Shown one piece after another: positions 1 through 64,000 of a stretch of DNA of 64,000 nucleotides. Source of the DNA: a virus. The notes below the pieces were generated by a model. The model worked only from the letters and a program-made list of their open reading frames with translations, was not told where the DNA came from and did not search any database. The DNA lies in IMG/VR virus record IMGVR_UViG_3300046737_000169, positions 1-64,000 of that record; one strand, given 5' to 3'. A program made the position numbers and the translations under genes. How positions within the stretch are numbered: the stretch's first letter is position 1; the number at the start of each line of letters is the position of its first letter.

Positions 1-2
1 TG

Positions 3-164
3 GGAGACACGATTACGCACACCGAGGTATTCGGCACCAACGTGAAGGCGCCGGCCTACTGGCTCCCCATTAAAGGGACCGGCCTGCAGATCGTCAAGAC
101 CGGCGCTCCGGCGACCGGCGGCACCTCCATCGACTACGCGATCCACTACGTTTTCGAGGGATGA
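3..164 (+). CDS. 3' end of an upstream virion gene (partial)
   Basis: Open frame from the window edge (GDTITHTEVFGTNVKAPAYWLPIKG...HYVFEG*); TGA overlaps the next ATG (ATGA). Confidence 0.65.
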   Translation, partial: GDTITHTEVFGTNVKAPAYWLPIKGTGLQIVKTGAPATGGTSIDYAIHYVFEG

Positions 165-2065
165 GCCTCTCCGAACTCAAGCAGCGCGCGGTACAGGATC
201 TGAGGGGCTCGTGGACACGGGCCCGTACGGAGCCGAAGGGCTCGCGCGCTCAAAACACCTTCCAGACCAATCGGGCCTCGCGGGCCGAGAACGTGCGCTA
301 CGACGGGGGCCGGGTGATCGGCCGCGACGGGTTCATCCCTGACGACATGGCCACCGGCAAGATGACCATGATGTATCAGTGGCTGGCCTATGGGAGCGTG
401 CCCACCAACTTCCTGGTCACCTTCGAGAATGGCGCGATCCGGGTGCGTGACCTCTACTTCCGGGTCCAGAAGTTTACGGCCGAGGCGTTCCCGCTCGCCT
501 ATGGGGCCACGGTGGTCGAAGGCGCCAACCGGCTCTACATCGCGCTCTACAACAGCGACTTCACGAGCTCCTACGAAACGCGCATCCTCTATCCGACCGC
601 CACGACCGGTTTCATCGACAAAGCCTTCATGGGGCCGATGTCGGTGATGCCGGTCATCTCCGAGCCGTACGCGGGCCTGGTCACCGCGGGCGCGCACAAG
701 TGGGGCTACATCATCACCTCGCGCTCCGGTTCCCAGTTGCTGCCGTCGCCCTACCTGGGCGCGATCTTCTCGCCGGTCCTGTTCACCTCGGCGCCCTCGA
801 AGACGGCGCGCGTGGCGGTGACGGCGCTGTGGCCGGCCGATGCCCAGTTCATCTCGCCGATCATGACCACGATCGAAAATCAGGAGAAGTTTTTCATCGT
901 GCCAGGCACCGAGGCTTCGGTGACTCCGGGGTTCACCTCCACCGTGGAGATGGATGTATCGATCGACGACCAGACGCTCGAGGCAAGCGCTACCGAGGTC
1001 ACCGATCAGTTCCAGTACATGACGCAGATGGGCGGCGTGGGACCATTCAAGCCCTTCAACCTGGCGCAACTGGGCCGGCGCATCGCCTACTTTGTCGGCA
1101 ACAAGGTCTATATCTCGGACCAGGACGACTACGAGCGCGTGACCGAGGACCAGCACGTCCTCCAGGTTCCCGGCCAGAGATGGCTGGTGACCGCCTGCCA
1201 CATCCGCGGAGTGAATTACTTTTTCGGCCCCAAGTGGACGTATGCGGCGGTCGATAACGAAGACGTTCCGGTGCTCTGGGCCGCGCCGTATTCGGTCTCG
1301 CAGACACTGGGCACCACCGCCGTTCACGGCGTGTGCGTGACCACCACCGGCGATATGGCCTGGGTGGCGAACGAGTACGGCCTGTGGGACATGCACGGCG
1401 CCTACGACGACGTGCCGGTCTCGGACATGAACGAGCCCGAGTGGCGGCGCATCAATTGGGGCGTGGCGCAGATCACGCTCTGGATCGTCGACGATCCGAT
1501 CGCCCAGCACGTCTGCGTCTACGCGCCGCTCGATAACGCCACGGTCAATTCGCACCGGCTCACCTGGTCCTACTCGCGCGGGCGCGGCCCCACCCAGGTC
1601 GACTTCTCGCTCGATACGCTGCCGGCTTCCTCGGCGGCAATGGTGCGCGAGACCGCCTCGCAGCGCTCTCGCCTGTGGCAGGGCCCCAACGCCGCCACGC
1701 CGATCCTGATTGAAACCGTGGATGCGCTCGACGACAACGGGGCTCCCATTGTGGCGCTCTGGGAATCGGGCGAAGTCTTCAAGCGGCGGCGCGAGGCGTC
1801 GTCGATCGACATGAAGATCGGCACCATAGAGGCCAAGGTCAAGGGCGCAGGGCTTCTTCGCACGCGGGTGTACGAAGCCGGCCGCGCTCTCTTTGAAGAT
1901 CTCGCCACGATCCCGCTTGCCGAGCTACCGCGCGACTCGATCGAAATGGGGTGCGATGTGATCAGCCACGATGCCACGATCGAATTTAAAACCAACGGGC
2001 TTTCCGAGCGCATGGACCTCAACGACTTCACCGTGTTTTATGTGCCGTGGCTGACAGGCCGGTAA
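161..2065 (+). CDS. Podovirus-type tail tubular/nozzle (head-closure) protein, putative
   Basis: 634 aa, beta-rich with propeller-like segments (RRIAYFVGNKVYISD, VNYFFGPK, DMAWVANEYGLW); lies ahead of fibre and ejection genes. Confidence 0.6.
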   Translation: MSLSELKQRAVQDLRGSWTRARTEPKGSRAQNTFQTNRASRAENVRYDGGRVIGRDGFIPDDMATGKMTMMYQWLAYGSVPTNFLVTFENGAIRVRDLYFRVQKFTAEAFPLAYGATVVEGANRLYIALYNSDFTSSYETRILYPTATTGFIDKAFMGPMSVMPVISEPYAGLVTAGAHKWGYIITSRSGSQLLPSPYLGAIFSPVLFTSAPSKTARVAVTALWPADAQFISPIMTTIENQEKFFIVPGTEASVTPGFTSTVEMDVSIDDQTLEASATEVTDQFQYMTQMGGVGPFKPFNLAQLGRRIAYFVGNKVYISDQDDYERVTEDQHVLQVPGQRWLVTACHIRGVNYFFGPKWTYAAVDNEDVPVLWAAPYSVSQTLGTTAVHGVCVTTTGDMAWVANEYGLWDMHGAYDDVPVSDMNEPEWRRINWGVAQITLWIVDDPIAQHVCVYAPLDNATVNSHRLTWSYSRGRGPTQVDFSLDTLPASSAAMVRETASQRSRLWQGPNAATPILIETVDALDDNGAPIVALWESGEVFKRRREASSIDMKIGTIEAKVKGAGLLRTRVYEAGRALFEDLATIPLAELPRDSIEMGCDVISHDATIEFKTNGLSERMDLNDFTVFYVPWLTGR

Positions 2066-2077
2066 GATAATCGAACA

Positions 2078-2311
2078 ATGGCAGCAGACAAGTTGACGGT
2101 CACGTCGATTCGTCCCGACGTGAACACGATCCGCACGCGCGGCACCTTCGAGCTCGTAGCCGAGGCGCTTGACCGGCTCGATGGCAATATGCAGCGAACC
2201 GCCGGCTTCGTGAACGCGATAGACACCGGGACCACCGTCATTGAGGCGCCGCCGGTCGAGCCGCCGCCCGAGGGGGCCATCATGATCCGCGTGGCGTACG
2301 AGAGCTTATAA
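2078..2311 (+). CDS. Small virion-associated protein
   Basis: 77-aa ORF in a tightly packed operon. Confidence 0.55.
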   Translation: MAADKLTVTSIRPDVNTIRTRGTFELVAEALDRLDGNMQRTAGFVNAIDTGTTVIEAPPVEPPPEGAIMIRVAYESL

Positions 2312-5300
2312 ATGCCGGGTGATGTTTATTACGTAGATAGCGTCGAACGGACTCTCGAGGGCAAGCTCGGCGAGCGCTTCTCGGTCCTCGACGTGTCGAC
2401 CACGGCGGGCAAGGGCACGCTCGACGAAGCGCCGGTATTCCTGAAGGCGTACGACTCCAAGATCACCAAGGGCGGCGGCTCGATCCATGTGCCGGGCGCG
2501 GTGGGAGCCGGCTACCGCCTCGACCAACCGCTGAACCTCAACGGCACCGTGGCGATCGAGTTTGTGGGCGATGGCCGCGCGTCGAAGATTTTTCGCGGCG
2601 CGAACATGCCGGCGGGCAAGGGCGTGCTCGATTTCACCGGCGCCAAGCACCTCACCTTCCGCAAGCTCCTCTTCGACGGCAACGTCACCACCTCGACCAA
2701 GCTCGATTACTCCGCTTTCGGCAATGACCCGGCGCATCCGTCGCTCAGCACCAATTCGATGTTCTGGCTGCGCGGCGCCGAGGACATTACGTTCATCGAT
2801 TGCGACTTTGAACACACCGGCGGCTACTCCCATTACCTCGACGCGCGCAACGCCCTGGTGAAAGGCGTCCGGTTCATCAACTGCCGGTGGACGAACAACC
2901 GCCCGCACATGCTCGGCACGGCCGGCGACCTGGACTACGGGAGTCCCACCGGGGGCATCCTCTATCAGAACCAGGGCACCGGATCGAGCCGCGTAGAGGA
3001 TCTGACGGTGCGCGGCTGCAAGTTCGCGCGCTCGACCGGCCGCGGCGTCTTCGGCCACGGCTACAGCTTCGACACTCCCCATCAGCGCATCCATGTCGAC
3101 AACAATTCATTCGTGGACATGGGGCTCAATGGAATCGTCTTCGGCAACACGAGCGGCGGAAGCGCGATCGGCAACAGCTTCCGGCGGATCGGTTACATCA
3201 CGATGGACGACACCGGGGCGAGCGCGCCCAAGTGGCACCCAGGCAACCGGCCGAGCGGCATCCGGACATTTGGAGTCGTCAAGCTGCTCCCGATCTCATC
3301 GAACGACTTTGTCAGTGTCAACGGCGCGGCGATCGAAGGCGACGGCTACTGCTACGGCGTGATCTCCGGCAATACGATCCGCGTTCCGCACTCGGGCGAG
3401 CCAGAGTACGCCGAGGATACGATCGGCTCGGCCGGCCCAGGCGGCGCCGGGAACTGGATGCAGGGCGTCGTCACCTCGAACACGGCGAACCGCGAGGGCG
3501 GCCAGGCGGTCACGATCTCTGGGAACAGCTTCGACAACGTGGGCGGCTGGAATATCGGCCTCTACGCGGCGAGGAAGTGTCAGGCAATCGGCAACCTGCT
3601 CATCGTTCCGAGCGCGCCCAAGCAAGTGCCGATCATAATCGGCGGCCAGGGCGCCGGGGCGAATCAGATGGCCACCGAAAATCTGGTCACCGAGAACACC
3701 ATTCACTACGCGCCCGCGACAAGTTCGCCGGCCGTGTTTGAAGATCCGACCGACCGGGCCTTCGTTCCCACCGATAGAAACAACGTCATCAAGAACTACA
3801 TCGTGGGCGCGAACGCCTTCGAGTTCCGGCGCGATCCCAACTCGGTCTCGAGCGCGGCGCTGTTCTTCACGACCTCGAGTGTCGCGACCTCGCAAAGCCG
3901 GCATGGGTTGCAGCGCGAGGGCATAGGCAAGGACTCCGCACTCCGGTTCTACGCGCAGGATGGCGACCCATTCGGCTGGCTGCACATGCAGCTTCAGATG
4001 TACCGAGACGCGGGTGCGCGCGGCCCGCTCCTCAACGTGTCCGAGACCGGTCCAGGCCCCCCGGAGATGATCAACGAGGGCGGCGTGATCACCACCGGGC
4101 CGTACACTACGGCCGTATTCGGCAACGCCATGATCACCGGCAAGCTGATGGGCACCGGGTTCCTGGCCTTGAGTGAGAGCTCGTACTGGGATGTCGAAGC
4201 GAACATGCTCCTGGACGACTGGGCCCTGCTGCGCTGGGACAACATAAACAACAAGTGGCAACAGTCGATCTCGACGGCTGACGGCGCGCGGGTCTGGAGC
4301 GACTTCGGCGCAGGCGGCACCGCGGGCATCCCCGGCGGCTTGAACACGCACGTTCAGTTCAACGACAACGGCGCTTTCGGCGGCGTGCAAGAGTTCACTT
4401 ACGACAAGGGCTCAAAACAGTTGACCCTTCACAGCTATGCCTACAACGGCATCACCATGCCGAATGGCGGGTTCCTGGGCGAAAACGTAAACGTCAAAAA
4501 ATATGCCGCGTTCTCCTTTGTGAACGAGGTATTGACTCCGGCGGGCGCCGACACCTTTAACGAAAAGCTGATGCTCTTCGCCGAGGGACCGGGCGGCACA
4601 CTCCGGCTCGTGCGCGGCCTGGGAGACGACAGTTACGTCGACTGGGATCTCCAATGCCGTGGCATTTGGGTTAGCGGCATGAGTCCAAACAAGGACGACA
4701 TTCTAGCCGAGGACGGCAGCGTCAGGGCGCGTTACCTCACCACCAGGGAATCGCTGATCTTCAAGCAACAGCCAGCTTCCCCACTGCCAGAGCTCTCCGC
4801 TTCGGGCGAGACACGTCTCGCCGCCAACGTGGATGGCCAGATGTACATCTCGACCGATGGGCAAAACTGGGGACCGTTCGGCCTGGGCACACCGGCAGGC
4901 GGGCACCGCCAGATCCAGTACAACAACAATGGCGCGTTCGGGGCAGATGCCTCCCTGATGTACCTGCCGGGGCAGATCTTGGACGTGGGCGGCGGGGTTA
5001 GGATGGACAACCTCTGGTTCTACCAATATCCAGGGACCGAGGCCCCGATAGTATCGGCGCGGGGACAGGTGAAGATCTACGCCAATACTGATGGGCTGAT
5101 GTACATCTCGACGGACGGCCAACCCTACGGGCCTTTCAGCCTCACTCCGGCCGGCTCGGACGGCGAGGTCCAGTTCAACAACAAGGGAGCTTTCGGCGCT
5201 TCCGAGTTCTTCTACTGGGACAATCGCCCCGACCACCTTACTCTGTCGATAACTTGCGTGGCGGGACATCCGGCGATCTCGGTGTCAGGCGGCTGGGTGC

Positions 5301-7495
5301 AATCCGAGGGAGGCTTCCTGACGTTCAACACAGAACCTACGGCCATTCAGGCGCCCGAGGGCGGGGTACGCGCGGCGATTGTCAACGCCAGTAAGTATAT
5401 TTCGGTGACGCAGACACCGAACCTTGTGCCATTGGAGAATGACAGCTTGATCGGGAAGGCTGCTCTGTGGTTCAACTCCGCTAACAACTATGCCTACATG
5501 AGCACCTGGGTGGGTCAAGGTTGGGCTTACTGCGGCATGGTGGTGGGCGAACTGGTGGCCGCCCAGCATGTGACCACTTACAACGGACTCGTGTTCATTC
5601 AGCAAGACCCCGCGCCCCCGGTCTCCGGCGCTAACTCAGTGCGGATTTACGCCAACAAGAACGGCCTGATGTACATCTCGACGAACACCGCGCCCTACGG
5701 GCCTTGGGGCGGCAGCGGGCTTCCTGCCGGGGCGAACGAACAGGTGCAGTACAACAAAGGCGGGGTGTTCGGGGCGGACCCAGGCTTCCGCTGGGCCACG
5801 GGAGCCCAGACCGTGTTCCTGACTAACACTGTCGGCAATTACAGCCTCCGCATGAGCCGTCCTTTGACGGACGGCGCGGTCAGGTCAGGTCATGAGTATG
5901 GGTTCGCCGTGATCAGTGACGGGACGTTCATCGTAGATGATCTGACCTTCGGCCAGAGAATGCTGACCTGGGTTCCGGATAATCAGCCGCCGAACGCTCA
6001 AGGTGGATACACCAATGCGTGGACACAGAACTTCGCGCTGCAGGGGACAATGCAGTGCTTCTACGTAAACGCCGTGGGCGGTTACCCAGGCAGCGGCGTT
6101 GCCCCCGTTGTCAACACGATCCAGGCGGCCTATGGCGGGGTGAGCGCCAGATGGCTGACGGCGACCGAGTCCTTGATCTTCTCCATGCGGGCGCAGCCGG
6201 CTAAGTCTGGGCCCAACGAGATTCGCCTCTACGCGGATTCCAATGGGCAGATGTACATCTCGACGAACCAAGCGGCGTGGGGACCGTTGAGCGGCATTGG
6301 GGGAGGCAGCACTCCCGGCGGCGCCCATCTGCAAGTGCAGTACAATCTCGCCGGGGCTTTCGGCGCGTCCGCCGACTTAGTCTTCGATCCCGGCGCTTCA
6401 AAGACTCTGAACATAGGCGGCGGCTCTTCTGACACGGCCAGCCGGCTCATGACCAACTCGACCGGCATGGCCAGAAACCCCTCCACCGGCCAATTTATAC
6501 CCCCGAATAATGCGGCCGGCGACATTCACTGGAGGCTGCATCGCCCGTGGATTCGCTTCTGGGACATTGGCATAGCTTCTAGCGGTCAGTTCGTCATCCG
6601 CGATGGCTCATACAACGACATGGTGGACCTTTCCATTACGTTCACCTCCGAGGCCACCGGGGCTTCGGTAGTCGTATTTACACCGGGGTATTTCCAGTCC
6701 AATGCGGGCTTCCTGACCACCGGCACGGCCTACAGTAGTGTCGATGCCCGCAACGGCGGCGCTCTCGTCCAAACTCTTTCCTTTGCCCGAATGGCGACGG
6801 AGCCGTCGCGATCGAATGCTGCCGGAACTGCGGGCGCGGCGCCGTACGGAGACGTGAAGCTCTATGCCAACACGAACGGCCAGATGTATATCTCGACCAA
6901 CGGGGCTGCGTATGGGCCGTTTGGCGGCGGTGGCGGTGGCGGCACGCCCGGTGGGGCCGCCACGCAGGTGCAGTTCAATAAGGCGGGCACGTTTGGCGGG
7001 GATGGCGATTTCACCTTCAGCCCAGAGACTTCGGCGGGGGCAAACAACGCAAATTTGAACCTCTGGGGTTATATGCGGTTTGATATGCCCAACGGACGTT
7101 CCTGGCAGATGCATTCGGCCGGGGCCTCCGGACAGAACGCCAAATTCTACATCAGGGACGAGACGTGGGGTCACGACGTATTAGTGTTAGTGCCTAGCTC
7201 TTCACAGTTCAGTGCCGCGGCGGTCTTCGTCTACACGCCTGGATATTTTGAAAGTGCGGCTGGGTTCAATGCGGCCGGGACCGGCTACGATGCCTTCCGC
7301 AGTGCCAGCGGCGGGGTGGTTGTCCAATCCCTGCGGGCCAGACTCTACACTCATATCGGCTCGTGGTATGGCGTACCGACTGCGGCTGGCGGTGACACAT
7401 TATTCCCTTCAAATGGGTGTATGTACCATGATGACCAGACCGGCACCATCAAGGTTCGAGTGAATGGTGCGTGGCGAACCATGAGTACTTTCTAA
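2312..7495 (+). CDS. Tail fibre/spike with pectin-lyase-like beta-helix and modular repeats
   Basis: N-terminal ~520 aa show parallel beta-helix signatures (GGSIHVPG, ITFIDCDFEHTGG, VISGNTIR, VTISGNSFDN); six repeats of MYISTxG..GP.G..PxG..QVQ(Y/F)NxxGxFG; C-terminal YHDDQTGTIKVRVNGAW. Confidence 0.8.
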   Translation: MPGDVYYVDSVERTLEGKLGERFSVLDVSTTAGKGTLDEAPVFLKAYDSKITKGGGSIHVPGAVGAGYRLDQPLNLNGTVAIEFVGDGRASKIFRGANMPAGKGVLDFTGAKHLTFRKLLFDGNVTTSTKLDYSAFGNDPAHPSLSTNSMFWLRGAEDITFIDCDFEHTGGYSHYLDARNALVKGVRFINCRWTNNRPHMLGTAGDLDYGSPTGGILYQNQGTGSSRVEDLTVRGCKFARSTGRGVFGHGYSFDTPHQRIHVDNNSFVDMGLNGIVFGNTSGGSAIGNSFRRIGYITMDDTGASAPKWHPGNRPSGIRTFGVVKLLPISSNDFVSVNGAAIEGDGYCYGVISGNTIRVPHSGEPEYAEDTIGSAGPGGAGNWMQGVVTSNTANREGGQAVTISGNSFDNVGGWNIGLYAARKCQAIGNLLIVPSAPKQVPIIIGGQGAGANQMATENLVTENTIHYAPATSSPAVFEDPTDRAFVPTDRNNVIKNYIVGANAFEFRRDPNSVSSAALFFTTSSVATSQSRHGLQREGIGKDSALRFYAQDGDPFGWLHMQLQMYRDAGARGPLLNVSETGPGPPEMINEGGVITTGPYTTAVFGNAMITGKLMGTGFLALSESSYWDVEANMLLDDWALLRWDNINNKWQQSISTADGARVWSDFGAGGTAGIPGGLNTHVQFNDNGAFGGVQEFTYDKGSKQLTLHSYAYNGITMPNGGFLGENVNVKKYAAFSFVNEVLTPAGADTFNEKLMLFAEGPGGTLRLVRGLGDDSYVDWDLQCRGIWVSGMSPNKDDILAEDGSVRARYLTTRESLIFKQQPASPLPELSASGETRLAANVDGQMYISTDGQNWGPFGLGTPAGGHRQIQYNNNGAFGADASLMYLPGQILDVGGGVRMDNLWFYQYPGTEAPIVSARGQVKIYANTDGLMYISTDGQPYGPFSLTPAGSDGEVQFNNKGAFGASEFFYWDNRPDHLTLSITCVAGHPAISVSGGWVQSEGGFLTFNTEPTAIQAPEGGVRAAIVNASKYISVTQTPNLVPLENDSLIGKAALWFNSANNYAYMSTWVGQGWAYCGMVVGELVAAQHVTTYNGLVFIQQDPAPPVSGANSVRIYANKNGLMYISTNTAPYGPWGGSGLPAGANEQVQYNKGGVFGADPGFRWATGAQTVFLTNTVGNYSLRMSRPLTDGAVRSGHEYGFAVISDGTFIVDDLTFGQRMLTWVPDNQPPNAQGGYTNAWTQNFALQGTMQCFYVNAVGGYPGSGVAPVVNTIQAAYGGVSARWLTATESLIFSMRAQPAKSGPNEIRLYADSNGQMYISTNQAAWGPLSGIGGGSTPGGAHLQVQYNLAGAFGASADLVFDPGASKTLNIGGGSSDTASRLMTNSTGMARNPSTGQFIPPNNAAGDIHWRLHRPWIRFWDIGIASSGQFVIRDGSYNDMVDLSITFTSEATGASVVVFTPGYFQSNAGFLTTGTAYSSVDARNGGALVQTLSFARMATEPSRSNAAGTAGAAPYGDVKLYANTNGQMYISTNGAAYGPFGGGGGGGTPGGAATQVQFNKAGTFGGDGDFTFSPETSAGANNANLNLWGYMRFDMPNGRSWQMHSAGASGQNAKFYIRDETWGHDVLVLVPSSSQFSAAAVFVYTPGYFESAAGFNAAGTGYDAFRSASGGVVVQSLRARLYTHIGSWYGVPTAAGGDTLFPSNGCMYHDDQTGTIKVRVNGAWRTMSTF

Positions 7496-7503
7496 GGAGA
7501 TTT

Positions 7504-7929
7504 ATGCACAACATTGTGATTCCCATGAGAGCGCGGCTCTACTTACTCGCGCTGATCGGCCAGGACTCTGGCGGCTTAGAAGATGAGAAGCGGATGACCT
7601 CGACCGACTTACTCTACAAGCTCGAACTGTCCCCCGGAGAAGCGTCTTTGTATGAGACGCCGGTTCCGCAGGGCGGCGCCTATCTGCACCTCGACCGGAT
7701 CGCGCAGGCCGCGCCCCTCTCGGTGGACCTCAGCGGTCCGGAACTGCGGAGAGCGCAGTCCCTGCTCATGGATTGGAAGGGCTACCGTCCCGGCGACGAC
7801 CGCTTCATTCGCCCACTCCTCAAGGACATTCGCACGGCGCTTGAGAGTGAGGAGCCAGGTGGACAGGCCGATGCCCTCCTGCGGGTCACCAACGGCGCAC
7901 CAGTTCCGCGGCAGAAGGCCGCGAGATAG
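7504..7929 (+). CDS. Putative fibre-associated chaperone; paralogue of 28551-28898
   Basis: AAGGAG RBS before ATG 7504; shares the P..R..L...IG / KL.LS..E / VD..G.E / D....P pattern with the gene behind the second fibre. Confidence 0.6.
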   Translation: MHNIVIPMRARLYLLALIGQDSGGLEDEKRMTSTDLLYKLELSPGEASLYETPVPQGGAYLHLDRIAQAAPLSVDLSGPELRRAQSLLMDWKGYRPGDDRFIRPLLKDIRTALESEEPGGQADALLRVTNGAPVPRQKAAR

Positions 7930-7941
7930 AAAGAAGGAACC

Positions 7942-8442
7942 ATGCCAACACCTATGCCGCCAACACCGGCTCCCGTGCCGCCCGCTCCCGTGCCGAAGAC
8001 AATTGATCTGTCGAAGGTCTTCGTTCGCGCCATGCCGGGTTACTTGTACAGCCCGTTCACGAAGAAGCTCTACTACACGAACAACCGGCAGGAAGTCGGA
8101 GCCTCCACGTACGAACGCCCGTGGAGCGTGAGTCCAGGCTACGGATTCGAGACTCCCATTTACCCATTGAACCCGGTGGACTTTCCCACGGCAGAGACGG
8201 CCAACAAGGTGCTTGAGCAGGCACGAGCGTGGTACCCCACGCTTCTCTTTGACGTGATGGCCCCGAAGCCAACCGGGGGCGTCGTCACGCAACTTCAATA
8301 CTGGTTGATCGTTTGGAACGGCGCCGATCTCTATGAGATCTTCTCGTGCGGCTGGTGGGCCTTCGACTGCGACAAGGACGGCGAGACCGCTGCGAAACAG
8401 CAGCGCACCGCCGAGCTTAAGAGCGCCGGATTCTCCGTCTAG
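7942..8442 (+). CDS. Hypothetical protein
   Basis: AAGGA RBS, 166 aa, aromatic-rich. Confidence 0.7.
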   Translation: MPTPMPPTPAPVPPAPVPKTIDLSKVFVRAMPGYLYSPFTKKLYYTNNRQEVGASTYERPWSVSPGYGFETPIYPLNPVDFPTAETANKVLEQARAWYPTLLFDVMAPKPTGGVVTQLQYWLIVWNGADLYEIFSCGWWAFDCDKDGETAAKQQRTAELKSAGFSV

Positions 8443-8546
8443 GGGAGTAAACTTGGTGCAACTTGCTGGAGCCCGGTTGTCCAATTACTCCAGCGAGGCA
8501 GGGCGGCCGACCCGATGCGGCCGCTCTGTAAAAGAAAGGAGCCCGT

Positions 8547-8735
8547 ATGCCAATCATTCAGGTCATGGTGGTCATCATCGTAGTCGGCGTGCTGCTGTAC
8601 TTCGCCAATCTGTATATCCCGATGGCAACGCCGATTAAGCAAATCCTCAACATCGTTGTCATTCTCTTCTTGGTCCTGTGGCTGCTCTCGGTTTTTGGCC
8701 TGCTCCCTGGCGGCACGGTCCCCCGGCTCAAATGA
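8547..8735 (+). CDS. Small two-TM membrane protein (Thivi_2564-like; holin candidate)
   Basis: AAGGAG RBS; two hydrophobic helices separated by YIPMATPIKQ. Confidence 0.7.
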   Translation: MPIIQVMVVIIVVGVLLYFANLYIPMATPIKQILNIVVILFLVLWLLSVFGLLPGGTVPRLK

Positions 8736-8775
8736 CAAATCGTGGTGGTAATGTTTAACGAAAGGATCTAAAGCC

Positions 8776-10359
8776 TTGGCAGCGAAATCCGAGCAATACA
8801 CCCAACAGGACCGAGACTTCGCCATCCGCCGCGGCGACGAACTCAACCAGCAGGCCAAGGACCGCTCTGGCGTAGCGCGCAACCGGCGCGCGAACCAGAT
8901 GGGCTGGCAGGAAGAAGTCTACGGCCCGATGATGACGGGCGGCGGGTACTCGCCTGAAGAGGCCGCGGCGATCCAAGGCGACTACGGCGGCATCGCCACG
9001 ACGCCCGAGGAGTACCAATCAAACCTCCGCACGCAGCAAGAGCAGAATGATTTCGTTGGCGACCCGTGGTCGCGCGCGGCCTACTTCGACAAGGATGCGA
9101 TGGAGGCGCAAACCGCCGGCGACAGCGATCGCGTGCGTGGTGCGATGGGCGGTTACCGCAGCGATGTGCAAGGCGCGCTCGACCCCTACGGTAAAAACCT
9201 GCGAGGGGCTATCGGCGATGAAGCGGCCCAGTCGATCGACCCGGAGTACACCGCGTACCAAAAAGGAGTGATCGGGCGGACCGGTTCTGACCGACGCGCG
9301 GCGGTGGACCCGGCGCTGCTCCGTGCCGATGCCGGTGCGCTCGACACGATCCGCATGAGCCCCGAGGAATATCAACAGACATTGACTGCAGGCGGCAATG
9401 TGATCGGGGAAGGCTATCGCGCCGCGACCGATGATGTCACTCGACGCGCGCGGGCCGCTGGCGTGAACCCTCTCGGCATGGGCGCGATGCGCGATCGCAT
9501 GGAACGGAGTTCGGCTGCCGATCGCGGGGACGCGATGCTCAAGGCGAAGGTTGCCGCTGGTGCGGCTCGCGCCGGCCGCGCGGGGACCGCCGAGGAGATG
9601 CGGCTGCACGGCGAAGAGTCTGCCTCTGACCGGATGGCGCGAGCGGCGATGGAAGCGGGCGACTTTGAGTTCAAGGGCCGGTTCGGCATGGAAGATCAGC
9701 GCCTGGCGGCCGAGAAGGCCAAGCAGGGCGCGCGTCTCCAGGTGGAGAGCGAGCTAGGGAGAGCGGGCCTGGGCGCGGCTTCCGAGCTTGGCAAAGCGGG
9801 TCTCGGCGTCGAAGAGGGCGCCGCGCAACGCGCCCAGCAGCAGCGCCAGTACGGCACCACGCTGGGGACCGAGATGGCGACCGGCATCGAGCGCGACACG
9901 CAGGCGCGCAAGGCGGCGAACACGATGGACCGCCAGGCGCAGGTACGGGCCAACCAGGGCCAGCGTTATGGGCAGGGCATGGGCATCCAGGAAGCCAAGA
10001 GGAGCGGCGCCCTGCAAGTGGCCGAAGGCAAGCGGGCGGACCAGCGCGAGGCGCGCAACTGGCTCAATACCTCGACGGCGCAATCAGCGGCTGAAGAGCA
10101 GGCCGACTACGATCGCGAGCACAACGCTTACTCGCAGCAGGGCGGGCAGATGCAGGGCACCACGCAGGCACAGGCGAACCGCGATGCGCAGCCGAAGTGG
10201 TACGACAAGGTGATCAGCGCCGGTATCGGAGCCGTAGGCGCTGCCTCTGGGGCTGGCCTCATAGGCGGTGCGACGAAGGCAGCAACGAAGATAGCTCCTA
10301 CCGTCGCCAAGACCGCCTTCAAGAACTACGGATACGATCCCTACGGCGATCGCGGGTAA
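8776..10359 (+). CDS. Internal virion/DNA ejection protein
   Basis: Ala/Gln/Gly-rich helical protein with C-terminal amphipathic ISAGIGAVGAASGAGLIG, typical of pilot proteins. Confidence 0.65.
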   Translation: MAAKSEQYTQQDRDFAIRRGDELNQQAKDRSGVARNRRANQMGWQEEVYGPMMTGGGYSPEEAAAIQGDYGGIATTPEEYQSNLRTQQEQNDFVGDPWSRAAYFDKDAMEAQTAGDSDRVRGAMGGYRSDVQGALDPYGKNLRGAIGDEAAQSIDPEYTAYQKGVIGRTGSDRRAAVDPALLRADAGALDTIRMSPEEYQQTLTAGGNVIGEGYRAATDDVTRRARAAGVNPLGMGAMRDRMERSSAADRGDAMLKAKVAAGAARAGRAGTAEEMRLHGEESASDRMARAAMEAGDFEFKGRFGMEDQRLAAEKAKQGARLQVESELGRAGLGAASELGKAGLGVEEGAAQRAQQQRQYGTTLGTEMATGIERDTQARKAANTMDRQAQVRANQGQRYGQGMGIQEAKRSGALQVAEGKRADQREARNWLNTSTAQSAAEEQADYDREHNAYSQQGGQMQGTTQAQANRDAQPKWYDKVISAGIGAVGAASGAGLIGGATKAATKIAPTVAKTAFKNYGYDPYGDRG

Positions 10360-10371
10360 GGAAAGGAAAAC

Positions 10372-11526
10372 ATGCCAACCAACTGGGTAAACGATCTACC
10401 TCCGGCGGCTCAGGCTCCGACTCAGGGGCTGGCTCCAAAACCTCCAGGGATGCAGCAGCCGCTGATGGGCCAGGGGCAGCCAAGGCCCAGGCCGATGGGA
10501 CGCGCGACGGGCCAGCAGGGCCCTCCCGGTGGTGGCGGCGCTCCAGGCGCCGGACGCTGGTGGCAGAATCCCGGCAGCGCGGTACGTCCTCCCGTGGGTG
10601 CGCCTCCCGGCGCTCCTCCGGCTCCGGCCCAGCAACCGGCGGCACCGCCCCCCGCGGCTCCAGCCGCTGGAGCACCTCCGGCCCCGTACAACGCCGGCGC
10701 CCGTTTCAACCAGCCTCCTGCGGCGGCTCCCGCACCGGCCCCCGCCGCCGGGGCACCTCCGGCTCCGGCTCCGTACAATGCCGGTGCGCGATTCCAGCAA
10801 CCGGCTGCGCCTCCTCCAGCCGCTGCACCTCCAGCGCCGGCTCCGGCGCAGGGCACCTCCCTCCAGGCTGCGCCTTCCGAAGGCAATGCCTCCCAGGCGT
10901 GGGCGGCGGCGATGCAAGGCGCCGGCAGGAACTTCGCCGGAGTGGACCCGGACAGGGCACGGCTGGATCAGATGAGCCGGATGGATGCCGCCAGGAACCC
11001 GAACGCCAGTATGTATGGCAATCCAGGCGGAATGGACCGGCCGGATATGCGGCCTGAACCGGGAGGGGATGACCGAGTGTACAGCACCGTGCAGGACCGC
11101 GATCCTGGCATGTCTGGCGGCGGCAGTTCTATCCGAGCCTGGGGACCGGGCGAGGGCGGACCCGATGCGAGGAATCGCATGGCCCAGATGATGGAGCAAC
11201 AGGATTACAACCGCCGGAGCCGCGCTTTCGGGCCGAAGCCCCCGGCTGGCGTAGCCTCCTACGGCGTGGCTCCGATGGGTGGAGGCGAGTTGGCCGACGC
11301 CGCGGGAAGCCGTGGCTCGGAGGTAGACAACGAGCGCGCGGCAGCCGAGCAGCAGCAGGAGCAGGCGGATCTACCGCAACCCGAGGCTCCTGCGCCGGAG
11401 GGCAGCATTGACCCTGGCCGTGCTGCGATGGGCCTGGGGCGTGGCCTGCCTCCTCCCCGGCGGTCCATGATGATGCAACGGCGGCCGATGCCGATGGGAC
11501 GAGGCCGAGGTCCAGCTTTCTACTAA
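10372..11526 (+). CDS. Pro/Ala/Gly-rich low-complexity internal virion protein
   Basis: GGAAAGGA RBS; duplicated APYNAGARF motif; lies between ejection genes. Confidence 0.6.
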   Translation: MPTNWVNDLPPAAQAPTQGLAPKPPGMQQPLMGQGQPRPRPMGRATGQQGPPGGGGAPGAGRWWQNPGSAVRPPVGAPPGAPPAPAQQPAAPPPAAPAAGAPPAPYNAGARFNQPPAAAPAPAPAAGAPPAPAPYNAGARFQQPAAPPPAAAPPAPAPAQGTSLQAAPSEGNASQAWAAAMQGAGRNFAGVDPDRARLDQMSRMDAARNPNASMYGNPGGMDRPDMRPEPGGDDRVYSTVQDRDPGMSGGGSSIRAWGPGEGGPDARNRMAQMMEQQDYNRRSRAFGPKPPAGVASYGVAPMGGGELADAAGSRGSEVDNERAAAEQQQEQADLPQPEAPAPEGSIDPGRAAMGLGRGLPPPRRSMMMQRRPMPMGRGRGPAFY

Positions 11527-11532
11527 CTACTT

Positions 11533-13125
11533 ATGGCTTACGGCGCGCCAGCATACACACCTTGGGAAGAAGACCCGCTCAATCCGAACGCTCTCGTCTC
11601 GCGACCCGGCCTTAAGCCGCTGGGCCCGCGTCCGGTGGGCGGGCTGATGGGTCCAAATCCCGGCTTCGATCCCGCGCAACAGACCATGCCGATCGACGGA
11701 AGCATGGGCGCTGGCCTGCCTGAAGTTCCCGCTGGTCCCGCCGTGCCGGCGCTGCCTCGTTCAATGAAGCAGGATGACTGGATCTCGGCTCCGAACCCGG
11801 TTCTCGGCGATTGGAGCAACGCTCTCTCGCGCCGCGATCAGATCATCAAAGAGAAGCCTCTGCTGCACGATAAAGAATACGACATGCCTACGTGGCAGAA
11901 GGCGCTGATGACCGCCGCCAATGCCGCCGGGGCGTACGTGAACGCCGGACGCCGGACCCATGTCGATCTGATCGATCAGAAGACCTTGATGCGCCGCCCG
12001 AAGTTCGAGCAGGCGATGGACATGTGGGAGACCAAGGGCAAGGCGATCGACGCGGAGTTGCAGGGCATCCAGGCCAAGTACGGATTGCAGCGCCAGGCGA
12101 GCCAGGACGACCTGGCTCAGCGTCAGTTCAAGCGCCAGCAGGAGGTCTCGCAGGCGCAGATCGAAGAGACGCTGGCGCAGGCCGAGCAGCGGCGCAAGCT
12201 CGCCAACGCGCCGCAGAAGCCATTCGCCGACAGGTGGGGCACGATCAACCCGGAGACCGGCGAGTACTTCAAGCCGCCGGCCTGGGCGATGCCGCAGCCC
12301 AAAGCGCCGCCCACTCCCCACAACGCAACCGCGGAGGACAAGTGGTTCACCGGCACGCCGGAGGAGAAAAAGTCCGCGTTGGAGTGGAAGAAGGCCACCA
12401 TGCGCCCGCGCGGCGAGGGCACTCAGGGCGCCCTGACCACCCTGCAGACGCTCAACCGGCAGGACAAGATCGACAAGAAGGTCGAAGCGATCGACGAGGC
12501 CGAGCGCGGCAAGGCGGTAGGCCCCGGTGGAGACCGGGTTCCCGGCCTGCACGAACAGGCGAAGAAAGTCGGCCAGTTGATCGCCAAGGCCCCGCCGGGC
12601 GCGGTTCCAGAAGACCTGGTCAATCAGTTGAACCAGATCAAGCAGGAACTCGAGGCGGGCTACAAGTACAAAGCGTCCGTGGGCGCCATCACGCAGAAGG
12701 AAGCCGATTCCTACATCCAGGGGCTCCATAAGGATTGGAAGCCTTGGGAGAAGACGGAAAAGCCGGCAGTGAAACCGGAAACGAAGAAGACCGACACCTC
12801 CTCGGTGGCCGGTGCGCCGAAGCCGCCGCCAGCACAGCCCGCAGCGGCACAAACGGCAGCGCCTGGACCGTCCGCGAAGGAAACCTTCGAGAAGGTCTTC
12901 CAGAATGAGACCATCCCGCCTATCCCGGCCGCGCAGCAGCCAGCCAAGCCGCCCACGCCCACCGGGCCGGCTGGTCCTCCACGGCCTCGCGGTGGAGAGT
13001 ACGGGGCTCACAACGAGCCCAAGGTGACCATCGAATTTAACGGGACGAAGTACATGATTCCCCAGTCCCAGGTGGCGGCGGCGCTTGCGGAGAACAAAGG
13101 CGCGCGGGTTGTACCAGCGCAGTAG
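11533..13125 (+). CDS. DNA ejection protein, putative
   Basis: Coiled-coil core with Pro-rich linkers; precedes the giant protein. Confidence 0.6.
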   Translation: MAYGAPAYTPWEEDPLNPNALVSRPGLKPLGPRPVGGLMGPNPGFDPAQQTMPIDGSMGAGLPEVPAGPAVPALPRSMKQDDWISAPNPVLGDWSNALSRRDQIIKEKPLLHDKEYDMPTWQKALMTAANAAGAYVNAGRRTHVDLIDQKTLMRRPKFEQAMDMWETKGKAIDAELQGIQAKYGLQRQASQDDLAQRQFKRQQEVSQAQIEETLAQAEQRRKLANAPQKPFADRWGTINPETGEYFKPPAWAMPQPKAPPTPHNATAEDKWFTGTPEEKKSALEWKKATMRPRGEGTQGALTTLQTLNRQDKIDKKVEAIDEAERGKAVGPGGDRVPGLHEQAKKVGQLIAKAPPGAVPEDLVNQLNQIKQELEAGYKYKASVGAITQKEADSYIQGLHKDWKPWEKTEKPAVKPETKKTDTSSVAGAPKPPPAQPAAAQTAAPGPSAKETFEKVFQNETIPPIPAAQQPAKPPTPTGPAGPPRPRGGEYGAHNEPKVTIEFNGTKYMIPQSQVAAALAENKGARVVPAQ

Positions 13126-13131
13126 AGGGAA

Positions 13132-16100
13132 ATGGCTGATAACCCATTTGCCAAATATGGCGGTGTCCTGGTAGCGGACGGCGAGGACGAGAACCCGTTT
13201 GCCAAGTACGGCGGCGTCAAGGTTGTAGGCCCGCCCAGGCCACATGTCGAGCCTACGCCAACCGGGCCTGCTCCTGCGCCCTGGATCACCGCCGATAAGG
13301 TTCCAGGCGCCGAGCTTACCGGGCTCCCCGGCGTACAGAAAGTCCCGGCTCCATACGATCTCGGCGGTCCTGGCCGAGGTCCAGGCGCCGCGCCGCCGAT
13401 CAGCCCGCTCCAGCAGCCGACGATGCGCGCTGCGACACCGCGCTCGGTCCCTGATTACCTGTCCACAGAAGGCATCACCGGCCTGCCGTACCCTGGCTCC
13501 GGCGGGGTGGTCCCGCCCGAGCCGTACGCTCCTCCTCTGCCCAAGGACGCCGGCCTCGGCGAGCGCGTCTGGAGAGGCGTAACCGACGAAGGTTGGACGC
13601 AAGTTCAAGACTCGATCGCTTCTGGAACCCAGGTGGTGGGGCGGAACATCGATCGAGCCTTTGGTCCTGGGATGATCCGCAACGCGGGCGATAGGCTCGC
13701 CCAGTACGGCGAGGAGTTGGAGTCTGGGCGCGAGTACACGCCGCCCGCCGTAAACCTGGAAGACTGGCTCGCCAAACCCGATCGGTCTGTCGGCGACCTC
13801 GCGACGATGGTCATCGAGGGCGGCGCGAGAACCCTGCCCAACATGCTGGCAACGGTTGGAGCGGGCATGTTGGTTCCCGGCGGCGGCGCCGTACTCTCCT
13901 ACCTGATGAACTCCGGGGAGATCTTCGATAGCCAGGTTAAGGAGGGAATCCACCCTGAGCAGGCGGCGAAAAACGCGGCGGTCTGGGGCGTCCCGGCCAC
14001 GATGCTGGACTACTTCGTTCCAGGGGACATCATCAAGGCTATCAAGGCGAATCCCAAGCTGCCAGCGGAGCTTAAGAAGACCCTCTACAAGCGCGTAGTG
14101 GATTTCGCCAAGGGCACCGGCACCGAGATGTTCACCGAGGGCGCCCAGAACGTCAACCAGGATCTTGCCATGTCGCAGGCGACCGGGAAGCCGATGGACT
14201 GGCGGAAGACGGGCGTAGGGGCCGCCGAGGCCGCGCTCACGGCGGCCGGCCCTGGCGCTGTCGGCCATGTGATGGAGAGCGTCGGCGAGCGCACGCCCGC
14301 CCTGGACGACGTATTGGGCGGCGGCGAACTGGCCGACTACATGCGGAAACGGCAGGAGGCCGGTTTCCAGCCTCTGGAGCAGCCGCAGCCGGAGGACGAC
14401 GGCGGAACGCCTCCTCCTCCAGGAGCGCCTCCCGGTGCTCCCCCAGGAGCGCCTCCTGGGGCACCTCCCGGCGCGCCACCGCCAGGCGCAGGCCCGTTCC
14501 CGCCTCTCCATACGCAACCGCCGCCAACCGAGCCTGGAACGATACCGACGACCGAGCCTGGGGCTCCCGACCAGACACTGCCTCCCGAGACGACGCCCGG
14601 CACCGGCGAGGCGCCTCCCCCGCCCCCTCCGGTACTGCAGGGCGAAGAGCTCTACCAGGCCGCGACCGCCCACGTTGCCGACATCGCCGGGATCGAAGCG
14701 CCCGAGCTTGCCGCGGCGCTGGGTGTTACGCCGAAAGATGCGCAGGCGGTCCTGGAGCGCATGGTGCAGGAGGGCGCGTTCACTCCCAAGGTTCTCAAGA
14801 ACGGCGGCATCTCTTACGTCAATCTACGGCTGAAGCAGGAGCGCGGCGGCATATCGCCGGTCACCTCGCCGATCCAGAAGGGCCAGGCCGAACCGCCGCC
14901 GCCTCCAGGACCAGGAGTGCAGCAGGAGCCGCCGCCGCTGCCGACGCAGCCACCAGCGCCACCGCAGGAAGACGTTTCCCGTGGAACAGAAGAAGACGTT
15001 CCGCCGCCCGAGGTAAGAACCGAGGAGCCGAAGCAGCCCGTCCCAGACGAGGCGGCGGCCAAGCGTCAGGCGTTCATCCGGAACCGCTACGCCAACAAGC
15101 CGGAGAGTTGGTATGGAACCCTCGAAGGCGAAGGCCCCCGGCCTGAGTGGAACGACTTTGTGGAGCGCTTCGCCCGCAGCGATTACGGCGCCGACCTCCA
15201 GGAGGAAGCCAAGCGGGCCATCCAGGAGTTCCGCGGGCTCGAGCCGCCGTCCGATTCAATTCAGCAAGGAAAGGAGCCAGGAGAACAAGGAACCGCACCA
15301 AAGCCGCCAGCATTGGAGCGGGCGCCGCCGCCTGCTCCAGCGGCTCCCGAGGAGAAGGAGCCCATCCCGTCGAGCCCAGAGGGCCGGCCTGTTCCGCCGG
15401 AGCATCCCAACGCAAAGCGGGAAAAGGTCTTCACGACGGCAGGCCGCGAAGTGCCTATCCGCTACGAGATCCGCGAGGCAGACGACCTCGTCAACTCGTT
15501 CGAGCCTAACTATCCGCAGGAGTATCAGCCGCGCGACACCGAGCGGATCGGCACCGAGCAGCGGGTCAAGCAGCGCCAGAGCGACATGAGGCCGGAGCTA
15601 TTCGCCGAGTCTCCGCTCGCCTCCGATGGCGCCCCGATCGTCCTGCCGGACGGCACGGTCATCACCAGGAACCACGGGTCAGAAGCGCTCAAGCGGAACT
15701 ACCGCGAAGGCTCGCCCAAGACCGCCGAGTACAAGCAGTGGCTCGCAGACAACGCGGCCCGCTTTAACTATTCACCCGAGCAGATTGCCGGGATGCAGCA
15801 GCCCATCCTGGTCCGCGTGATGGAGGGGAATGTCCCGGTCAGTGAGGTGATCGAGTTTGCGGGCGAAGCCAACGCGCCCAGCGTAGCCAAAATGAGCGAG
15901 GCCGAAATCGCCCAGCACATGGCTAAGAGGATGACGGGCGCCGTGATGGAAGCGTTTCATCCGACCGAGGACGGCAAGCCCAACATCGAGTTCGTACGGG
16001 AACTGATCAAGGGCCTCACCGTCGAGGACCAGGCTACCTTCATCGACCGCAACGGCAAGCTCTCGCAGGAGGGCGCCAAGATCGTCCGGAACGTCATCTT

Positions 16101-19100
16101 CGCCAAGGCATACCCTGACATGCGCGCGATCGAGCGCATGGCCGAGACCGAGGACGCCAGCCTCCTCAACGTGACCAAGGGGATGCTCTTCTCGGCACCC
16201 AAGGTTGCCATCTTCCAGGATCTGGTTGACCGCGGCGAGCGCTTCGATCTCGGCATTGGCCAGGACATCATCGACGTACTCAACATCCTCGATCAGATCT
16301 CGCGCGAGGGCAGCAGCATTCCGGAATGGAAAGCCCAGCAGAGCATGTTCGGGCGCGATCCGTTCCTGATCCGGCTCCTCGACATCGTCTCGGAGAACAC
16401 CAGATCGGCCAGGAGAATCTCCGATGTCTTCATAGCCTACGCGGAAGTAGCCGATGCGGCCGGCTCTCCCAAGCAGGAGACGATGTTCGGCCCGCCGGAG
16501 ATTCCCGGCAAGTTGGAGATACTGGAGACTGCGCATGAACGGGCAAAAGAGCAATGGGCGGCCAAGCCTAAACGGCGAGACCCGGCGACCGGCAAACCCA
16601 TCGAAGAAGGCGGGCCCGAGGAACAGGCGAAACCCGCAAGTGATGGAGTGGCTAAAGGACCGGATGAAGACGTACGACCCGAAGTACTTCGGGAAGGACC
16701 AGCCAAACCAGGAGCCCCCGGCGCCCAGCAGCCTGGAGGAGTAGAAAAAGGAAAAGGCGTACGCCGCCGGGATCGGCGGCGAGCTATAGACGCCGATGGC
16801 AAGTGGCAGGATGACACCCTCGCCGATATCCCCGGATTGACCGCGCAGGCAACGTTCAAAGAGCCAGGGGTAAGCGGCGTCGTCTGGGTGAACTACGACG
16901 GGATGCGCGTAGTGGAAGCCGCGCTGAACGAGCCGCCGCTGAACGGCATCGCACTTGACGACGTGGGCGTGGTCGACCTCATGTCGGCGCTGGAAGCGCG
17001 CCTCGCCGAAGACGGCCTGTACGAGGAAGAGCGTGCCAAGCTCCAGGAGTTTCACGACCTACTGAGCAAGCACCGCGAGAAGGTAGGGCCCGGCGCCGGT
17101 GTCGAGATCGTCATGGCCGATCCCACGGTGAATGCAGACTTCATTGGGACGGCCCGCGAAGAGAAGCTGCACGCCGCCCAGCGTCAGGCCAAGCTCTCGG
17201 ACGAGACCATCGAAGACCTGATGCTTGAGCCGGAGTTCCACGAGGCATGGGGATGGCTTGAGGATCACGGCTATCCTGATATTGACGCCAAGGGCGCATT
17301 TGAAGAGATCACCGCCAAGGTGCTCGCCGGCCAGGCAATCGGGCTCACCGAGGCCCAACGCATCAAGGTTGCCAAAGCCTACCGCAATGCGCTGATCGCG
17401 GCGCATGGCGCCGAGGCTATCGTTTTATTCCGATACATCAAGTCAGGTGAAGTGAAGGAGACGTTCCGTGGCAGAGAAGCAAAAGAGGAAGGTGCTGGAC
17501 GCGCCGCCGGAGTTCAGTCGGAAGGCGGTGTCGAACTTCAACGCGGCCCAACTGGCGGCCGCGAGGGCGAAGGAGAAGGGGGAGGACGAGGACGCGGCGT
17601 TCGAGAAGTCGCTGAAAGCGAGTTGGGCGGAAAGCGCGGGGAGCAAACCAAAATCGAATTAGAGGAGCAGCCCGACGACCGGGCGATCCTCCAGGGCGAG
17701 CGTCTGACCGCAGGCTTCAACGCTCCGCTCACGCCGGAAGAGAAGCGCGCCAAGCTCAAGCCCGCCAAGGTCGAGCAGACGAGTATGTTCGGCGGCGAGG
17801 AAGAGCCCGCCGAGCGCCAGGGCCGGCTGTTCGCCAAGCGCCAGCATGAGTTCGAGGCGCCGGGGCGCCTGGTCACCTCGAAGACAGCCGAGGAGTTCGG
17901 CTCCACCGACATCCTGATGCCCGGCGAGGGCTTCCGTTTCCCCGAGGCGGTGAAGCGGGCCGCCTCGCTGATCAGGAAGTACCCAGGCTTCCGCGGCAAA
18001 GGGCTCGCCAATCCCCAGGCGGTCATCGACGACTTCGTCAAGCAGATCCGCGAGAACCTGGTCTGGCTCCACGACAAGTACCGGGAGCAGCACGGCGATC
18101 TGATCAAGCGCGCCAAGCTCTGGTACGACGGCGGGCGCAAGATCGCCGAAGGCTTCGCCAAGGAGGCCGGCGTCAAGCCTCACCAGTCCGCCGCGGTCAT
18201 CGCCGTCCTCTCGCCGAAAAAAGACTGGTTCATGAACGTGGACCTGGCGCGGCGCATTCATCAGTTCATGGGCATCGCCGACACCGTGAAGTGGTCCGAC
18301 AAGATGGACGCCGGGTATCGGGCCATGCAGAAATCCAAGGCCAGGAGCGATGCCAGTTCCATCAAGAAGGCCGCTGCGAAAGGGAAGGTCTTCACTCCCA
18401 GCAAGACACTCCCTAACGCCTACCGGCGGATTCGCGGGAAGGCTTTCAGCGAGATCACCAACGCGCAGGACCGGGCCTACTATCTGCGCATGTGGGACGA
18501 GGGCCACAATAGCCGGGACTTCAATGTCCTGACGCCCGAGGGCGAGTCGCGCGGCGTGGCGCGCAACAAGAAGGACACCGCCAACTCGAAGGTGGTCTGG
18601 GCCGGGTACGACGCGATCCGGAAGGCCATGTCGGTTCTCGAGGACGGTTCGGTGGAGAACATCAGCAAGCGCCTGGGCAACCGGCACAAGGTGCGCTCGT
18701 TCTACAACAACATCCTCGATCCCAACTCGAAGAACCTCCACGTCACCATCGACACCCATGCGGTGTCGGCCGGGCTGCTGCGGCCGCTTGGCGAGAGCGA
18801 CCCGGAGGTCAAGCACAACCTGGGCGCGCTCTCGGTGGTAACCGGCGAGGCTCCGACCTACGGCCTGTTCGCCGAAGGCACCAGGGACGCAGCCAAGGAC
18901 CGCGATCTGATCGCCCGCGAGATGCAGTCGATTACCTGGGAGGCGGTGCGCGGCCTGTTTTCCGGCGGTTTCAAGAACGACGCCAACAGAAAAACGCTTG
19001 CGGCGCTCTGGCGGGACGTTGCGCAAGGTAAAATAACGGCTGATGAAGCGAGAGAGCAAATCTTCAAGCTCGCGGGAGGCATTGATCGACCAGCTTGGGC

Positions 19101-22100
19101 AGATCGACTCCCCGATTTTGGAGGACATGATCGAGGAGGGCGCGCCGCTGACGCGCGCGGAGTACCTGGCGAGGGCGTACCCGGAGCAAGACCCGGAGGA
19201 GCCGATGGACTCCGAGCTAGAGGCCGAGATGCCGGCGCTGTTCGTACACCCGGACCTAAGGAAAGATCTCGGCCTGGACGACAGCGAAGCGTAAGAGGCG
19301 AGCCGGTCCCCACCGGCAAGACGGTCGAGGCCCAGACCCACGCCGCCACCGGCGGCAGATTCCCAGACATCATCCGCTTCTCCGATGACCTGAAGAGGGC
19401 GATGGATGGCCTCGTCTTCCACAGCGAAAGCAAAGCGGACCGGAAGGCCGGCAAGCTCGCGGCTGGTTTTAAAACCGGGACGTGGTACATCAACCGGCGC
19501 GGGCTGAGCCTGCTCGCCAAATGGACAGGCTCCGACATGGTCGCGGGAAGCTCGTTCCCGGCCAGTACGGTCCCCCTTCTCATCAAGGTAATCGACGAGG
19601 ATATTGCGTGGATACAGGCCCGCAAGCCGCTCACCCCGCAGGGCCTCGCGGAGATAACCAGGCTCCGCGACCGGCTGGAAGCGTGGGAGAAACTCCCGAA
19701 GGCGACGCCGGACGAGTCGGTGAACTTCTCCTTCTTTGAGCAGGGCGAAAAACGGCACCCTGCCATGCGCGCGACGATCTCCGAGGAGGCGATACATGGC
19801 TTCCAGCGCCTGGCGGCACTCAAGGACGCAACCATCGACGCCCTGATGGATACCGACCTGTTCAAGCGGGCCAAGCAGACGCTCCAGAGGAACGGTTTGT
19901 ACGCCGGCAAAAACAACCGTTCGGTCCTCATGGAAATCACCGCGAAGATCCTGGCGGCCGATCCGGATTACGCCCCCCATATTCCCGAGTTGTTCCGCCT
20001 GCATATCGTCAAAGCCTACCGGGATGCGATCGTTGCCGAGCACGGCGAGGACGGGATCGTTGTTTTCCGGTACATCAAAAAAGGCAAGGAGAAGGATGTC
20101 TTCCAGGGGCGGATGCAACCGCCCATGCCCACCAGACCCGGTGCGCCTACGACCGGGCCGCGGGCACCGCCGCCGCCGCCACGGCCGTCTCCAACCGCTC
20201 AGCCGGTCTGGACGCCCACGGGCAGGGCGACGCAGGCGCCCTTCGACTTCACCAAGAAAGATCCTTACGCGGGCACTACGCCCTCGCCCACGGCCAAGCC
20301 GAGTACTTCGCCCACGCGCAAGCCGGTGCAGCTTCCGCTGTTCCAGCAACTGAAGAAGGCTGGCCTGTTCGCCAGGATTGTCGAAGCGGGCAGGCGGGCG
20401 GACGAGCGGCTCCGCAAGGCCGGCATCTACTCCGGCGCCACGCTGAGCGCCAACCGGTTCCTCGATCCGAAAGTCATCCGCGACATGGCGATCTCGATCG
20501 CCGGCTCGGTTGCTCAGGGCGTCATCGATGCGAGGAACTTCACCTCGTCGATCACCGATAAGTTCGGCAGCGGCGCCCGGCGCGTAGCTCGTCAGGTGTA
20601 CCGCCGCGCGCAGGGGCAGATGAGGCACGCCGCCTCGACCGGGACGCTGAACGCACGCACGCTCGGACCCAATGCCGTGCAGGCCGCCTCGATCGGCGTG
20701 CCGCCTCCCACGACGGCGGTCGCCACCACCACGCCGCAGCAGCAGGCCGCGGCCGCCCTGGATCAGCGCGAGAAGGAAATCTGGGAGCGGATGATGCCGG
20801 CCACCAAGACCGGCGAAGACAGCCTCCTTGAGAAGGGCAGGAAAGGCTGGCAGAGCTTCAAAGCCTTCTTCGACCGGCAGTACTTCCACCTGGCTCACGG
20901 CGCCAGGTTCGCCGAGCTCCGGCAGCGCCTCAACTTCGTGGCCAAGAGCCAGGGCACGTCCCAGCACAAAGCGGCCCAGGCCATCATCGATCAACTCGAG
21001 AAGCTCGACGAGAAGGAGTACATCCAGTTTTTGAAGGTGGTGGTCTACAACGACATGTGGGCGCGCGTCATGCAGCAGACCGCCGAGGGCACGCCGGTGC
21101 TCGACAAGGATCTGTGGTGGGGCATCAAGGACAAGCACGAGCTAGCCAATGTGCGGGCGAAGGTGCGCGCCGATGCCAGGGCCAATCCCAAGGTGACCGC
21201 CGCGCTCGATATGCGCCAGCAGATGTGGCCCAACATTCGCAAGGAATACATCGCCGCCATGAAGAAGGCCGGCGTCGACGTATCGAAGAGCATCAAGCGC
21301 AAAGACTACTTCCGCCATCGCGTCATGAAGCACCAGGATGCCAAGATGGCGGGCAAGGGCGGCGGCTCGCGCTTCAAGCTGCCTACCGCGCGCGGCTGGC
21401 TGAAGAAGGCCCAGGTCAACATCCACGACTACTCGCTCGACTACATCCGCTCGGAGTTTGAAGTCCTCAACGAGATGATGTACGACACCGCACGGGCCAA
21501 ATTTATCGGCTGGCTGAAGGACGAGAGCGGACACAACATCGACAAGCAACTCATGCGCCAGGCGGCGGCGCACAACAAGGCCGTCATCATGCCGACCTTC
21601 GCGCGGATGGCGCGCTACTACAACCGCAAGAACCGCGGCCGCGGCGTCTCGCTGATGACCGCCGAGTCGATGTACCAGAAGATGATGCGGCTCAAGCCGC
21701 GCGATCCAAGCTGGCGTAAGCGCCTCACCATGCGCCTGGCCGGCGCCGAGTATGTGGGGAGCCTGGAGAAGGCGCTCAATACGTTCGCCAAGGACACCCA
21801 CGACATCTACCGGGCCAACGATAAGGACCACTTCTACCTGGCGGCCACGATCCCTGACGCGCTGGCGCGGGCGATCGCCGCCAACGGCACCGGCCAGGTG
21901 CTCGACACCCAACTGAAGAAGATCCTGGCCAAGGGCCAGCGCCAGGGGCAGATGGTGCTCCCCAAGGAAGTGGTCAAGACCCTGCAGGAGTTCATGCAGG
22001 GGCCGACGAGCGATGTCGGCAAATTCGTCGACTCCGTTTCCAGGTGGCCTCTCAACAAGTGGAAGCAACTCAAACTGATTCATCCGGCAGGCGTCGTCAA

Positions 22101-23772
22101 GTACAACCTGCGCAACCTGTCGGGCGATCTGGAGCGCGTGCTGGCCGTCAATCCGCACGCCGTTGCGCATGTCGGCAAGTCCATGAGCGACATCTACGAT
22201 TTCGTGAAGACCGGCAAGATGCCGAGTCCCGAGTTCCAGGAATGGTGGGAACGCGGAGGCATGGACTCCAACCTCCAGGAGGCCGAGGCCGGCGACATCG
22301 ACCGCCTCGCCAAGCTGAAACGCAAGCTGGTCGATCCCGATGTCGGTGCGGCGAAGAAGACGCTGCGCTTGGGCGTGAGGGGATGGAACGCTCTGTGGAG
22401 AGGGCTCCGCACCGGCACCAACATGCGGGAAGGCATCCTGCGCTATGCCACTTTCCTCGAGTACCAGCAGCAGATCGCGGCGAGCACCTCTGGGCGCCCG
22501 AAGAACTTTGGCGCCTCGCGCCGCGAAGAAGTGATGGCGCTCAGGAGCCGCAACGATCGCGCCTACAAACTGTCGAACGACCTGATGCTCGCCTACGACG
22601 AGGTGGGCGTGGCCGGCCAGGAACTCCGGAAAAGGTGGATTCCCTTCTGGAGCTTCCAGGAGCAGAACGCGCGGGCCTACAAGCGGATCATGGTCAACGC
22701 CTGGAAGGACGGCCGGACCTCCGCGTTGATCGGACGAGCCATCGTGGGGAAGACCGCGCGGGTAGGCGCCTACACGATGATGAAGCTCGCCTCGACCTCG
22801 ATGCGGCTGCTGATGCTCAAGACGCTCACCGAGCTCTGGAACAACTACGCCTACGACGACGAGGAAGAGGATCTGCCGGAGAGCGTGCGCAAGTCGACCC
22901 ATATCATCCTGGGCCGAGACTCGAACGGCAAGGTGCGAGTGTTCTCGCGCCTGGGCACCATCGACGATCTGCTTGAGTGGGGCGGCCTGGATGCGGCGCC
23001 GTTCTATGCGCGCGAGTACATGAACGGGCGCATGGACTTCGCCGATCTGAAGGACCAGATGATCGGCCATCTCCTGCCCAGGCTGCGCGGCGGCCTTCCG
23101 GTTCCCAAGGCGGCCTTCAACAAGGTCTGGCAGAGCATCACTCCGTACATCAAAACGACGGCGGAACTGGGCTATGGCAAGACCTCCTATCCGGACTTCT
23201 TCAAACAGCGAGAGATTCGGGACACCGGCGAGTACATCGCCCGCGAGTTGAACCTGCTTGCCCCCTACAAAGGGTTGATCAAAAAGCCGCAGCCGTCGTT
23301 CTGGACGATGGACAAACTGTCCGAGTTCATGATCTACAAGTACGATCCGAACGAGACGCAGTACAACTCGTTCCGCTACGACAAGGTGGCCAAGTGGGCG
23401 GTGGAGAACGGGCACGACACCTCGGGCGGCGGCATGTCGCTGAAGAAGTCGGCCGAGGCGCTCTACGATATCCGCATGGCGATCCGCTACGACGACCAGA
23501 GCGCGCTGGCCGCCGGGATACAAGCCTACAAGGATGCGGACGGCACCAAGCAGAACCTGAAGAAATCAATCCAGCGCCTGCATCCGCTGGGCTCGCTCAC
23601 CAACAAGAAGCTGAAGAAGGAGTTCGAGGACTCCCTCACCGCCCAGGAAAAACGGCAACTCGAAAAGGCTGTAGCATTCTGGGAAGAGCAATTTCATTCC
23701 AAGGAAACCGAAGTGATGGATGTCGCGCAGTCCGAAGGTCTGCCGGCCAAGAAGAAGAAGGGGAAGAAATAA
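13132..23772 (+). CDS. Large polyvalent virion-ejected protein (DdrB-like ParB domain, two zincin-like domains, DUF7178/HhH-like domain, LPD38-like C-terminus)
   Basis: 3546 aa; NYPQEYQPRD..DGAPIV..DGTVITRNH (ddrB-ParB-like); two EExxH..EITAK.LA domains; IAVLSP..W..N / KVRSFYNNI / VTIDTHA / MQSITW; WIPFWSF..LPE..R C-terminal domain. Confidence 0.85.
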   Translation: MADNPFAKYGGVLVADGEDENPFAKYGGVKVVGPPRPHVEPTPTGPAPAPWITADKVPGAELTGLPGVQKVPAPYDLGGPGRGPGAAPPISPLQQPTMRAATPRSVPDYLSTEGITGLPYPGSGGVVPPEPYAPPLPKDAGLGERVWRGVTDEGWTQVQDSIASGTQVVGRNIDRAFGPGMIRNAGDRLAQYGEELESGREYTPPAVNLEDWLAKPDRSVGDLATMVIEGGARTLPNMLATVGAGMLVPGGGAVLSYLMNSGEIFDSQVKEGIHPEQAAKNAAVWGVPATMLDYFVPGDIIKAIKANPKLPAELKKTLYKRVVDFAKGTGTEMFTEGAQNVNQDLAMSQATGKPMDWRKTGVGAAEAALTAAGPGAVGHVMESVGERTPALDDVLGGGELADYMRKRQEAGFQPLEQPQPEDDGGTPPPPGAPPGAPPGAPPGAPPGAPPPGAGPFPPLHTQPPPTEPGTIPTTEPGAPDQTLPPETTPGTGEAPPPPPPVLQGEELYQAATAHVADIAGIEAPELAAALGVTPKDAQAVLERMVQEGAFTPKVLKNGGISYVNLRLKQERGGISPVTSPIQKGQAEPPPPPGPGVQQEPPPLPTQPPAPPQEDVSRGTEEDVPPPEVRTEEPKQPVPDEAAAKRQAFIRNRYANKPESWYGTLEGEGPRPEWNDFVERFARSDYGADLQEEAKRAIQEFRGLEPPSDSIQQGKEPGEQGTAPKPPALERAPPPAPAAPEEKEPIPSSPEGRPVPPEHPNAKREKVFTTAGREVPIRYEIREADDLVNSFEPNYPQEYQPRDTERIGTEQRVKQRQSDMRPELFAESPLASDGAPIVLPDGTVITRNHGSEALKRNYREGSPKTAEYKQWLADNAARFNYSPEQIAGMQQPILVRVMEGNVPVSEVIEFAGEANAPSVAKMSEAEIAQHMAKRMTGAVMEAFHPTEDGKPNIEFVRELIKGLTVEDQATFIDRNGKLSQEGAKIVRNVIFAKAYPDMRAIERMAETEDASLLNVTKGMLFSAPKVAIFQDLVDRGERFDLGIGQDIIDVLNILDQISREGSSIPEWKAQQSMFGRDPFLIRLLDIVSENTRSARRISDVFIAYAEVADAAGSPKQETMFGPPEIPGKLEILETAHERAKEQWAAKPKRRDPATGKPIEEGGPEEQAKPASDGVAKGPDEDVRPEVLREGPAKPGAPGAQQPGGVEKGKGVRRRDRRRAIDADGKWQDDTLADIPGLTAQATFKEPGVSGVVWVNYDGMRVVEAALNEPPLNGIALDDVGVVDLMSALEARLAEDGLYEEERAKLQEFHDLLSKHREKVGPGAGVEIVMADPTVNADFIGTAREEKLHAAQRQAKLSDETIEDLMLEPEFHEAWGWLEDHGYPDIDAKGAFEEITAKVLAGQAIGLTEAQRIKVAKAYRNALIAAHGAEAIVLFRYIKSGEVKETFRGREAKEEGAGRAAGVQSEGGVELQRGPTGGREGEGEGGGRGRGVREVAESELGGKRGEQTKIELEEQPDDRAILQGERLTAGFNAPLTPEEKRAKLKPAKVEQTSMFGGEEEPAERQGRLFAKRQHEFEAPGRLVTSKTAEEFGSTDILMPGEGFRFPEAVKRAASLIRKYPGFRGKGLANPQAVIDDFVKQIRENLVWLHDKYREQHGDLIKRAKLWYDGGRKIAEGFAKEAGVKPHQSAAVIAVLSPKKDWFMNVDLARRIHQFMGIADTVKWSDKMDAGYRAMQKSKARSDASSIKKAAAKGKVFTPSKTLPNAYRRIRGKAFSEITNAQDRAYYLRMWDEGHNSRDFNVLTPEGESRGVARNKKDTANSKVVWAGYDAIRKAMSVLEDGSVENISKRLGNRHKVRSFYNNILDPNSKNLHVTIDTHAVSAGLLRPLGESDPEVKHNLGALSVVTGEAPTYGLFAEGTRDAAKDRDLIAREMQSITWEAVRGLFSGGFKNDANRKTLAALWRDVAQGKITADEAREQIFKLAGGIDRPAWADRLPDFGGHDRGGRAADARGVPGEGVPGARPGGADGLRARGRDAGAVRTPGPKERSRPGRQRSVRGEPVPTGKTVEAQTHAATGGRFPDIIRFSDDLKRAMDGLVFHSESKADRKAGKLAAGFKTGTWYINRRGLSLLAKWTGSDMVAGSSFPASTVPLLIKVIDEDIAWIQARKPLTPQGLAEITRLRDRLEAWEKLPKATPDESVNFSFFEQGEKRHPAMRATISEEAIHGFQRLAALKDATIDALMDTDLFKRAKQTLQRNGLYAGKNNRSVLMEITAKILAADPDYAPHIPELFRLHIVKAYRDAIVAEHGEDGIVVFRYIKKGKEKDVFQGRMQPPMPTRPGAPTTGPRAPPPPPRPSPTAQPVWTPTGRATQAPFDFTKKDPYAGTTPSPTAKPSTSPTRKPVQLPLFQQLKKAGLFARIVEAGRRADERLRKAGIYSGATLSANRFLDPKVIRDMAISIAGSVAQGVIDARNFTSSITDKFGSGARRVARQVYRRAQGQMRHAASTGTLNARTLGPNAVQAASIGVPPPTTAVATTTPQQQAAAALDQREKEIWERMMPATKTGEDSLLEKGRKGWQSFKAFFDRQYFHLAHGARFAELRQRLNFVAKSQGTSQHKAAQAIIDQLEKLDEKEYIQFLKVVVYNDMWARVMQQTAEGTPVLDKDLWWGIKDKHELANVRAKVRADARANPKVTAALDMRQQMWPNIRKEYIAAMKKAGVDVSKSIKRKDYFRHRVMKHQDAKMAGKGGGSRFKLPTARGWLKKAQVNIHDYSLDYIRSEFEVLNEMMYDTARAKFIGWLKDESGHNIDKQLMRQAAAHNKAVIMPTFARMARYYNRKNRGRGVSLMTAESMYQKMMRLKPRDPSWRKRLTMRLAGAEYVGSLEKALNTFAKDTHDIYRANDKDHFYLAATIPDALARAIAANGTGQVLDTQLKKILAKGQRQGQMVLPKEVVKTLQEFMQGPTSDVGKFVDSVSRWPLNKWKQLKLIHPAGVVKYNLRNLSGDLERVLAVNPHAVAHVGKSMSDIYDFVKTGKMPSPEFQEWWERGGMDSNLQEAEAGDIDRLAKLKRKLVDPDVGAAKKTLRLGVRGWNALWRGLRTGTNMREGILRYATFLEYQQQIAASTSGRPKNFGASRREEVMALRSRNDRAYKLSNDLMLAYDEVGVAGQELRKRWIPFWSFQEQNARAYKRIMVNAWKDGRTSALIGRAIVGKTARVGAYTMMKLASTSMRLLMLKTLTELWNNYAYDDEEEDLPESVRKSTHIILGRDSNGKVRVFSRLGTIDDLLEWGGLDAAPFYAREYMNGRMDFADLKDQMIGHLLPRLRGGLPVPKAAFNKVWQSITPYIKTTAELGYGKTSYPDFFKQREIRDTGEYIARELNLLAPYKGLIKKPQPSFWTMDKLSEFMIYKYDPNETQYNSFRYDKVAKWAVENGHDTSGGGMSLKKSAEALYDIRMAIRYDDQSALAAGIQAYKDADGTKQNLKKSIQRLHPLGSLTNKKLKKEFEDSLTAQEKRQLEKAVAFWEEQFHSKETEVMDVAQSEGLPAKKKKGKK
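14973..14988. promoter_or_regulatory. parS-like centromere site embedded in CDS
   Basis: CGTTTCCCGTGGAACA vs consensus TGTTTCACGTGAAACA; encodes the tell-tale DVSRGT peptide in a Pro-rich linker. Confidence 0.55.
16535..16744 (+). CDS. Nested +1-frame gene 1 (69 aa) after the ddrB-ParB domain
   Basis: GGAG 7 nt before ATG; host frame loses GC3 bias here; product ends VMEWLKDRMKTYDPKYFGKDQP.. Confidence 0.45.
   Translation: MNGQKSNGRPSLNGETRRPANPSKKAGPRNRRNPQVMEWLKDRMKTYDPKYFGKDQPNQEPPAPSSLEE
17468..17662 (+). CDS. Nested +1-frame gene 2 (64 aa) after the first zincin-like domain
   Basis: AAGGAG 7 nt before GTG; helical protein-like product; host frame becomes G/R/E low-complexity. Confidence 0.6.
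   Translation: MAEKQKRKVLDAPPEFSRKAVSNFNAAQLAAARAKEKGEDEDAAFEKSLKASWAESAGSKPKSN
19043..19294 (+). CDS. Nested +1-frame gene 3 (83 aa, acidic) after the DUF7178-like domain
   Basis: TAAAAT -10 box 8 nt upstream; product PILEDMIEEGAPLTRAEYLARAYPEQDPEEPMDSELEAEMP; host frame is an R/G shadow. Confidence 0.7.
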   Translation: MKRESKSSSSREALIDQLGQIDSPILEDMIEEGAPLTRAEYLARAYPEQDPEEPMDSELEAEMPALFVHPDLRKDLGLDDSEA

Positions 23773-24003
23773 ATGGTACACGGTCCCTACAAGCGGGCGA
23801 CGGTGATCACGCCGCACGATACCAATCCGATCGGAGTGCCCTGCGAGGCTCTGATCGCAGACACCGGTGGCACGGTGAATGTGGTCGACTTCGCCGGGGT
23901 AACATCCACGATCACACTGGCCACGGGCGTGCCGCTGGAGTTCACGCCGCGCATCGTAAAAACCGGCGGTGCAGCCACTGGCCTCAAGGCGCTTTGCAGG
24001 TAG
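23773..24003 (+). CDS. Head spike base protein (RcGTA Rcc01079-like)
   Basis: Pattern ATVITPHDT..ALIADTGGTVNV..TITLATG..RIVKTG..ATG. Confidence 0.65.
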   Translation: MVHGPYKRATVITPHDTNPIGVPCEALIADTGGTVNVVDFAGVTSTITLATGVPLEFTPRIVKTGGAATGLKALCR

Positions 24004-24013
24004 GATATAAGCC

Positions 24014-24355
24014 ATGCTGGTCGAGGATCTGGAAATCTTTCAGGGCGACGATTACGTTGTGACCGTCACGGTCAGGGACTCGCTCGGGGCGGCGTACAAC
24101 CTCGCCGGCTTCACCGCCAAGGCCCAGGTGCGCCGGCAGCCCGCCGACTCAGGCCCCGTTGTCGCCGAGTTTGGAGCCGCCGTCCAACTGCCGAATCTCG
24201 TCGTCTTGTCCCTCACCAACGCGCAGACCCTCGCCCTGGCCGGCACCTACTACTGGGATGTTCAGATCAAGAGTTCGGCCGGCGCCGTCACGACGCTGGC
24301 CAGGGGGCGCGTCCTCTCCGCGCAGGAAGTGACCCGTGAGGTGGTGATGGCGTGA
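24014..24355 (+). CDS. BppU-N-like fibre adaptor
   Basis: [33 protein letters not shown] motif. Confidence 0.7.
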
Positions 24356-27300
24356 CGCGGACCATCGAGCTAGATGCGGTAATCGTCAAGCCGCGGCTGA
24401 ACGTCACGATCGATCCGGCGAAAGACTTCATCGTCTCGATGGCAGCCGGGCAGCCGATCCCAGGCCCTCCTGGTCCCCAAGGAGAGCAAGGAATCCCAGG
24501 CCCGGTTGGTCCCCAAGGCCCGAAAGGCGATACCGGCGATACAGGCCCGGTTGGTCCGACCGGAAGTACCGGCAGTACCGGAGCCACTGGCCCCAAAGGC
24601 GACAAAGGCGACAAAGGCGACCAAGGCATCCCCGGAAATACCGGCAGTACCGGCGCCACCGGCGCCCAAGGCCCGCAAGGCATACCCGGCGATCCAGGAA
24701 CCCCAGGCGCCCAAGGCCCCCAAGGCATACAAGGAAATCCCGGCCCCACTGGTGCGACCGGAGCCACCGGTCCGGAGGGCCCCCAAGGCATCCAAGGTGT
24801 CCCAGGTCCAGCCGGCGTCCTGGCGGTTCAGGACGAGGGTATTGCCCTGGCTGGCCGGTCCTCCCTCAACTTCGTGGGTGCGGGCGTTACTGCGACCGAC
24901 GACGGCGCCGGCAACCGGACCACGATCACCATCCCCGGCCTGACCGGCACCGGCGGGCACGTCATCCAGGACGAAGGCACGCCGCTCACCGCCCGTGCGG
25001 CCCTCAACTTCATAGGCGCTGGGGTAACAGCCAGCGACGACGTAGGCAACAGCCGTACCAATATCACGATCGCGAGTTCTCAAACTCCCTGGCTCCAGGA
25101 CATCAACGGCGGCAACTTCAACCTCGGCAACGTCAAAGCCATCGGCGTAGGAGCCAACGCCAACCCCGTCATCGCAGGCGTCTATGTGCAAACCGCTGGC
25201 GCTGGTGCCGCCGGTTTCCGCCACTTCGACTCAGCCACGACCGGCGCTGGGAGCATCATCGTAGGCAACGACCTGGGCCACCTGGGCGGTCTCATACTAG
25301 GTGGATCTCTACTGGCCACTGTCGGCCTACGTGACGTTCTGTCCTTCTACACCCAGTCGGCCACGCCTATCATCTTTGCGACCCAGGAAGTAGAACGCAT
25401 GAGGATCACCGCCGCTGGCCTCATGGGCATCGGCAAGACGCCGGCCACTTACAAATTGGAGGTCTCAGGGGATATAGACGTGACCGGGGTATACCGGATC
25501 AACGGTGTCCCATTATCCGCTGGCGCATCGCAAACGCCGTGGCTGCAGGACATCAACGCCGCCACCTTCAAGCTCAACAACTCTGGCGGGATCGGCATAG
25601 GCGTGGCCTCGCCCACTCAGGCTCTGCACGTAGCCAAAGCAGACAACAACGACGTTATCCTGGTTTCCGGCTCTAGCACCAGCGTGTACATGGCGTTCCA
25701 GTCGAACGCCACGTCCGGCCGCATCACGCACTTTAATGGCTCGGCATGGGGGAATATTCTCCTCGCCCCGTTCGGCGGAAAAGTGGGCATCGGCATCCCC
25801 GCTACGATCAACTACCCGCTCGACGTTGTAGGTGATGTCAACATTTCCGCCGGCAGTGTCTACCGCATCAACGGTGTCCCGCTTAGTACCGGCGTACCTA
25901 CTTCCAGGCAAGTGATCGCCGGGACCGGCCTGTCTGGCGGCGGCGCACTTACCGCGGATGTTACGCTCTCCGCGCTGCCCATGATCGCCAGCGGCGCGAC
26001 TGGGCGCGGCGGCACTGTACCCACGCCAGGAGCTACGGCAGGGACAACTAAGTTCCTCCGCGAGGACGCAACGTGGGGAGTGCCGGTGGGCGCGGCCCAG
26101 ACGCCTTGGCTCACCGATATCAACGGCAACGGTAAGATTCTCTACAGTGTCGCTGCCATAGGCATCCAGGTAGCCAGCCCACAGGTTGCCCTGCAAATAG
26201 CCGGTCAAATCTGGTCAACCGCCGACACGGTCATCCTGGAATACGCCGCCCATAGTAGCGGGTACGGGCGGGTTGGATGCATGAGCTTTCACCCGTTGAC
26301 ACTCTGGACCAACCAATTGGAACGTGTGCGGATCTTAGCGGATGGCAAGGTTGGTATCGGCACGGCGAATCCGCTGAATACATTTCAGGTTCATGCCGCG
26401 ACAGATCAGAATTTGGGCATCCGCCATGACGGGGCCAAGATGGGTATCGGCACATACAACGACGCCGGGACGCTCGGCGTGCCAATGAGCCTCAACGCCT
26501 CGTCATTTGAGTTCTTGACTGGGTCTGTGGGTATTGGAACTGGCAACCTGAGTACGGCCAAGTTAGTTGTCCAGGCGACCGTGGACCGAGTGCTCGTTGT
26601 GCGCGGCGATCCCGCCCCATTTGGCTTTCCCGCTGGCATGTTGGGTCCAATCCTTGCAGGAGTCAGTTCCGATCACTCCACCTTCGAGCCATTCACCATC
26701 GCTGGCTCGTCCATCAATCTGATGACCGGCAACGTGGGCATCAACACGACGGCTCCCGCCCATAGGCTGGACGTAGTTGGCAACTGCAACGTGACCGGCC
26801 AGTACTTGGTCAACGGTGTCCCACTTAGTACCGGCGGCTCCCAAACCCCGTGGACGCAGGACATTGCTGGCGGTGGCTTCACTCTCTCGAGCGCGGGCGC
26901 GGTTGGCTTCGTTAATGTCGGTGCGACGGTACCCGCAGGGCCGGCCATCATGGGTGGTTACGCTGGCGCCGTCATGCTGCTCGTCTCTGGAACCACCGCT
27001 ATTCAGATCAACAATCAGGCGAACAATGTGGGAATCGCCCGTTTCCACAACAGCGCCGGGGTAAGTTTCGGCACCACTTACTACGCCAGTGATCCGGGAG
27101 CAAACGCCCTGAGCGTCGAAGGGCGAATTGGCATCGGCACCACCACTCCCGGCAGCTATAGTGCTGGATTAACGGTCCTCGCTGGAACCGCGGGCAAACA
27201 AATTCAAATTCTAGAACCCGGCGGCAATGGTCAATACCGCCTGGAAATTGGTTATGCCGTCATCAACGGGAACTGGGGCGGACGCATCCAGGCTCTGGTC

Positions 27301-28248
27301 ACAGAGACGCCCTACCAACTGCACCTGAACCCATTGGGCGGCGGGGTCAACATTGGTCCCGCTACCAACATCCCGGCCTGCGGCTTACAGGTGACCGGCG
27401 TAGGCCAAGGAACTGCCTCCCCAACCTTCCCCACTGGCGCTCAAGGCGCAACCCTGCTTGTAAGTGATTCTCTCGGGCCGGGGGCCAGCGGCGGGATGAT
27501 CGTCTTCGGTGCTCGGGGCGGGGACGGATCAGGCTTCTGCGGAATCAAAGGCTATTACCTCGACGGGGGAGGCAACACTGCCGGGGCGATGGGGTTCATG
27601 ACCCGTAAAGTCAACACCGACACGGTTCTCACTAACGTGATGTGGCTTAGTACCGGCGGCTATCTCGGCATCAATACCACTGGGCCAGCCTGCCACCTGT
27701 CAACCGGCAGCGTCCTGGCCACGATCAAGGTTGCCTCATACGACCTGTCCGGTTCCATGTTCGGCATCGGCGTCCAGAGTGCCGTCCTCACCTTTGGCGC
27801 TGGCATCGGCGAGCAGGGCGCGGCAAACATGACCCTCAGTTCCTCTGGGCATCTTGGCATCGGCATCGGCAACGCTGCGTCTGCGCATCGGCTGTCAGTG
27901 ATCCCAACGGCGGGTGTTAATACCTTCGCGTTGGCATCGCAGCAGGTGAAAATCGGTGAGCCGAGTAACATCGCTGGCTATGCCATGACTCTTGGGTATG
28001 GGGCACCAAGTGGCAGATACGGCGGCACCATCCAGGCATGGGACAACGGTGCAGTGGGCACGTTATACCTAAATCCTGGAGGGGGCAATATCGTCATGGC
28101 AAATTCGGCAGCCTGGGGAGCAGACACCGCGAATATGCCGCTTGGGACAATGATGATCTACTACAATCATACGGACGGTCGATTGTACTTCTACGTTAAG
28201 AGAACTGATTCCCAAACAATAAGACAGACTAACTTGTTATTGACATAG
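24352..28248 (+). CDS. Collagen-like head/tail fibre with modular repeats
   Basis: About 40 Gly-X-Y triplets; QDEG..LNF.GAGVTA x2; QTPWxxDI x4; GxVGIGT/GINT repeats. Confidence 0.8.
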
Positions 28249-28263
28249 AGAAAGAAGGTTCCA

Positions 28264-28551
28264 ATGACTTATACAGAGAGCGCCGCCCTCATGAGCGATC
28301 CGGCGTTCCGGGGCCGTGTGCAAGTGGCCGTCTTGAAGTTCGCTGACTCGATCATGATCGAGGCTTCGAGCGTTCCGGCGCACAATACGCGCGAACGCTG
28401 GGCGATCAATACTATGCAGAACCCGCAGATGGTGGCCATGCAGATACAGCCGCCCACGGTCATGGACCCGGCGGTGCAGACGGCCGGCGGCGCCGTGACT
28501 GACGTGGAGTTGCAAGCCGCGGTGGAAGGGGTTGTGAATAAACTACTCTAA
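28264..28551 (+). CDS. Fibre-associated small protein
   Basis: GAAGGT RBS; directly follows the fibre gene. Confidence 0.7.
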   Translation: MTYTESAALMSDPAFRGRVQVAVLKFADSIMIEASSVPAHNTRERWAINTMQNPQMVAMQIQPPTVMDPAVQTAGGAVTDVELQAAVEGVVNKLL

Positions 28552-28898
28552 TGCAGAGTCTGACCTTGCCTTTTTACCAGCGCATCATGTTATGGAATGT
28601 GATCGGAAGCCATGCCGCCCCCAACCTCAAGGAAGCCAGCGTTGGCTTGCGCGTCATCGAGAAACTACGGCTCTCCGACCAGGAGCAGACCGAAAGCGAA
28701 TTTACTATCAACGGCCAGCAATACAACTGGAAGCTGCCCAGCGAAACCTACGGGACCAAGACCGTGGACTTTGAAGGCGACGAGGCGAAGGCTCTGGCCG
28801 CGGCGATCGAGGCCGCGCCTACGCGCGTGATGGACGCCGTCTGGTTGCAACCGATCGTCGACAAGCTGAAGGTCTCCCCCAACGGGGCCGGCGCCTGA
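28551..28898 (+). CDS. Putative fibre-associated chaperone; paralogue of 7504-7929
   Basis: TAATG coupling; shares motif pattern with 7504-7929. Confidence 0.65.
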   Translation: MQSLTLPFYQRIMLWNVIGSHAAPNLKEASVGLRVIEKLRLSDQEQTESEFTINGQQYNWKLPSETYGTKTVDFEGDEAKALAAAIEAAPTRVMDAVWLQPIVDKLKVSPNGAGA

Positions 28899-28992
28899 AG
28901 CGCGAGACCACCAAGAGACTGCTTCTCTTTGCAATGATCCTCTACTGGCTCATCAGCCTCTCCGTCCTCTGGGTTGTGACCAAACCTGCCCG

Positions 28993-29035
28993 TTGACTTT
29001 GCGCAAGGAAACCCAGCATACTAACGTTGCGCAAG
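28993..29035 (+). promoter_or_regulatory. sigma70-type promoter with two TTGCGCAA palindromes
   Basis: TTGACT-18-CATACT; TTGCGCAA at 28999 and 29027. Confidence 0.6.
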
Positions 29036-29036
29036 A

Positions 29037-29261
29037 ATGGGCAGCAGTAATGGCTTCGGTTCCGCCTCCGAGAGGCTCGCTACTCTCAAGGCTCACCGCG
29101 GCATCCTCAGCCGCATAGCCGGGCAACTGGGAATGTCTACGGCCGCCGTGTCGCGGACGTATCACGGCGTCACCAGGCAGACCAACCCGCGGATCGTCGA
29201 AGCCATCAGGCGAGCCCTCGCTGAAGCGCGGAAAGCGAAAGAGGTGAGGCTAAATGGCTGA
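29037..29261 (+). CDS. Cro-like HTH regulator
   Basis: ILSRIAGQLGMSTAAVSRTYHG helix-turn-helix. Confidence 0.7.
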   Translation: MGSSNGFGSASERLATLKAHRGILSRIAGQLGMSTAAVSRTYHGVTRQTNPRIVEAIRRALAEARKAKEVRLNG

Positions 29262-30564
29262 TCAAGAACAGGCCCTGGTGCGGGCCGGAGGAGACGTGAC
29301 GCACACCGCCTATGGCGATGTGACTCATCGCTCCGGAGTAGACGTAGCTGCTGCGACCCAGGCGGCACACGCCCAGGCCGCGGTGCAGGCGCGCTACGTG
29401 ATGGCGATCCAGCGCCCGCGCAACGAGGCGAACTTCCGCTCGAAGCTCCTGCTCGAAGTGGACAATCCGGACTTCGCGGCAATCTGTGAATATCGCAGGC
29501 CGGTGGGCAAGGAGAAGAACGCGCAAGGCCAGTGGGTCGACAAGATTGCCACGGGCCCTTCGATCCATCTGTTGCGCACGGCGCTGAGGCTCTTCGGGAA
29601 CAATGGCAGCGAGCCGGCGGTCATCACAGAAACACCGGATCTGCGGATCGGATCGATCACGATTTCTGACTATGAAAATAATTTCCACGTCGTGAGGACA
29701 TTCGTCATTGAAAAAAGGATCGAGAAGCGCGGCTACGAGAACCGCCGGACCAAGCAGGTAGAGCCGCCGCCCGGCCGGGAGATCCTCGGCACGCGCATAA
29801 ACACTGACGGCGAAGAAGTGTACATCGTCCGGATGAACCTGGACGAATTGAGGAAAGAGGAACTTCGTCAGACCGCGCTCGCCAAGCGCGCCGCCGCCGA
29901 GGAGTTCTTGCCCAGGCATATCATTCGGGCCGCTTTAATGAGGGCGGTAGGTGTGATGAAGGATGCGGACGCCAAAGATCCGGCGGCCGCGAAGAACCGG
30001 ATGATCGATGCCTTCGTCGAACTCAAGATCATGGCCAGCGACCTGGAACACTACCTCGGCCATTCGCTCGACCGGCTCTCGACCGACGAGTTGGCCACGC
30101 TGCGCGGTGTCTATTCCCGCCTCTCGAATGAGGAGGTCACCTGGGAAGAGTGCCTCGCCGAGCGCAACCCGGCAGGCAGTACCGAGGAAGCCGAGAAGGT
30201 GCGCGCCCAAAAGCTCGCCGCACTCACCGGCCAGGCTCAAACAGTAACCCACACAGAAGAAGCGAAGGGTAAAAGCGGGGGTGAGAATCCATCTGGCGAG
30301 GCGAAGGTTCCAACTTCGACCGAGCAAGGACCGGTTGGAACGGTCAAAACAGTGGACGCCCCCGCTCCGGACAAACGCTACATCTCGACCGACCAGGCGC
30401 AGGAGTTCGCCCAGGTGATCCACGCCAATAACCTCGACGACGAGCAGATCGCCAAGCTCGTGAAAGCCGGGGGCGCGGATCGCTACGACCAGATGAGGCC
30501 GGACCTCTTCGAGGTGGTCCTGAAGATGGCCCGCGCGACCAAGGGGAAGGGGAACAAGAAATGA
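29254..30564 (+). CDS. Phage recombination protein (ssDNA-annealing-like), putative
   Basis: VQARYVMAIQRPRNE..YRRPVG..GPSIHL...FGN pattern; adjacent to the SMC-like ATPase. Confidence 0.55.
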   Translation: MADQEQALVRAGGDVTHTAYGDVTHRSGVDVAAATQAAHAQAAVQARYVMAIQRPRNEANFRSKLLLEVDNPDFAAICEYRRPVGKEKNAQGQWVDKIATGPSIHLLRTALRLFGNNGSEPAVITETPDLRIGSITISDYENNFHVVRTFVIEKRIEKRGYENRRTKQVEPPPGREILGTRINTDGEEVYIVRMNLDELRKEELRQTALAKRAAAEEFLPRHIIRAALMRAVGVMKDADAKDPAAAKNRMIDAFVELKIMASDLEHYLGHSLDRLSTDELATLRGVYSRLSNEEVTWEECLAERNPAGSTEEAEKVRAQKLAALTGQAQTVTHTEEAKGKSGGENPSGEAKVPTSTEQGPVGTVKTVDAPAPDKRYISTDQAQEFAQVIHANNLDDEQIAKLVKAGGADRYDQMRPDLFEVVLKMARATKGKGNKK

Positions 30565-31901
30565 CCCGCCGCCTCAAGTCTGTTGAAATAAAGAACGTTA
30601 AGGGTATCGAATCGCTCACCTTTAGCACCGGCGCCGTGACGGTCCTACGCGGGCGGAACGGCGCCGGGAAATCATCCGCCATCGACGCGCTGGTGAGTGT
30701 CTTTGAGGGAGGCCACGATCCGGCGTTGATCAGGACAGGGGCGAAAGAGGGATCTATCGCCCTGATCCTCGACGACGGCGTGACCATCAAGAAGACCATC
30801 AAGCCGGAGCGCTCGGTCCTGGAGGTCAGGACCGCCGACAAAGGCAAGGTCTCGGCGGAAGCGACCTACGTCAAGAAGCTCGCCAGCGGGCTGAAGTTCA
30901 ACCCGGCCGCCTTCATCTCGATCTCAGGGAAGGAGCGGGCCGCCGAGCTTAGTAAGGTCATGCCGGTGCAGTTCAACGGCAAGGAGGTGAACGCCGCGGC
31001 GAACGAAGCGATCCTCTCCGAGGGCGAAGTGATCGACCAGCAACGCTTCACCCAGATCAGGGACGGGCGCTACGCCTCCAGGACCGACGTGCGGCGCGAG
31101 CAGGAAGCCGCCGAGGGGTTCATCATCGAGACCGAGAAGAGCCTCCCCACGGGCACCAGCGCCTCCTGGCAGGGCGTCGTAGAGATGCTCCGCATCCAGG
31201 TGGGCGAAGCCAAGGCCGGCCTGGAGCGCGAGATTGCCGAGATCGATCGCATGGCTTCCCAGGTGGTCGACGGCCTGCGTGAAGAGCGCGATACCCAGGC
31301 CCGCAAGCTGGAGCAGGAGTACAGAGCCGCCCTGCTAGCCGTCGAAACCAAGTTCCGCGACGAATATGAGCGCGTCATGCTGGGCGTGAACGTCCGGGTA
31401 ACCGAGTTTCGCGAGGCGTCCGCCGCTCAACTCGAGGATCTCTCTACTTCACTCGGCCAAGCCGAGCAATCCCTCGCCGATCAGAACCGCGTCGAAGGCC
31501 AGCGCCAACAACTGGAGAAGATGCGGAAGTCTGCCCAGACCTTGCAGGCGCGGTGGGTCCAACTCGACGGCGCCGTGAAGGGGCTCGACAAGCTCAAGAG
31601 TGAGAAGCTCGCGACACTTCCCATTCCTGGCCTCGAAGTGAGGCTCGACGACCGGAACATGCCGGAGGTCTTTGTCGAAGGCACGCCCTGGCCGCACGTA
31701 AATAAGTCGATGCAGTGCAAGATCGCCATCACGATCGCCGCGCAGGCCCTCGGCGAACTGCCGCTGATGGTGCTCGATGAGGCGGAAGTCCTGGACGACG
31801 ACAGTATGAAGTTACTCACCGAGGCGGCCAAAGACCTGGGGCTCCAGGTCATCATGGCGCGCGTCGAATCCGGCGCCGAGCTACAGGCGGTGGAGGCGTA
31901 A
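30561..31901 (+). CDS. SMC/SbcC-like AAA ATPase
   Basis: IKNVKGI, Walker A GRNGAGKSS, central coiled coil, Walker B LMVLDEAEVLD. Confidence 0.85.
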   Translation: MTRRLKSVEIKNVKGIESLTFSTGAVTVLRGRNGAGKSSAIDALVSVFEGGHDPALIRTGAKEGSIALILDDGVTIKKTIKPERSVLEVRTADKGKVSAEATYVKKLASGLKFNPAAFISISGKERAAELSKVMPVQFNGKEVNAAANEAILSEGEVIDQQRFTQIRDGRYASRTDVRREQEAAEGFIIETEKSLPTGTSASWQGVVEMLRIQVGEAKAGLEREIAEIDRMASQVVDGLREERDTQARKLEQEYRAALLAVETKFRDEYERVMLGVNVRVTEFREASAAQLEDLSTSLGQAEQSLADQNRVEGQRQQLEKMRKSAQTLQARWVQLDGAVKGLDKLKSEKLATLPIPGLEVRLDDRNMPEVFVEGTPWPHVNKSMQCKIAITIAAQALGELPLMVLDEAEVLDDDSMKLLTEAAKDLGLQVIMARVESGAELQAVEA

Positions 31902-31902
31902 C

Positions 31903-32346
31903 TTGGCCGGCAGCCTCGATCAGGTATGTAGGTTCTTCGGAATAGGTAAGGCTGGTGTCTCGAAACCGGAGGTGGTTCAACCGATGGGTATCAAAGACCA
32001 AAAACGTTTCGCGGAATTGGACGCGCTGATCAAGGCCGGCTATGGTAACACTCCGCAGGATAAGATCCCGATCGAGGTGCTCGACGCCGTCGAAGCCGGC
32101 GAAGATATCCCTCACAAGGGGCCGGACGAACGGGACGACCGCTGGGCCAGGGAGGTGGGGGAGCCTCTCCGGCCGCCGGCCGAGCGCCCCCCGCTGCCGC
32201 CGGGCAAGCGGGTGACCACCCAGGCGCAGCGCGATCGCATCAATGAGCGCGCCAGGGCCCGGTGGTTTTACAAGTACGGGCCGCGTGACCGGCCAGAGAA
32301 GAAAGAAGGAACCAACGAATGCCAGGATGCCTGTTCCGCGGAGTAG
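31903..32346 (+). CDS. Hypothetical protein (start uncertain)
   Basis: Fills the operon gap. Confidence 0.5.
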   Translation: MAGSLDQVCRFFGIGKAGVSKPEVVQPMGIKDQKRFAELDALIKAGYGNTPQDKIPIEVLDAVEAGEDIPHKGPDERDDRWAREVGEPLRPPAERPPLPPGKRVTTQAQRDRINERARARWFYKYGPRDRPEKKEGTNECQDACSAE

Positions 32347-32822
32347 AGATACTCCACTTAGAACTGCGGGGGATGGAGAATGCCTTCATGACCTCGATGA
32401 AGATGCGAGCCACGCTTTCCCAACCTGTCGCAAAGGAGATGGGTTGGGAGGCGCTGTTAGAGGCGGACGGCTGGGGGCCCAGTTGCGACCTCAAGTCCAG
32501 CGTGGGGAAGGGCAGCGGCACCTTTAAGCCGCATGGCAAGGGCGATGGGGCGATGTCGATCGAGTTCGATTCGATCGTCAAGTTTAAGGGGATCGAGAGC
32601 AACAACGATGCGGGAGGCAACAAGGCCAAGCATAGCGTCGAGTTCGTGCTCAAGACCTCCGGCAAGGACGCCCTGGCGACCCTCTCCCGGTACTGGATGG
32701 ACAATCAGCGCATATTCCACCACCTCCAGGTAAAATTTCATGAATTATTGGACGGCCCCCCCGCGTCTGGGAAGCCCGAGGGTAAGGCCGAGGGTAAGGC
32801 CAGCGCCGGCCTTGAGGAGTAA
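32319..32822 (+). CDS. Hypothetical protein
   Basis: AAGGA RBS; coupled to the ParB gene. Confidence 0.6.
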   Translation: MPGCLFRGVEILHLELRGMENAFMTSMKMRATLSQPVAKEMGWEALLEADGWGPSCDLKSSVGKGSGTFKPHGKGDGAMSIEFDSIVKFKGIESNNDAGGNKAKHSVEFVLKTSGKDALATLSRYWMDNQRIFHHLQVKFHELLDGPPASGKPEGKAEGKASAGLEE

Positions 32823-33686
32823 ATGAAGCTCGAACAGGTTCCGATCGCCAAGATCAAAGTAAGCGGTTTCCGGTACAGGCGGGACGCCGGCGACATCGAG
32901 GCTCTGGCGGCGAACATCGCCGAGCTTGGATTGCTCCAGCCCGTGGGTATCGACAAGTACTACCAGTTGATTTACGGGGCCCGGCGCCTGGAAGCCTGCC
33001 AGTTGCACCTCAACTGGGAGAAGATCCCGGCGGTCATCGTCGATATCGACTCGGTCTTGGCGGGCGAGTATTCCGAGAACGAGTTCCGTAAGAGCTTCAC
33101 GCCGTCCGAGCGATCGGCGATCGGGGCGGCCCTCGAAAAGGAGCTTGCCGGGCGGCATGGCGGCGATCGTACAAAGGGAGCAATTGCATCTCTTGCTAAG
33201 GGGAAGACGACCACCCTCGCCGCCAAGCGGGCCGGGTTCAAGAGCCGGGATACCTACCAGCGCGCCAAGGCCGTCGTCGCCAAGGGCGCTCCCGAGCTTG
33301 TGGCCGCAATGGATGCGGGCAAGGTCTCTATCGACGCGGCCGCCAAAATCGCCTCGCAGCCGAAAGAAGAGCAGAAGCGGATCGTCTCGCTGCCCAAGGA
33401 GCGCCAGCGCGAGATCGTCAACCGCATCCGGAAAACGAAGGCCGACAAGGAGAAGAGCGAGAAGCGCTCCTTTGATCTGCGGGTCTACCGCGGGCTCCAT
33501 GACGCGGTCTCGTTCGTTGCGGACCATCATCAAGATCCCAAGTCCACCTGGGAGGGCTTGCAGCGCGTGAGCGCCTATAAGTTCTCCGAGAACCTCCACC
33601 TCGCCATTGCCTGCTTAGTCAGATTACAAAAGGAGCACCCGAATGCCCCAAGAAAACCTGGGCTTGTTGCGAAGGCAACTCGTTAA
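32823..33686 (+). CDS. ParB N-terminal domain protein
   Basis: IEALAANIAELGLLQPV..LIYGARRLEA..EN..RK.FT.SE; HTH-like region follows. Confidence 0.85.
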   Translation: MKLEQVPIAKIKVSGFRYRRDAGDIEALAANIAELGLLQPVGIDKYYQLIYGARRLEACQLHLNWEKIPAVIVDIDSVLAGEYSENEFRKSFTPSERSAIGAALEKELAGRHGGDRTKGAIASLAKGKTTTLAAKRAGFKSRDTYQRAKAVVAKGAPELVAAMDAGKVSIDAAAKIASQPKEEQKRIVSLPKERQREIVNRIRKTKADKEKSEKRSFDLRVYRGLHDAVSFVADHHQDPKSTWEGLQRVSAYKFSENLHLAIACLVRLQKEHPNAPRKPGLVAKATR

Positions 33687-34200
33687 TATCGCCAAAGAAG
33701 AGGTTCGGGCTAGTCTGCGGACTGGCAAGACCGACCGGGAGACCGTGGCGCTGAGAGTCGAAGACCGCGCTTCGACCCTCCTCACGAAACTGGCGCCCGT
33801 GATGGTGAGCGCAGAGTTGCGTAACATCGTCGCGCACTTACTCAAGAAGACAGATATCCGCAGCGGCGAAGAAGAGGAAGAGAAGGCCACCAGCGAAACC
33901 TACCGCCAGATGGAGTTAGCTGAGATGGATGAGTTCCGGGGCATCGACCCGAATGTCACTTATGTGGACAAGCCCGGCCATGTGGCCTACATACCGTACC
34001 TGAAGACCAGGCAGGCGCAGCGCGCGGCGGCCCTGAAATACCTCGACCAGGGCATTGCGGCCGACTTGGAGAAGCGCCAGGCGATGGAAGCCGGCAACGA
34101 CTTCGCCGATACGCTGGTGGAGCTCTACGGGGACGAAGAACTCCTCGATCTCTACGTGAAGTGGAAGACCGCCGATGATGAGCGGGCGTCCAGCGAATGA
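33643..34200 (+). CDS. Hypothetical protein
   Basis: AAGGAG upstream; overlaps the ParB 3' end. Confidence 0.65.
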   Translation: MPQENLGLLRRQLVNIAKEEVRASLRTGKTDRETVALRVEDRASTLLTKLAPVMVSAELRNIVAHLLKKTDIRSGEEEEEKATSETYRQMELAEMDEFRGIDPNVTYVDKPGHVAYIPYLKTRQAQRAAALKYLDQGIAADLEKRQAMEAGNDFADTLVELYGDEELLDLYVKWKTADDERASSE

Positions 34201-34901
34201 ACGCCCTGGATACCTGGCGCGCGAGCCTCCCAGACACTCCCGAGGAGCGGCTTCCCAAGCCGCTCAAGTTAGTAATACCTGGCGCTCCGCGTACGAAAAA
34301 GAACAGCCCGGTCCTGATTACTGGAATGACCGATGCCTGGCTGAAGGACTTAGTCATGGACTTCCAACGGGAGTTAGTACCGATCCGGTTCCAGGAGGAG
34401 GCAACCGTCCTCGAATGGCTCCGCAACCGCGAGACGGCCCTGCCGCACCCGAAGTTACTCCCGTCCCAGGCTTACCGGGACTGGGAAGCGGCTGCGATCA
34501 AAGGTGTCTTGCCGGAGCTAGAACCGCTGCGGAAGTATTTCCCGATTAACTACTCCTGTCACTTACTCGCCAAGGTATACCGCGAGCGCGATGCCGGCGA
34601 TTGGTGCGGCTACATGCAGGGCATTGGTGACTTCCTGGAGGACATTGGCGTCCTCGAAGACGACGTGCTCCTGCGCTCGTTCGATGGCAGCCGGCTGCTC
34701 AAAGATGCGGAGAATCCCAGGATCGAATTATGGCTCTTGCCGTATTACCAGGAAACCGGCATGGGGCTGTTCGAGCTACCAGCCAGGGAATGGGCCCAGC
34801 ATGAGGAGCCGGAGCCCGAGGAAGTCGTCTCGGCCGACGAGGAGCAGCGCAGGACCGGGTCCATCCTATACAGCATCTACGGCGGGCGCCGGCATGGATA
34901 G
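34197..34901 (+). CDS. rusA: RusA-like Holliday junction resolvase
   Basis: IPGAPRTKKNS..RDAGD..DFL...GVLEDD..KDAENPRIEL. Confidence 0.7.
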   Translation: MNALDTWRASLPDTPEERLPKPLKLVIPGAPRTKKNSPVLITGMTDAWLKDLVMDFQRELVPIRFQEEATVLEWLRNRETALPHPKLLPSQAYRDWEAAAIKGVLPELEPLRKYFPINYSCHLLAKVYRERDAGDWCGYMQGIGDFLEDIGVLEDDVLLRSFDGSRLLKDAENPRIELWLLPYYQETGMGLFELPAREWAQHEEPEPEEVVSADEEQRRTGSILYSIYGGRRHG

Positions 34902-35100
34902 GCCAAAGATCATCACCGACCCGACAATCCCCGCGAACATGATCTACTTCATGCCTGACCGCGTGATCGAACAGCTAGCGGACTTAGCTCTCGCGAAGTT
35001 CTGGGGCCGGATCAGCAACGAACAGTTCGAGCGCCGCATGGACGGGATCGTCGAAGAGTACAAGCGCCATATAGGCGTCGTCAGGAACATCGGTGGATAG
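34894..35100 (+). CDS. Hypothetical protein
   Basis: 68 aa, coupled to neighbours. Confidence 0.55.
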   Translation: MDRPKIITDPTIPANMIYFMPDRVIEQLADLALAKFWGRISNEQFERRMDGIVEEYKRHIGVVRNIGG

Positions 35101-35251
35101 CAACTGGAAGGACGCCACCGTGGACGAGATCGCGCAGGAGCTTGCCGCTGGGTTTGTTTATCTAGCGAGCAGGATTCGGCAGGAAGATACTGGCGAGGAC
35201 ATCGAGAGTTGTATTCGCCAAATGACAAAAGCGTGGAATAAAGGAAAATGA
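35093..35251 (+). CDS. Hypothetical protein (52 aa, not in ORF track)
   Basis: GTG..MDSNWKDATVDEIAQELAAG..KGK*; overlaps both neighbours. Confidence 0.55.
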   Translation: MDSNWKDATVDEIAQELAAGFVYLASRIRQEDTGEDIESCIRQMTKAWNKGK

Positions 35252-35643
35252 AAGAACTTACTCAGCACATAGTCGAAGGTGATTCGGCGAATCACCAACT
35301 GAAGATCCAGGTGATGGACGAGCCAGGCGCCGGCGGTGCGTGCCACCGCTACGAAGTTACTGGCTTTAACACCGAGACTAACAAGTCCAAGGAAGGGGCC
35401 GCGTCGAACGGCGTTGTGATCCTATTCCAGAACGGGCCCATCAAGGAGGTTGGCGTCAATGGCGTCACCCATGAGGCGCTCCTGACCATAGTGATCGATC
35501 GCCTCGTAGCGTTTCAGGAAGGGCCGTTCTACTGCTCTGAGAATCAGTTGGCTCTGCAGCACGCAGCGCACTGCCTGAACGCGCTGCAGCTTCGCACCAA
35601 GGCTCGCATCGCCCGCGGCGTGGAAGGGACTCACGAGAAATAA
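35248..35643 (+). CDS. tad1: Tad1-like anti-defence signalling-molecule sponge
   Basis: GAGGACHRY..FQNGP..GV...LL.IV.DRL..FQEGPF..EN..AL.H..R...RI.RGVEGT matches the Tad1 family pattern. Confidence 0.75.
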   Translation: MKELTQHIVEGDSANHQLKIQVMDEPGAGGACHRYEVTGFNTETNKSKEGAASNGVVILFQNGPIKEVGVNGVTHEALLTIVIDRLVAFQEGPFYCSENQLALQHAAHCLNALQLRTKARIARGVEGTHEK

Positions 35644-35644
35644 C

Positions 35645-35854
35645 ATGGAACCTATCATGCAGTTTTTCGCCTACACACATCTGCCGCTTCACTTGCAGGA
35701 TGTAAGTGAACCGTTCTGCGCGCTGGCCCAGACGATTGTGGCAAGTCTACCGAGGAACCCGGAGCGTACCGTAGCTCTGCGAAAGCTCCTCGAAGCAAAG
35801 GACGCCGCCGTACGTGCCAAGCTCTACAAAGAAAACGAAGCTCCCCAAGGCTAA
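35645..35854 (+). CDS. Helical-hairpin protein, Acb2/Tad1-hairpin-like
   Basis: FFAYTHLPLHLQDVSEPF..LPRNPERTVALRKLLEAKDAAVRA. Confidence 0.6.
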   Translation: MEPIMQFFAYTHLPLHLQDVSEPFCALAQTIVASLPRNPERTVALRKLLEAKDAAVRAKLYKENEAPQG

Positions 35855-36182
35855 GAGCGAGCCCGAGGAACGGTTCGCGATCGCCTGGCGCACGCTGGGC
35901 GGTCAGAAGCCCGAGCGCGAGTACCGGTTCACGCCTGACCGGAAGTGGCGCTTTGACTTCGCCTGGCCGGAGGTCCGGATTGCAGTCGAGATCGAGGGCG
36001 GCATCAACGAGGGGAAGCACCGCGGCTACCACATGCGAACAAAAGGGTTCCTCAAAGATGCCGAGAAGTATAATCGCGCCAGCACTTTAGGCTGGCGTAT
36101 ATACAGATTTGCCCCGAGCCAGATCCAGCCGGCGGCTCTCGAGGAAATCATCTCGGAGATCAGAAAGTCAGGGCGAGGTTGA
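35814..36182 (+). CDS. PD-(D/E)xK-type endonuclease
   Basis: EYRFTPDRKWRFDFAWPEVRIAVEIEGG..D.EKYN.A..LGWR. Confidence 0.75.
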   Translation: MPSSTKKTKLPKAKSEPEERFAIAWRTLGGQKPEREYRFTPDRKWRFDFAWPEVRIAVEIEGGINEGKHRGYHMRTKGFLKDAEKYNRASTLGWRIYRFAPSQIQPAALEEIISEIRKSGRG

Positions 36183-36183
36183 C

Positions 36184-36396
36184 ATGGACGACAAAGAGAT
36201 ACTTGAGCGGGTCCGCGAGGCTATAGCCTGCCTGGACGAGGCCCAGCTTGATCTGCCGATGAACACGCGCGAGCAGCGCAAGCTCCACACCCGCATCCAG
36301 GACGCTGGCGATCGGCTCGTGGAGGTCAGGGAAGAACTCCAGGTCCGGATCGGCGCGCAGGAAAACTTGAAGCGTGTGCTTGAGCGTAAATCGTGA
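36184..36396 (+). CDS. Small coiled-coil protein
   Basis: GAGGT RBS; 70 aa. Confidence 0.6.
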   Translation: MDDKEILERVREAIACLDEAQLDLPMNTREQRKLHTRIQDAGDRLVEVREELQVRIGAQENLKRVLERKS

Positions 36397-36404
36397 GAAA
36401 ACCC

Positions 36405-36552
36405 TTGCGAAACGCGCATCTGGTTTGATAAAGTTACTCCGTTCGACGGAAGCGGCGAGGCTTGATCACCCCGCCGTACGAACGGATTAGCCGGGAGCAG
36501 CCAGGGGGACTCCTATACCCCTGGCTCCCCGGAAGCCCAAATAGGAGGGGCC
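36405..36552 (+). promoter_or_regulatory. Promoter and structured 5' leader of the replication gene
   Basis: TTGCGA-18-TAAAGT; hairpins 36438-36486 and 36491-36532; loop CTCCTAT is complementary to SD ATAGGAG. Confidence 0.6.
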
Positions 36553-37491
36553 ATGCGAACCCGCATTCTGAAACCTGGATTCTTCAAGAACGAAACCCTC
36601 GCCGAGCTTGGCTCACACGCCATGCTCCTCTACCAAGGACTCTGGCTGCTAGCTGATCGGGACGGTAGATTGGAGGACCGGCCCAAACGCATCAGGGCCG
36701 AGGTCTTCCCTTACTTCGCAGATCAAAACGTAAACGGGCTTCTTGAATCCCTTGCGAAAGCCGGGTTTATCAAACGCTATGTTGTAGCGGGGAAGGGGTT
36801 CATCTCGATCCCAACGTGGCTCAAACACCAAACTCCTCACCACAAGGAAGCGCCATCAGAGATCCCCCCGAATGAGGGCGGGATTGATGCTTGCGTCAAT
36901 CTTGAGTCAATCTTGAACCAAGATCAAGCCGAGCTTGAACCGAGCATGGATGAAGAGTCCATCTTGAACGGCGCGATCAAGAAGCCTCATTCCTCTATTT
37001 CTATTTCTGTTCCTGTTTCTGTTTCTATTCCTGTTTCTATTCCTGTTTCAGATTCAGTTCCTGTTGCCGCCGCTGAAGCGGCGGGGGAGATTGTTTCCTC
37101 AAAGTTTGTTCTTCTTTCTCCTGATACGGATAAGCCTTCAGTATCAGTAACCCAGCACAAACACAAACCCGTGTACCCAAACGGATTCCAGAACTACCTC
37201 ACGGTCTTCTATGCTGGCGGAAAACTCCTGAGCCCTGACGATGAAAACAAAGCCTTCAGGGCATGGAAAAAGCTGCCACTTGCCGGTCAAATTGCAGCGG
37301 GCGAGAACGCTATTGAGATCGTCAAGGACCGCGAACCAAAATACATTCCCCTCCCGGCCAACCATCTACGAGACAAGCCGTGGACCCGCACCGGACCTGG
37401 GCGCATGGTCCCGCTGCCACCCAAGAGCGCCCGAGAGGCAAACCAACTCGAAGCCGAGCGGCTATTCGATGAACGGAGGAAAACGAGATGA
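36553..37491 (+). CDS. Phage replication initiator
   Basis: MRTRILKPGFFKNE.L..LLYQGLW..ADRDGR..IRAEVFP N-terminus; internal repeats; KYIPLPANHL C-domain. Confidence 0.8.
   Translation: MRTRILKPGFFKNETLAELGSHAMLLYQGLWLLADRDGRLEDRPKRIRAEVFPYFADQNVNGLLESLAKAGFIKRYVVAGKGFISIPTWLKHQTPHHKEAPSEIPPNEGGIDACVNLESILNQDQAELEPSMDEESILNGAIKKPHSSISISVPVSVSIPVSIPVSDSVPVAAAEAAGEIVSSKFVLLSPDTDKPSVSVTQHKHKPVYPNGFQNYLTVFYAGGKLLSPDDENKAFRAWKKLPLAGQIAAGENAIEIVKDREPKYIPLPANHLRDKPWTRTGPGRMVPLPPKSAREANQLEAERLFDERRKTR
36889..37066. repeat. Putative replication origin (iterons plus AT-rich hexamer tract)
   Basis: Repeated (T/G)CTTGA(A/G) units at 36900, 36911, 36933, 36962; TTTCTA/TTCCTG/TTTCTG hexamers at 36990-37066. 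Confidence 0.55.
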
Positions 37492-37997
37492 CGAGGATGG
37501 AGCACGCGATCAAGAAGGCCGTAGGCGAGTTCGGAATGCTCAAGTACTTCCCGAGCGATGCGGCGTCCAAAGCGGGCGTTATGGAGCTCCTGGAGCGAAT
37601 GGTGAGGACTCCAGAGGAACTGGCTTGGCTCGTCCGTACGATGGTTGATCGTGTGGGCGAATGGCGCGGGCCCAAGGAACTGCGCGGCGTGTTCTGCACC
37701 CGGTTCGCCCCAGCAGACGGCGTCGACGTGGACTGCCTGGAAACGCCCGGCTTCACACCGGAGGCGCTCGAAGGCCGCAGCGCCTACGAGCACGAGGAAC
37801 ACAAGTTCCTGGGCGCTGGCGCCTCAGTGGCGCTTCTGCCGGCGATGGAGGCGAAGTGGGAGGCGTTGCCGCCCGAGAACCCGCCTGAGCCGCCGCCCGT
37901 GCCTGGAGAGCGCCGAGCCGCCCGTCCGCTGAAGCAGATCACCGAGCACAGTGAAGCCGAGATCAACCAGCGGCTCCGCGACATCGGGGCCGCATGA
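37488..37997 (+). CDS. Hypothetical protein (helicase-loader position)
   Basis: GGAGG RBS; ATGA-coupled to the initiator. Confidence 0.6.
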   Translation: MTRMEHAIKKAVGEFGMLKYFPSDAASKAGVMELLERMVRTPEELAWLVRTMVDRVGEWRGPKELRGVFCTRFAPADGVDVDCLETPGFTPEALEGRSAYEHEEHKFLGAGASVALLPAMEAKWEALPPENPPEPPPVPGERRAARPLKQITEHSEAEINQRLRDIGAA

Positions 37998-38290
37998 CCG
38001 AACCGAACTGGAATTGCCTGCACTGCAAGGGCAGCGCCTACGAGCGCACTTGGCTGCTCATCACCTACACCCGCCATCCAAGCGGAGATCAGAAACACTG
38101 CGAGGAGAATGAAATCACCGAGGAGGCCGCCAAGAAGCTCATGCAAGAGGTCGACGGGCACTTCCAGAAAGTTGTCGACGCCGTGAAGTACTGCCGCTGC
38201 CACTACGGGCGGCATATCAGGCAGATGCGCCTCGCCCGCCTGTCCGAGGAAGAGGACAAAGCCCACCGGGGCAGCAAGAGGGCCTCGTGA
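37994..38290 (+). CDS. Zn-finger protein
   Basis: CLHCKG..CRC. Confidence 0.6.
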   Translation: MTEPNWNCLHCKGSAYERTWLLITYTRHPSGDQKHCEENEITEEAAKKLMQEVDGHFQKVVDAVKYCRCHYGRHIRQMRLARLSEEEDKAHRGSKRAS

Positions 38291-38553
38291 GCAAGCAGCG
38301 TGAGTACCGGATGGTCAACTTCGACCAGAGCGAGATCGCGGTGCGGATGATGGAGTCGCTGCATGGCATTAAGAGGCCGCCCGGCATGAGCGCCGAGGAG
38401 GCCATCCGGCATGTGGACCCGACCGTGGCCAAAGAGTACCTGGAGGCGGCCGAGGTGGTCTTCGACTACATGCTGGAGCAGTTGGACGCTACAGGATTTG
38501 TGAAGTGGGCCCGAAAGTACAGGACGTCGGACGAGGACGTGGGCGTTCAGTGA
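38287..38553 (+). CDS. Hypothetical protein
   Basis: GTGA coupling. Confidence 0.6.
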   Translation: MSKQREYRMVNFDQSEIAVRMMESLHGIKRPPGMSAEEAIRHVDPTVAKEYLEAAEVVFDYMLEQLDATGFVKWARKYRTSDEDVGVQ

Positions 38554-38633
38554 ATCAGGGGAGCCGCTGGCGGAACGAGGTGTCACCGACATTCCGCCGT
38601 GATGGACAACGGCCGGCTCCCCCCGGTCACACT

Positions 38634-39794
38634 CTACCCTGCCTGGTTGGTCAGATCAACGCGCGTACCTGGACCGCCGGCTTTCTTCTTCCGGCCGCCT
38701 CCCTTGGGCCGGCCCTGGCGCCAGCAGTTGCTGTTGTTGAGTTGCCGGCAATGCGTCGAGCAGAACACCGGCTTGCCATGTATCTCTTGGCGGCGGCGCT
38801 GATCCACGGTGCCCTGGAAGGCTTTCTTGCAAGTGCCGCAAGTGAACCAGAATTGCGCTTTCTGGAGGTTCTTCTGATACCACTTGTTGCGGCATTCCCG
38901 TGTGCAGAACTTTGAGTTCCAGCCCATCGGCGCCGGTTGGTAGGTCACGCCGCACCCGTCGCAGACGCGCTCCGGCTGCACATAGACCTCGCGCATGAGG
39001 GCCTGCGCCTTGTGGAGGTGCTCGTCGGCTTCCTTGGACCGCGGCGAGCGGATCGGGTTGGGGATGCCGTCGAAGCCGCCGCCAAAGGTGGCCCCGTGGA
39101 TATGCGCGCGATCGGACAGGTGCTGCGCCACGTCCGGCGTGTGCAGGCCGGTCTTTTTGTTGAACCCGGCGGCGCGCTTGAAGTCGACCGCCTTGATGCC
39201 GTGTGTGAAGTTGACGTGGTTCCCCAGGCGCTTGCCGACCCAGTTGCAGCCGTCGATCAGGCAGGGTAACTCGCCCTGCATGAGGAACTCGTCGTAGCAC
39301 TGGGGCAGGGCGATCTCCTCTGGGTTGGCGACCCAGCGGTCGAAGCGGCCCGCCATGAAGGCCCGGTAGCAGCGGTGGCTGCAGTACTTCTTCTTTCCCC
39401 GCTGGCTGAACTCGACCTGGATCGTCGCTTGGCAGTTCAGGCACGGCTGCTCAATCGTGCCTTCGTGGAGCCGCCCGGTGCGTTTCAGGATACCGGCAGC
39501 GAGAGCCTTCTTCATGTTCTCGGCCGCTTGTTGCTTGAACTGGTCCGAACCGAGGTAGCACTTCAGGCTGCAATACCTCTTCGGCGCCCGCGAGCCGAAC
39601 TCCTTGAGACAGGTTGGACAGGTGTACATGGGCAGCGGCTTGCGCTGCTTGCGGAGGCCGGCGTTGCCGCAGACCGCCGAGCAGTACCCTCGCTTGGTGC
39701 GGTTGTATTTCTTCACTTGCCAGGGCTTGCCCAGGAACTCGGCGCCGCAATGGGTGCAGGGAATATACTTCGGGGCCGGATAGTTGCTGCTCAT
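38634..39794 (-). CDS. Multi-zinc-finger protein with MucR/Ros-like central finger
   Basis: Five CxxC..(Y/F)C(S/T)xxC units; CLIDGC..KRLGNHV..THGI...FK...GF. Confidence 0.7.
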   Translation of the reverse strand: MSSNYPAPKYIPCTHCGAEFLGKPWQVKKYNRTKRGYCSAVCGNAGLRKQRKPLPMYTCPTCLKEFGSRAPKRYCSLKCYLGSDQFKQQAAENMKKALAAGILKRTGRLHEGTIEQPCLNCQATIQVEFSQRGKKKYCSHRCYRAFMAGRFDRWVANPEEIALPQCYDEFLMQGELPCLIDGCNWVGKRLGNHVNFTHGIKAVDFKRAAGFNKKTGLHTPDVAQHLSDRAHIHGATFGGGFDGIPNPIRSPRSKEADEHLHKAQALMREVYVQPERVCDGCGVTYQPAPMGWNSKFCTRECRNKWYQKNLQKAQFWFTCGTCKKAFQGTVDQRRRQEIHGKPVFCSTHCRQLNNSNCWRQGRPKGGGRKKKAGGPGTRVDLTNQAG

Positions 39795-40429
39795 GAGGGT
39801 AGCCACTTCTCGAACCGGGCCACGGCCTTGTGCAGCGCCTCGATCCCGCCCTTCTCGGTCCTCGCCACGGCTTCCAAAATGGGAAGTCCACTGTCGATCG
39901 AAGCCTGAACCTCAGCCCTGGTAGCGTCCCGGCCCTCGCAGATCCAGCCCACTTGCTCCGGCTCGCCCATCTGGATGAGCGGGCCCGTATCGGTGCGGAA
40001 GATCTCGTACTCGCGCGTCATCCAGAGCATGGCCACGCCTGGGTTGCGCGTGATCCCCATGCCGCCCACGTTCTCGCGCATCTGCTCGTTGTTGATGAGC
40101 TCGTCCTCGCGGCGCACCATCTTGGGGTTCGACAGGAACGGGCAGTTCTGCGCCGACCAGACCGCGCACTCCGCGTGCGACGGCGGCTCGCTCGAAGTCC
40201 GGTTGACGCCGCACATGGGACCGGCGACAAAGACTTTCCACACGCCCAGGCGTTCGCCGCAGACCCAGCACAGACGCTGCTTGATGGCGCTGATGAACTT
40301 CTGGTTGTCCATCGCCCTGAACTCGGGCTTGCCGTTGACATAGGCGACGAACCAAGGAATGGGAATGCCCTTGTCGGTGAGCTTCAGGGAGCGCATACGC
40401 GCGGGGAGAGTTTCCATGTTGATTGTCAT
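39791..40429 (-). CDS. Conserved Cys/His phage protein
   Basis: IPWFV..RLCWVCG..GPMC.VNR.S.EPPSH.EC..CPFL; ATGA-coupled to the recombinase. Confidence 0.7.
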   Translation of the reverse strand: MTINMETLPARMRSLKLTDKGIPIPWFVAYVNGKPEFRAMDNQKFISAIKQRLCWVCGERLGVWKVFVAGPMCGVNRTSSEPPSHAECAVWSAQNCPFLSNPKMVRREDELINNEQMRENVGGMGITRNPGVAMLWMTREYEIFRTDTGPLIQMGEPEQVGWICEGRDATRAEVQASIDSGLPILEAVARTEKGGIEALHKAVARFEKWLPS

Positions 40430-41241
40430 AGCTTGATCGCGTCGCACGCCGGGTTGGCAAGGTCCACGGTGCTTTTGAGGTAGCGGTCCGTGACCGCAAT
40501 GGAGGAGTGCCCCAAGGTCAACTGGATCTGCACAAGATCCGCTTTCCCTTTTAAGGCGAGCCGGGCGAACGTCCTGCGCAAATCGTGCGGCGCTAACTGG
40601 GGCACTCCGATCCGTTGGCCCGCCGCCTTTACGATCGCGTGAATGTGGTCTGCCGTCAACCCTTCCGCGCTCGCCTTCTCCTTCCAGACCCGCCGGAGCA
40701 CCGGCCCGGTGGAGACCTGAGCCGCCTGCAGCCACTCATGAAGCGCCAGGATGGCCCAGGAGGGCAGCGGGACCGTCCGGACCCTGCGCCCCTTCCCTAC
40801 CAGGTCGAGGAGCACCGTGCGGCCGTCGAGCGTCTGTACGTGGGCAACCTGGAGGCTGGCGAGTTCAGACCGCCGGAGCGCGGCGCCGGTCAGGAGGGCT
40901 AACAGGCAACGGTCACGCGCCCCGGCCAGTCCCGGCCCCGGCTCGAGAAGATTGCCCAACTGTCCGAGCGAGAGCCATGTGCCCATCTTCACACCCCGGA
41001 CGGGGAGCGAGCGGATCGCCTCGATCGCCATCATCTCGGCGGCGGGCGCGTTCTGCCGCGCCAGGTGCTTGAGCGCGGCCAGGTGCAGGTTCACCGTCGC
41101 GGGCGCGTATCCGCCGTCGCGCCGCTCGGCCACGTAGGTCTGGATGCCGGCGGCGGTAAGCTCTCGATCGTAGTTGCGCCAGATGGCGGCGTATGCCTCG
41201 CGCGATCGCTTCGCGTTGAGGGTTTCAAGACTCGTGTTCAT
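40426..41241 (-). CDS. Tyrosine recombinase/integrase (XerC/D-like)
   Basis: LRRSEL, GKGRRVR, HDLRRTFA, LGHSS..TDRY catalytic residues; short, no arm-binding domain. Confidence 0.9.
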   Translation of the reverse strand: MNTSLETLNAKRSREAYAAIWRNYDRELTAAGIQTYVAERRDGGYAPATVNLHLAALKHLARQNAPAAEMMAIEAIRSLPVRGVKMGTWLSLGQLGNLLEPGPGLAGARDRCLLALLTGAALRRSELASLQVAHVQTLDGRTVLLDLVGKGRRVRTVPLPSWAILALHEWLQAAQVSTGPVLRRVWKEKASAEGLTADHIHAIVKAAGQRIGVPQLAPHDLRRTFARLALKGKADLVQIQLTLGHSSIAVTDRYLKSTVDLANPACDAIKL

Positions 41242-41514
41242 TCACTGCGCTCCTTCGGTGCGCGCCAGTATCCGCACCCATTGATCGACCTTCCAGGCGA
41301 TGATGAGCACCGCGGTCATCTCGATGAGCGCCACCAGCACGCGCTCCCACTGAATACTCCACTCGCGATCCTTCTGGCTCCAGTGCTGATACCAGCCCGC
41401 GAAGACCACCAATAGGCCCATCGCCATGACCAGGAGGAACAGCCCGCCGAGCGGTCCGGCCAGATCCTGCAGCGGATGGACGGCGAGGTCGCGCAGGAGT
41501 TCAGGCGGCTTCAA
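41242..41514 (-). CDS. Two-TM membrane protein
   Basis: Two hydrophobic segments. Confidence 0.55.
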   Translation of the reverse strand: MKPPELLRDLAVHPLQDLAGPLGGLFLLVMAMGLLVVFAGWYQHWSQKDREWSIQWERVLVALIEMTAVLIIAWKVDQWVRILARTEGAQ

Positions 41515-41828
41515 GCCGCTCTCCGCTTCCGCATGACGTGGACCTTGGCGGGCGGCTCCTCCAGCCCGTACGCCCGCGCATCGAAGTAGTTCGTCAAGGG
41601 CAGGCGCGGGTTCTTCCGGCCGATATCGGTGTGCATGAACTCCTCGTAGGCATCACGCCCTGCGTCGGTGATGCGGAACCCGCGCGCCGGTTTAAACTCG
41701 ATCCACTCGTGGATCAACATCGAGCGGAACGGGCGCTGATCGAAGACCTTGGCCTGCTCGATGGACATATGCTGGCCGCTGGCGAAGAGCTCCAGGAGCG
41801 GGAACTGCCGGTTGGAGAGCCGCGTCAT
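41511..41828 (-). CDS. Winged-helix-like hypothetical protein
   Basis: LSNRQ..LL..RSMLIHEWI..RITDAGR. Confidence 0.6.
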   Translation of the reverse strand: MTRLSNRQFPLLELFASGQHMSIEQAKVFDQRPFRSMLIHEWIEFKPARGFRITDAGRDAYEEFMHTDIGRKNPRLPLTNYFDARAYGLEEPPAKVHVMRKRRAA

Positions 41829-42127
41829 GCTGCCACCGCCTGGGCTTCCGCCTTCCGCCTTTTGGCGGCGACTTTCATGCGGCGCCGCATCTCAGCCTTG
41901 CGCTCTGCCGGGTCATCAGACCAGCCCCGTTTGGGAGCCGCCACTATGGTATTCCCAATCGGCGCGGCGCTCTTCGGCGGCCGCCCCAGCTTCTTGTGCC
42001 CCTGGAGCGCGGCCAGTTGCTCGCGCAGCCCGTCGACCTCGCGCTGCACGATATCGAGTACGTGAACCATGCCTGGCAGCAGGGCCGCCATGCCCATCTG
42101 CGTGTACGTGGACTCCGTCGTCTTCAT
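41825..42127 (-). CDS. Basic coiled-coil/AT-hook-like protein
   Basis: Coiled coil, KLGRPPKS, basic C-terminal helix. Confidence 0.6.
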   Translation of the reverse strand: MKTTESTYTQMGMAALLPGMVHVLDIVQREVDGLREQLAALQGHKKLGRPPKSAAPIGNTIVAAPKRGWSDDPAERKAEMRRRMKVAAKRRKAEAQAVAA

Positions 42128-42390
42128 CGTCCGTGCCCCGCGTTGATCGCGGCCACGATGGCGCGTTCCTTCCTGGCTCTCTCCAGGCACTCGCCGCACT
42201 GCGCGCGGGTTGAGCAGTGGACCCACGGCGTATAGAGATCCTTGAGCGCATCGCGCAGGCACTCGCGCGCCGCCGCCTCGGCCTCTTCGACAAAGGAATC
42301 GTTGATGTAGACCGCCGGTGTGGAGTAGTCGTCAACGTACGCCGTCATCGCGGGCATCAAGGTCAGTTCAGTTGCAATATAGACAAGCAA
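42124..42390 (-). CDS. Hypothetical protein
   Basis: GAGGTGAAG RBS before TTG. Confidence 0.55.
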   Translation of the reverse strand: MLVYIATELTLMPAMTAYVDDYSTPAVYINDSFVEEAEAAARECLRDALKDLYTPWVHCSTRAQCGECLERARKERAIVAAINAGHGR

Positions 42391-42460
42391 GTTGCTTCAC
42401 CTCACTCAAAATAATACTGAAACTCTTCATTGACAAGCAAATATATTTTTGTCACCATCT
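42381..42460. promoter_or_regulatory. Divergent AT-rich control region
   Basis: TTGACA at 42430; inverted TGACAA-N12-TTGTCA; direct repeat GACAAGCAA at 42382 and 42432. Confidence 0.6.
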
Positions 42461-42471
42461 GATTGACGCCC

Positions 42472-42708
42472 ATGAAAGTGATAGCCACCTCGGTCAGTGA
42501 CGAAGAATTGATAGTCCTGCAGGACCGCGCAGACAAGTCCGGTCTGACGATCGCGGCGATGATCCGCGCGGGCCTGCGCTTACCAGCCGCCCGTAGGCGC
42601 GGGCGCCCAGGCGACGCGGTCAAGTGCAATATCTGCCGGCAACTGGTCAGTATCTCGTCGCTGGCCAAGCACCGGAAGGAGCACAAACTTGCCCTCGGAG
42701 CAGCCTAA
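42472..42708 (+). CDS. Ribbon-helix-helix regulator with C2H2-like finger
   Basis: VIATSVSDEE...LQDRADKSGLTIAAMIR; CNIC..HRKEH. Confidence 0.65.
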   Translation: MKVIATSVSDEELIVLQDRADKSGLTIAAMIRAGLRLPAARRRGRPGDAVKCNICRQLVSISSLAKHRKEHKLALGAA

Positions 42709-42928
42709 CGTACCGAGTCTCGAAGAGCGCATCCTGGCGCTCCTGAAGCATGTCGGAGAACCCGGCCGCTGCCGGGGCTGCGGATTGGCGATCTACTGGG
42801 TCCGTCACCCGGACTCCGGCCGTAACGCGCCGTACGATCCAGACGGTGTGAACCATTTCATCACCTGTCCGCGCGCCGACGACTTCCGGAAGAAGAAGGC
42901 GTTGGCAAAACGAGCCGCCCCGGCGTAA
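42689..42928 (+). CDS. Small Zn-binding phage protein
   Basis: CRGCG..I.W..P.DPDG.NHF.TCP. Confidence 0.65.
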   Translation: MPSEQPNVPSLEERILALLKHVGEPGRCRGCGLAIYWVRHPDSGRNAPYDPDGVNHFITCPRADDFRKKKALAKRAAPA

Positions 42929-42989
42929 TATCAGGAATCCAGTTTTTTTTGGAAGAGTCCCGTTTACGGGAAAGGGATGAGGAGATCAA

Positions 42990-43685
42990 ATGAAGAAGAT
43001 GTTTCTCGCGTCCGCGCTGGCACTGGCCTGCTCGGCGAATCTGGGAGCCACTCTGCTCAGCACGCTCGTTGCTGGCGGTTCGCTTTCCAATGCCAACATC
43101 ACCATCGATAACTTCGCGTTCACGCGCACTTGCAGCGGCGTCGGCGTATGCGCGCCCTTGGACGCCAGCGGTATTGACGTAACGCTGGTAGGCAATCAGA
43201 TCCGCTTCGCCGGCGGCTTCACCGCCCTTAGCAATGGCGGCTTCGCTACCGCAGATTTCCTCATCGCCTACGATCTTCAGTCCACTCTCGCCATTGGCGG
43301 CGTGGGTCTGCTGTTTAACGGCGCCGTAGTGGGAGATCAGTCCGCCGCCCAAGTGGTCGAGACCGTGCTGGCGACCGTGCCCTTCCTGCACGTCGCCGGT
43401 CAAGCCCAGGTCAACGCGCCCGGCGGCCCGCTCGCTGATGTGGCTATCCTCGACGCCGCCTACCAGGATCTGCGGATCGTCAAGGACATCTTCCTCGTGG
43501 GCTCCGATACCGAGGGCCTCGGCTACGCGACGATCTCGCTGATCGATCAGTTCTACGCCGGACCCGGCGTTGACCCGTTCTGCGTCGATGGGACGTGCGA
43601 CGATGTGCCGGAGCCGGGCACCTACGGCCTGATGGGCTCGGCCCTGATGGGCATCTACCTGATCCGCCGCCGTAGGGTAAGCTAG
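42990..43685 (+). CDS. PEP-CTERM sorting domain protein (moron)
   Basis: Signal peptide; C-terminal VPEPGTYGLMGSALMGIYLIRRRR. Confidence 0.9.
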   Translation: MKKMFLASALALACSANLGATLLSTLVAGGSLSNANITIDNFAFTRTCSGVGVCAPLDASGIDVTLVGNQIRFAGGFTALSNGGFATADFLIAYDLQSTLAIGGVGLLFNGAVVGDQSAAQVVETVLATVPFLHVAGQAQVNAPGGPLADVAILDAAYQDLRIVKDIFLVGSDTEGLGYATISLIDQFYAGPGVDPFCVDGTCDDVPEPGTYGLMGSALMGIYLIRRRRVS

Positions 43686-43724
43686 AGTCTCTTCCTCCTC
43701 CAGGGAAGCGAAGCTACGAAACTC

Positions 43725-43773
43725 AAAAGGGCGTCCCGGCAACCATCATCACCGGGGAACGCCCTTTTTTTTT
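43725..43773 (+). terminator. Rho-independent terminator
   Basis: AAAAGGGCGTCCCGG..CCGGGGAACGCCC followed by T9. Confidence 0.75.
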
Positions 43774-43790
43774 ATTTCGAGGTGAAACAC

Positions 43791-44585
43791 ATGCTCAAAA
43801 TTTCTGTCCTCGCGACATCGAGCGCCGGCAACGCTACGTTCGTCAGCGATGGAACCACCCGCCTGTTAGTCGATGCCGGACTCTCGCTCTACGACACCGC
43901 CGAGAGGCTCGCCGCGATCGGCGAAGACATCGACCGGATCAACGCCGTGCTCCTGACGCATCCGCATTCGGACCATGCGTTCGGCCTCACTACGCTCATC
44001 AAGCGCTGGCGCCGCGGCGGCGCCTTCGTGCCGGTGTACTGCTCGGCCTCCACATTCGAGGCGCTCGGCCAGATGATTCCGCCGCACTGGTATCGGCACG
44101 TTGCCCAGCACGACGAGTGGAAGGTTGGAGAATTGCACTGCGAGACGTTCGCCGTCGAGCACGACACCGGCGAGCCGCTCGGCTTCACCGTCGCCGATAC
44201 CGGGGGCAGGCGCGCCACGTTCGCGCTCGACCTGGGCAAGATCGACGGCTACCTGGGCGAGTACCTCGCCTGTGCGGAAGTGCTGTTCCTCGAGTCCAAT
44301 CACGATCCGGAGATGCTCGCGGCCGGACCGTACCAGTACAAGCTGAAGCAGCGCATCGCGCAAACGCACTTGTCGAATGCAGCCGCCTGTAAATGGATCG
44401 AGGAGCACATGACCTCGCGTACGGGTCACTTGCTCCTCGGTCACTTATCGAAAACCACCAACGATCCGGAACTGGTGCGCCTGATGGCCATGCGGGCGCT
44501 CAACGAGCGCGGCCTGGATTCGGGCGTCGTCGAAGTGATTGCGCCGGGAGAGCCGCCTTCAGGGCCGCTCGTCATCGACGACTAG
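43791..44585 (+). CDS. MBL-fold metallo-hydrolase (YycJ/WalJ-like)
   Basis: SSAGNA, LLVDAG, THPHSDH, EHD, LESNHD..L..GPY, HLSN, HLS..N. Confidence 0.9.
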   Translation: MLKISVLATSSAGNATFVSDGTTRLLVDAGLSLYDTAERLAAIGEDIDRINAVLLTHPHSDHAFGLTTLIKRWRRGGAFVPVYCSASTFEALGQMIPPHWYRHVAQHDEWKVGELHCETFAVEHDTGEPLGFTVADTGGRRATFALDLGKIDGYLGEYLACAEVLFLESNHDPEMLAAGPYQYKLKQRIAQTHLSNAAACKWIEEHMTSRTGHLLLGHLSKTTNDPELVRLMAMRALNERGLDSGVVEVIAPGEPPSGPLVIDD

Positions 44586-44836
44586 CACTCGCAGTTCTGC
44601 CAGGAGCGCCCGCACTCCGAGCAAAGGCCGGTGCGCGGGTGTCCAGCCGCCTGAGCGTAGGTGTCGGTCCAGGGCTCGGTCGTCGCCTCGACGGTCTGGC
44701 GCAGAACCAGGTCGTCGTCCGCCGGCTCAGCCGCCTGAGGTTCAGCCGCCTGAGTCAGCCGCCTCTTCTTCTCGGCGTTGGCCGCCTGCATCCGCGCCAG
44801 GGCCTCGCGTTGCGCGGGCGTCATCGGTATTGCCAT
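44582..44836 (-). CDS. Early-region hypothetical protein
   Basis: GAGGAG RBS; C-terminal CSECG..CEC. Confidence 0.6.
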   Translation of the reverse strand: MAIPMTPAQREALARMQAANAEKKRRLTQAAEPQAAEPADDDLVLRQTVEATTEPWTDTYAQAAGHPRTGLCSECGRSWQNCEC

Positions 44837-44849
44837 AGCTTTATTCTCC

Positions 44850-45119
44850 TCACGACTTCGGCCTCTTGGGGCAGTTGGCCCAGTGCCCGCGCAGGGTCGT
44901 CCCGCTGATGATGGCTCCGCAGCCCCACCAGCACTTGACCGACACGCCCTTGGGCCTCCCCAGGTTCCGGGGATCGCCCTTCTTGCGCCCCGGCTTCTTC
45001 TTCGGCGGTCCAGCCGCCCGTGCGGCGCTCACCGAGTTCGGGCACTCGGTGTGGTGCGCCTGATCGAGCCGCTCGAAAATGAACAGCCCGCAATTGCACT
45101 CAACCTGTTGTTGTTCCAC
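44850..45119 (-). CDS. Basic Zn-binding early protein
   Basis: GAGGTG RBS; CNC..H..C and CWWGCG..H...C. Confidence 0.6.
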   Translation of the reverse strand: MEQQQVECNCGLFIFERLDQAHHTECPNSVSAARAAGPPKKKPGRKKGDPRNLGRPKGVSVKCWWGCGAIISGTTLRGHWANCPKRPKS

Positions 45120-45123
45120 TCCC

Positions 45124-45184
45124 TTCACCTCTCATTGGGGAAATATCCCAGGAGGAGCGCTCGCAAGCGCCCTCCCTGCGATGC
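45124..45184 (-). repeat. Intergenic two-hairpin element, copy 1
   Basis: GCATCGCAGGGAGGG-cgcttgcgagcgc-TCCTCCTGGGATATTTCCC..GAGGTGAA. Confidence 0.85.
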
Positions 45185-45355
45185 TTACCGCATGTTGGCG
45201 ATCATCTGGTTCACCTTGCCTTGCCGCTTGTCCGGCGGCAGCGCGTCCATGATGTGCTGCGCCAGCATGAGCACCGCATGGGCCTCCTGCTTCGACATCT
45301 CGACCGTGATCTTGTCTGTGGTCTTCTTCAACTGGTCCTCGTTTCCCGCGTCCAT
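45185..45355 (-). CDS. Early-region hypothetical protein
   Basis: MDAGNEDQLKK..; stop abuts the repeat. Confidence 0.5.
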   Translation of the reverse strand: MDAGNEDQLKKTTDKITVEMSKQEAHAVLMLAQHIMDALPPDKRQGKVNQMIANMR

Positions 45356-45416
45356 CCGGCGATGGATTCGCGCCTGGAGCCGCCCGTCAGGACGGCCCCT
45401 CGGTGCGAGCCCTCCG

Positions 45417-46202
45417 CTACCGCGAGAACGGCTCGACAAAGATCGCGTACTCGCGCCCCTTGCCAATGCCCTCGATGGTCACCGTCTCGCACGCGCCGTC
45501 CATGCCGAACGCTTCCCAGAGTTGCCGGGTCCGCTCGTCGCTCCGGCCTACGGTGAACAGTAAGCTCGGCTCAGGCGCGGGCTCGACCTTGAAGTACATG
45601 CCATCGGCGAACCACTCGGCGAGGTGGGCGTGGACGTGGAACGAGGCGCTGCCGATCTGCATCGTGGAGTACAGCGACACCGGCGCGCCCCCGGTGTCCT
45701 GGACCGGCACGCCGTCGCGGTACTCGTCATCGCCGATAGCCTCCTCGTTGACCTTCCACTCGAAGTCGCTCGCCCTTGAAATGCGCACCACGTCGTCCTC
45801 GTTGTACTCGCCAGCACGCGCACCCGGCTGCGGAATCGGCGAACAGTCCTCACGGTCGCACTCGGACACCTCGCCCGCCCAGTCGCAGTGAGTGCAGTAC
45901 GCGGGCGAGTCCGGCCCCCACTCGCGCGTGTCGTCCTCGACCTCGGTTTCGACATGGTCGATCCCGTGATCGACGATGCGCGCCTCGATGTTCTGCGTCA
46001 CATACAGCTTGTCGGACTTCGCGCACCTGGGGCAGCAGAAACGCGGAGTGTAGATCCCTGCGGCGTCCTTGATTCCGAGCGCCATGCCCGCCCGTTTAGC
46101 CGCCAGCCAATCGTTGTAGCTCATCTGCGTGACGTTGTGCGCCACGTCCGCCTGCCAGTCTTCCACCGGCCACAGAATTTCAGTCGCCTGTTTTACGTCC
46201 AT
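45417..46202 (-). CDS. Acidic Zn-ribbon early protein
   Basis: GAGGTG RBS; CPRC..CTHC. Confidence 0.65.
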   Translation of the reverse strand: MDVKQATEILWPVEDWQADVAHNVTQMSYNDWLAAKRAGMALGIKDAAGIYTPRFCCPRCAKSDKLYVTQNIEARIVDHGIDHVETEVEDDTREWGPDSPAYCTHCDWAGEVSECDREDCSPIPQPGARAGEYNEDDVVRISRASDFEWKVNEEAIGDDEYRDGVPVQDTGGAPVSLYSTMQIGSASFHVHAHLAEWFADGMYFKVEPAPEPSLLFTVGRSDERTRQLWEAFGMDGACETVTIEGIGKGREYAIFVEPFSR

Positions 46203-46366
46203 CACTTCACCTCTTCTTCTTTCTCTTCGCCCAAAAATAGAAACAGCCAGCACTCGGTCCCTTCCACCTCCAGCGTCTCGCCGCTGAGGAGGATCACGCC
46301 GTCGTCGCCTACCCGCTCCTTGACCTTCGCCACAAACCGCCGCAACTCTTTGACCGTGACCGCCAT
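46202..46366 (-). CDS. Early-region protein (54 aa, not in ORF track)
   Basis: MAVTVKELRRFV..EEEVK*; TGATG coupling at both ends. Confidence 0.6.
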   Translation of the reverse strand: MAVTVKELRRFVAKVKERVGDDGVILLSGETLEVEGTECWLFLFLGEEKEEEVK

Positions 46367-46665
46367 CACTTCACCTCAACCTTTCTTCGGTTCTCTAATA
46401 CGTGCGCGATGGCCTGCTCGACCAACGCATCGCCCAGGCGCGCAAAGCGCCGGTCAGCCGCCTGTCGGGCGCGCTTCTCATACTCTTCGCGTGACCACGG
46501 GAGGAACACGGCCCGCCCGCCCAGGCCCTTGGCCTCGATGCGGCACTCTTCGCGCGTCATCAGGTAGCTGAGCCCCGGAGCCTTGAAAGTGTCGCGCCAC
46601 CGGCCCGTGACCGGATCTCGGCGCGAGCCCTGTAGCTTGTACTCAAACACCGGCTTCTTCTTCAT
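46366..46665 (-). CDS. Early-region hypothetical protein
   Basis: Coupled; ends EVK*. Confidence 0.6.
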   Translation of the reverse strand: MKKKPVFEYKLQGSRRDPVTGRWRDTFKAPGLSYLMTREECRIEAKGLGGRAVFLPWSREEYEKRARQAADRRFARLGDALVEQAIAHVLENRRKVEVK

Positions 46666-47207
46666 CGCTTCCCCTCCATCGGACACGCCTCGTCATGCTC
46701 TTCGCCGTACCAGGAGCGGTCGTCGCAGTCGCACACCGGGTCGTAGTCGCTCCAGTGGTTGTCCAGGTGATCGGCCAGATCCTTCGCGCCAGCCGCCCGT
46801 AGCGCGGCGAGGATAGCCGCGTGCTGCTCGCTATCGACCAGCAACTGCCGCACGCCCGTAGGTTCGTCGTCGCCCTCCTCTTCGTCGTTGGCCTTGTCCG
46901 CGCAACCGGGGCAAAGCTCGCGGTCCTCAGAGTCCCATCCCCAGTCGCCTGAGTCGGACGGGTTCACGTCCACGCGCTTGCACTCTTCGCACACGCGGAT
47001 GCCCGCCTCGTCGTTGCCGATCCAGACCCACGCCTGTACGTAGGCCCCGATATCGTCCTCGCCGTCGCGCGACACCGGCGCTTCGTCGTCCACCTCCAGC
47101 GTGCCTTCGTCGTAGTGAACGCGGATGGCCGCTGCCCGGTAGGCGTTGTCCAGGAGTTCTTTGTTGTCCTCGTTCATCGGGCTCGCATCACGAACCTTCT
47201 TTGCCAT
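46662..47207 (-). CDS. Acidic Cys-rich early protein
   Basis: GAGGTG RBS; LEVDDEAPVS..GAYVQAWVW; CEEC..CPGC. Confidence 0.65.
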   Translation of the reverse strand: MAKKVRDASPMNEDNKELLDNAYRAAAIRVHYDEGTLEVDDEAPVSRDGEDDIGAYVQAWVWIGNDEAGIRVCEECKRVDVNPSDSGDWGWDSEDRELCPGCADKANDEEEGDDEPTGVRQLLVDSEQHAAILAALRAAGAKDLADHLDNHWSDYDPVCDCDDRSWYGEEHDEACPMEGKR

Positions 47208-47401
47208 CACCTCACCTCCCTGGCGCGGGCGCGCTTGCGCTCGCGCATCCAGATATCGTCGTCGCGCCGGTCGTTGTCGCCAACAAGCCAGCCCATCATC
47301 CACATGCTCTGCTCGATCTTGGAGAGCGTAGCGGGCGCTTCGCAGGGAAGTCCCCGCAGGCCCGCCGCGCGCCCGTCATCGGAGACGTTAGGCTTTGCCA
47401 T
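47207..47401 (-). CDS. Early-region hypothetical protein
   Basis: GAGGTG RBS; coupled. Confidence 0.55.
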   Translation of the reverse strand: MAKPNVSDDGRAAGLRGLPCEAPATLSKIEQSMWMMGWLVGDNDRRDDDIWMRERKRARAREVR

Positions 47402-47885
47402 CGCCCTTCACCTCCATGTCAAGCTCCAGCCGCTCGCACAGGTCTTCGAGCGAAATGCCTTCGCAGATGTCGTCGTTTTCGAGTTCGACAACATCGCCGT
47501 CTTCGCCGAAAGCATCCTGCAACTCCTGCTCTAGTTCGTGCAGCGCATCCCAGTAGTGCGACTGCGCCGCCTGCGCCCGTTCGAGTGAATCGCGCACCTC
47601 GCGGTGTGGGTCCGGCTCCGGCTCTTCTTCTGCCGCTGGCCCCTGGTCTGAGAACACCTCGAAGCGCCCGCGCCAGTCTTCCATGAACTCGCCCAGGTTG
47701 TCGTAGATATCCGCCTCGCCGGGTTCGTCGCCCACCTGGACCTGCATACTCGCGCCGCTGTTCTCGCGCAGGTAGACCGGCAACCGGCGCGGCTCTGACT
47801 TGAGCTTGCCGTGCGCGGCGATGTCCGGGGGCAATGCCCCGGCATCGACTATGCCGATTTGAAACGTCACTTTCTTCGCCGCCAT
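47388..47885 (-). CDS. Highly acidic early protein
   Basis: GAGGTGAAGTGATG junction; D/E-rich. Confidence 0.65.
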   Translation of the reverse strand: MAAKKVTFQIGIVDAGALPPDIAAHGKLKSEPRRLPVYLRENSGASMQVQVGDEPGEADIYDNLGEFMEDWRGRFEVFSDQGPAAEEEPEPDPHREVRDSLERAQAAQSHYWDALHELEQELQDAFGEDGDVVELENDDICEGISLEDLCERLELDMEVKGDGKA

Positions 47886-48166
47886 CACTTCACCTCCTCG
47901 AAGCGGATGCGGAACTTCCGCCCGTCCTTCGTTGTGATCTCTTGGCCGTCCTCGAACTCCAGAGAGTTGATGAACATGAGCGTCCCCGGATGGTCAGGGT
48001 CTTCCTCGTCCCCCGGATACTCCAGTCCGTTCACCTCGGCCTCGCGCTCGGCCAGCCGCCGCGCCGCCCCAAATTCGTCGTCGTCCGGCTCGGCCTCCAT
48101 GAGTGCGCCACTCAAGCAGTCCTCATCGGCTCCGTACTCGCGCCACTGCAAAATCGTCAATACCAT
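47885..48166 (-). CDS. Highly acidic early protein
   Basis: Starts after repeat copy 2; ends EEVK*. Confidence 0.6.
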   Translation of the reverse strand: MVLTILQWREYGADEDCLSGALMEAEPDDDEFGAARRLAEREAEVNGLEYPGDEEDPDHPGTLMFINSLEFEDGQEITTKDGRKFRIRFEEVK

Positions 48167-48173
48167 TACCGCT

Positions 48174-48234
48174 TTCACCTCGGGAAGTGTCCCAGGAGTG
48201 GCAGCCGCCCGTGCTGCTGCCCTCCCTGCGATGC
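48174..48234 (-). repeat. Intergenic two-hairpin element, copy 2
   Basis: GCATCGCAGGGAGGG-cagcagcacgggcggctg-CCACTCCTGGGACACTTCCCGAGGTGAA. Confidence 0.85.
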
Positions 48235-48238
48235 TTTC

Positions 48239-48811
48239 CTAGACCGTCACCGGCACAAACTTCCAGTCCTGGCCCAGCGAGTCCTTCATGTCTTCCAGGC
48301 ACGCATAGTCATCGTCGTCACCGGCCCCCTCCATCGCCACGCGCACCAGACCGTCCGAGAGCCGGTAGACCTTGAACGCAGTTCCCTCGCCGCTCTCAAT
48401 CGAGCCCAGGTGCTCACCCGGATACGGCTGCGGCTCGTCGAACACAAGCACCGGCGGGTCTTCCCACGGCCCCTCGGAATCCCAGTAGTCAACCACCTTG
48501 TCAACCTCGGACATGAGCGGCTCAAGCGCCATGTGGTAGTCGTTGATTACGTCGTAGCCGGAGTTGCCGTAAATCAGGACCACTTCGCCCAGGAGCGCCA
48601 GCCGCCCGTCCGCGTCGCGCGTGGCATCCACATACAGGTGGTCGTCGTCGGTCGTCATGAGCGCGCGCATGATCTCGTTCGCCTTGCGTGATTGCCACAA
48701 GACAATCTCTTCGCCGTTGTGGACGCTGATGTTGTGGCCCCTGGCGAGCGCAGTCTGCACAAACGTGCCGATCACATGCCGCTCGATAAACTGCCTGATT
48801 CTCACTGTCAC
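48239..48811 (-). CDS. Early-region protein
   Basis: ISVHNGEE..LMTTDDD..VVLIYGN.G.DVINDY pattern. Confidence 0.65.
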   Translation of the reverse strand: MTVRIRQFIERHVIGTFVQTALARGHNISVHNGEEIVLWQSRKANEIMRALMTTDDDHLYVDATRDADGRLALLGEVVLIYGNSGYDVINDYHMALEPLMSEVDKVVDYWDSEGPWEDPPVLVFDEPQPYPGEHLGSIESGEGTAFKVYRLSDGLVRVAMEGAGDDDDYACLEDMKDSLGQDWKFVPVTV

Positions 48812-49188
48812 TTCTTCACCTCTTCTTTCGCTTCCTGATTCAGCTTCGCTTCGAGCGCCAACTCGGCCTGGACTACCCGCCTGTACTCGCGCGTGGGCTC
48901 CCAGATGCCGCAGAGGCACTGGAGCAGGTTGTCTCCGGCTGAGTCCCACAGTTCGCAGTAGTAGGCTTTATCCTCCGGCTGAATGATGCCGCTGGGCCGG
49001 TCCAGGTGCGCGTCCTTGTCTATGTCCCACTCGAAATACCAGTCCTGATCGAGCGCGAACCGCTCAGCCGCCGCGAGCTTCTCAGCGGTGCGCACTTTGC
49101 CTTGCTCGGGCGTCTCGCGCGTGTCGTCCCAGGAGTAGCCCGCGTTGTCATAGAAGAACGCCGCCGCGCCCTTCAGAATCGTTGCCAT
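48808..49188 (-). CDS. Early-region protein
   Basis: GAGGTG RBS; FFYDNAGYSW..LAAAE..LCGI..YRRVVQAELALE. Confidence 0.7.
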   Translation of the reverse strand: MATILKGAAAFFYDNAGYSWDDTRETPEQGKVRTAEKLAAAERFALDQDWYFEWDIDKDAHLDRPSGIIQPEDKAYYCELWDSAGDNLLQCLCGIWEPTREYRRVVQAELALEAKLNQEAKEEVKK

Positions 49189-49223
49189 CTTTCACCTCGC
49201 TGCGGGGAATGCCCGCTTACTAG

Positions 49224-49252
49224 ATTGTGCCAGGATCAATAGTCGCGTGCAA
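49224..49252 (-). promoter_or_regulatory. sigma70-type early promoter
   Basis: TTGCAC-17-CACAAT; contains TTGATCCTGGCA, also present at 55169-55180. Confidence 0.6.
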
Positions 49253-49407
49253 CTATTTTCCTGGGATATTCGGAAAGAATTAGCCGCCTGTCAGCCGCCT
49301 GTCAAAGTTCAGCCGCCCGTGCCGGCAGCCGCCTGTCGCCGCGGGCTGCCGGCGCGAGCGCCGCGCCCTGGCGCGGGACCGGCGCGGGACCGGCGCGCCC
49401 TGGCGCG

Positions 49408-49584
49408 CTACCCGATGCGCGCCTCGATGGTCGAGAGCAGCAAGTCCGCCTGGATCTGCTGCGTCCAGAACGCCTGGGCAATGCGCGGCGTTTCCCAGGC
49501 CGTCTCGGCGCTCTTCTGGTAGATGTCTATCGCCACGCGCAGCGCGCCCTGAACGACGCGCAATTGTTCTTCGGTCAAGTTCAT
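49408..49584 (-). CDS. Early-region hypothetical protein
   Basis: Starts after repeat copy 3. Confidence 0.6.
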   Translation of the reverse strand: MNLTEEQLRVVQGALRVAIDIYQKSAETAWETPRIAQAFWTQQIQADLLLSTIEARIG

Positions 49585-49587
49585 CGG

Positions 49588-49646
49588 TTCACCTCGGGGA
49601 AAGTATCCCAGGAGGGGCACTCACCTGAGTGCCATCCCTGCGATGC
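49588..49646 (-). repeat. Intergenic two-hairpin element, copy 3
   Basis: GCATCGCAGGGATGG-cactcaggtgagtg-CCCCTCCTGGGATACTTTCCCCGAGGTGAA. Confidence 0.85.
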
Positions 49647-50378
49647 TTATGCCGCCGCCTGCGCGCCCGCGATCTGGATGAGCGCCGCCTGCACCCGCTT
49701 CCGGCCCGCGCCGTGTGCGGCGAAGCCGATCACGATGCGCTCTTCGCGCAGCCGCGCGTCGTCCCAGCACAACCGGCAGCGGATGCACTGCGTGCCGTGG
49801 GTATCGTGCGGGCAGGGCAGCACGGTGAATCCAGCCGCATGTTTCCATGCCTTCGCGCCCGCGTGCGCGGCCACGACGAGCGCCGCCGCCCAACCTTGGG
49901 AGAGTGCCTGCGTCACGTCCGCCGCCGTCTCACACGACGCCAGAACCGACACCGCGCCCCAGGAGGCGCGCTTGACCTTGCGCCATGCGTGGGTGTAGGT
50001 CCAGGCCCGCCGCCGGTCGCGCCGCATGAAACGCTCAGCCGCCCGTGCGACGATGCGCGCCGCGCCGTTGGTCCGGCAGTCGCCCACGATATGGAGCCGC
50101 AAGTCATGCAGGCCCGACAACCGGTCAATCTCGCGCGCCTCTTGCCGCGCGATCAGGAGCGGGTCAACCTGGGCGCGCCGCCCGCCCGCCGCCGCGTTCA
50201 GCTTCGCCGTCTGCATCCCGACGCGGTCCTCTTCGCCGTAGCAGCCGCCGCCGTCAAAGAACGCGCAGCCTGGGTCACATGACGGCTGAGCCGCGCTCGT
50301 ATTCGAGCACGGCCCTGTTTTCGAGTTCCCGCTAATCTCTACCGCTTTGGCGAGCGGCTCGCGTAACGTGGGATTCAC
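49647..50378 (-). CDS. Cys-rich Fe-S/radical-SAM-like phage protein (Gp88/DUF7227-like)
   Basis: SGNSKTG..SCDPGC......CY; RLHIVGD; WTYTH; CP..CIRCRLC; IGFAAHG. Confidence 0.65.
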   Translation of the reverse strand: MNPTLREPLAKAVEISGNSKTGPCSNTSAAQPSCDPGCAFFDGGGCYGEEDRVGMQTAKLNAAAGGRRAQVDPLLIARQEAREIDRLSGLHDLRLHIVGDCRTNGAARIVARAAERFMRRDRRRAWTYTHAWRKVKRASWGAVSVLASCETAADVTQALSQGWAAALVVAAHAGAKAWKHAAGFTVLPCPHDTHGTQCIRCRLCWDDARLREERIVIGFAAHGAGRKRVQAALIQIAGAQAAA

Positions 50379-50626
50379 CGCGCCGCCTCCGCTGGCCGCT
50401 TGTCCCCGGCGAACATCGGCGCGGGCGGAATCCAGCCAAGCTGGGTTAGCACGGCTTCGAGTTCTTCGCAGTCCTCGTCCGTTGAGCACAAGCCCGCCGC
50501 CCATGCCTCACGCGGTCCGCGCGACTCATGCCCGTCAGCCTGCCCGCGCGCCCACCAGCCGCCCGCCGCGCCCAGGCCCGCGACTACCGCCGCGAGCGCG
50601 GCAACCTCAGCCACGCGCCGCCTCAT
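50375..50626 (-). CDS. Small membrane-anchored protein
   Basis: N-terminal TM; CSTDEDC. Confidence 0.55.
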   Translation of the reverse strand: MRRRVAEVAALAAVVAGLGAAGGWWARGQADGHESRGPREAWAAGLCSTDEDCEELEAVLTQLGWIPPAPMFAGDKRPAEAAR

Positions 50627-50877
50627 CGGCCCGCCCCTTCCTTCGGAAAGTCGGTGTAGGCGTCGTCAAAGGCGCGCTTGATGACCATGCGCCCGTAGAA
50701 TGGCCCATCCGTCTCGTCGGGCTGGTCCGCCTGCGCCCAGTGCATCAAGTCCTGAATCAGGTCGCGCGCCGTGTCGCCGTCGATCGGGCGCGTCTCATTC
50801 AGGTGCAGGGCATACGCCGTAAGCACCGCCCGCGCGCGCGCCGCGCAGGCTTCGTTCTTCTTCGTCAATACGTACAT
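50623..50877 (-). CDS. Early-region protein
   Basis: N..RA..L.AY..DLIQDLMHW pattern; after repeat copy 4. Confidence 0.65.
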   Translation of the reverse strand: MYVLTKKNEACAARARAVLTAYALHLNETRPIDGDTARDLIQDLMHWAQADQPDETDGPFYGRMVIKRAFDDAYTDFPKEGAGR

Positions 50878-50880
50878 CGG

Positions 50881-50951
50881 TTCACCTCGAAAGAATTGGG
50901 AGAAGCCCAGGAGGGACGCGAGCCGCCACGCTCGCGCCATCCCTGCGGTGC
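50881..50951 (-). repeat. Intergenic two-hairpin element, copy 4
   Basis: GCACCGCAGGGATGG-cgcgagcgtggcggctcgcg-TCCCTCCTGGGCTTCTCCC..GAGGTGAA. Confidence 0.85.
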
Positions 50952-50953
50952 TC

Positions 50954-51253
50954 TCAAATCGTGCAGCAGCCGCAGCAGGGCGCGTCTTCGCACCGGCCCG
51001 CCTTGTTGCGGGTAAACACCGCGCCACTGCTGAACCGGATCACCGACACTGGCGCGTAAGCATCCCGCCAGTACGGCGAGCGCTGCCCCTTCTTCGCCCG
51101 CGCCCGCCTGGGCGCGCCCGCCTCAACGAGCGCCCGCGCCTCATCGGCCCGCGCATCGGGCACGCGCCACGCTTTGAGCGCCGCATCCCAGTCGCCGCCC
51201 ATAGCGCGCAACTCGGCCCGGTGCGGGTACGTGTTTCCCGTAATCATTGCCAT
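50954..51253 (-). CDS. Conserved early phage protein
   Basis: GNTYPHR..L...GG.WD...KAW; C-terminal GRCEDAPCCGCC. Confidence 0.7.
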   Translation of the reverse strand: MAMITGNTYPHRAELRAMGGDWDAALKAWRVPDARADEARALVEAGAPRRARAKKGQRSPYWRDAYAPVSVIRFSSGAVFTRNKAGRCEDAPCCGCCTI

Positions 51254-51256
51254 TGT

Positions 51257-51451
51257 CTAGTCCTCCTCATCAATGGGCTCATCGGCCCAGTAGTTCGCAT
51301 CAGTGAAAATTTCCGGCCTGTACTGGGCGCGTTTCTTCGCCTCGCACCGGCTGCACACGTAGCCGCAGGCAATGCCGCGTGCGTCATAGAGCACGTAGCG
51401 CGTCTGGCCGGAGCCGCACCCGCACGGGCGTATCGGAGGGAGCCAACTCAT
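51257..51451 (-). CDS. Small Zn-finger early protein
   Basis: CGCGSG..YDARGI....C..C..YRPEIF. Confidence 0.7.
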   Translation of the reverse strand: MSWLPPIRPCGCGSGQTRYVLYDARGIACGYVCSRCEAKKRAQYRPEIFTDANYWADEPIDEED

Positions 51452-51681
51452 GACCGGCCCCCCTTCTTTCTGGCCGCGCGTTCTTCCCGCTCGGCGCGTG
51501 CGAGCAACTTGCTGGCTAGGTCGTAAACGGCGTCATAGGGAACCGCGAGCCTGCGCCGCGTCCCCTTCAATCGCAGTTCAATATGTGATGGGTGCAACTC
51601 GACCAGGAGGGCGCGTGTGCGCCCCTGGTCCCTTTTGAGCGTCGCCGTCTCCCGGCGGACCGGCTTATCGAGGCGCGTCAT
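51448..51681 (-). CDS. Basic early protein
   Basis: MTRLDKPVRRET..RLKGTR; TAATG coupling. Confidence 0.6.
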   Translation of the reverse strand: MTRLDKPVRRETATLKRDQGRTRALLVELHPSHIELRLKGTRRRLAVPYDAVYDLASKLLARAEREERAARKKGGRS

Positions 51682-51848
51682 TACAGCGGCTCCGATTCGA
51701 TCAGGATTACATCGTTGACCCGGAGCCCGGTCACGCGCCGCGTTTCGCCGTCCGTCTCCACGTACACCGGGCGCGAGCCCGCGCCCTGGACCTGAGCGGT
51801 CCAGAGCAGCTTGGCTAGCTCCGCGCCTGAGAGCGTGTCGATTCTCAC
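51681..51848 (-). CDS. Early-region protein (55 aa, not in ORF track)
   Basis: GTG RIDTLSGAELAKLLW..; coupled at both ends. Confidence 0.5.
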   Translation of the reverse strand: MRIDTLSGAELAKLLWTAQVQGAGSRPVYVETDGETRRVTGLRVNDVILIESEPL

Positions 51849-52102
51849 CGTACACCGTCCGGCAGTACAGTCACCTCACCGGCGAGCGTGCCGGGGTAGC
51901 GGTCGCCCGCCGCCATGCGCCCGCCTGGGGACACCGTCACCAGTCCGCGCGCAATGTCCAGCGCGTGATGTACGCTCGGGCCTGCCTCGAAACGGAACCG
52001 CTGCGAGCCGCCGCCGTACCTGGGTTCAAAAGTTTTCTCGACCGTGACGCCCCAACGGCCATCAATCAGGTCAAGATGAACGGACACGATTTGGTTTTCC
52101 AT
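51845..52102 (-). CDS. Early-region hypothetical protein
   Basis: GAGGTG RBS. Confidence 0.6.
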   Translation of the reverse strand: MENQIVSVHLDLIDGRWGVTVEKTFEPRYGGGSQRFRFEAGPSVHHALDIARGLVTVSPGGRMAAGDRYPGTLAGEVTVLPDGVR

Positions 52103-52115
52103 CGCTTCACCTCTT

Positions 52116-52295
52116 CTAGAACAACTTCGGCTGCGGGTCCGATACCGGAGCCGCGAACAAACCGCCCTGCTCGACGCGAGCGCGCCGCAGCTTGCGGCGC
52201 TTCTCTTCCGGCGTCAAGGGACAGTCAAAACCAGCCGTCAACTGCTCGCCCAGGAGGCGCGCTTGGTCGTCCGGCTGCTCTTCTATCTCGATCAC
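52116..52295 (-). CDS. 59-aa stand-alone paralogue of a polyvalent-protein segment with two QxxLF motifs (not in ORF track)
   Basis: MIEIEEQPDDQARLLGEQLTAGFDCPLTPEEKRRKLRRARVEQGGLFAAPVSDPQPKLF; GAGGTG RBS; 32/46 identical to the segment encoded at 17653-17790. Confidence 0.85.
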   Translation of the reverse strand: MIEIEEQPDDQARLLGEQLTAGFDCPLTPEEKRRKLRRARVEQGGLFAAPVSDPQPKLF

Positions 52296-52310
52296 GATTC
52301 ACCTCTCTTT

Positions 52311-52341
52311 GACTATACGCCAGTAACAACGATTTGGTTAC
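52311..52341 (-). promoter_or_regulatory. ECF-sigma-like promoter, copy A
   Basis: GTAACCAAA-N13-CGTATAGTC; same boxes and spacing at 55195-55225. Confidence 0.65.
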
Positions 52342-52360
52342 TAAATCTTGCGAAATATTT

Positions 52361-52729
52361 TCAGGACTCGGCTTCAACCGTGTGGCGCTCGACTTCCTCC
52401 CCCACAAACGGCTCGCGCGGGTCCGCGTGGACCGTGACCGGCCCGCCGCCGCGCCCGTCGTCGTAGGTCAGCGACACCGCGCCCAGGCACCGGCGCAGGC
52501 CCTCGGCTGCCGCCTCCTGGTCGTTGATCCGCCGCAGGACGATGTTGTACACCTCGGACTCGCCGTCCGAGAGCGTGTGCTTTTCCACCGCCAACCGGCT
52601 GAGGTAGTCCCCGGCCTCGTCTTCGATGTAGATCATTTCCAGCGGAGTGGTGCGGGCGAGCAGTTCTAGCTCGCGCGCAAGGTCCGCCGCCGTCATCACC
52701 ACGGCTGTATGCGTTCTGGTCATCATCAC
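52361..52729 (-). CDS. Early-region protein
   Basis: After repeat copy 5; TLSDG.SEVYNIVL motif. Confidence 0.6.
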   Translation of the reverse strand: MMMTRTHTAVVMTAADLARELELLARTTPLEMIYIEDEAGDYLSRLAVEKHTLSDGESEVYNIVLRRINDQEAAAEGLRRCLGAVSLTYDDGRGGGPVTVHADPREPFVGEEVERHTVEAES

Positions 52730-52731
52730 GT

Positions 52732-52810
52732 TTCACCTCGAAAAGAATTACGGGAAAGAATCCCACCGGCGCGGGCGCGCCCGGTCACACGCGCCCGCCC
52801 TCTGCGACTC
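52732..52810 (-). repeat. Intergenic two-hairpin element, copy 5 (divergent)
   Basis: GTCGCAGAGGGCGGGCGCG-tgtgaccggg-CGCGCCCGC..GGGATTCTTTCCC..GAGGTGAA. Confidence 0.65.
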
Positions 52811-52812
52811 TC

Positions 52813-53118
52813 TTACCGCTCGCCCGCCAGACACTTGCGCTGGCCTTCGCGCACCGACTCGACAATGGCGCGATGGCGCGCCGTCTCCCAGTCCGCCTCA
52901 TAGCCCGCCATGACCGGCGAGGCCGCCAATGGCCGCACGCTGGACAGTTCGACCCACTGGGCGCCGTCGCCCGCCACCGGCGCCACTTGCAGCCGCTGCT
53001 TACCCCAGGACGCCTTGACATCGATCACCCGGCAGTCAATCCACAGTTCACCGGCGCGCAACTGGCACAACTCGCCCACTGCGCCAATCATCCCCGTTGC
53101 CGTGTAGCGCGTCGTCAC
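52813..53118 (-). CDS. Early-region protein
   Basis: V.DVKASWG..R.QVAPVAG.G..WV pattern. Confidence 0.65.
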   Translation of the reverse strand: MTTRYTATGMIGAVGELCQLRAGELWIDCRVIDVKASWGKQRLQVAPVAGDGAQWVELSSVRPLAASPVMAGYEADWETARHRAIVESVREGQRKCLAGER

Positions 53119-53627
53119 TAGCTCACCTCCGGCTTAATCAGATCGCCGCGCCCGTTGATGCGGATTCCCTTGGACGCGCCCAACTCGGGCTCGACCGGGC
53201 ACTGGATCGCCGCCGCGAGCCGCTCGGCCTTCCGGCGCTTGGCCACGTTCCAGCGCTTGACCACCGGCGGGAATCCCGGCTTCTCTTTGAGCGGGGATAT
53301 CTCACAGCCGAACTCGCACCCGATCCCGTTGCGCTGCCAGTCCAGGTCTTCCGGCTTAGCCTCGTACCATTTCGGCAACGTGACCGGGCGCGACATGATC
53401 CCCAGGTAGCCGTCCGACTCGAAGTAACCCATCACCACCGCCGGTCCGATGTCGTTCATCTCGATGCGGACCATCTGCCCGACTTCGGGCAGCGGGTTCT
53501 CACCGGACCACTTCAGCGCAATCCCGCGCTCATTGTGGAACTCGCGCATGGGCGAGCCCTCATCGTCAATCAGCCGCCCCGTGGCCATTGGCCGGGGGAT
53601 AAAAAACCGCTCTTTCATGCGTTCCAT
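53118..53627 (-). CDS. Early-region protein
   Basis: After repeat copy 6; WSG..P.P.VG..V....IG...V.GYF..DGYLG. Confidence 0.65.
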   Translation of the reverse strand: MERMKERFFIPRPMATGRLIDDEGSPMREFHNERGIALKWSGENPLPEVGQMVRIEMNDIGPAVVMGYFESDGYLGIMSRPVTLPKWYEAKPEDLDWQRNGIGCEFGCEISPLKEKPGFPPVVKRWNVAKRRKAERLAAAIQCPVEPELGASKGIRINGRGDLIKPEVS

Positions 53628-53637
53628 AATCTGACCT

Positions 53638-53709
53638 TTCACCTCGACAAGAATTTCGGGAAGTCTCCCAGGAGTGGCGCGCGCGATCCGCGCGCCCTCC
53701 CTGCGGTAC
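53638..53709 (-). repeat. Intergenic two-hairpin element, copy 6
   Basis: GTACCGCAGGGAGGG-cgcgcggatcgcgcgcg-CCACTCCTGGGAGACTTCCC..GAGGTGAA. Confidence 0.85.
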
Positions 53710-53713
53710 TTTC

Positions 53714-53896
53714 CTATTCGCCCGCCCGCGCCCAGAAGCGCACCGTACCCATGCGGTCCAACCACTTGATTTGCGCCCGGTAGGACTCGCCGTCCGCCAG
53801 ATACGCCGCGACGTTGAACAGGATCGACGCGCCCACCCCAGGCGCAACCGTGTCGATCCGCTGCAAGATGATCCCGTATGGGCTGAGGCGCGCCAT
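53714..53896 (-). CDS. Early-region hypothetical protein
   Basis: TAATG coupling. Confidence 0.55.
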   Translation of the reverse strand: MARLSPYGIILQRIDTVAPGVGASILFNVAAYLADGESYRAQIKWLDRMGTVRFWARAGE

Positions 53897-54510
53897 TAGA
53901 AGAGCCTCCCTTGATCGCCCGTCTCGACCGGCGCAGCCTGGGCCGCCTCGGCGAGCTTGACCGCCTCCGCGCCCGCCTTCGAGAGCACCCGCGCCAAGAA
54001 CCCCTCGATCCGGGGAATCTCTTTGTTGAGGTACGCCACCTTGCGGTCGATATCGTCCTGGCACCGCTTGACCCAGACCGCGCCGCCCTCGCCGCGCCGG
54101 TCCAAGCTGCGCTCATGGTCGCCGTTGCGCTCCACGTCGTACACCGGATGAAACAGCCAACTGGACTCGGTGAAAATATCCTTCCCGCCCGCGTCCGCGA
54201 TGAAATAGAGCCCGCTCCCGAAATACTCGCGCCCGCGCGGCATGGCCTCCACCGGCCCGGTGAGAATCTCCAGGTAGTTCCGGTATTTCACCAGCAACTT
54301 CGCATTCTTGCGGTAGAGCGTGCCGAGCGTGGGCGTCGCCTGGAGTATCCGGTCGATACAATCGAGCCCGTACTGCTGAACCAAGCCGTCCTTGTACGTC
54401 ACGCGCGCCACATGCTTAATGCCCTGGCTGCACCGGTCGCAGCACTGAACCGGGGACGCCGTGTAGTAGTACACCGAGCGCACCGCCGTCGTTCCTAAAA
54501 TCTGAGTCAT
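53896..54510 (-). CDS. Zn-binding early protein ending in QGRLF
   Basis: CDRCSQGIKH..YGLDC; C-terminal clamp-binding-like motif. Confidence 0.7.
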   Translation of the reverse strand: MTQILGTTAVRSVYYYTASPVQCCDRCSQGIKHVARVTYKDGLVQQYGLDCIDRILQATPTLGTLYRKNAKLLVKYRNYLEILTGPVEAMPRGREYFGSGLYFIADAGGKDIFTESSWLFHPVYDVERNGDHERSLDRRGEGGAVWVKRCQDDIDRKVAYLNKEIPRIEGFLARVLSKAGAEAVKLAEAAQAAPVETGDQGRLF

Positions 54511-54520
54511 AATTCCTTCC

Positions 54521-54591
54521 TCACCTCGAGTTTTCGGGAAGTCTCCCAGGAGGGAGGCGCGCCCACTCGCCGCGCCCCATCCCTGCGGTAC
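54521..54591 (-). repeat. Intergenic two-hairpin element, copy 7
   Basis: GTACCGCAGGGATGG-ggcgcggcgagtgggcgcgcc-TCCCTCCTGGGAGACTTCCC..GAGGTGA. Confidence 0.85.
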
Positions 54592-54834
54592 TTACCGGAT
54601 GCCCGCGAGCCGCTCGGCGATTTCGCGCTCGCGCTCGGCGAGCACTTCCTTGGCCCGCACAACCTGCTCAGCCGCTACCCATACCTGCACGCGCGGGGGA
54701 GGCAAACGCTTGTCCCTCCACTTGGGATGCTCCATCCGCGAATAGATCCCCGCTGCAATCAGCGAATCGAGCAGGCCCGCCGCCCGCATCCCCGTCGCCG
54801 TCTCGGCAATCAACGTCATCGTCGCCTGCGCCAT
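54592..54834 (-). CDS. Early-region protein (DUF2007-like)
   Basis: A.LL.S.L.AAGI..VQVWV.......AKEVL pattern. Confidence 0.55.
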   Translation of the reverse strand: MAQATMTLIAETATGMRAAGLLDSLIAAGIYSRMEHPKWRDKRLPPPRVQVWVAAEQVVRAKEVLAEREREIAERLAGIR

Positions 54835-54837
54835 GAC

Positions 54838-55137
54838 CTACTTCACCTCCGCAGCCGCTGCCGCCGCCCACGCGCCGTTGCCCGCCTTCGCCTTCTTCGC
54901 CGCCGCCGCCTTCTCACACTCGGCGTCGGTAGTGCAAGCGGCGCGAGTGCACCTCTTGCACTCGCGCAACCCGTGCGCCTCCGCTACCGAACGCTCAGAA
55001 GTGAGCTTGTGAGCCTTCGCGCCCTTCCGGACACTGCACGTCGCGCTCAAGTGATACACCTTCGAGGACGGCCCGAAATGAACCGCCTCCCCGAACATCA
55101 TGCTCGCCAAGAGCAACCCCAAAATTATCGACTTCAT
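54838..55137 (-). CDS. Secreted Ada-like metal-binding small protein
   Basis: Signal peptide; KVYHLSATC..A.AHGLRECKRC. Confidence 0.65.
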   Translation of the reverse strand: MKSIILGLLLASMMFGEAVHFGPSSKVYHLSATCSVRKGAKAHKLTSERSVAEAHGLRECKRCTRAACTTDAECEKAAAAKKAKAGNGAWAAAAAAEVK

Positions 55138-55194
55138 CTCTGTCTTCTCACCTCGATCTAGAATTTTCTGCCAGGATCAAACGATCCTACATAC

Positions 55195-55225
55195 GACTAT
55201 ACGACAATGCGAAGGTTTTGGTTAC
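55195..55225 (-). promoter_or_regulatory. ECF-sigma-like promoter, copy B (head of early array)
   Basis: GTAACCAAA-N13-CGTATAGTC. Confidence 0.65.
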
Positions 55226-55290
55226 ATATCACACAAAGATTTCTCAAAATAATTTTGTGGCGTTGTAACCGGCTTTATGCTCATACATAT

Positions 55291-56136
55291 ATGAGCGCTC
55301 AACCCGGCGCGCTGCCGCCCGCCTTGCGCCCCGGCGCGGGTCGCCTTTGCTCTATCTGCTCTCATCCGGACCGGGACCGCATCGATGCCGCCCTCATTCA
55401 ACCCGGCGTCAACCGCGCTAAATTGGCGGGAAAATTCGGGATCAATGATACTTCCCTCCAGCGACATATGGAAAACCACTTACCTGCTAGACTGGCTCGA
55501 AATGCGGAAGTCCTTGTACGTGAGTCAGATGCGGCGATGGTCAAGTTCGCCATCGCGGAATCCGTCAACCGGATGCGGCGCATACAGAAGAGAGCGGACG
55601 CGCTCGCCCAGGTAGTAGAGGAGCGGGCCGCCGCCGGTGACGCGAGCATCCCAGGTGACCGGACCGGCCTGCTAGTGAAGCGCCCCCGGTCCTACCGGAT
55701 CGGTAAAGACGTGTTCAGGGAAGTCATCGATGTAGAGGTTGACGCCGCGCTGCTCGCAGAAGAGCGCGCCCTGGAGCGCGCCGCCGTCCTCGAAACCGGC
55801 GAGTGGCTCGCTCAGACCGGCAAAGGCCAGTGGGGCACCGGCGCAGGCGGGAACGGTCCACTCGTTGTGGTCCTGGCCTCCGGCCTGCAGCCGCTACCGG
55901 GCGAGAGCCCCGGCGAGGCGCGCCATCGTATAACGGATGCTCGCCGCAAGGTGACCCGGACCGCCGCCGAGCAGGAAACCGTGGGGCAAACCGCCGCCCT
56001 GGCCCTCACCGATATCGAGCTACCCGGCGAAGCCGGGGAGGAGGATACCCGGCAAGGTGCATTAGCGGGTACGTCCCAGGCGAGCCAGGACGCGAGCCCA
56101 GACGTAGCCTACGATGATGACGTAGACGAGACGTAG
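55291..56136 (+). CDS. Terminase small subunit-like HTH protein
   Basis: CSICSHPDRDRIDAAL..LAGKFGI..SLQRH...HL HTH; helical middle; GPLVVVL strand. Confidence 0.55.
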   Translation: MSAQPGALPPALRPGAGRLCSICSHPDRDRIDAALIQPGVNRAKLAGKFGINDTSLQRHMENHLPARLARNAEVLVRESDAAMVKFAIAESVNRMRRIQKRADALAQVVEERAAAGDASIPGDRTGLLVKRPRSYRIGKDVFREVIDVEVDAALLAEERALERAAVLETGEWLAQTGKGQWGTGAGGNGPLVVVLASGLQPLPGESPGEARHRITDARRKVTRTAAEQETVGQTAALALTDIELPGEAGEEDTRQGALAGTSQASQDASPDVAYDDDVDET

Positions 56137-56899
56137 ACTCGAGACGTACCGTAGATGAAGGTGTAGGCCCGCACGCGGAGCCCGCGCGCGAGCCAACCCC
56201 TCCCCCCGCGCCCGCGAACCGGGGCCCCCCGCGCGCCTGCCCAAGGGGTGTTGTCGAGGGCATGTGAAGTACAACGTGGGAAGTGGAGCATGTCGACGGC
56301 ATGTGAAGTCCAGCGTAGGAGTCCAGTGTAGGAGGGGTCTCGAGTGAAGCGGAAGATGCGGGTGAGGTGGACGTGTTCGGACTATGAGAAGCACGAGCAC
56401 AGGTGGAAGTGGGTGGCGTGGGTGTGTGGGCGGATGCAGTATTTGTGGAGGGTATTTGCGGCCGGCGCACCGCCTGGCCTGAGTTAGTTCCGGATTGTGG
56501 AGGGAGTTTTTGCGGTGTGGTGGAGGGAGTTTTTGCAGAACGGCCAAATTGGCCGATATGGGGTGGGAGAGTGTACTGCTCGGATTTGGAGGGGGATCGA
56601 CAACCGCGGATGATTTTTAATCAACGGGAGTTGATACGGAGCTCGGCCGTGCCGGCCTTGCGGGTAGCTCACGGGGGGAGCTATACCCCCATAAGAGTTT
56701 TGGGTGGGGCCCCGTATTTGAGGGTGGTGGAGGGGTTTTTCCGGATCCGGATCGGGTTGAACGTAGTGTACGGTTACCCCCCCCCTCCGGCCGTTTTTCG
56801 TCTGGCTCAGACGTTGGGGGCGAGGGAATCCCAATGATTTTGACCGTCCGGCGCTTGTTAGGCGGTGCCGGGCCTCACGCTTCGGGAGTTCCGCGGATC

Positions 56900-57271
56900 T
56901 TATTCGCGGCCGCTGGGGTGGATTCCCCAGATAGCTTCGGGGCCCTCTTTACATGCTGGGCCCGTCCCCCTGTTGAGGCTCTCACCGCCAGGGGTTTCTA
57001 TGCGTGGCTTGTCGCTGTAAATCGTACAGGTGTCCGGCTTTCGCTCAGGGCCTGTCGTACTGGCAGCGCTCAGGTTAAAGCTATTGAGGTACTGGCGGCG
57101 CTCGATCAGGCGCTGGCGGGCAAGGGCGCGGTTGACGGCCTCTTTGTTGCCCTGGCAAGCGGAGAACGCGGTCAGGTAGTCGAATTTGGGGTTTTGGGTG
57201 CGGCCCCGGTAGACGAACTTGGTGCCGTCGTTGAGGGGCTTCGGAACTTTACGGGAGGACTTTTTGCTCAT
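56900..57271 (-). CDS. Hypothetical basic protein
   Basis: MSKKSSRKVPKPL..; upstream TTGCAC-18-CATGAT; no SD seen. Confidence 0.35.
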   Translation of the reverse strand: MSKKSSRKVPKPLNDGTKFVYRGRTQNPKFDYLTAFSACQGNKEAVNRALARQRLIERRQYLNSFNLSAASTTGPERKPDTCTIYSDKPRIETPGGESLNRGTGPACKEGPEAIWGIHPSGRE

Positions 57272-57432
57272 AGATCGAGGCCGAACGGTGACCGTCCAGC
57301 CGGGACATTTAAACGTCACAATCATGCTCCTGAAAGCGGTTGCGGTGCAAGCGATTTCTTTTTTTTGCGCAAAGCGGAACAGTTGTGATACGCTGTGGGC
57401 GACGTTACTCATACGTCGATCGGGAACATTTT

Positions 57433-57642
57433 AAACGCACGGGTGCCCCCTATCCTGGGGGCGTTCGTGTTTCTGGGCTCATAAGAGCGGCACGCACACG
57501 CCCTCCAAGATCACTCCTTGGGGGCGTTCGTGTTTTGTGATAAGCTCCTGACTGTCTGTATTGCGGTCTTTCTGTTAGCTGGTATTGGGTAGCGCATACG
57601 CCCCGGAGTTCAAGCCATTTCTCCGGGGCGTACGTGTTTTTT
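57433..57642 (+). repeat. Three tandem hairpins sharing 3' arm GGGGCGT(T/A)CGTGTTT
   Basis: Arms at 57457, 57520 and 57625, each with a complementary 5' arm and U-tract. Confidence 0.65.
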
Positions 57643-57676
57643 GGGTGTAGAGTAAGGGGCTGAAGGAGAACTTTCT

Positions 57677-58219
57677 ATGCCTTTAGTCCATGTATCGGGC
57701 TGGTTACAGGCTTCCGAGCTTGAAGGCGGCCAGATCGACAATACTCTTCCCTCGCGGCCGGCGCGGCCGCCTCGTCCGGACAATTCCTTACCGGATAATC
57801 CCTACTATCCGGACAATTCGCTGCCTGGGTGGATCGGCAAGCCGATCGGGAAGCCTCCGGGGAGGCCGGTGTTGCCGGACAACACGTTGCCGCCGCCTTC
57901 CTCGCCTCCGCATCCGTGGCTGCCGGGCGGGTGGGTGCCGGTCGATCCTGGTTATGGGAAGCCGCCGTTGTGGGGATGGATGCCGGGGCCCGATAACGGG
58001 TTGCCGGCGCCTCCTGTGGGGCCTGGGCAGCCTCCGAGCGGTGGTGGTGGAGGGGGCTCGTGGGTGCCGACCGACCCCGATTATGGGAAGCCGGTGCATC
58101 CCTGTCCTCCGCAGGCCGGGACGAAGCCGGTGCAGCCCATCTGGATCTGGATTCCGGCGCCGCCTCCGGACCTCGCCAAGCCGTTGCCTTCTCCCACGCC
58201 CGAGCCCAAGCTCCGGTAA
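57677..58219 (+). CDS. Pro/Gly/Trp-rich PDNxLP-repeat protein
   Basis: AAGGAG RBS; IDNTLP, PDNSLP x2, PDNTLP, PDNGLP; WVPxDPxYGKP x2. Confidence 0.7.
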   Translation: MPLVHVSGWLQASELEGGQIDNTLPSRPARPPRPDNSLPDNPYYPDNSLPGWIGKPIGKPPGRPVLPDNTLPPPSSPPHPWLPGGWVPVDPGYGKPPLWGWMPGPDNGLPAPPVGPGQPPSGGGGGGSWVPTDPDYGKPVHPCPPQAGTKPVQPIWIWIPAPPPDLAKPLPSPTPEPKLR

Positions 58220-58362
58220 AAGGGTTTGCGGCCGGTCCAAGCCGGGGGTAAGGGTGTACTCGTAGACGCCGGCTTCTTTTCACTGGAGCGCCGCCGGCCG
58301 CAATTCATTCATGGTAGGCTCTACTCCAGATAACGTTCTGTTGGTACTCAAGAGATGAAACG

Positions 58363-58400
58363 CGCCCGCGGGTGAAATCCCACCATCCGCGGGCGTTTTT
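58363..58400 (+). terminator. Rho-independent terminator
   Basis: CGCCCGCGG..CCGCGGGCG followed by T5. Confidence 0.65.
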
Positions 58401-58429
58401 CGCGTGGAAGGCGGGATAATCCAGCCTAT

Positions 58430-58636
58430 ATGAAGGAAACCTTACAAAAAGTCCTCGAAGCTGTTCAGCCTCTTGGCTATAACGTCGAAGCCGACGAGGC
58501 CGAAGGCACGCTTCTGGTGAAAATGCGCTGCGAAAAGGGATCGACCGGCCCGGTGCTCCAAGCGGCCCTGGCGACGGGCGCCATCATCCGGAAAACGCGC
58601 GTCTCGCCCGCCGGCTACCAGCTATTCATCGACTAG
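58430..58636 (+). CDS. Hypothetical protein (possibly leaderless)
   Basis: GATAAT 9 nt upstream of ATG. Confidence 0.55.
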   Translation: MKETLQKVLEAVQPLGYNVEADEAEGTLLVKMRCEKGSTGPVLQAALATGAIIRKTRVSPAGYQLFID

Positions 58637-59075
58637 CTCTCTCTTCTTCCAGGCGCTCTCTGGCATCGCGCGCGGTGGCATTCAGGCGTACCAACTCCGG
58701 GTCCACGCCGCGGGTGAACAGCTTCTCGCCCTCCTGCGCCGCCGAGTAAGAGAATTCCCGATCCCTGATGAGATCGAAGCGGGCGCGGCGCTGCATGAAG
58801 ATCGTGCCGGCGGCGCCGCCGCCGATCGCCTCGATCGCCGCATCGCAGGCCGACTCGAATGCCTCGACCGCCAAGGTAATCTGTCCGTTCATGGGTTCTC
58901 TCTTTTCCAGTTCCTCTAACTTGATGGCGGCGCGCTGGCCGCAGTCGCGGCAGATGCCGAGTGCGCCGATGGACTTGTGGTAGCAGGTCTTCCACTCGCC
59001 GGGCTGGGGTTCGTCATTCATTTCACGGTCCTCCCTGCGCCATTCCTCGAGACGTTTGGCGAGCGGGTAGCTCAT
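58626..59075 (-). CDS. Hypothetical protein
   Basis: Coupled minus-strand operon. Confidence 0.55.
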   Translation of the reverse strand: MSYPLAKRLEEWRREDREMNDEPQPGEWKTCYHKSIGALGICRDCGQRAAIKLEELEKREPMNGQITLAVEAFESACDAAIEAIGGGAAGTIFMQRRARFDLIRDREFSYSAAQEGEKLFTRGVDPELVRLNATARDARERLEEERASR

Positions 59076-59284
59076 AGCACCTTGTCTTCCTCGCAGAAGG
59101 TGGGATCAGGGGAGGGGGCGCGGTGCATGGCCGCGGGCGCATAGCTGATCTCGCGCACGATCCGCGCCAGGTCGCGCGACTCTACGACCGACAGTTTGAT
59201 GCCGGCCGGCGCGTCGAAGACCAGCTTCCACTCATCGTTCTGTTCGAGGACCGTCGTCACTTTGATGCCGTGAATATCCATCAC
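59072..59284 (-). CDS. Hypothetical protein
   Basis: GGAGG RBS; coupled. Confidence 0.55.
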   Translation of the reverse strand: MMDIHGIKVTTVLEQNDEWKLVFDAPAGIKLSVVESRDLARIVREISYAPAAMHRAPSPDPTFCEEDKVL

Positions 59285-59535
59285 GCCTCCTTGGGAAGTA
59301 GTTCCGGCGCCGGGTCTTTCCCTTTTCGCTCGGCGAGCATCCGGCGCCGCGCGGTCAACCTCGATAGTATGCCGCCGGCGTTACGGAAGGCGTATACCCG
59401 GTAGGGGGCCAGGTGCGAGGCCAGGCCCGCGGCGTGGCACCACGGGCACATAAATTCACCGGTCGCCGGGATGAGCGTCACTTCGCGTAAGCGGCACAGC
59501 GGGCATTCGAGGTCAGTCAAGTGATCGGTAGACAT
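59281..59535 (-). CDS. Zn-ribbon protein
   Basis: CPLC..CPWC. Confidence 0.6.
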   Translation of the reverse strand: MSTDHLTDLECPLCRLREVTLIPATGEFMCPWCHAAGLASHLAPYRVYAFRNAGGILSRLTARRRMLAERKGKDPAPELLPKEA

Positions 59536-59692
59536 CGTGCTCAGAGGGCGGCGGCATCACGTCCCATTTCTCCGTGCCGGGATTCCACAGCATGGGCGCC
59601 TTACAGGTGATGCAGCAGTTGGGCAGGTTCAGCGAGGCAAAGGCGGGCGCGTGTCCGAACACCTTGCAGGCGAGGTTCTTGAGCCACTTCAT
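59513..59692 (-). CDS. Small Cys/His protein (C..FGH type)
   Basis: LACKVFGH..CITC. Confidence 0.55.
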   Translation of the reverse strand: MKWLKNLACKVFGHAPAFASLNLPNCCITCKAPMLWNPGTEKWDVMPPPSEHDVYRSLD

Positions 59693-59940
59693 TTCTTTTT
59701 TATCCACTGCCGCCACTGCATCAGACCGAGATGCTCCATCGTCTTCGACATCGTGCCGTGGCTCGCATTCATGAACTCTTCTTCTGGGATTTCTTTCGCT
59801 TCGTCGATCGAGATGCGCGTGATCTCGAGGCCCCGGTAGGTTCGCGCCGCTTCCGGAAGATTTGGCTTCCTGACGCCGAGCGGGTCGACCTTCTGGGGCG
59901 TGGGATCGGAATGGCGGCAACCGGGGCAATGTTCGCTCAT
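59689..59940 (-). CDS. Hypothetical protein
   Basis: First gene of the minus-strand operon. Confidence 0.45.
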   Translation of the reverse strand: MSEHCPGCRHSDPTPQKVDPLGVRKPNLPEAARTYRGLEITRISIDEAKEIPEEEFMNASHGTMSKTMEHLGLMQWRQWIKKK

Positions 59941-60167
59941 TGGAGTGGGAGCCGGAGACGGGTCTGATGAAAGCGGCTAGTTAGTCAAGGTCCATCCGCT
60001 TCACCGCCCCCGGCCCGGCTTCGATCGTACCATTTTTCTTTGCGCAACGAAATCCTTTTGTTGTAGAGTGAAGAGGTCGCTTCACCTCGACATTGAGGGG
60101 CTGAGCGTGTCGCCAACGCGCTCGCCCCTCATCCCGCGCCGGGAATGGTGAAGGGCGAGAGGTGAAG

Positions 60168-60506
60168 ATGGCGAAACTCAAAGACCGCGAGATGGTGACG
60201 CTCACACTCGACCTGTCCCAGGCGGCCGTGCTCACCGGCATCATCGTGAGCGCGCTCTCGCAGATTGAAACGCTGCTCGCTCCCCTGATGTCGAGTTGCA
60301 AAACCATGTGCGAGGCCCAGCACCACCTGTTCAAGATGGCCGATGCCGTCGAGCAGGCCAGCGAAATCGCGCAGATGCTGCCCGAGTCCGGTCCCACCCG
60401 GATGCTCGAAGAGATCGAGGAGCGCCTGCTCAAGCGCCTCGCCAGCCTCATCCGCCTGACCGAGCACGATCACGCCTCGATCGACGATCTGACGGTGGTG
60501 CATTGA
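60168..60506 (+). CDS. Hypothetical helical protein
   Basis: GAGGTG RBS; upstream TTGCGC-18-TAGAGT. Confidence 0.65.
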   Translation: MAKLKDREMVTLTLDLSQAAVLTGIIVSALSQIETLLAPLMSSCKTMCEAQHHLFKMADAVEQASEIAQMLPESGPTRMLEEIEERLLKRLASLIRLTEHDHASIDDLTVVH

Positions 60507-60730
60507 TGGGACGCTGCCGGATCTGCGGGACCGACCTTGAAAAGGATCTGTTCTCCTACGTGGCGCAAAAGCCGGTGTGTTGTATCTGCACGGCGGCGTA
60601 CGTGGGCGGGGACTTCTCGGAGGCGAAGATCGAGGCGGTGCGGAAGTTTCTGCAACTGGCTCCGGGGGAGTATTTGCCGGCCGAGGCGCTGGCGATGGTG
60701 GCCGGGCGGGTGCTCAGGGGGATGCGGTGA
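60506..60730 (+). CDS. Zn-finger protein
   Basis: CRIC..CCIC; TGATG coupling. Confidence 0.6.
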   Translation: MGRCRICGTDLEKDLFSYVAQKPVCCICTAAYVGGDFSEAKIEAVRKFLQLAPGEYLPAEALAMVAGRVLRGMR

Positions 60731-61185
60731 GTCCCTCGGATCTGGCGTTCCTCAAGGCGCTCGGCATCTCGGAGGGGGAGGTGCAGCCGGCCGCCAGGCA
60801 GTGGAACGACGAGGCGCCGGTGTATGAAACCTGTCCCGAGTGCGGAGGCAAGCGCCACCGCTACCTCGATACGGGGCAAGTGTTCTGCCTCTCCTGCACC
60901 AACCGCAAACAGAGGGAGGAGCGCTACCAGCGGGCGCTCGAGAAGGCGCAGGCGGCGCAGCACGCCATCTATGCCCAGCGCCAGGCTGAAGAAAAACAAA
61001 GGCTGCTCGACCAGGGCCTGGCCTGGATCATCGCCGAGGCGCGGCGCGCCCGCGAGGAGCGCGAAGGCCACGTCCGGTTCCATGAGGAGCGCGACCCCGT
61101 CACCGAGAATAAGTGCCGCGGCTGCGACGCCCCCTGCGGAGCGCACCGCTGGTGCCCGTCCTGCGCCAGGGACAAGTTTCTGTGA
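60727..61185 (+). CDS. Double Zn-finger protein
   Basis: CPEC..CLSC; CRGC..CPSC. Confidence 0.6.
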   Translation: MSPSDLAFLKALGISEGEVQPAARQWNDEAPVYETCPECGGKRHRYLDTGQVFCLSCTNRKQREERYQRALEKAQAAQHAIYAQRQAEEKQRLLDQGLAWIIAEARRAREEREGHVRFHEERDPVTENKCRGCDAPCGAHRWCPSCARDKFL

Positions 61186-61508
61186 GCGTCCGCGACGATG
61201 TCGAAGCGGTCCGGCAGGGGCTGATGCTCCTGGAACTGGCGCCGGTCACCAGCCGGGTGATCAACGGGCTGATCAAGATCGTGGAAGCCAAGAAACAGGA
61301 ACTCGACCATCAGGTGGCGCTGAACACCGAGCTTCAGAAGGCGATCGGTAAGGAGCGTGACTATCGTGCCGACCTGGAGAAAGCTCTCAATGCCGCGCTC
61401 GCCGAATGGCAGAACTACTTCAGCGCCGAGGGCGAGTTTACGGGCGATACCGAACCGGCACTCAACTTCTACCTGGAAATCGAGAAGATCGCGGGGAAGC
61501 ACCTGTGA
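61182..61508 (+). CDS. Coiled-coil protein
   Basis: GTGA coupling. Confidence 0.6.
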   Translation: MSVRDDVEAVRQGLMLLELAPVTSRVINGLIKIVEAKKQELDHQVALNTELQKAIGKERDYRADLEKALNAALAEWQNYFSAEGEFTGDTEPALNFYLEIEKIAGKHL

Positions 61509-61672
61509 TCTTCGGCAAGCAGACCCGGTACTGCCCCAATTGCGGTACACAACTCCACGACACAAAGGTCAGTATGGATCACGTCCAGTCCATGATGTGC
61601 TCCAAGGAGTGCCGGGACCAGTGGTCGATGAAGTACGCCCGTTCGATCCTGGGAAAGGATGATCTTGAATAA
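61505..61672 (+). CDS. Small Zn-finger protein
   Basis: CPNCG..CSKEC. Confidence 0.6.
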   Translation: MIFGKQTRYCPNCGTQLHDTKVSMDHVQSMMCSKECRDQWSMKYARSILGKDDLE

Positions 61673-61997
61673 CACCGGGGCCGACATGCTGTTACTGGAA
61701 TGGCGCGAGCGCTGCGCCGAGAAGGACCGCGAGATCGAGCGGCTCCGCGAGGAGAATCGAGCGCTGGAACTTCAGATGCTTCAGGCATTCCGCTCGGTGC
61801 TCTTCGGCGGCGAGTTGCCGGTGGTCTCCGCTCACGTCACCACCGAGCTCGTCTTGATCGCCAGGGAAGTCAAAGCCAAGACGCGCGAGGCGGTCATCTC
61901 CGGCACGGTCCACTGGATCAGGGAAAACCTGGTCCCATTCGTTCATGATGAGATCATCAACCTTCAATCGGCCACCTCGTCGCCGCGTAAATCGTAG
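61659..61997 (+). CDS. Hypothetical protein
   Basis: Coiled coil; ends the operon. Confidence 0.55.
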   Translation: MILNNTGADMLLLEWRERCAEKDREIERLREENRALELQMLQAFRSVLFGGELPVVSAHVTTELVLIAREVKAKTREAVISGTVHWIRENLVPFVHDEIINLQSATSSPRKS

Positions 61998-62245
61998 ACG
62001 AACAGCGGCGTCAACTCGCCCACATAGGCGCCGAGCGTGTTGAAGTCCAAAAACTCCTCGGCCTCCTCTTCGTCCATGCCGTCGCGTTTGACGAGGATCT
62101 CCACGCACTTTCTGTAGTCGTAGCAGGCGACCGCCTGCCGGCAGGCGCCGGACACGGTGCCGATCAGCGCCTCGTCAAAGCCGTCCGCCATCAGCAACTC
62201 TTCGTTATTCTCGGCCAGGTACTCACGGATTTCTGCGCCAGTCAT
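61964..62245 (-). CDS. Conserved acidic phage protein
   Basis: ADGFDEALIG..YD...VEIL..DGM.EEEA.EF..FN..GAYVGE.TP pattern. Confidence 0.75.
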   Translation of the reverse strand: MTGAEIREYLAENNEELLMADGFDEALIGTVSGACRQAVACYDYRKCVEILVKRDGMDEEEAEEFLDFNTLGAYVGELTPLFVYDLRGDEVAD

Positions 62246-62298
62246 GCTCAAGAGCATAACCCGAGGTGTTACACTTCCCCTCGAAGGAGCCACACGCT

Positions 62299-63030
62299 TT
62301 GAGCCCTGCTTACGATCCCAATCCCCGCTTTGCGAGCGATCCCAACGTTGCCTACGATCCCAATCTCAATCTCGATCCCAACGCCGATCCCAATCTCCCC
62401 TACGATCCGCGAGCCGGCGTGGAGCCGCGCGTGGAGCCGCTCGTCGTCGCGCCCCCCACCGCCGACCAGTTGATCGTGTTCCTGGTGGCCATCCGGCGCA
62501 TTGCGCCGTTGAGCGCGCGGCGCGTCATCGAAATCATCGACGAGTTTTTCCTCCACTACTTCCCCGATGGTGTGCCCGAGCCGGCGCCGCCCGAGCCTCC
62601 CGCGCCCGTGGACGCAACGATCCCGGTCACCTCGCCGGAGATCCTCGCACTGGCGACGGCGCCGAAAGAACTCGTAGCCGCTCCCGCCGCCGGATCGCTC
62701 ACCTTGAATAGCGCCGATATTTCTTACACGTTCGGGACGCTCGCCTACGTCGACGCCGGCGCCAGCGCCATGATCAAGATCATGTGCGGCGCCGTGGCGC
62801 TCACTTATGACTCGCCGGTCACGTTCATTACGGGCGGCGCTTCTTCCTCGGCGACGTTATCCCTGAGCGGCGCCGTGCCGTCCCCGAATCAGCCGCTGAC
62901 GCTGGCCATCTCAGGCGGTGCGCTCACCGGCGGTGATGGCACGCTCTCGGTCATCCTTAATTACACCGAGGAGGCCGGCGCGGCCCTCGATGCGAGATCG
63001 ATTCCCCCGTATAAGTTTGGAGTTGCCTAA
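62299..63030 (+). CDS. Protein with DPN repeats and beta-rich C-terminal domain
   Basis: AAGGAG RBS before TTG; DPN/DPR x6. Confidence 0.65.
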   Translation: MSPAYDPNPRFASDPNVAYDPNLNLDPNADPNLPYDPRAGVEPRVEPLVVAPPTADQLIVFLVAIRRIAPLSARRVIEIIDEFFLHYFPDGVPEPAPPEPPAPVDATIPVTSPEILALATAPKELVAAPAAGSLTLNSADISYTFGTLAYVDAGASAMIKIMCGAVALTYDSPVTFITGGASSSATLSLSGAVPSPNQPLTLAISGGALTGGDGTLSVILNYTEEAGAALDARSIPPYKFGVA

Positions 63031-63230
63031 TGCCTGAAGAAGTTGTTGTCGAAGAACGCGAAGTCCTGCCGCCGCCCACGATCGAGGAGCTTCACGCCTT
63101 TCTCCTCCATGTGCGCGAGGCCGCCTATATCGGCGCGCGCGAGACCGCCCTGCTGATCGATGCCTGGCTCATCAAGTATCCGCTCCCCGAGCCGCCGCCC
63201 GAGGACGAGCCCCAGGCCGAGGCGGCGTAA
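63030..63230 (+). CDS. Small paralogue of the preceding gene's middle domain
   Basis: PPT...L..FL...R..A....R.....ID.....Y.....PE..PE shared. Confidence 0.65.
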   Translation: MPEEVVVEEREVLPPPTIEELHAFLLHVREAAYIGARETALLIDAWLIKYPLPEPPPEDEPQAEAA

Positions 63231-63332
63231 CGATTCCGGCTGGTAAGGTTCCTTCCAGCCGGGCCAACATCAAGGGCGCGGACAGTGTCCGGACGACTTG
63301 TCCGCGCTCGTTGGCTTTATACTCCTTCCTAA

Positions 63333-64000
63333 GTGGCCCGCCCCAATAAACCCGCGCTCCCTGAAAGCCAACTCCGTCTGACGCCGCACGAGCAGGCGCT
63401 CCAGGTAGGCTCCTACAACCGCACCAAATTCATTTACAACGGTCAACTGGTGTGGGAGGCCAACCCCGGAATGCAGGAGAATATTTTCTTCTGGTCAAAT
63501 CCCGAGGGCGTCACCTTCGTCGACCCCGTCACGCACTCGCCTCTCCCTCCCAATAAGAAATTCATCTGCGATGAGATATTGGCGGGCGGCCCCCGCGGCG
63601 GCGGCAAGACCTCGGCCGGCATCGCCTGGGCCGCGGCCTACGTGCATAACCCCAAGTACGTGGGCACGCTCCTGCGCCTCTCGAACGAGGCGATGAAGGA
63701 GACGATTGAAAAAGCCTGGGCCATCTACCGCCTGATGGGCGCGGTGAAGAAGGGCAATCCCACTTCATTCCTCTTTCCCACCGGTGCGATGGTGTACACG
63801 GGTTATTTAAAAGACGAACAGTCGTTTGAGCAATACAGGGGGCACGAGTATCATAGGATCGTCATCGAGGAAGCCGAGCAGATTAAAAGCGAAGCTCTCT
63901 ATGCCGCAATCCTGTCGTCGAATCGCACCACGGTGCCGGGATTGCGCCCGCAGATCCTGTTGACGGCCAATCCCGATGGACCCGGCGCCTCGTGGCTCAA
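63333..64000 (+). CDS. terL: Terminase large subunit, N-terminal ATPase (partial)
   Basis: Walker A GGPRGGGKT, YRGHEY, Walker B RIVIEEAEQ, coupling motif TANP; open to the window end; TATACT 9 nt upstream of GTG. Confidence 0.9.
   Translation, partial: MARPNKPALPESQLRLTPHEQALQVGSYNRTKFIYNGQLVWEANPGMQENIFFWSNPEGVTFVDPVTHSPLPPNKKFICDEILAGGPRGGGKTSAGIAWAAAYVHNPKYVGTLLRLSNEAMKETIEKAWAIYRLMGAVKKGNPTSFLFPTGAMVYTGYLKDEQSFEQYRGHEYHRIVIEEAEQIKSEALYAAILSSNRTTVPGLRPQILLTANPDGPGASWL

Follow-up and report, generated by a model that had tools for sequence, protein, structure and literature searches.

The window, a stretch of 64,000 nucleotides of viral DNA, carries a giant gene with tail-fibre genes downstream (Table 1). 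The presence of a DdrB-like ParB region and a DUF7178 domain in one ORF of 3546 residues near tail-fibre genes marks its product as a polyvalent protein, and its relatives are polyvalent proteins of 2000-5700 residues with many polyvalent-type Pfam domains. Both domain assignments of an earlier first-pass annotation stand: Pfam and similarity to phage P1 DdrB agree for the ParB region (28-30% identity to P1 DdrB and relatives by tblastn, 51-55% to metagenomic giant proteins), as do Pfam and profile searches for DUF7178. In the ~680-residue class, a separate gene of ~950 residues begins at the stop codon of the main gene.

Table 1. Features of the giant gene and of the reading frames embedded in it
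Feature	Position	Strand	Basis
Giant polyvalent virion-module gene, 3546 aa	13132..23772	+	Single open main frame
DdrB-like ParB region	15442..16552	+	Pfam aa 771-897, E 1.5e-25; similarity to relatives ends at ...ERAKEQW motif
GGAG, 7 nt before ATG 16535	16524..16527	+	Sequence
Nested +1 ORF P0002, 69 aa, basic, pI 10.1	16535..16744	+	Codon-usage and synonymous-codon switch
EExxH domain copy 1 (earlier 'zincin-like')	16870..17544	+	Profile match
AAGGAG, 7 nt before GTG 17468	17455..17460	+	Sequence
Nested +1 gene P0003, 64 aa, basic, pI 9.4	17468..17662	+	+1-frame homologues, selection pattern
DUF7178 domain, HhH DNA-glycosylase-like fold	17809..19101	+	Pfam, profile and model
TAAAAT inside GGT AAA ATA (main-frame G-K-I), 8 nt before ATG 19043	19029..19034	+	Sequence
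Nested +1 gene P0004, 83 aa, pI 4.1	19043..19294	+	Homologues, frame of selection, complex model
EExxH domain copy 2	19471..20136	+	Profile match
Conserved C-terminal ~1000 aa of giant protein	20800..23769	+	60% identity to L001

The EExxH domain has the invariant residues E103, E104, H107 and E152. Its motif and the three strands plus helices predicted for copy 1 (pLDDT 86) are the basis of the zincin-like label it had been given, but comparison of this model with PDB folds by VIA-align gave no fold match and no zincin among the hits (best Z 5.6), and the domain has no Pfam hit.

A coding switch in three linkers

Three small ORFs, P0002, P0003 and P0004, lie in the +1 frame of the giant gene, as first annotated. 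ORFs of at least 60 codons number ten in +1 and five in +2 within this gene, and the presence of +1 ORFs is by itself not above chance; the codon signal and conservation are. A synonymous-codon score, which is independent of amino-acid composition, was run over all 3546 codons. Main-frame usage falls more than 2 s.d. under the gene mean only at ~16507-16821, 17392-17676 and 18952-19341, where the score is -0.25 to -0.67 against a mean of 0.38 (s.d. 0.30) and where the +1 frame, at 0.3-0.4, shows normal usage. This agrees with base composition: the reported loss of G/C third-position bias in the host frame is borne out by a drop in GC3 from 0.80 to 0.36-0.52 within the three nested spans, and host position 1, which is the third position of the +1 frame, reaches 0.83-0.92.

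The main-frame linker is of G/R/E low complexity because acidic +1 codons (GAR, GAY), shifted back by one base, become NGA and GNN, and it is open only where no T ends the preceding +1 codon. Low-complexity linkers distort codon statistics. The acidic character ascribed to the nested products holds for P0004 but not for P0002 and P0003, which are basic. Behind the second EExxH copy there is no P0003-like ORF, and the linker that follows shows no coding switch.

As a gene of its own, P0002 has in its favor an internal codon signal, strongest over the last ~35 codons, the GGAG-N7-ATG arrangement, which L096 shares at the same motif of the main frame (labels such as L001 and L002 denote related viral loci or contigs, and WIN the window locus), and positional analogues with coding signal in L096 and L100. 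Against it, comparison with related loci gave no demonstrated homologue; a weak similarity to +1 ORFs of L081/L086 does not establish homology. Its peak in +1 codon usage (LLR 0.45) barely exceeds the 0.40 that a Pro-rich repeat reaches at 14404-14470, itself a probable false positive.

Conservation, selection and starts of P0003 and P0004

Of 80 related viral loci, with GC contents of 0.37-0.69, 76 have a P0004 homologue right behind DUF7178. Among 77 P0004-like ORFs, 76 use the +1 frame and 68 are nested inside the main ORF; because these loci are mutually related, their counts do not represent independent events. In those 68 the main frame stays open even though the probability of this, given the small protein, is 0.0005-0.2 in most, and such loci are spread over at least six deep lineages. 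As the first-pass annotation had anticipated, the gene can also stand apart from the main ORF: in L065, L075, L017 and L062 it is largely or wholly outside or barely overlaps. Databases further hold at least 370 stand-alone matches, mostly of 62-65 residues and annotated as 'hypothetical'. The family is strongly acidic, with a median pI of 4.4.

The frame under selection changes from main to +1 where the DUF7178 domain ends, within ~20 codons. In the first 20 codons of P0004, nested position 2, equivalent to main position 3, is the most variable (0.42), and the main frame is therefore constrained there. In the core, variability is highest at nested position 3 (0.535), followed by position 1 (0.377) and position 2 (0.275), and the constraint is therefore on the nested frame. 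Population data, though small in number, show 1 difference in 272 nt across P0004 compared with ~1.5% elsewhere, and the sequence is identical in the independent run X2.

P0003 has +1-frame homologues in ~7 further contigs, with 50-62% identity and the +1 relation in every locus. Its second codon position is the least variable, the overlap varies less than the upstream domain, and the main frame is open in all loci despite a probability of 0.03-0.18 per locus. The gene lies behind the EExxH domain in the window, L002, L081, L084/85, L086/87 and L088. In L001 there is no EExxH domain upstream, so the proposal that each nested gene always follows the same domain holds for P0003 in most loci, but not all. 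P0003 and P0004 also begin ~20-25 codons before the upstream domain ends, and not directly behind it as had been proposed. Judged by conservation and the pattern of selection, both P0003 and P0004 are genuine genes that have been conserved, each in association with one particular domain.

That the +1 ORFs as a set yield no second protein is highly improbable; on this view they would be open by chance in GC-rich DNA, or would be left over from compensated frameshifts or from misassembly in linkers that tolerate it. A GC content of 63%, the abundance of long alternative-frame ORFs, including the ten in +1, and the skew that low-complexity linkers impose on codon statistics all lend themselves to this explanation, and it could still hold for P0002 alone. 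Conservation of +1 products in dozens of loci at GC contents down to 0.37, purifying selection on the nested frame, the identity of run X2 and the existence of stand-alone homologues argue against it. For P0003 and P0004 it is refuted by the conserved +1 homologues, nested-frame selection and the retained AAGGAGG-N7-GTG.

This last element is kept, at the level of sequence, in L001, L002, L081, L086/87 and L088, and in L001 it persists although the main-frame context differs. GGAG and AAGGAG are present at 7 nt from their starts as had been claimed. In the P0004 family, the +1 leader contains an ATG in 57 of 59 unique loci (31.6 expected), with an SD-like motif in 34 of the 59 (12.2 expected); the P0004 of the window has no SD-like motif. 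TAAAAT had been read as a -10 box, and its sequence and 8-nt spacing are as described, but a scan for sigma-70-type promoters at 19029-19034 called none. The three rare codons GGT AAA ATA have a joint probability of 0.0009 under the gene's own usage, and GGTAAAAT is found again in L001 and L081.

These starts also bear on programmed +1 ribosomal frameshifting, by which the +1 segments would be alternative C termini of truncated isoforms of the giant protein. Frameshifting would be a compact route to nested products, and it would suit the constant +1 offset, the start of the +1 ORF before the upstream domain has ended and a main frame that continues open to either side. We consider it very unlikely nonetheless. 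Start codons and SD-like motifs occur more often than expected and are conserved, and in many loci a +1 stop directly precedes the ATG. In L065 the gene is in +2, past the main stop, and in L075 it overlaps the main ORF by just 22 nt. Furthermore, stand-alone 62-65-residue forms are called in databases, and a search for in-frame fusions found none, although this is weak evidence. The constant +1 frame is explained by descent, which has locked a shared overlap.

The DUF7178 fold and a modeled complex with P0004

DUF7178 (model pLDDT 86) folds like the HhH DNA glycosylases, with the two helical lobes and the HhH hairpin of the HhH-GPD type in the predicted structure. VIA-align placed glycosylases of this type at 17 of the best 18 hits. 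The best match is Tm1821 (Z 9.2, a modest value for a helical protein, r.m.s.d. 3.9, 189 aligned residues), and further hits include QNG1, MagIII, AGOG, OGG1, Mag1, AlkA, EndoIII, MutY and ROS1. Foldseek gave no hits, and no glycosylase was matched at the sequence level in Pfam or among PDB sequences. Invariant residues include G276, H279, K280, R282, D301, T302 and H303, which may correspond to the endonuclease III motifs, where HhH and VDTH-type elements carry the catalytic Lys and Asp.

When P0004 was modeled together with its upstream domain, as the first-pass annotation had proposed, the complex scored 0.82, compared with 0.01 for the best of three controls. Of the solved complexes 58 of 80 attained this mark, and of the mismatched pairs 2 of 110; because the alignments here were our own, these counts are only a rough guide. 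Between runs at least 71% of contacts are shared, and the partner pLDDT is at least 70. The modeled interface covers the invariant P122, G276, D301 and T302 and adjoins H279 and K280, with residues 273-278 and 281 in contact; on the P0004 side it is formed by an AYPE motif and an acidic run. The model thus places P0004 on the invariant HhH/Asp pocket of DUF7178 and supports binding without demonstrating it.

The small genes may be real but encode assembly or packaging chaperones, processing regulators, obligate subunits or independent anti-defence proteins. The same conservation and predicted binding would fit such roles, P0002 and P0003 are basic rather than acidic, and the processing and packaging of P1 DdrB-type proteins make helpers plausible (PMC5512222). 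On the other hand, the modeled P0004 interface is on the invariant pocket, not a peripheral surface, and the P0004 family is strongly acidic. Occlusion of the groove therefore fits better than a chaperone role, and we regard a function other than inhibition as unlikely, if credible.

Proposed embedded guards and known systems

The explanation we favor, with a probability of roughly 60%, is that the linkers of the giant gene contain separate small +1 genes with internal starts, that P0004 is a guard or inhibitor of DUF7178, and that P0003 and P0002 act analogously. The proposed pairing of an effector domain with an overprinted inhibitor is upheld as far as P0003 and P0004 are conserved, domain-linked and equipped with start signals, and P0004 is modeled on the DUF7178 pocket. 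Each small gene would be translated from its own start on the mRNA of the giant gene. By comparison of loci, the P0004 family travels with DUF7178 and the P0003 family with the EExxH domain, and across P0003 and P0004 purifying selection acts on the +1 frame, the main frame being merely held open. Presumably the main ORF expanded across the small gene without losing it, and the giant versions may have arisen by further fusion to downstream genes with the small gene retained. P0004 is predicted to bind the conserved HhH/Asp pocket of the neighboring domain, most likely as a stoichiometric guard or inhibitor that mimics DNA up to the time at which the protein is deployed. Analogous partner roles would fall to P0003 and probably also to P0002.

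More tentatively, and doubtfully as a general rule, each enzyme module of polyvalent virion proteins might carry its own +1 guard in the next linker. A frame that trails a gene by one base seldom meets a stop if that gene avoids T-ending codons, which would allow neighboring genes to fuse into giant injected proteins with their small partners kept. The guard would silence the domains while they are in the producing cell and in the capsid, and ejection would free them. Enzyme and guard would recombine as a single unit, and the guarded domains would be DNA-damaging or proteolytic.

Polyvalent proteins, including DdrB and DarB of P1, have been described from phages and conjugative elements (Iyer et al. 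2017, PMC5512222). As in that family, the protein here is giant and multi-domain, has a DdrB-like ParB domain and is encoded beside virion genes; MPTase-type domains are interspersed among others in that family, and the EExxH copies are candidate counterparts here. Embedded genes and an HhH-glycosylase-like domain are absent from the family as described, and the words 'overlapping', 'frameshift' and 'glycosylase' do not occur in the text of that paper. Our literature search found no paper on small partner genes nested in +1 within giant-gene linkers, and GenBank phages with a DUF7178 gene list no nested gene.

The nested layout is missed by standard annotation, in which giant polyvalent genes appear as single proteins. 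Should such linkers regularly conceal conserved partner genes, current counts of phage proteins are too low, and a widespread family of small proteins, with at least 370 database clusters, acquires a genomic setting and a target open to experiment. The arrangement would then also be a clear natural example of two frames coding in the same DNA over long periods, the outer one selected for nothing beyond its openness. An acidic P0004 that blocks a glycosylase-like domain of HhH type would represent a novel type of glycosylase regulator and a lead to what virion-carried domains do to DNA.

The Rz/Rz1 two-component spanin genes of phage lambda encode lysis membrane proteins. As with Rz1, the small genes are wholly embedded in a larger phage gene, on the same strand and in +1, with putative starts and ribosome-binding sites of their own. 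Rz1 works together with the product of its surrounding gene, an interaction that here is seen in a model. Unlike in Rz/Rz1, to which there is no sequence relation, the linkers of one giant multi-enzyme virion gene here contain several embedded genes, each tied to a different domain.

Ugi and p56 are phage DNA-mimic glycosylase inhibitors that target host family-1 UDG; other enzyme-inhibitor pairs are barnase-barstar and toxins whose immunity genes directly follow the toxin domains. P0004 resembles these inhibitors as a small, very acidic protein beside a predicted nucleic-acid enzyme, modeled in its substrate groove, and the cognate pair travels as one cassette with the adjacency of toxin and immunity genes, consistently so for P0004 and mostly for P0003. 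Unlike the target of Ugi and p56, the partner would be the phage's own HhH-type domain, which P0004 may inhibit. Unlike in toxin-immunity and barnase-barstar cassettes, the small partner is overprinted on the gene of its enzyme rather than placed downstream of it.

Coding signals within the giant gene

The giant polyvalent gene lies in a viral record of ~63% GC, with tail-fibre genes coming after it. The relatives it has in databases are polyvalent proteins measuring 2000-5700 aa, and its ParB region is 28-30% identical to phage P1 DdrB and relatives. Used as a blastn query against GenBank phages, window 16000-19800 gave zero matches, and single-sequence queries of the EExxH and ParB regions retrieved nothing from IMG/VR and metagenomes, so that alignment queries were needed.

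Features of the giant gene and positions of the ORFs nested within it
Feature	Position	Strand	Remark
Giant gene	13132-23772	+	one uninterrupted ORF, 3546 codons
ddrB-like ParB domain	aa 771-897 of giant protein		Pfam
DUF7178	aa 1648-1714 of giant protein		Pfam
P0002	16535-16744	+	+1 frame, behind the ParB domain
P0003	17468-17662	+	+1 frame, behind the first EExxH domain
P0004	19043-19294	+	+1 frame, behind DUF7178

The first-pass annotation described three genes nested in the +1 frame, each proposed to encode a cognate inhibitor of the domain just upstream, and the sequence bears out their coordinates, their frame and the three motifs quoted in front of them. Long ORFs are common in the giant gene: ten in the +1 frame and five in +2 reach at least 60 aa, and antisense ORFs extend to 1159 aa. 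The presence of a long +1 ORF alone is no more than chance would give; the codon signal exceeds chance, and a chance-ORF reading was rejected, although it may still apply to P0002.

Across the nested spans the GC3 of the main frame falls from 0.80 to 0.36-0.52, confirming a loss of third-position G/C bias that had already been remarked on, and main position 1, on which the third bases of the +1 codons fall, climbs to 0.83-0.92. Since Gly/Arg/Ala/Pro linkers push GC1 up by composition alone, we restricted scoring to the choice among synonymous codons over the whole giant gene, with a cut-off of 2 SD below the main-frame mean. The main frame falls below this mark in exactly three regions (16507-16821, 17392-17676 and 18952-19341), where it scores -0.25 to -0.67 against a gene mean of 0.38 (sd 0.30) and where the +1 frame takes a gene-typical value of 0.3-0.4. 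The signal within P0002 is on a par with those of P0003 and P0004. A GC3 dip caused merely by linker amino-acid composition was rejected, because composition has no part in the synonymous-codon test, in which the giant gene's other Pro-rich linkers stay above the 2 SD cut-off. Sequencing error or a compensated frameshift was also rejected, as was a programmed frameshift as the main reading.

In the Pro-rich PPGAPPGAPP repeat linker (~14347-14556) the +1 score is raised and the main frame drops less far. The +1 translation is Arg/Pro junk, and its signal is probably a composition artefact, which calls for caution in such scans. Past the TAG of P0002, the +1 frame runs for 14 further codons, nearly all G/C-ending, before a stop (window 16742-16787); this may reflect signal smoothing or a once-longer ORF.

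Conservation of the nested genes

Homologues of P0004 were sought with a profile in 80 viral loci encoding a DUF7178 domain at ~40% identity. One is present in 76 of them, in every case immediately behind the domain. Counting the window, 76 of 77 small ORFs lie in +1, over a GC range of 0.37-0.69, and 68 are wholly nested in the main ORF. In the other nine, the main ORF ends past a conserved ...GGIxxPEWE(R) motif, having run into the small ORF for no more than ~20 codons; eight of these small ORFs are in +1, the exception being L065, where it lies in +2 after the main stop.

Over codons 1-20 of the P0004-like ORF, nested position 2 (main position 3) is the most variable (0.42), and the main frame is therefore the constrained one there. 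Over the conserved core (...LPLTRENYLGLAYPEG...), variability is 0.535 at position 3 and 0.275 at position 2, indicating constraint on the nested frame; the main-frame tail consequently lacks protein conservation. When the synonymous codons of the small gene were redrawn from each locus's own usage, the probability of an open main frame was 0.0005-0.2 in most loci, against 68 of 77 observed to be open, and on the domain tree the loci with an open frame fall into six or more deep lineages. These comparisons indicate that the main frame over P0004 is kept open, though unconserved as protein.

GAT GAA, which encodes D-E in the main frame, supplies the nested ATG. An ATG is present in the open +1 leader of 57 of 59 unique loci, where 31.6 would be expected from main-frame synonymous shuffles, and is accompanied by an SD-like motif in 34 (12.2 expected). 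The window's own copy has no SD-like motif. Three rare codons, GGT AAA ATA (joint probability 0.0009), yield TAAAAT 8 nt before its ATG, and GGTAAAAT is also present in two other loci, L001 and L081. The hexamer had been taken for a -10 box and is indeed there, but a sigma-70 promoter scan of 16300-19500 called none; it may be a -10-like element or an A/U-rich ribosome landing site.

Gene-caller records hold 370 members of the P0004 family, mostly of 62-65 aa, any name given at source being 'hypothetical'. The median pI of the family is 4.4. Among longer proteins no in-frame fusion of the core was found, which is weak evidence. In Rhodobacteraceae phage LS06-2018-MD07 (OP947163.1), whose giant gene is labelled 'methyltransferase', a weak, unannotated P0004-like +1 ORF (3998-4243, E 4e-5) lies directly behind the DUF7178 domain; gp40 of Roseobacter phage CRP-738 gave no P0004-like match.

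P0003 homologues of 50-62% identity are found in the +1 frame at L001, L002, L081, L084/85, L086/87 and L088, all nested within giant ORFs, with a GTG start and AAGGAGG-N7 in front. L001 retains AAGGAGG-N7-GTG despite unrelated main-frame sequence upstream, and between L084/85 and the window the EExxH host domain is 26% identical, whereas the small protein is 51% identical. Nested position 2 is the least variable across the overlap, and at all three positions variability is lower in the overlap (0.359/0.291/0.367) than in the upstream domain (0.433/0.349/0.536). The main frame over P0003 is open in all loci, with an expected probability of 0.03-0.18 per locus. Profile maps give a recurrent order of EExxH domain, P0003 (+1), DUF7178, P0004 (+1) and EExxH domain. 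The idea that P0003 always follows the same domain fits this order but fails at L001, which has P0003 without an EExxH domain upstream; given also that no P0003-like ORF follows the second EExxH copy, the pairing is strong rather than absolute.

P0002 has GGAG-N7-ATG in place at its start, and tblastn against the first loci and against GenBank phages found no homologue of it. It took the alignment query to retrieve relatives of the ParB region. One of them (L096, 55% identity in the ParB domain) has a +1 ORF with coding signal in the same place, beginning at GGAG-N7-ATG on a main-frame motif shared with the window, and a +1 ORF with coding signal occurs in another, L100, at 30% identity. Ahead of the first EExxH domain, L081:2979-3128 and L086:2717-2887 are +1 ORFs that share 43% identity. 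Both have an SD-like motif, lie behind an unassigned domain and are only weakly similar to P0002; they may represent a third small-gene family related to it. The relationship of P0002 to the ORFs of all four loci amounts to positional analogy rather than demonstrated homology. A mosaic junction at 16745-16747, with the ParB module on one side and the first EExxH domain on the other, coincides exactly with the P0002 stop codon: freshwater sediment contigs from two other studies (runs X3 and X5) are ~98% identical to the window from 16747 onward and unlike it upstream. On balance, it is fairly probable that P0002 is a real gene.

The claim of three nested genes thus stands for P0003 and P0004, which have conserved homologues, and lacks such a homologue for P0002. 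From sequence comparison, P0003 and P0004 appear to be genuine, conserved genes that have starts of their own and are overprinted on the linkers, and their recurrence with particular domains supports the earlier idea of a module.

Reading frame, linkers and gene fusion

In a scan of 20 giant or long ORFs from high-GC loci, all convincing nested coding signals were in +1 and never in +2. Such +1-only nesting is consistent with the genetic code, because each main codon consists of the third base of one nested codon and the first two of the next. Every stop codon begins with T, and the main frame consequently closes only where AA, AG or GA follows a nested codon ending in T. The G/R/E linkers of the main frame arise because acidic nested codons read out as Arg, Gly or Glu.

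In the ~680-aa class, the main ORF stops exactly 38 nt past the end of the small gene, at a TGA or TAA that shares bases with the start (ATG) of the following ~950-aa gene, with GGAG in front; in early-stop main ORFs it is instead the small gene's stop that overlaps the next start (ATG). The 38-nt layout is seen at L029 (11258-11296), L052, L046, L077 and about 40 other loci. Read-through of the main frame would preserve translational coupling and could have permitted the gene's giant versions to arise by fusion.

At another locus, L010, the +1 frame of a 3508-aa ORF holds a 197-aa ORF (9206-9799) with a strong coding signal, and the main frame is open across it. The product resembles an HNH-type homing endonuclease (...NLRWATATENERNKRNN...) and has no Pfam match at E 0.01.

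Predicted partners and related arrangements

None of the nested small proteins matches a Pfam or PHROG family. The DUF7178 model (pLDDT 86) gave no Foldseek match; when VIA-align was run exhaustively, HhH-type glycosylases or the related queuine-salvage enzyme made up 17 of the top 18 matches, the best being Tm1821 8-oxoguanine glycosylase (rmsd 3.9 over 189 aligned residues; Z 9.2, modest for a helical protein). A sequence-profile search of the PDB found no match to DUF7178, nor did comparison with the HhH-GPD Pfam family even at E 10, and an Atlas search returned DUF7178 clusters alone. Its invariant motif, LGxxHKVRNFYNN ... VTIDTHA, is reminiscent of two endonuclease III motifs, HhH and VDTH.

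The complex of DUF7178 with P0004, modelled with each input as its own alignment, scored 0.82, the best of three controls reaching 0.01. Among solved complexes 58 of 80 reached that mark, as did 2 of 110 mismatched pairs, counts that are only rough here because own alignments were used. The runs have at least 71% of contacts in common, with a partner pLDDT of at least 70. On the DUF7178 side, the modelled interface comprises the invariant P122, G276, D301 and T302 and adjoins the invariant H279 and K280, and P0004 contributes its conserved AYPE motif and an acidic run. The model supports binding of P0004 to DUF7178 and would fit a small acidic protein occupying the DNA-binding groove; a putative inhibitor is our best guess for P0004.

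The EExxH model (pLDDT 86) has three strands, a helix with E-E-x-x-H and an invariant Glu further on, and it matches the MPTase topology of Iyer et al. (PMC5512222). A fold search recovered no zincins and gave no convincing match (best Z 5.6), and the name 'zincin-like' is unverified.

Embedded genes are not mentioned in the polyvalent-protein paper (PMC5512222), and the nested genes are unannotated in GenBank records of phages with a DUF7178 gene. The closest known arrangement to the genes nested in the giant ORF is that of Rz/Rz1.

Follow-up and report, generated by a model that had tools for sequence, protein, structure and literature searches.

A strand-polar DNA word clustered in the early region of uncultured soil phages: a possible Chi-like signal

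Which process would keep one short word at high density, and in a single orientation, over the early region of a viral genome? The question is raised by an array of 20 exact copies of the octamer CAGCCGCC, all of them on the + strand, that spans 42584..53578 of the 64,000-nt stretch of DNA analysed here (hereafter the window), the first part of a 73.8-kb phage genome. No complement copy occurs in this interval, and each of the 20 same-orientation positions listed in an earlier note on this DNA proved to be an exact match. As that note had also remarked, copies elsewhere are few: the window holds only four more (5984 and 28447 on the + strand, 3542 and 5288 on the - strand) and the part of the genome that lies past it (64001-73764) has none, giving strand tallies (top:bottom) of 20:0 in the cluster and 22:2 in the whole genome. 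Among 32,811 octamers the word ranks only 20th genome-wide, behind GC-rich low-complexity words of the CCGCCGCC type; inside the array region it ranks 2nd and is the strongest outlier with respect to the remainder of the genome.

Extent of the word and level of selection

The octamer singled out by the earlier note is enriched as claimed, but the full word is longer, an 11-mer of the form CAGCCG(C/T)C(C/T)GT whose positions +9 to +11 favour Y-G-T. CAGCCGCCYGT has 11 exact copies, every one on the + strand and inside 42584-50038, and a T variant at 52232 raises the CAGCCGYC count in the array to 21. No second conserved box was found within 45 nt on either side of the word across 77 sites, and hence the word is not a promoter.

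The simplest account of the array would be that it is a functionless by-product of composition, codon usage, repeated peptides or simple tandem repeats. The + strand of the region is indeed C-rich (C 0.36, G 0.29), many copies encode Ala-Ala in acidic linkers (e.g. QAAE, RTAE), and unrelated viral contigs often have tandem coding repeats that contain the octamer. Dinucleotide shuffles of the whole window gave 7.65 +/- 3.4 copies on both strands together, and none of 100 shuffles reached the 24 observed. Markov models of orders 1-3 fitted to the region predict 1.1-2.2 copies on the + strand, much as the earlier rough estimate of one or two had it, versus the 20 seen, and 0.35-0.44 copies of the complement versus none. 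Two codon-aware nulls that keep all protein sequences, a within-gene shuffle of synonymous codons and a redraw from the codon usage of the region, yielded 2.4 +/- 1.4 and 1.7 +/- 1.2 genic copies, respectively, versus 15 seen, and the highest genic count among 1000 codon shuffles was 8. A 7- to 10-fold excess is nonetheless left over the Markov and codon-aware nulls. Furthermore, genic copies draw on GCT, which is rare among the Ala codons (43 of 477), copies are carried in three frames, by genes on both strands and by intergenic DNA, the other 60 kb of the genome contain just two antisense copies, and the array is kept across relatives with differing genes. The by-product account is thus already contradicted, by the nulls and by conservation in relatives, and we regard it as extremely improbable.

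Regarding the level at which the word is maintained, 15 of the 20 copies lie inside ORFs and five are intergenic. In - strand genes, eight copies are read as GCG-GCT, four as CGG-CTG and one as GGC-GGC, and the two copies in + strand genes are read as GCC-GCC. Since 15 genic copies are found where about two are expected, their frames are mixed and five further copies are intergenic, the data support selection on the array at the DNA, and not the protein, level. The earlier note had argued for nucleic-acid-level selection from the different frames and from genes on both strands, and the enrichment persists under the codon-aware null that it had itself named as a refuting test.

Anatomy of the array region

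In every family member the left edge of the array is the gene for a tyrosine integrase (40426..41241, - strand). Its right edge is the head of the early operon (55138..55300, - strand), with the promoter GTAACCAAA-N16-CGTATAGTC, which has a twin at ~52.3 kb; there is no copy of the word in either of the two main early promoters. Eighteen of the 20 copies fall within the leftward early operon (44582..55137, - strand), on its template strand. Its ~27 small genes have GAGGTGA ribosome-binding sites, and for most of them no function is known. The two remaining copies (42584 and 44380..44390, the latter in the + strand gene of an MBL-fold hydrolase) hold the + strand orientation within an island of + strand genes (42463..44585; RHH-like, PEP-CTERM moron, MBL hydrolase). 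Local arrangements of the word vary along the operon. Three + strand copies spaced 13-15 nt apart (44728..44763) lie inside a small - strand gene (44582-44836) and translate as QAAE repeats of an acidic linker, and the copy in a hairpin that had been reported before is that at 48202, where a repeated intergenic element forms its inner hairpin. The tandem copies previously placed in the gap 49281-49333 form an intergenic + strand run of four units (49281..49336; starts 49281, which is degenerate, 49292, 49310 and 49326), flanked by a GC-rich hairpin region and a leftward sigma-70-like promoter, TTGCAC-17-CACAAT (~49225-49254).

Such an arrangement would also suit a signal that acts in RNA or during transcription. 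In that case, 5'-ACRGRCGGCUG-3' would recur every few hundred bases of the leftward early transcripts, and a factor of phage or host origin (e.g. an endoribonuclease, a protein that binds RNA or one that moves along with RNA polymerase) would read it so as to set the timing of early expression, stabilise it or shut it off. The array coincides with a leftward transcription unit that begins at the 55.2-kb promoter and reaches the integrase, and 18 of the 20 copies have the G-rich form on the sense strand, the first five bases of which, GGCGG, are shared with the ops element, GGCGGTAG. Moreover, the convergent genes that meet at 44582-44585 overlap at their stop codons and leave no room for a terminator, and leftward transcription could thus read through into the + strand island. 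However, the sites in + strand genes would work only through such antisense read-through RNA, the word comes without accompanying structure or a second element, and we know of no system in which 20-40 copies of an RNA word of 8-11 nt lie inside ORFs. Taken together, we consider a role in RNA or during transcription quite improbable.

Conservation and polarity in related phages

No relatives of the phage were found among 185,579 species genomes, and no cultured relative was found either, its TerL being at most 26% identical to that of any cultured phage; all protein relatives are metagenome-derived. Seven related phage contigs from IMG/VR or metagenomes have a one-strand array at the same place, and the word is on the same strand in all relatives examined (G001-G003, G006, G007, G009 and L229, the phage of this record being G000). 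The carriers of the array form a family of soil phages that are temperate, uncultured and 73 kb in size, in which 20-40 same-strand copies of CAGCCGYC(YGT) extend across 11-14 kb, from the integrase gene to the early promoter. When sites of the homologous early regions with up to two mismatches from CAGCCGYCYGT are counted, the top:bottom ratio is 38:2 in the phage of this record (~38 + strand sites versus 2 on the other strand, within 42001-56000) and 43:4, 43:5, 37:3, 34:0, 18:5, 15:1 and 13:1 in the seven related contigs. Across the array region, most genes of these relatives do not align with those of G000, and individual sites turn over; the copy at 44380 is at the same position in G002 and, as a T variant, shifted by one codon in G001. 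Of the 44 sites that lie within confident ORFs of four genomes, 12 belong to genes on the + strand and 32 to genes on the - strand, and every one of the 44 occupies the top strand: polarity tracks the genome strand, not the gene strand. The maintenance of density while positions turn over is the behaviour of a Chi- or KOPS-type word.

Other features of the family would fit a protein that binds the word. The preferred form differs by member (CAGCCGCC in G000, CAGCCGTC in G001, CCGCCTGT in L229), and 11-bp units directly abut in non-coding runs (starts 0, 11, 33 and 44 in G006; spacings of 11 and 11 in L229), the spacings of the G000 run being 11, 18 and 16. In both G000 and G006 a sigma-70-like promoter has its -35 box 30-35 bp downstream of the tandem run, despite unrelated flanking genes. 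The array might consist of sites for a sequence-specific DNA-binding protein, most likely phage-encoded (e.g. RepB/ParB-like HTH), which would coat the early-left operon, silence it or organise it as a stoperator-like or domain-marking system, with the four-unit runs as nucleation sites beside the promoter. Its 11-bp consensus corresponds to one helical turn, the array is kept to one regulatory domain, and a candidate reader is at hand in the RepB/ParB-like HTH protein encoded at the operon head (55207..56136, + strand, divergent from the early operon), which is present family-wide with 52-56% amino-acid identity and is the only such HTH protein near the array. Family members stress different positions of the word, and stoperator consensus sequences reportedly vary between mycobacteriophage subclusters. 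A comparable case is known from the stoperators of Cluster A mycobacteriophages, where the phage immunity repressor binds as a monomer to asymmetric sites that number more than 20 (PMC9283540). A static DNA-binding protein, however, leaves the strict single-strand polarity unaccounted for, and this polarity is independent of local transcription (12:0 in + strand genes), whereas stoperators follow transcription. Likewise, three quarters of the G000 sites (15/20) are intra-ORF and positions turn over among relatives, both main early promoters are devoid of copies, and the tandem-run-plus-promoter module is missing from G001-G003. ParB and RepB proteins, for their part, normally bind palindromes, and on balance we deem binding sites of this kind a rather unlikely explanation.

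The Chi-like reading and comparison with known systems

The reading we favour, at somewhat less than an even chance, is that the word may be a host Chi-like signal for a RecBCD- or AddAB-type helicase-nuclease, because the anatomy of the array matches that of the Chi arrays of LLS and MD8, temperate phages that lack a Rec module. Six-frame HMM searches of the whole genome gave no match to RecT, ERF, YqaJ or lambda Gam, which matches the class of phages with no Rec module and many Chi. PHROGs and Pfam revealed no recombination or anti-RecBCD function among the early genes, many of which are of unknown function, so an unrecognised module is possible. Under the Chi-like reading, a phage family without a recombination module of its own would maintain a dense, uniformly oriented set of copies that extends from the integrase gene across the leftward early operon. 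Packaging cuts, rolling-circle tails or entering DNA would provide a free double-strand end on the terminase-distal side, where a host end-processing enzyme would load and travel leftward until it reads 5'-CAGCCGYC-3', with YGT on its 3' side, on the strand whose 3' terminus is at the entry end. At the word, the enzyme would turn from degradation to RecA loading, and the phage DNA would be spared and recombined (cyclised or concatemeric), not destroyed. We infer the host enzyme as reader, the strand read and the location of the DNA ends by analogy.

The large terminase gene, which starts within the window (63333..64000, + strand) and runs to 65306 in the genome, fixes a terminase-left map on which the sites occupy the top strand at 0.74-0.89 of genome length (KS versus uniform, p = 2e-8), with the last 11% empty of copies. 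By the geometry of lambda, LLS and MD8, the word would be read as 5'-CAGCCGYC-3' on the top strand and not as its complement, the G-rich GGCGGCTG that the earlier note had put forward for testing in hosts. The soft positions of the word lie 3' of the top-strand octamer, on the same side as the flank whose context modulates E. coli Chi (PMC5041463). A Chi-like signal is also the best available analogy for the undescribed Chi or translocase/loading motif that had been suggested previously; the further suggestion that it guards the first-injected genome end is unsupported, since the contigs of relatives end at differing map positions, G001 has a 127-bp terminal overlap of the kind that a circular assembly gives, and the 8 kb nearest the terminase genes hold no copy of the word.

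Several observations count against the Chi-like reading. The Chi words known to us, those of E. coli and Pseudomonas among them, are G-rich, and this one is C-rich on the strand predicted by lambda geometry. The array is limited to the stretch between integrase and early promoter, a confinement that coincides with one transcription unit; the terminase-proximal 8 kb are free of copies and the other 60 kb of the genome show no strand bias, and MD8 has 15 of its 32 sites elsewhere. The information in the word extends across 11 positions, with emphasis on different parts in different family members, a member-specific preference that is easier to explain by a co-evolving phage-encoded reader, or else by differing hosts. 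Its genome-wide rank is also low for a Chi, which is the top octamer in LLS, P1 and MD8. Lastly, pattern scans of IMG/VR found dispersed 11-mers in no phages outside this family, and thus there is no evidence of a word shared by unrelated phages. A possible, if doubtful, alternative is that the word is not a host Chi but a new polar cis-signal that would mark the whole early operon for a tracking machine, such as a phage-encoded loader or clamp of the RepB/ParB type, or a factor that moves along with RNA polymerase.

Among known systems, KOPS (FtsK) and chromosomal Chi are likewise oriented 8-nt words, selected for number over position and tolerated in genes, but they are distributed over entire replichores, changing strand at ori and dif, whereas the array described here covers one 11-14 kb phage domain; the KOPS word GGGNAGGG has no consistent pattern in four genomes of this family. 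The stoperators of L5 gp71 and its relatives resemble the array: an asymmetric word of 11-13 bp has more than 20 copies, their orientation is strikingly biased and the phage is temperate, with ~63% GC. The L5 stoperator core GGTGGCTG is one base off GGCGGCTG. Stoperators of Cluster A mycobacteriophages are nevertheless located in promoters and short intergenic spaces genome-wide, in an orientation that follows transcription (PMC9283540), whereas 75% of the G000 sites are intra-ORF, within one 11-kb stretch (42.6-53.6 of 73.8 kb), and orientation in this family is constant in oppositely transcribed genes (12 + strand and 32 - strand sites).

The word differs from the known Chi of E. coli, GCTGGTGG, and of Pseudomonas, GCTGGCGC, neither of which is enriched or has a top-strand excess in four genomes of the family (2-11 copies per strand, with the bottom count at least equal to the top one in seven of eight cases). 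Phage P1, cited in PMC12315714 for its 50 Chi in 94.8 kb and its RecBCD-dependent growth, is a further temperate phage enriched in a host hotspot word, presumably to exploit host recombination at its DNA ends; its word, however, is the known E. coli Chi and is spread genome-wide, and its ends and packaging mode are known. LLS and MD8, temperate Rec-module-less phages with Chi arrays, were described in 2025 in Genome Res: in the E. coli phage LLS, Chi occurs 20 times on the top strand and 3 times on the bottom strand and is clustered toward the right end, and the P. aeruginosa phage MD8 has 32:0 copies of the experimentally defined Pseudomonas Chi (PMC12315714). By our own count, 17 of the 32 MD8 sites lie between the integrase and a ParB-like gene and 15 elsewhere, with the main cluster at 0.56-0.75 of the map and the last 8% empty. 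The 17 sites follow the leftward early-left operon, where they are antisense to the genes, fall in mixed frames and form tandem runs in the gaps. The G000 word departs from both systems in not being a known Chi, in being C-rich on the predicted strand and 11 nt in consensus, in being missing outside the early-left stretch and not the top octamer genome-wide, and in belonging to an unrelated, uncultured 73-kb lineage. Like LLS and MD8, G000 is without RecT, ERF, exonuclease or Gam, and it shares with them the use of one short word, present in 20-32 copies that are nearly all on the top strand of the terminase-left map and concentrated on its right-hand side; with MD8, in addition, it shares the anatomy of an array that extends from the integrase into the early-left operon.

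Polarity and enrichment of the octamer array

The octamer CAGCCGCC forms an array on the + strand between positions 42584 and 53578. All 20 copies listed in the earlier note were recovered in this single orientation, and the other 62 kb of the genome hold just two further + strand and two - strand copies; Markov models of orders 1-3 predict between 1.1 and 2.2 + strand copies in the region. The enrichment persists under codon-aware nulls that keep every protein intact, with synonymous codons reshuffled gene by gene in one version and drawn anew from the region's codon usage in the other. Fifteen genic copies are observed, against 2.4 +/- 1.4 and 1.7 +/- 1.2, respectively, and the highest count in 1000 trials was 8. 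Moreover, the copies make use of the rare alanine codon GCT (43 of 477 Ala codons) and are spread over three frames of - strand genes, + strand genes and intergenic DNA. Taken together, these results indicate that the enrichment is real and acts on the nucleic acid, as the earlier note had proposed, naming loss under a codon-aware model as what would refute it. The original observation is hence confirmed and strengthened, and a compositional artefact, contradicted by both types of null and by conservation of the array among relatives, has next to no probability left.

The flanks of the octamer lengthen it to an 11-mer, C-A-G-C-C-G-Y-C-Y-G-T, with A disfavoured immediately 5' of it. The exact form CAGCCGCCYGT occurs 11 times, always on the + strand and within 7.5 kb. 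When up to two mismatches are allowed, the 42-56 kb region contains 38 top-strand and 2 bottom-strand sites, as opposed to 38 top and 54 bottom in the other 57 kb, nearly all of which are two-mismatch background. Over four genomes and 77 sites, the +/-45 nt around the word hold no further informative position, which excludes a two-box promoter; a promoter or activator box was accordingly rejected. Neisseria-type DNA uptake sequences, which are not polar, were also discarded, given that their required CTG is present in only half of the copies and that the word is polar. A literature search for the octamer returned nothing relevant.

Genomic setting and conservation among relatives

The window covers bases 1-64000 of one 73,764-bp virus contig. 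In the relative G001, itself closed by a 127-bp assembly overlap, only about 40 bp separate the counterparts of our contig's two ends, and our genome is therefore essentially complete. The large terminase gene (TerL, 63333-65306) and a tyrosine integrase gene (int, 40426-41241) frame an early operon of some 27 small - strand genes, mostly of unknown function, which runs from 55137 down to 44582 and uses GAGGTGA as ribosome-binding site. A 2-kb + strand island, encoding an RHH-like protein, a PEP-CTERM moron and an MBL-fold hydrolase, separates this block from the integrase. The integrase and the - strand block reading towards it make this a temperate phage with a lambda-like early-left operon. 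A polyvalent virion protein of 3546 aa with ddrB-ParB and DUF7178 domains is encoded at 13132-23772; its size had first hinted at an N4-type virion RNA polymerase, and N4-like virion RNA polymerase promoters were rejected as an account of the word because the protein is of the polyvalent type and not a polymerase.

No cultured relative emerged from a tblastn search of cultured phages with TerL (best identity 26%). In sequencing runs the phage stretch is found only in soil, sediment and plant metagenome contigs, with no RNA source among them; these contigs are fragments and yielded neither genome ends nor usable variant statistics. Scans of genome contigs for the host with a 634-aa virion protein and with a TerL alignment gave no match, protein-database matches came solely from metagenome sources, and the window contains neither a tRNA gene nor an Rfam match by which attP might be placed.

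Searches of IMG/VR with the virion protein and TerL did recover relatives of 73-74 kb that are syntenic with our phage. Their structural genes share 72-79% DNA identity with ours, and the early operon is mostly not alignable. Every relative carries the word at the equivalent location, starting at the integrase and continuing across the early operon, and always on the same strand. CAGCCGYC occurs 25 times on the + and 5 times on the - strand of our genome, 24/7 in G002, 27/14 in G001 and 22/2 in G003, of which 21, 21, 22 and 15 + strand copies, respectively, fall in the homologous stretch. For the 11-mer with up to two mismatches, top:bottom counts in the early regions of seven relatives are 43:4, 43:5, 37:3, 34:0, 18:5, 15:1 and 13:1 (ours, 38:2). 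Individual sites mostly lack positional conservation, the exception being a site in the + strand MBL hydrolase gene, which keeps its position in G002 and appears in G001 as a T variant displaced by one codon. What is kept is the density of the word and not its position. The consensus also varies: position 7 is preferentially C in our phage and G002, preferentially T in G001, and mixed in G003 and in a tandem run of the relative G006, and the relative L229 emphasizes the 3' part of the word (CCGCCTGT).

When IMG/VR was scanned twice for double or triple copies of the word, most matches were coding tandem repeats that lacked the YGT flank, and dispersed 11-mers appeared in members of this phage family only. 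The tandem run had no match above noise in a blastn search of cultured phages. An SMC-like ATPase, a ParB-N protein (32823-33686) and a Rep initiator (36553-37491) are encoded on the + strand at 29-37.5 kb; among relatives, the ParB-N gene is present in G002 only and the Rep initiator has no homologue in G001-G003, so that replication and partition modules are exchanged inside an otherwise syntenic family. Iterons of the Rep initiator (36.5 kb) were rejected as an explanation of the word, since G001-G003 keep the array without that gene.

Tandem runs, neighbouring elements and possible readers

The tandem intergenic copies and the hairpin copy of the earlier description were both verified. The gap at 49189-49407 comprises, in leftward order, a GC-rich hairpin region, a run of four word units, an AT-rich stretch in which a sigma-70-like promoter lies, and finally the next ribosome-binding site. 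The same module recurs in G006, where the flanking genes are unrelated to ours, the units start at 0, 11, 33 and 44 bp and the promoter has the same start (GAAAATA..TTGCRC); the module is absent from G001-G003. Further short runs are intragenic, and there the word translates as QAAE, RTAE or QTAD within acidic linkers.

A repeat unit of 11 bp, with units abutting next to a promoter in two genomes, is what might be expected of an array of sites for a DNA-binding protein, and a family-wide candidate exists in a RepB/ParB-like HTH protein whose gene diverges from the operon head (55207-56136, + strand; 52-56% conserved in relatives) and which scores 26.8 bits against Pfam RepB, just under the cut-off. 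Most sites are nonetheless intragenic and turn over between relatives, their polarity is strict regardless of gene direction, and none of the three testable features that define stoperators (PMC9283540) is found in our array. We therefore regard a DNA-binding protein as an unlikely, if still serious, reader.

Of the genic sites in four genomes, 12 lie in + and 32 in - strand genes, and all 44 are on the top strand; orientation consequently tracks the genome strand, not the direction of coding or transcription. A signal in the early RNA, or one read during transcription, would account for confinement of the word to the operon, but it has no precedent and would need antisense read-through for sites in + strand genes, which makes it distinctly improbable.

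Several other elements accompany the array. A repeated intergenic element sits between stop codon and next ribosome-binding site at 45120-45184, 48167-48238, 49585-49646, 50878-50953, 52727-52812, 53640-53713 and 54511-54591. The outer stem (CAGGGAGG ... CCTCCTGG) is conserved and encloses a variable hairpin, which in one of the elements contains a copy of the word (48202); a TTCCC tract followed by GAGGTG comes next. The element resembles a signal for RNA processing or translational coupling, akin to the RNase III sites in the early RNA of T7. Twin promoter-like sequences (GTAACCAAA-N16-CGTATAGTC) of ECF-sigma rather than sigma-70 type occur on the - strand at the head of the operon (55138-55300) and 3 kb downstream (52296-52360); no sigma factor gene was seen. 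Following the RepB/ParB-like gene, 1.5 kb of non-coding G-rich direct repeats (56250-57640; GTGGAGGGAGTTTT five times, TGGGGGCGTTCGTGTTT three times), near which GC skew changes sign, form a candidate centromere-like site, origin or packaging site.

The PEP-CTERM surface-protein moron (42990-43685) is mobile: five loci (L231, L233, L234, L236 and L237) encode it at 75-79% aa identity among different neighbours and with no word array around, and identity reaches 84% in the syntenic L229 and in protein-database matches. It probably marks a shared host range. The longest contig with one such homologue, at 89 kb, exceeds the phage genome. Two other phage contigs, which encode relatives of the DUF7227 protein (49647-50504), carry strongly one-strand words of their own: L003 repeats GGTC(G/T)GGGT about 15 times, and L008 has 19 copies of GCCAGGGC. 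These may be further cases of the phenomenon, each with a different word.

The Chi-like reading and phages without recombination modules

Among the readings considered, that of a Chi-like signal of the host appears the best supported, and it has a close published precedent; yet we hold it tentatively, at somewhat under an even probability. To our knowledge, characterised Chi words are G-rich, and this word is C-rich on the strand that lambda geometry would assign to it. The earlier note had proposed to test the G-rich complement in hosts, an assignment that should probably be reversed, for lambda geometry predicts a C-rich top-strand word, and its placing of the array at the first-injected genome end is a supposition; reading the complement would require enzyme entry from the integrase side, which is unsupported here. 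The same restraint follows from the sharp limitation of the array to a single transcription unit (no copies occur in the 8 kb closest to the terminase genes, and elsewhere there is no strand bias), from the different positions of the 11-nt consensus emphasized by relatives and from the restriction of dispersed copies to this family in both IMG/VR scans. Lastly, the Chi-like proposal stands as regards its anatomy, which matches that of two phages with published arrays, LLS and MD8, but the Chi words established for E. coli and Pseudomonas show no enrichment or polarity in this phage family.

Should the word be a host Chi, it would be the Chi sequence of an uncultured soil bacterium found via its phage, and would be unusual in being C-rich on the strand that is read, in its length of about 11 nt and in having a degenerate position. 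The strategy of dispensing with a recombination module and carrying many Chi, described in 2025 for lambdoid phages of enterobacteria and Pseudomonas, would then reach an unrelated 73-kb lineage, with a bearing on how phages evade end-dependent degradation and CRISPR spacer acquisition, and hosts could be predicted by looking for MAGs whose most skewed octamer is this word. If it is not Chi, a strictly polar word running through unrelated genes of one operon, without a described reader, would suggest that phages control their early genes at a further, new level.

One class of lambdoid phages lacks a recombination module and has many Chi; in a terminase-left map almost all of them are top-strand, and they crowd towards the right end (PMC12315714, Genome Res 2025). 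E. coli phage LLS has 20 top and 3 bottom sites, and P. aeruginosa phage MD8 has 32:0 of the biochemically defined Pseudomonas Chi, GCTGGCGC (PMC12315714). In the model of those authors, RecBCD enters the free right end that terminase leaves behind and travels leftward, reading Chi on the strand whose 3' end sits at the entry end (PMC12315714). In the same map our array occupies 0.74-0.89 of the length, with its sites on the top strand and the first of them just right of int (0.71), and six-frame HMM searches of our genome likewise found no RecT, ERF, YqaJ or Gam. Our finding thus probably belongs with these phages, with a word of its own that is no characterised Chi. E. coli Chi is modulated by 3'-flank context (PMC5041463), and in our word it is 3' of the top-strand octamer that the soft positions lie. 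The ParB-like protein of MD8 has no homology to either ParB-like protein here. The likeness to MD8 extends to anatomy. By our own count, the stretch of MD8 at 24.1-32.5 kb, which starts inside int and runs via the leftward early-left operon to the ParB-like gene, contains 17 of the 32 Chi, with 7 antisense to genes in mixed frames and 10 intergenic, tight runs included, and this is the anatomy of our array.

Follow-up and report, generated by a model that had tools for sequence, protein, structure and literature searches.

Covarying hairpins between early genes form a structured RNA family in an uncultured soil phage

Bacillus phages SP82 and SPO1 carry repeated, sequence-related hairpins among their early genes that are processed by the host Bs-RNase III. 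The RNase III sites of these phages and of T7 also have sequence blocks in common, although no dedicated protein is known to bind them. In T7, the early gaps 0.4/0.5, 0.7/1 and 1.2/1.3 measure 62-80 nt from the stop codon to the next ribosome-binding site (RBS), and they hold irregular hairpins, similar in size to those described here, with shared sequence blocks. These gaps contain the RNase III sites R0.5, R1 and R1.3 (Dunn and Studier 1983). T4-type phages have promoter-early stem-loop (PeSL) cassettes (PMC2839356, PMC4122927), whose stem-loops have no described U-tract and reduced the expression of a reporter in vivo to the same degree as a strong terminator (PMC2839356). Cluster K mycobacteriophages have an SAS at the start codon and ESAS, which are 17-bp imperfect inverted repeats 4-13 bp apart (PMC3203893).

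The window, that is, the whole 64,000-nt stretch analyzed here, belongs to IMGVR_UViG_3300046737_000169, the 73,764-bp genome of an uncultured, high-GC phage of about 74 kb from soil. Its terminase shares no more than 26% identity with the terminase of any phage in culture. An element of about 60-70 nt recurs seven times between 45133 and 54599, always on the minus strand (Table 1). This number and orientation had been claimed in a preliminary description, and a covariance model built from 25 sequences (R2) indeed finds exactly seven copies in the whole genome, the next best match scoring 16.8 bits. The minus strand between 45170 and 54587 holds all six occurrences of CGCAGGGAKGG (0.15 expected by chance), and the 3' half CTCCTGGG-N4-9-TCCC-N0-16-GAGGTGA also occurs six times (0.00 expected). 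The divergent seventh copy (52733-52818) is picked up by a regular expression and by both covariance models, R1 and R2. A sister phage has nine copies, and in both phages they lie on the coding strand of the early array. These two phages and metagenome fragments together provide 25 non-redundant copies. No copy was found in 185,579 prokaryote species genomes or in more distant phages.

Each of the seven copies begins at the stop codon of one gene and reaches as far as the RBS of the following one, as the preliminary description had stated. The remaining long gaps in the array have promoter-like motifs and no element, which places the elements inside transcription units. Rfam 15 returned no match to the whole window at gathering thresholds and none to 44900-55300 at E values up to 1, so the element stays uncatalogued. 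Together with the fold and covariation described below, these observations support a lineage-specific structured RNA family that punctuates the early gene array.

Table 1. Copies of the element (E1-E7) and promoter-like motifs in the early array. The preliminary description had located the copies by their 3' ends, at GAGGTGA.
Feature	Position	Strand	Context	R1 (bits)	R2 (bits)	MFE (kcal/mol)
E7	54531..54599	-	between stop of 54592-54834 (TAA within outer stem) and RBS + ATG (54510) of 53896-54510	68.7	61.7	-36.6, single hairpin
E6	53653..53717	-	between stop of 53714-53896 and RBS + ATG (53627) of 53118-53627	75.2		
E5 (divergent)	52748..52818	-	upstream of gene 52361-52726	42.4	36.2	-42.7
E4	50892..50959	-	between stop of 50954-51253 and RBS + ATG (50877) of 50623-50877	67.7		
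E3	49593..49654	-	between stop of DUF7227 gene 49647-50378 and RBS + ATG (49584) of 49408-49584	64.8		
E2	48177..48242	-	between stop of 48239-48811 and RBS + ATG (48166) of 47885-48166	74.3		
E1	45133..45192	-	after small ORF 45185-45331, before RBS + GTG (45119) of 44850-45119	72.4		
Promoter-like motif GTAACCAAA-N14-CGTATAG	55197..55225	-	upstream of first early gene; gap without element			
Promoter-like motif, second copy	52313..52341	-	exact twin of 55197..55225; element-free gap between 52361-52726 and 52116-52295			

The element was first described as two hairpins, but one long irregular hairpin is the better fold. What had been read as a second hairpin, GGGA-N4-TCCC, forms the 3' strand of an outer stem in 23 of 27 folds. 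Its partner is the 5' flank with the stop codon, so we consider the element a single hairpin. A local GGGA/TCCC hairpin, 96% paired but invariant, is a possible alternative fold. The long hairpin has about 20-26 bp, a stability of -30 to -43 kcal/mol across copies, and ends 0-16 nt upstream of the GAGGTGA ribosome site. Its outer stem, GGNAAG/YUUCCC, includes the upstream stop codon and is followed by a 2x2 loop, a UC/GA step and a conserved GxG mismatch. Above the mismatch, a 5-bp basal stem that includes a G.U pair leads through another small loop to a GC-rich apical stem that varies freely. The fixed internal loop or mismatch noted earlier was confirmed: 24 of 25 copies keep GxG and 17 keep CxA. 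In E5, the outer stem is paired throughout (AGAGAGUC/GAUUCUUU) and the basal stem is altered.

The fold is maintained by compensatory change. Among the 25 non-redundant copies, paired cells make up 86.7% of the total and both sides have changed in 13 of 21 pairs; none of 500 shuffled controls reaches the observed pairing or covariation, and slid controls are 37-59% paired. In diverged copies, the basal stem CAGGG/UCCUG becomes CGCUG/UGGCG or CGGCG/CGCUG, and the outer stem GGGAAG/UUUCCC becomes GGAAAG/UUUUCC or AGAGA/UCUUU. A variant of E4 (V4, contig L067) has a compensatory change from G-C to A-U at the base of the apical stem. The apical stems differ in sequence and stay complementary, as had been claimed. 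Paired columns contain 63 G.U versus 10 A.C combinations, and the fold is therefore selected on the sense strand, pointing to RNA. In a comparison of the two strands, the sense strand folds better for 20 of 27 copies, at a mean of -34.9 against -31.5 kcal/mol. The reported absence of a U-tract was likewise confirmed. An intrinsic (Rho-independent) terminator was rejected: the long hairpin is never followed by a U-run, and a terminator scan flags only a small 3' hairpin with a T-rich tail in E5 and E6.

Like the T7 sites (R0.3, R0.5, R1, R1.1 and R1.3), the elements occur in several copies within a few kilobases of early polycistronic mRNA. In both phages, each copy occupies a gap of 60-90 nt from a stop codon to the next RBS and folds into an irregular hairpin about two helical turns long, which has internal loops and sequence blocks common to the copies. 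However, T7 conserves the upper stem, whereas the soil phage element conserves the lower stem and varies at the apex. It also has the stop codon built into the helix, and its cleavage is predicted. SP82 and SPO1 resemble the soil phage in their repeated, related hairpins between early genes, although here we infer the processing. The soil phage genome differs from SPO1 in its high GC content and has no similarity to the SPO1 terminal-repeat early region. Searching T7 400-8200 and SPO1 1-14000 with R1 and filters off gave at most 8.9 bits (E at least 1.1), so no homology was detected. The kind of signal is familiar from T7 and SPO1; the family in the soil phage is new.

Among the options raised in the preliminary description, an RNA processing signal fits the evidence best. 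Tentatively, and with slightly less than even confidence, we interpret the elements as intercistronic mRNA processing or stability signals of the RNase III type. Building on the observed copy number, position, strand, fold and covariation, this interpretation would have the elements transcribed within polycistronic early (leftward) messages. The hairpin would then most likely be a cut site for a double-strand-specific endonuclease such as a host RNase III, or at least a barrier to decay. Cleavage would divide a long early message into cassette-sized pieces, the upstream one retaining a 3' hairpin. The downstream piece would start with the freed 3' strand; this could refold as the small GGGA-N4-UCCC hairpin, immediately before a ribosome site left exposed. 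Incidentally, the conserved arms would also provide short stretches of homology where early genes are sometimes swapped between related phages. No RNase or dsRNA-binding domain was found in 36 early proteins, and a host enzyme would therefore be the simplest agent.

Backed by 25 non-redundant copies and by covariation, the element would enter Rfam-type catalogues as a new and well-supported RNA motif family. It also adds a case of phages punctuating early ORFan operons with a standard hairpin, from an uncultured high-GC soil phage that has no cultured relatives. If the hairpins are cleaved, the T7/SPO1 model of mRNA segmentation would extend to a very distant lineage, and high-GC hosts would gain a portable part for insulation or processing.

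The lower arms, including GxG, are more conserved than RNase III needs, which could instead mark a specific protein-binding site. A phage or host protein might recognize the lower helix (GGGAAG-CA-UC-G / G-GA-CA-UUUCCC with the GxG mismatch) and jointly control translation or stability of the downstream cassettes. The arms are far more conserved than adjacent genes, both mismatches are kept while the apical stem is free to vary, and the helix lies within 3 nt of the Shine-Dalgarno sequence in most sister-phage copies. We nevertheless consider such a protein improbable: E5 and the L069 copy persist with a fully paired helix in place of the internal loop, spacing to the Shine-Dalgarno sequence ranges from 0 to 16 nt, the early proteins have no recognizable RNA-binding domain, and the T7 and SP82/SPO1 sites share their sequence blocks with no dedicated binding protein known. 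About equally improbable is that the lower helix (GxG and the CA/CA loop) docks a dedicated, unrecognized factor, either a phage RNA-binding or RNA-cutting protein for all early cassettes or a folded-strand recombinase, which would make the array a phage counterpart of the integron, a platform for both expression and exchange of ORFan genes. Attenuation has to be taken seriously as an alternative because PeSL stem-loops lower expression despite having no described U-tract, and we rate it unlikely though ahead of a binding protein. Each hairpin would partly stop or pause RNA polymerase, giving a stepwise fall along the early operons, or would be opened by a phage antiterminator. The hairpins are suitably intergenic, stable and GC-rich, a tested PeSL stem-loop cut reporter expression like a strong terminator (PMC2839356), and the terminator scan flagged E5 and E6. 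However, the T-rich tail is present in only two of seven copies, and seven to nine terminators in a row, with no more than three promoter-like gaps, would leave most early genes silent. A promoter scan of 43000-57500 found no sigma-70-type promoter in any element that might restart transcription, whereas PeSLs carry one; nor can the conserved arms be -35 and -10 boxes, since they are 30-45 nt apart at variable distance. The resemblance to PeSLs is otherwise close: both motifs run from the upstream stop codon to the Shine-Dalgarno sequence and start of the next gene, contain a GC stem-loop, and are found mostly ahead of ORFans, in an early region that is hyperplastic. The soil phage hairpin differs in spanning the whole element. 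The 13-bp SAS of cluster K (GGGATAGGAGCCC) is absent from all copies, and unlike SAS/ESAS the arms enclose a covarying stem-loop of 20-35 nt (6-11-bp stem), the whole element being one helix of 20-26 bp. That the copies are a selfish miniature palindromic repeat (REP, MITE or Correia-like), spread in non-essential gaps and functionless for the phage, is very improbable. They are palindromic, scattered among unrelated genes and homogeneous within a genome, but they keep one orientation and one register relative to stop codon and RBS, are confined to the early array, preserve their fold by compensatory changes, lack target-site duplications and are absent from the host-type genomes searched.

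The elements might also act at the DNA level, capturing or shuffling early cassettes as attC-like folded single strands or by PeSL-like homologous exchange, possibly with the help of a nearby tyrosine recombinase. This cassette-recombination reading is weakly supported, and we consider it more doubtful than a binding protein. The early genes between elements are almost wholly different in the two sister phages, in contrast to their conserved flanks. The sister phage has runs of single-gene units with elements on each boundary, and GGGACAUUUCCC is common to seven of its nine copies, a homogenization within one genome. Integron attC sites offer a parallel: they too are imperfect hairpins whose outer boxes are conserved and whose terminal structure varies, they have unpaired or extrahelical positions, and they follow immediately on the cassette ORFs, all in a single orientation. 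The phage, however, has no IntI, no RYYYAAC/GTTRRRY cores and no R-box-like core sites, its G.U pairs favor the sense strand, and the elements show neither a fixed crossover nor a consistent tie to the upstream ORF. The recombinase reported at 40426-41241 is present (PF00589) but generic; it lies 4 kb away beside ParB and replication-initiator genes, and its best matches are XerC/XerD-like, well under their cut-offs. TIGR02249 scores 36.1 bits versus a cut-off of 265, over the C-terminal 60 residues only. Integron-like or recombinase-driven shuffling, as first proposed, was thus not borne out by the TIGR02249 score, the sense-strand fold or the position of the junctions.

An RNA processing signal would allow gene exchange at the elements as a side effect, and gain or loss of genes does occur there. 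Three homology breakpoints coincide exactly with the edge of an element, and at one element the allele has been exchanged. At E6, homology with the variant contig L067 begins at the 5' edge (53722), and at E2 homology with L068 rises from 52% to 98% at the 5' edge. E1 has its breakpoint at the 3' edge, where homology with L071 stops just past the RBS, at 45124. At E3, the close variant L067 carries a different apical stem between flanks that are 90-96% identical. The claim that cassettes change at the elements therefore holds for these copies, but change is about as frequent at ordinary junctions. Junction position varies between the 5' edge and a point after the RBS, and inheritance is inconsistent, with E6 and E2 following the downstream gene and E1 the upstream gene. 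Element-free junctions or gene interiors hold at least as many breakpoints (52295, 51694, 51254/51449, 49190/48822, 48438 and 47865). Overall, about four junctions fall at element edges versus about seven elsewhere, at other gene junctions or inside genes, and elements occupy about 7 of 33 junctions, so the junctions are not clearly enriched at elements. As exchange is about equally frequent at ordinary junctions, the elements are at most homology patches, as are the PeSLs of T4-type phages, where some indel or replacement junctions between close relatives also fall at the motifs. The repeats thus coincide with, but do not monopolize, the mosaic junctions of this hyperplastic early region. The joint at E2 (48236/48438) is also present in a contig from an independent DNA run.

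The early genes of this phage are separated by a repeated minus-strand element that occurs in seven copies (E1 to E7). Its 5' core, CGCAGGGAKGG, has six matches, all on the minus strand, against an expected 0.15, and the 3' half together with the RBS also has six, against 0.00 expected; the seventh copy is divergent. A whole-genome search with R2, a covariance model built from 25 sequences, returned exactly seven copies, the next best score being 16.8 bits. All seven span the gap from the upstream gene's stop codon to the RBS of the next gene, and Rfam holds no match, neither at gathering thresholds nor at E up to 1. The copy counts, the placement and the lack of an Rfam match bear out the preliminary description of a repeated element. 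The best R2 match outside the family (36489-36535, plus strand) is a GC-rich hairpin closely upstream of the replication-initiator gene and is probably an unrelated terminator or operator. The sequence CGGTAG-CGGAGGG...CTCCAGG that follows the stop of 45417-46202 (45335-45416, minus strand) is detected by neither covariance model; it may be a decayed copy, and an intact element occupies the same position in the sister phage.

Pattern scans and the model identified one sister phage, present both as IMG/VR G001 (74,233 bp, CheckV 100%) and as JGI contig Ga0247746_1000001. It carries nine element copies, every one inside the early array, and is collinear with this genome, with 66-85% nucleotide identity outside that array. 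Three metagenome fragments (L067, L068 and L071) represent a close variant of this phage (82-97% identical), and L069, L073 and L074 are fragments of further relatives. Scanned twice by pattern, 185,579 prokaryote species genomes yielded no true copy, so a host REP-like element was rejected. The early regions of T7 and SPO1 likewise lack a true copy, and 14 more distant, DUF7227-bearing viral loci have neither copies nor analogous repeats. A second pattern scan of viruses returned only chance matches, L002-L009 were dismissed as such, and no relatives came up when the divergent 309-aa gene was used as a protein query. The IMG/VR and JGI versions of the sister phage show 147 scattered, mostly single-base differences (G001 66633-74233 versus L072 4288-11817), including homopolymer lengths within elements. 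The JGI copies receive higher model scores, and errors in the assembly of the IMG/VR record probably account for the differences.

In 23 of 27 folded copies the element forms a single long irregular hairpin. The element described earlier is real, but its "GGGA-N4-TCCC" is the 3' strand of the outer stem of this one hairpin. The stop codon is part of the 5' strand of the outer stem (GGNAAG/YUUCCC), which is followed by a 2x2 loop (CA opposite NA) and a UC/GA step, above which a GxG mismatch is kept in 24 of 25 copies. The basal stem has 5 bp, CAGGG/UCCUG with one G.U pair, and a second small loop above it; the apical stem is GC-rich, 6-11 bp long and different in each copy. In an alignment of 25 sequences, pairing holds in 86.7% of cells, and both partners change in 13 of the 21 pairs. 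None of 500 shuffles reaches the real value, and sliding the partner reduces pairing to 37-59%. Diverged copies carry CGCUG/UGGCG or CGGCG/CGCUG as basal stem and GGAAAG/UUUUCC or the fully paired AGAGAGUC/GAUUCUUU as outer stem, and E4 of the close variant has a double change from G-C to A-U. The local hairpin GGGA/UCCC is 96% paired without any variation, and because its sequence is invariant, covariation speaks neither for nor against it. It may be the fold taken by the 3' strand after the long helix opens or is cut.

Paired columns contain 63 G.U against 10 A.C combinations, and in 20 of 27 copies the sense strand gives the more stable fold (mean -34.9 versus -31.5 kcal/mol), although the copies are related and these counts are not independent trials. 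The direction of the bias fits a structure selected in mRNA, and not in the antisense strand or in double-stranded DNA.

The record is a single virus contig of 73,764 bp, and the window covers its first 64 kb. Large virion-type genes occupy the plus strand from 161 to 38000 and encode, among other products, a replication initiator and a ParB-like protein, a beta-helix fibre, and a 3546-aa protein with both ddrB-ParB and DUF7178 domains. Past 63 kb come the terminase and capsid genes; no cultured phage has a terminase more than 26% identical to this one, and a host call from it was rejected on that account. The small minus-strand genes at 38634-55137 form an early-type array with a very strong RBS, GAGGTGA (33 on the minus strand versus 5 on the plus). 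Pfam names one of its 36 proteins, a DUF7227 protein, and recognises no RNase or dsRNA-binding protein among them.

The array's other long gaps contain promoter-like sequences in place of elements. An ECF-sigma-like -35/-10 pattern stands in both element-free gaps that head early transcription units; it is absent from the sister phage. The repeat-bearing gap has a promoter-like site, TTGCAC-N17-CACAAT, and shares the motif TTGATCCTGGCA...CTAG with the leader at 55160-55190. No sigma-70-type promoter lies within any element and no U-tract follows its hairpin. Since promoter-like motifs fill the other gaps, the elements sit inside transcription units, where they stand between runs of genes that overlap or are tightly coupled. 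Reading TGgGAnAyT in the 3' arm as an extended -10 was rejected, as in many copies the RBS is only 0-3 nt downstream, and as the 5' arm is just as conserved and pairs with the 3' arm. The 3546-aa ORF raised the idea of N4-type virion RNA polymerase hairpin promoters; it was rejected, since the protein matches no polymerase family and the elements vary in loop size and spacing. Shine-Dalgarno/anti-SD mimicry by the basal stem (GGGAGG/CCUCC) was rejected because diverged copies carry unrelated complementary stems.

Minus-strand features of the early array
Feature	Coordinates	Strand	Remark
Seventh element, divergent	52748-52818	minus	
GTAACCAAA-N14-CGTATAG	55197-55225	minus	exact twin of 52313-52341
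GTAACCAAA-N14-CGTATAG	52313-52341	minus	exact twin of 55197-55225
Repeat-bearing gap, ~220 nt, non-coding	49189-49407	minus	GC-rich hairpins, three direct repeats of GACAGGCGGCT

The T7 early gaps 0.4/0.5, 0.7/1 and 1.2/1.3 measure 62-80 nt from stop to RBS. They hold the RNase III sites R0.5, R1 and R1.3 (Dunn and Studier 1983). They match the elements in position, size and irregular shape, fold alike and, like the elements, have sequence blocks common between copies. The SP82/SPO1 sites offer a further precedent for RNase III-type processing. Given these likenesses and the array's lack of a recognisable RNase, we tentatively favour the elements as processing or stabilising signals for a host RNase III-type enzyme, a reading in which cleavage is presumed by analogy. 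Processing would leave the upstream mRNA piece with a retained 3' hairpin and would expose the RBS of the downstream piece. The elements could also attenuate transcription, which we consider unlikely. Somewhat less probable still are sites for a dedicated RNA-binding protein. That the elements are a selfish repeat seems very improbable. The motif family is new, since it matches no Rfam family and does not resemble the T7 or SPO1 sites; the kind of element, a hairpin repeated between the cistrons of phage early operons, is already familiar.

The preliminary description also put forward, as one option, an ssDNA recombination site that allows cassette shuffling. Gene content between elements is almost wholly different in the two sister phages while the flanks on both sides are conserved, and the cassette genes are not paralogues, so tandem duplication of gene plus element was rejected. 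Homology with the close variant breaks at the 5' edges of E6 (53722) and E2 (48236) and directly after the E1 RBS (45124), and the E3 apical stem is swapped (76% identity inside flanks of 90-96%). The 48236/48438 joint recurs in contigs of an independent DNA run; short contigs of four runs re-found three joints, all already in metagenome fragments. Some element edges are sites of gene gain and loss, but equally clear breaks occur at element-free junctions (52295, 51694, 49190/48822 and 47865/47896, and a precise single-gene indel at 51255-51448) and inside genes, as at 48438. A 284-aa gene of the sister phage (64299-65153) is split here by E2 and six ORFan genes; its counterparts are two chimeric halves (both minus strand), 48239-48811 with its N-terminal 118 aa and 45417-46202 with its C-terminal 153 aa. 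The junction position within the element varies, and the element is inherited with the upstream or the downstream gene, by case. The recombinase, a small protein of 271 aa, scores 36 bits against the IntI model (cut-off 265) and is a generic Xer-like enzyme. Because breaks also fall elsewhere, junctions are not fixed, inheritance is variable and the recombinase is generic, the integron-like reading is unsupported, and DNA recombination sites are an improbable explanation. At most, the conserved arms might serve as homology patches by analogy with promoter early stem-loops (PeSLs) of T4-type phages, whose conserved motifs have been so described (PMC2839356, PMC4122927).

The close variant, both in L067 and in a run X3 contig, precisely lacks a 64-aa gene (51257-51451, minus strand), which in the sister phage stands on the opposite side of its neighbour. 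Neither border bears an element, and the case is an indel plus transposition of one gene. The recombinase adjoins partition and replication genes, and dimer resolution or integration is a more likely role for it (40426-41241, minus strand) than cassette capture. With an SMC/AAA protein, the ParB-like protein and the replication initiator (30561-37491, plus strand), it looks like part of a plasmid-prophage maintenance kit.

Follow-up and report, generated by a model that had tools for sequence, protein, structure and literature searches.

A 59-Residue Gene in the Leftward Operon of an Uncultured Soil Phage Is an Old Copy of a Giant-Protein Module Bearing Clamp-Motif-Like Peptides

The window analysed here, a 64,000-nucleotide stretch of IMG/VR virus record IMGVR_UViG_3300046737_000169, contains a minus-strand ORF of 59 codons (52116-52295) that, on the evidence of its sequence, is a real, selected gene and an old paralogue of a module lying within the giant protein of the same phage. 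The interpretation favoured here, which is tentative and in our estimate falls a little short of probable, is that the encoded 59-aa protein would be a small, disordered binder of the host clamp DnaN.

Genome Context and Relatives of the Phage

The phage is uncultured and temperate and comes from soil, and the 59-aa ORF is an accessory gene of its leftward, probably early, operon. The genome, of 73,764 bp with 62.7% G+C, is rated 100% complete and encodes an integrase (40426-41241), a replication (Rep) initiator (36553-37491), and a ParB-like protein. None of the Pfam families for DnaN, Pol A, Pol B, and Pol III alpha gave a match at E<=1 in the 74-kb genome, so the phage presumably replicates through the host replisome. 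Between about 55137 and 38634 the minus strand carries one small ORFan after another, and the block closes with the integrase and an HNH protein. This arrangement is interpreted as an operon of the early-left type, and the position of the 59-aa gene within it suggests that the gene is expressed early. Nine neighbouring early proteins compared with Pfam and PHROGs were ORFans, save one that matched a PHROG of unknown function.

Relatives of the phage were scarce in the collections searched. No cultured relative was found, and even the major capsid protein had no match in 50,697 GenBank phage records; among GenBank phages neither the region, nor the 59-aa protein, nor the module segment of a relative was matched by megablast or tblastn; tblastn with the module against plasmids also gave no match. 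When viral contigs were scanned with the 59-aa protein as a single query nothing was found, and a scan with the alignment found five giant-protein loci only; in metagenome contigs, only two of these five viral giant-protein contigs were recovered. A protein scan of genome contigs for the module found nothing, and of 38 matches to a degenerate DNA pattern in the same contigs two were real, both in Acidobacteriota MAGs. The search for a host with the capsid protein gave one match only, 27% identical, among 401 Acidobacteriota genomes. On the chromosome of an Acidobacteriaceae MAG (L023:1111-1836, minus strand), MacB/FtsX ABC-transporter genes flank a 241-aa ORF that contains the module in full, with its three motifs. 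This ORF is probably a stranded fragment of a giant phage gene, and it hints at Acidobacteriota as hosts of the wider module family.

The closest complete relative, G001, has a syntenic genome of 73,209 bp whose structural proteins are 65-94% identical to those of the phage studied here. In G001 the module is found within a giant protein of 3701 aa and there is no free-standing copy; the block 51257-52729, which holds five small ORFan genes, is absent, and the genes that flank it are adjacent. The 59-aa gene is therefore accessory cargo, dispensable for the lineage. An initial sequence-only reading of this DNA had proposed that the module is delivered twice, first injected with the virion and then expressed early. 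Given the single, giant-protein copy in G001, such double delivery does not hold as a conserved strategy and is kept here as a lineage-specific possibility. A second, weak module match in G001 (E 0.015) falls within a 275-aa ORF, in antisense, and was dismissed as chance.

The 59-aa Gene and Its Counterpart in the Giant Protein

The ORF starts with GTG at 52295 and stops with TAG at 52116-52118, and a longer form is ruled out by an in-frame TGA two codons 5' of the GTG. In BLASTP, the 59-aa protein aligned without gaps to residues 1508-1555 of the giant protein, with 32/48 residues identical and 39/48 similar (E 1e-21), which bears out the earlier observation that the gene copies an internal segment of that protein. 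The matching internal copy comprises residues 1508-1567 and is encoded at 17653-17832 on the plus strand; it thus lies on the strand opposite to the 59-aa gene, with 34.5 kb between them. A six-frame search of the whole genome found these two copies of the module only (E 7.5e-37 and 5.4e-18). Two Qxx[LM]F peptides stand at matching places in both copies, QGGLF and QPKLF in the 59-aa protein and QTSMF and QGRLF in the giant protein, as had also been noticed at the outset. In the 59-aa gene, the first of these (motif B, residues 43-47) is encoded at 52155-52169 and the second (motif C, the last five residues) at 52119-52133, while a predicted amphipathic helix formed by residues 8-20 is encoded at 52236-52274, all on the minus strand.

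Comparison of the two copies pointed to a long separate history. At the DNA level the 59-aa gene is 70% identical to the giant-protein copy and many of the differences are synonymous; over 48 codons, the Nei-Gojobori method gave a dS of 0.85, a dN of 0.25, and a dN/dS of 0.30. The DNA identity, the low dN/dS, and a dS near saturation together indicate an old duplicate whose amino-acid sequence has been kept by selection. The G+C content at the three codon positions of the ORF (0.72/0.42/0.80) is like that of the accepted genes of the phage. Maximum-likelihood analysis of 31 module sequences gave the 59-aa protein a short terminal branch (0.29, where other free-standing forms have 1.14-1.18), indicating that the protein has not been drifting. 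The coding reality of the ORF, which the sequence-only reading had assumed, is thus upheld by the dN/dS, the coding-type GC3, the ribosome-binding site, the intact frame, and the short branch.

Contigs from other samples bear on the start of the gene. The 59-aa gene is present unchanged in one soil run of another study. A freshwater-sediment contig (run X3) is about 96% identical to the phage over 53157-52295 and diverges exactly at the start codon of the 59-aa gene, where a different ORF (ATG ACA AAA AAA GTG ...) stands behind the same ribosome site. Gene-precise cassette exchange operates in the early region, and such start-to-stop swapping supports 52295 as the true start of the gene. Another X3 contig lacks exactly the adjoining 64-aa gene (51255-51452), which is deleted to the base (198 nt).

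The signals in front of the gene were of unequal strength. The ribosome-binding site GAGGTGA (52299-52305, minus strand) ends three bases before the start codon; the same site precedes at least eight adjoining genes and is the usual one in this phage, so the assignment made from the sequence stands. A promoter had also been placed at 52311-52341. This stretch (minus strand), within the 65-nt spacer 5' of the 59-aa gene, carries the promoter-like motif GTAACCAAA-N14-GTATAGTC, read as TAACCA, 17 nt, and TATAGT, and a second copy is found at 55195-55225 (minus strand), in the divergent control region with which the minus-strand operon opens. The 31-nt pattern occurs exactly twice in the genome, with 0 occurrences expected from shuffles. 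However, a simple sigma-70 consensus scan did not call the site at 52311-52341. Its -10-like hexamer ends just 16 nt 5' of the start codon, so that a transcript beginning there would have a very short leader or be nearly leaderless. The earlier placing of a promoter is supported in part, and the element is described here as promoter-like. A further motif, TTGATCCTGGCA(G/C)AA..TCTAG (55150-55180 and 49215-49250, both on the minus strand), is common to the leaders of two genes, with starts at 55137 and 49188; it is situated 3' of promoter-like sequence and may serve as an operator or in some other form of regulation.

A Family of Modules in Giant Phage Proteins

A profile built from the two module copies was compared with 1.84 billion representative proteins at a threshold of E<=0.001, and 27 cluster representatives were retrieved. 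In most of them the module is internal to proteins of 1200-4000 aa; four matches are small proteins (59-76 aa, the query included) and a few are of middle size. The ddrB-like ParB domain is found in the three homologous giants tested as well as in the giant protein of this phage. Aligned with their flanking sequence, the family members follow a common order, namely S-L-F-G, a spacer of about 12 residues, a helix (D-R-D-x-L-x-G-E-R-L-T-A-Q/G-F, with the core L-x-G-E-[RQ]-L-T-A), x-x-P-L-T-x-E-E, a basic stretch, motif B, and motif C. The upstream S-L-F-G is found in 23 members, and another segment stands in its place in the subclade of this phage. Motif B consists of Q, T/G/Q/S, D/G/S/N, L/M/F, and F, its Q and F being invariant in 30/30 members. 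Motif C follows 11-14 residues after motif B and reads Q-G-x-L-F, with Q in 20/22 members and L-F in 22/22. The residue after the F of a motif is often G, D, S, or E. The 59-aa protein retains the family-invariant residues, and its AlphaFold2 model, made with the alignment, predicts helices at residues 8-20 and 29-33 and no regular structure from 34 to 59 (mean pLDDT 67).

Searches of curated resources did not place the module in any described family. There was no match in Pfam (E<=10) or PHROGs (E<=1), the best E in a profile search of PDB sequences was 7.6, which is chance, and the best score in the ESM Atlas, 0.78, is below the useful range. The module represents an undescribed family and forms a self-contained unit across an entire clade of uncultured phages. 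Of the free-standing forms in the tree, P0015 and P0023 cluster with the giants of G003 and G004, and the 59-aa protein and P0005 fall inside the clade of G000 (the phage studied here), G001, and P0003. The four free-standing forms were united in 0/200 bootstrap trees, with the reading limited by the 61 columns of the alignment, in which the starred branches alone are compatible with one origin. The free-standing forms thus appear to fall in two separate clades. Both the 59-aa protein and P0015 terminate precisely at the F of motif C, and in P0005 the F of motif B has been lost.

The Giant Protein

The giant 3546-aa protein is encoded on the plus strand at 13132-23772, between tail-spike-like and tail-fibre-like genes. 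It contains a ddrB-like ParB domain at residues 771-897 (15442-15822; Pfam PF18763, E 1.5e-25) and, about 80 residues after the module, a DUF7178 domain (18073-18273; Pfam PF23802, E 1.1e-21). These were the only two Pfam families detected even when the protein was searched as four separate segments at E<=1, and in the same four pieces about 3000 residues had no family match; the protein also lacked a detectable peptidase domain and any HExxH. The protein is large and multidomain, has a ddrB-like ParB domain, and is encoded among phage tail genes, and in these respects it fits the hallmarks of polyvalent proteins. The position of the gene suggests that the protein may be delivered with the virion.

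The internal copy of the module is placed in a linker of low hydrophobicity, with motif B (QTSMF) encoded at 17776-17790 and motif C (QGRLF) at 17818-17832. The motif scan also found extra peptides of the same form in the giant protein, these being QQSMF (16336-16350) and QETMF (16474-16488), each followed by G, and QLPLF (20329-20343), all on the plus strand like the rest of the gene. Altogether, the giant protein has five Qxx[LM]F copies in or beside linker-like stretches.

Qxx[LM]F Peptides and the Clamp-Binding Consensus

The peptides had been proposed to be related to those that bind the sliding clamp. Bacterial clamp partners share QL(S/D)LF, which is often C-terminal and tolerates variation (PMC9690074), and MuC of phage Mu has been found experimentally to bind the clamp via QHDLF and QPDLF, its family having the consensus Qx[D/E][L/M]F (PMC12867686). 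The four peptides QGGLF, QPKLF, QTSMF, and QGRLF of the two module copies fit the consensus anchors Q1, L/M4, and F5. Neither motif B nor motif C has L at position 2 in either copy, and this position is tolerant, as in MuC. At the level of the family, motif B has the same anchors and the same preference at position 3 as the clamp-binding consensus. The peptides also have the flexible or terminal placement of clamp-binding motifs, since residues 34-59 of the 59-aa protein are unstructured in the AlphaFold2 model and motif C is C-terminal. The proposed likeness to the clamp-binding consensus was therefore strengthened, the peptides being the most conserved feature of the wider family. Against clamp binding as a full account, the helix and the basic part of the module are conserved at least as well, and it offers no explanation for them.

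Counts in the giant proteins point in the same direction. Across 20 giants, 61 Qxx[LM]F peptides were observed where shuffles gave 6.7 +/- 2.6; masking the module left 22 outside it against 6.0 +/- 2.5, the maximum in 500 shuffles being 13. Reversed or permuted patterns of the motif in the giants were at background, with no enrichment. The flanks of the motifs in the giants are below the protein average in hydrophobicity. When the complex of the 59-aa protein (12-row alignment) with E. coli DnaN was predicted, the scores were 0.09 and 0.00 against a mark of 0.32, for a DnaN that may not be that of the host, and this outcome is weighed neither for nor against binding. A portal-like protein keeps IQPALFGGGD at residue 495, both in this phage (G000 66452-68713, beyond the window) and in G001 (34801-37065), and this may be a coincidence or the same tag.

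The sequence-only reading had further suggested a bivalent clamp binder. From the end of motif B to the start of motif C the gap is 7-9 residues, and by the geometry of the clamp such a gap seems too short for both clefts of one ring. That suggestion was accordingly not supported, and motifs B and C are better viewed as sites that stand in for one another or allow re-binding than as a bivalent staple.

A Second Early Protein with the Same Tail

The motif scan of the proteome showed how restricted these peptides are within the phage, with Qxx[LM]F occurring in 6 of about 116 predicted proteins. Only two of the roughly 116 end in [LM]F, the 59-aa protein and a 204-aa early protein (53896-54510, minus strand), both with Q at position -5. 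The gene of the 204-aa protein is located two genes upstream of the 59-aa gene, and its last five residues, QGRLF, are encoded at 53899-53913. Comparison showed that its 24 homologues, of about 185 aa, stop before the QGRLF tail of about 20 residues; the peptide was therefore added to the unrelated 204-aa protein in this lineage. Short linear motifs typically spread in this manner, by addition to unrelated proteins. The AlphaFold2 model of the 204-aa protein (pLDDT 92) has a beta-sheet with conserved Cys and a C-terminal helix of 50 residues, and in a Foldseek comparison of this model with the PDB there was no match at E<=0.001.

Proposed Role and Alternative Explanations

The QL[SD]LF motifs of polymerases, Hda, SocB, and phage Mu MuC occupy the cleft of the beta-clamp. 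By analogy, the 59-aa peptide, which is predicted to be mostly disordered and to consist of an amphipathic helix and a basic stretch followed by QGGLF and the C-terminal QPKLF, could plug one or both of its Qxx[LM]F peptides into the hydrophobic cleft of host DnaN, with the helix and the basic part probably adding a second contact. The protein would in this way occupy or re-route clamps early in infection. As the phage encodes neither a clamp nor a DNA polymerase, the host clamp would be both a resource for phage replication and a target for host shut-off. Several outcomes can be envisaged: the 59-aa protein could block the clients of the clamp, as SocB does and as MuC does when over-expressed, it could bring clamps to phage DNA or proteins, or it could compete with the motifs of the giant protein. 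We infer the clamp as partner from the peptides, and we infer likewise what any binding to it would bring about.

Alternatives to clamp binding should be weighed against the same evidence. The LF peptides could instead be a docking tag for some other hub, a host or phage protein, and would then act as a private address that gathers the pieces of the giant protein, the 59-aa protein, and the 204-aa protein on a single partner chosen by the phage. This explanation, which we consider rather unlikely but by no means negligible, is attractive in that the tag occurs in three unrelated contexts of one phage, that the conserved helix beside the motifs hints at a composite interface, and that a motif so short could serve a different partner with QxxLF-like peptides. 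Nevertheless, nothing clamp-like and no obvious hub is detectable by Pfam in the 74-kb genome, and the spelling of the motif, with D/S/G/N at position 3, is that of bacterial clamp-binding motifs, as is its terminal placement. An explanation from morphogenesis would have the Qxx[LM]F-G peptides as processing (cleavage) or head-targeting signals of the giant protein, and the 59-aa protein as a competitor or regulator of the protease or of packaging. The motifs do sit within or beside stretches of low hydrophobicity that link folded parts, the F is often followed by G, D, S, or E, cleavage after that F would leave a C-terminus like that of the free-standing proteins, and DdrB of P1 is cut before encapsidation (PMC5512222). 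We nonetheless regard this explanation as improbable, given that the giant protein has no detected peptidase domain or HExxH, that the C-terminal motifs of the two leftward-operon proteins have nothing to be cut from, and that the 59-aa gene belongs to the leftward operon, well away from the genes for morphogenesis.

It is also conceivable that the 59-aa ORF has no function and is a leftover of a recombination through which a copied portion of the giant gene reached the accessory region, since it is absent from G001 and belongs to a block of ORFan cassettes that are readily gained and lost. This we judge to be very improbable indeed. The frame is intact, dN/dS is low with dS near saturation, the tree branch is short and the family-invariant residues are kept; moreover, the copy spans exactly the stretch from the start of the module to the F of motif C and is equipped with a ribosome-binding site and a promoter-like motif, and comparable free-standing forms exist in another clade.

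Binding of DnaN by the 59-aa protein, the reading preferred here, can be extended to the clade as a whole, although this extension is considerably more speculative and we hold it to be doubtful. The giant, probably ejected, ddrB-ParB proteins of this clade of uncultured soil and sediment phages would be built round arrays of clamp peptides and the helical module, so that the cargo would dock on clamps or sequester them on entry; the module would have been repeatedly carved out as a mini-gene and the peptide grafted on a second early protein. The result would be a two-stage take-over of the clamp, by a virion-delivered protein and then by expressed ones. If the linker peptides of giant polyvalent proteins work in this way, the host replication clamp would be the docking site of injected phage cargo, or else its first target. 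If the proposal is true, the natural 59-residue peptide would offer a compact clamp ligand for study. A helix with two or three Q-x-x-L-F peptides is, in addition, an easily recognised module for annotating the thousands of residues that make up 'hypothetical' giant phage proteins.

Comparison with Known Systems

Among described systems, MuC/Mor of phage Mu resembles the proposal in that clamp binding is needed for function and over-expression is toxic via titration of the clamp (PMC12867686). However, MuC is a folded DNA-binding transcription factor, a late activator with motifs at both ends, whereas the 59-aa protein has no detectable DNA-binding fold, carries tandem motifs 7 residues apart, is a copy of a giant-protein module, and shares no sequence homology with MuC. 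A model for a clamp-blocking role is provided by the SocB toxin of Caulobacter, a small protein whose motif of the usual kind fills the cleft and which blocks replication elongation (PMC9690074). SocB differs from the 59-aa protein in being a toxin encoded on the chromosome and in having an antitoxin-like partner, a pairing not seen here, and the two proteins are not homologous.

The polyvalent proteins described by Iyer et al. (2017, PMC5512222) are like the giant protein of this phage in their hallmark ddrB-like ParB domain, and the paper also describes solo genes for their domains within the same elements. Unlike those solo domains, the module described here lies outside the Pfam-detected domains and appears to be a disordered, motif-bearing peptide rather than an enzyme domain. 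The word clamp has 0 occurrences in the text of PMC5512222, and a full-text literature search for 'polyvalent protein' together with 'sliding clamp' returned one unrelated overview only. Phage proteins with clamp-binding motifs are thus already known from MuC/Mor, and so are solo polyvalent domains as a principle (PMC5512222). What appears to be new is the module family itself, its siting in giant ddrB-ParB proteins with extra copies of the peptide, its apparent recurrent release as a mini-gene, and the graft of the peptide on a second protein.
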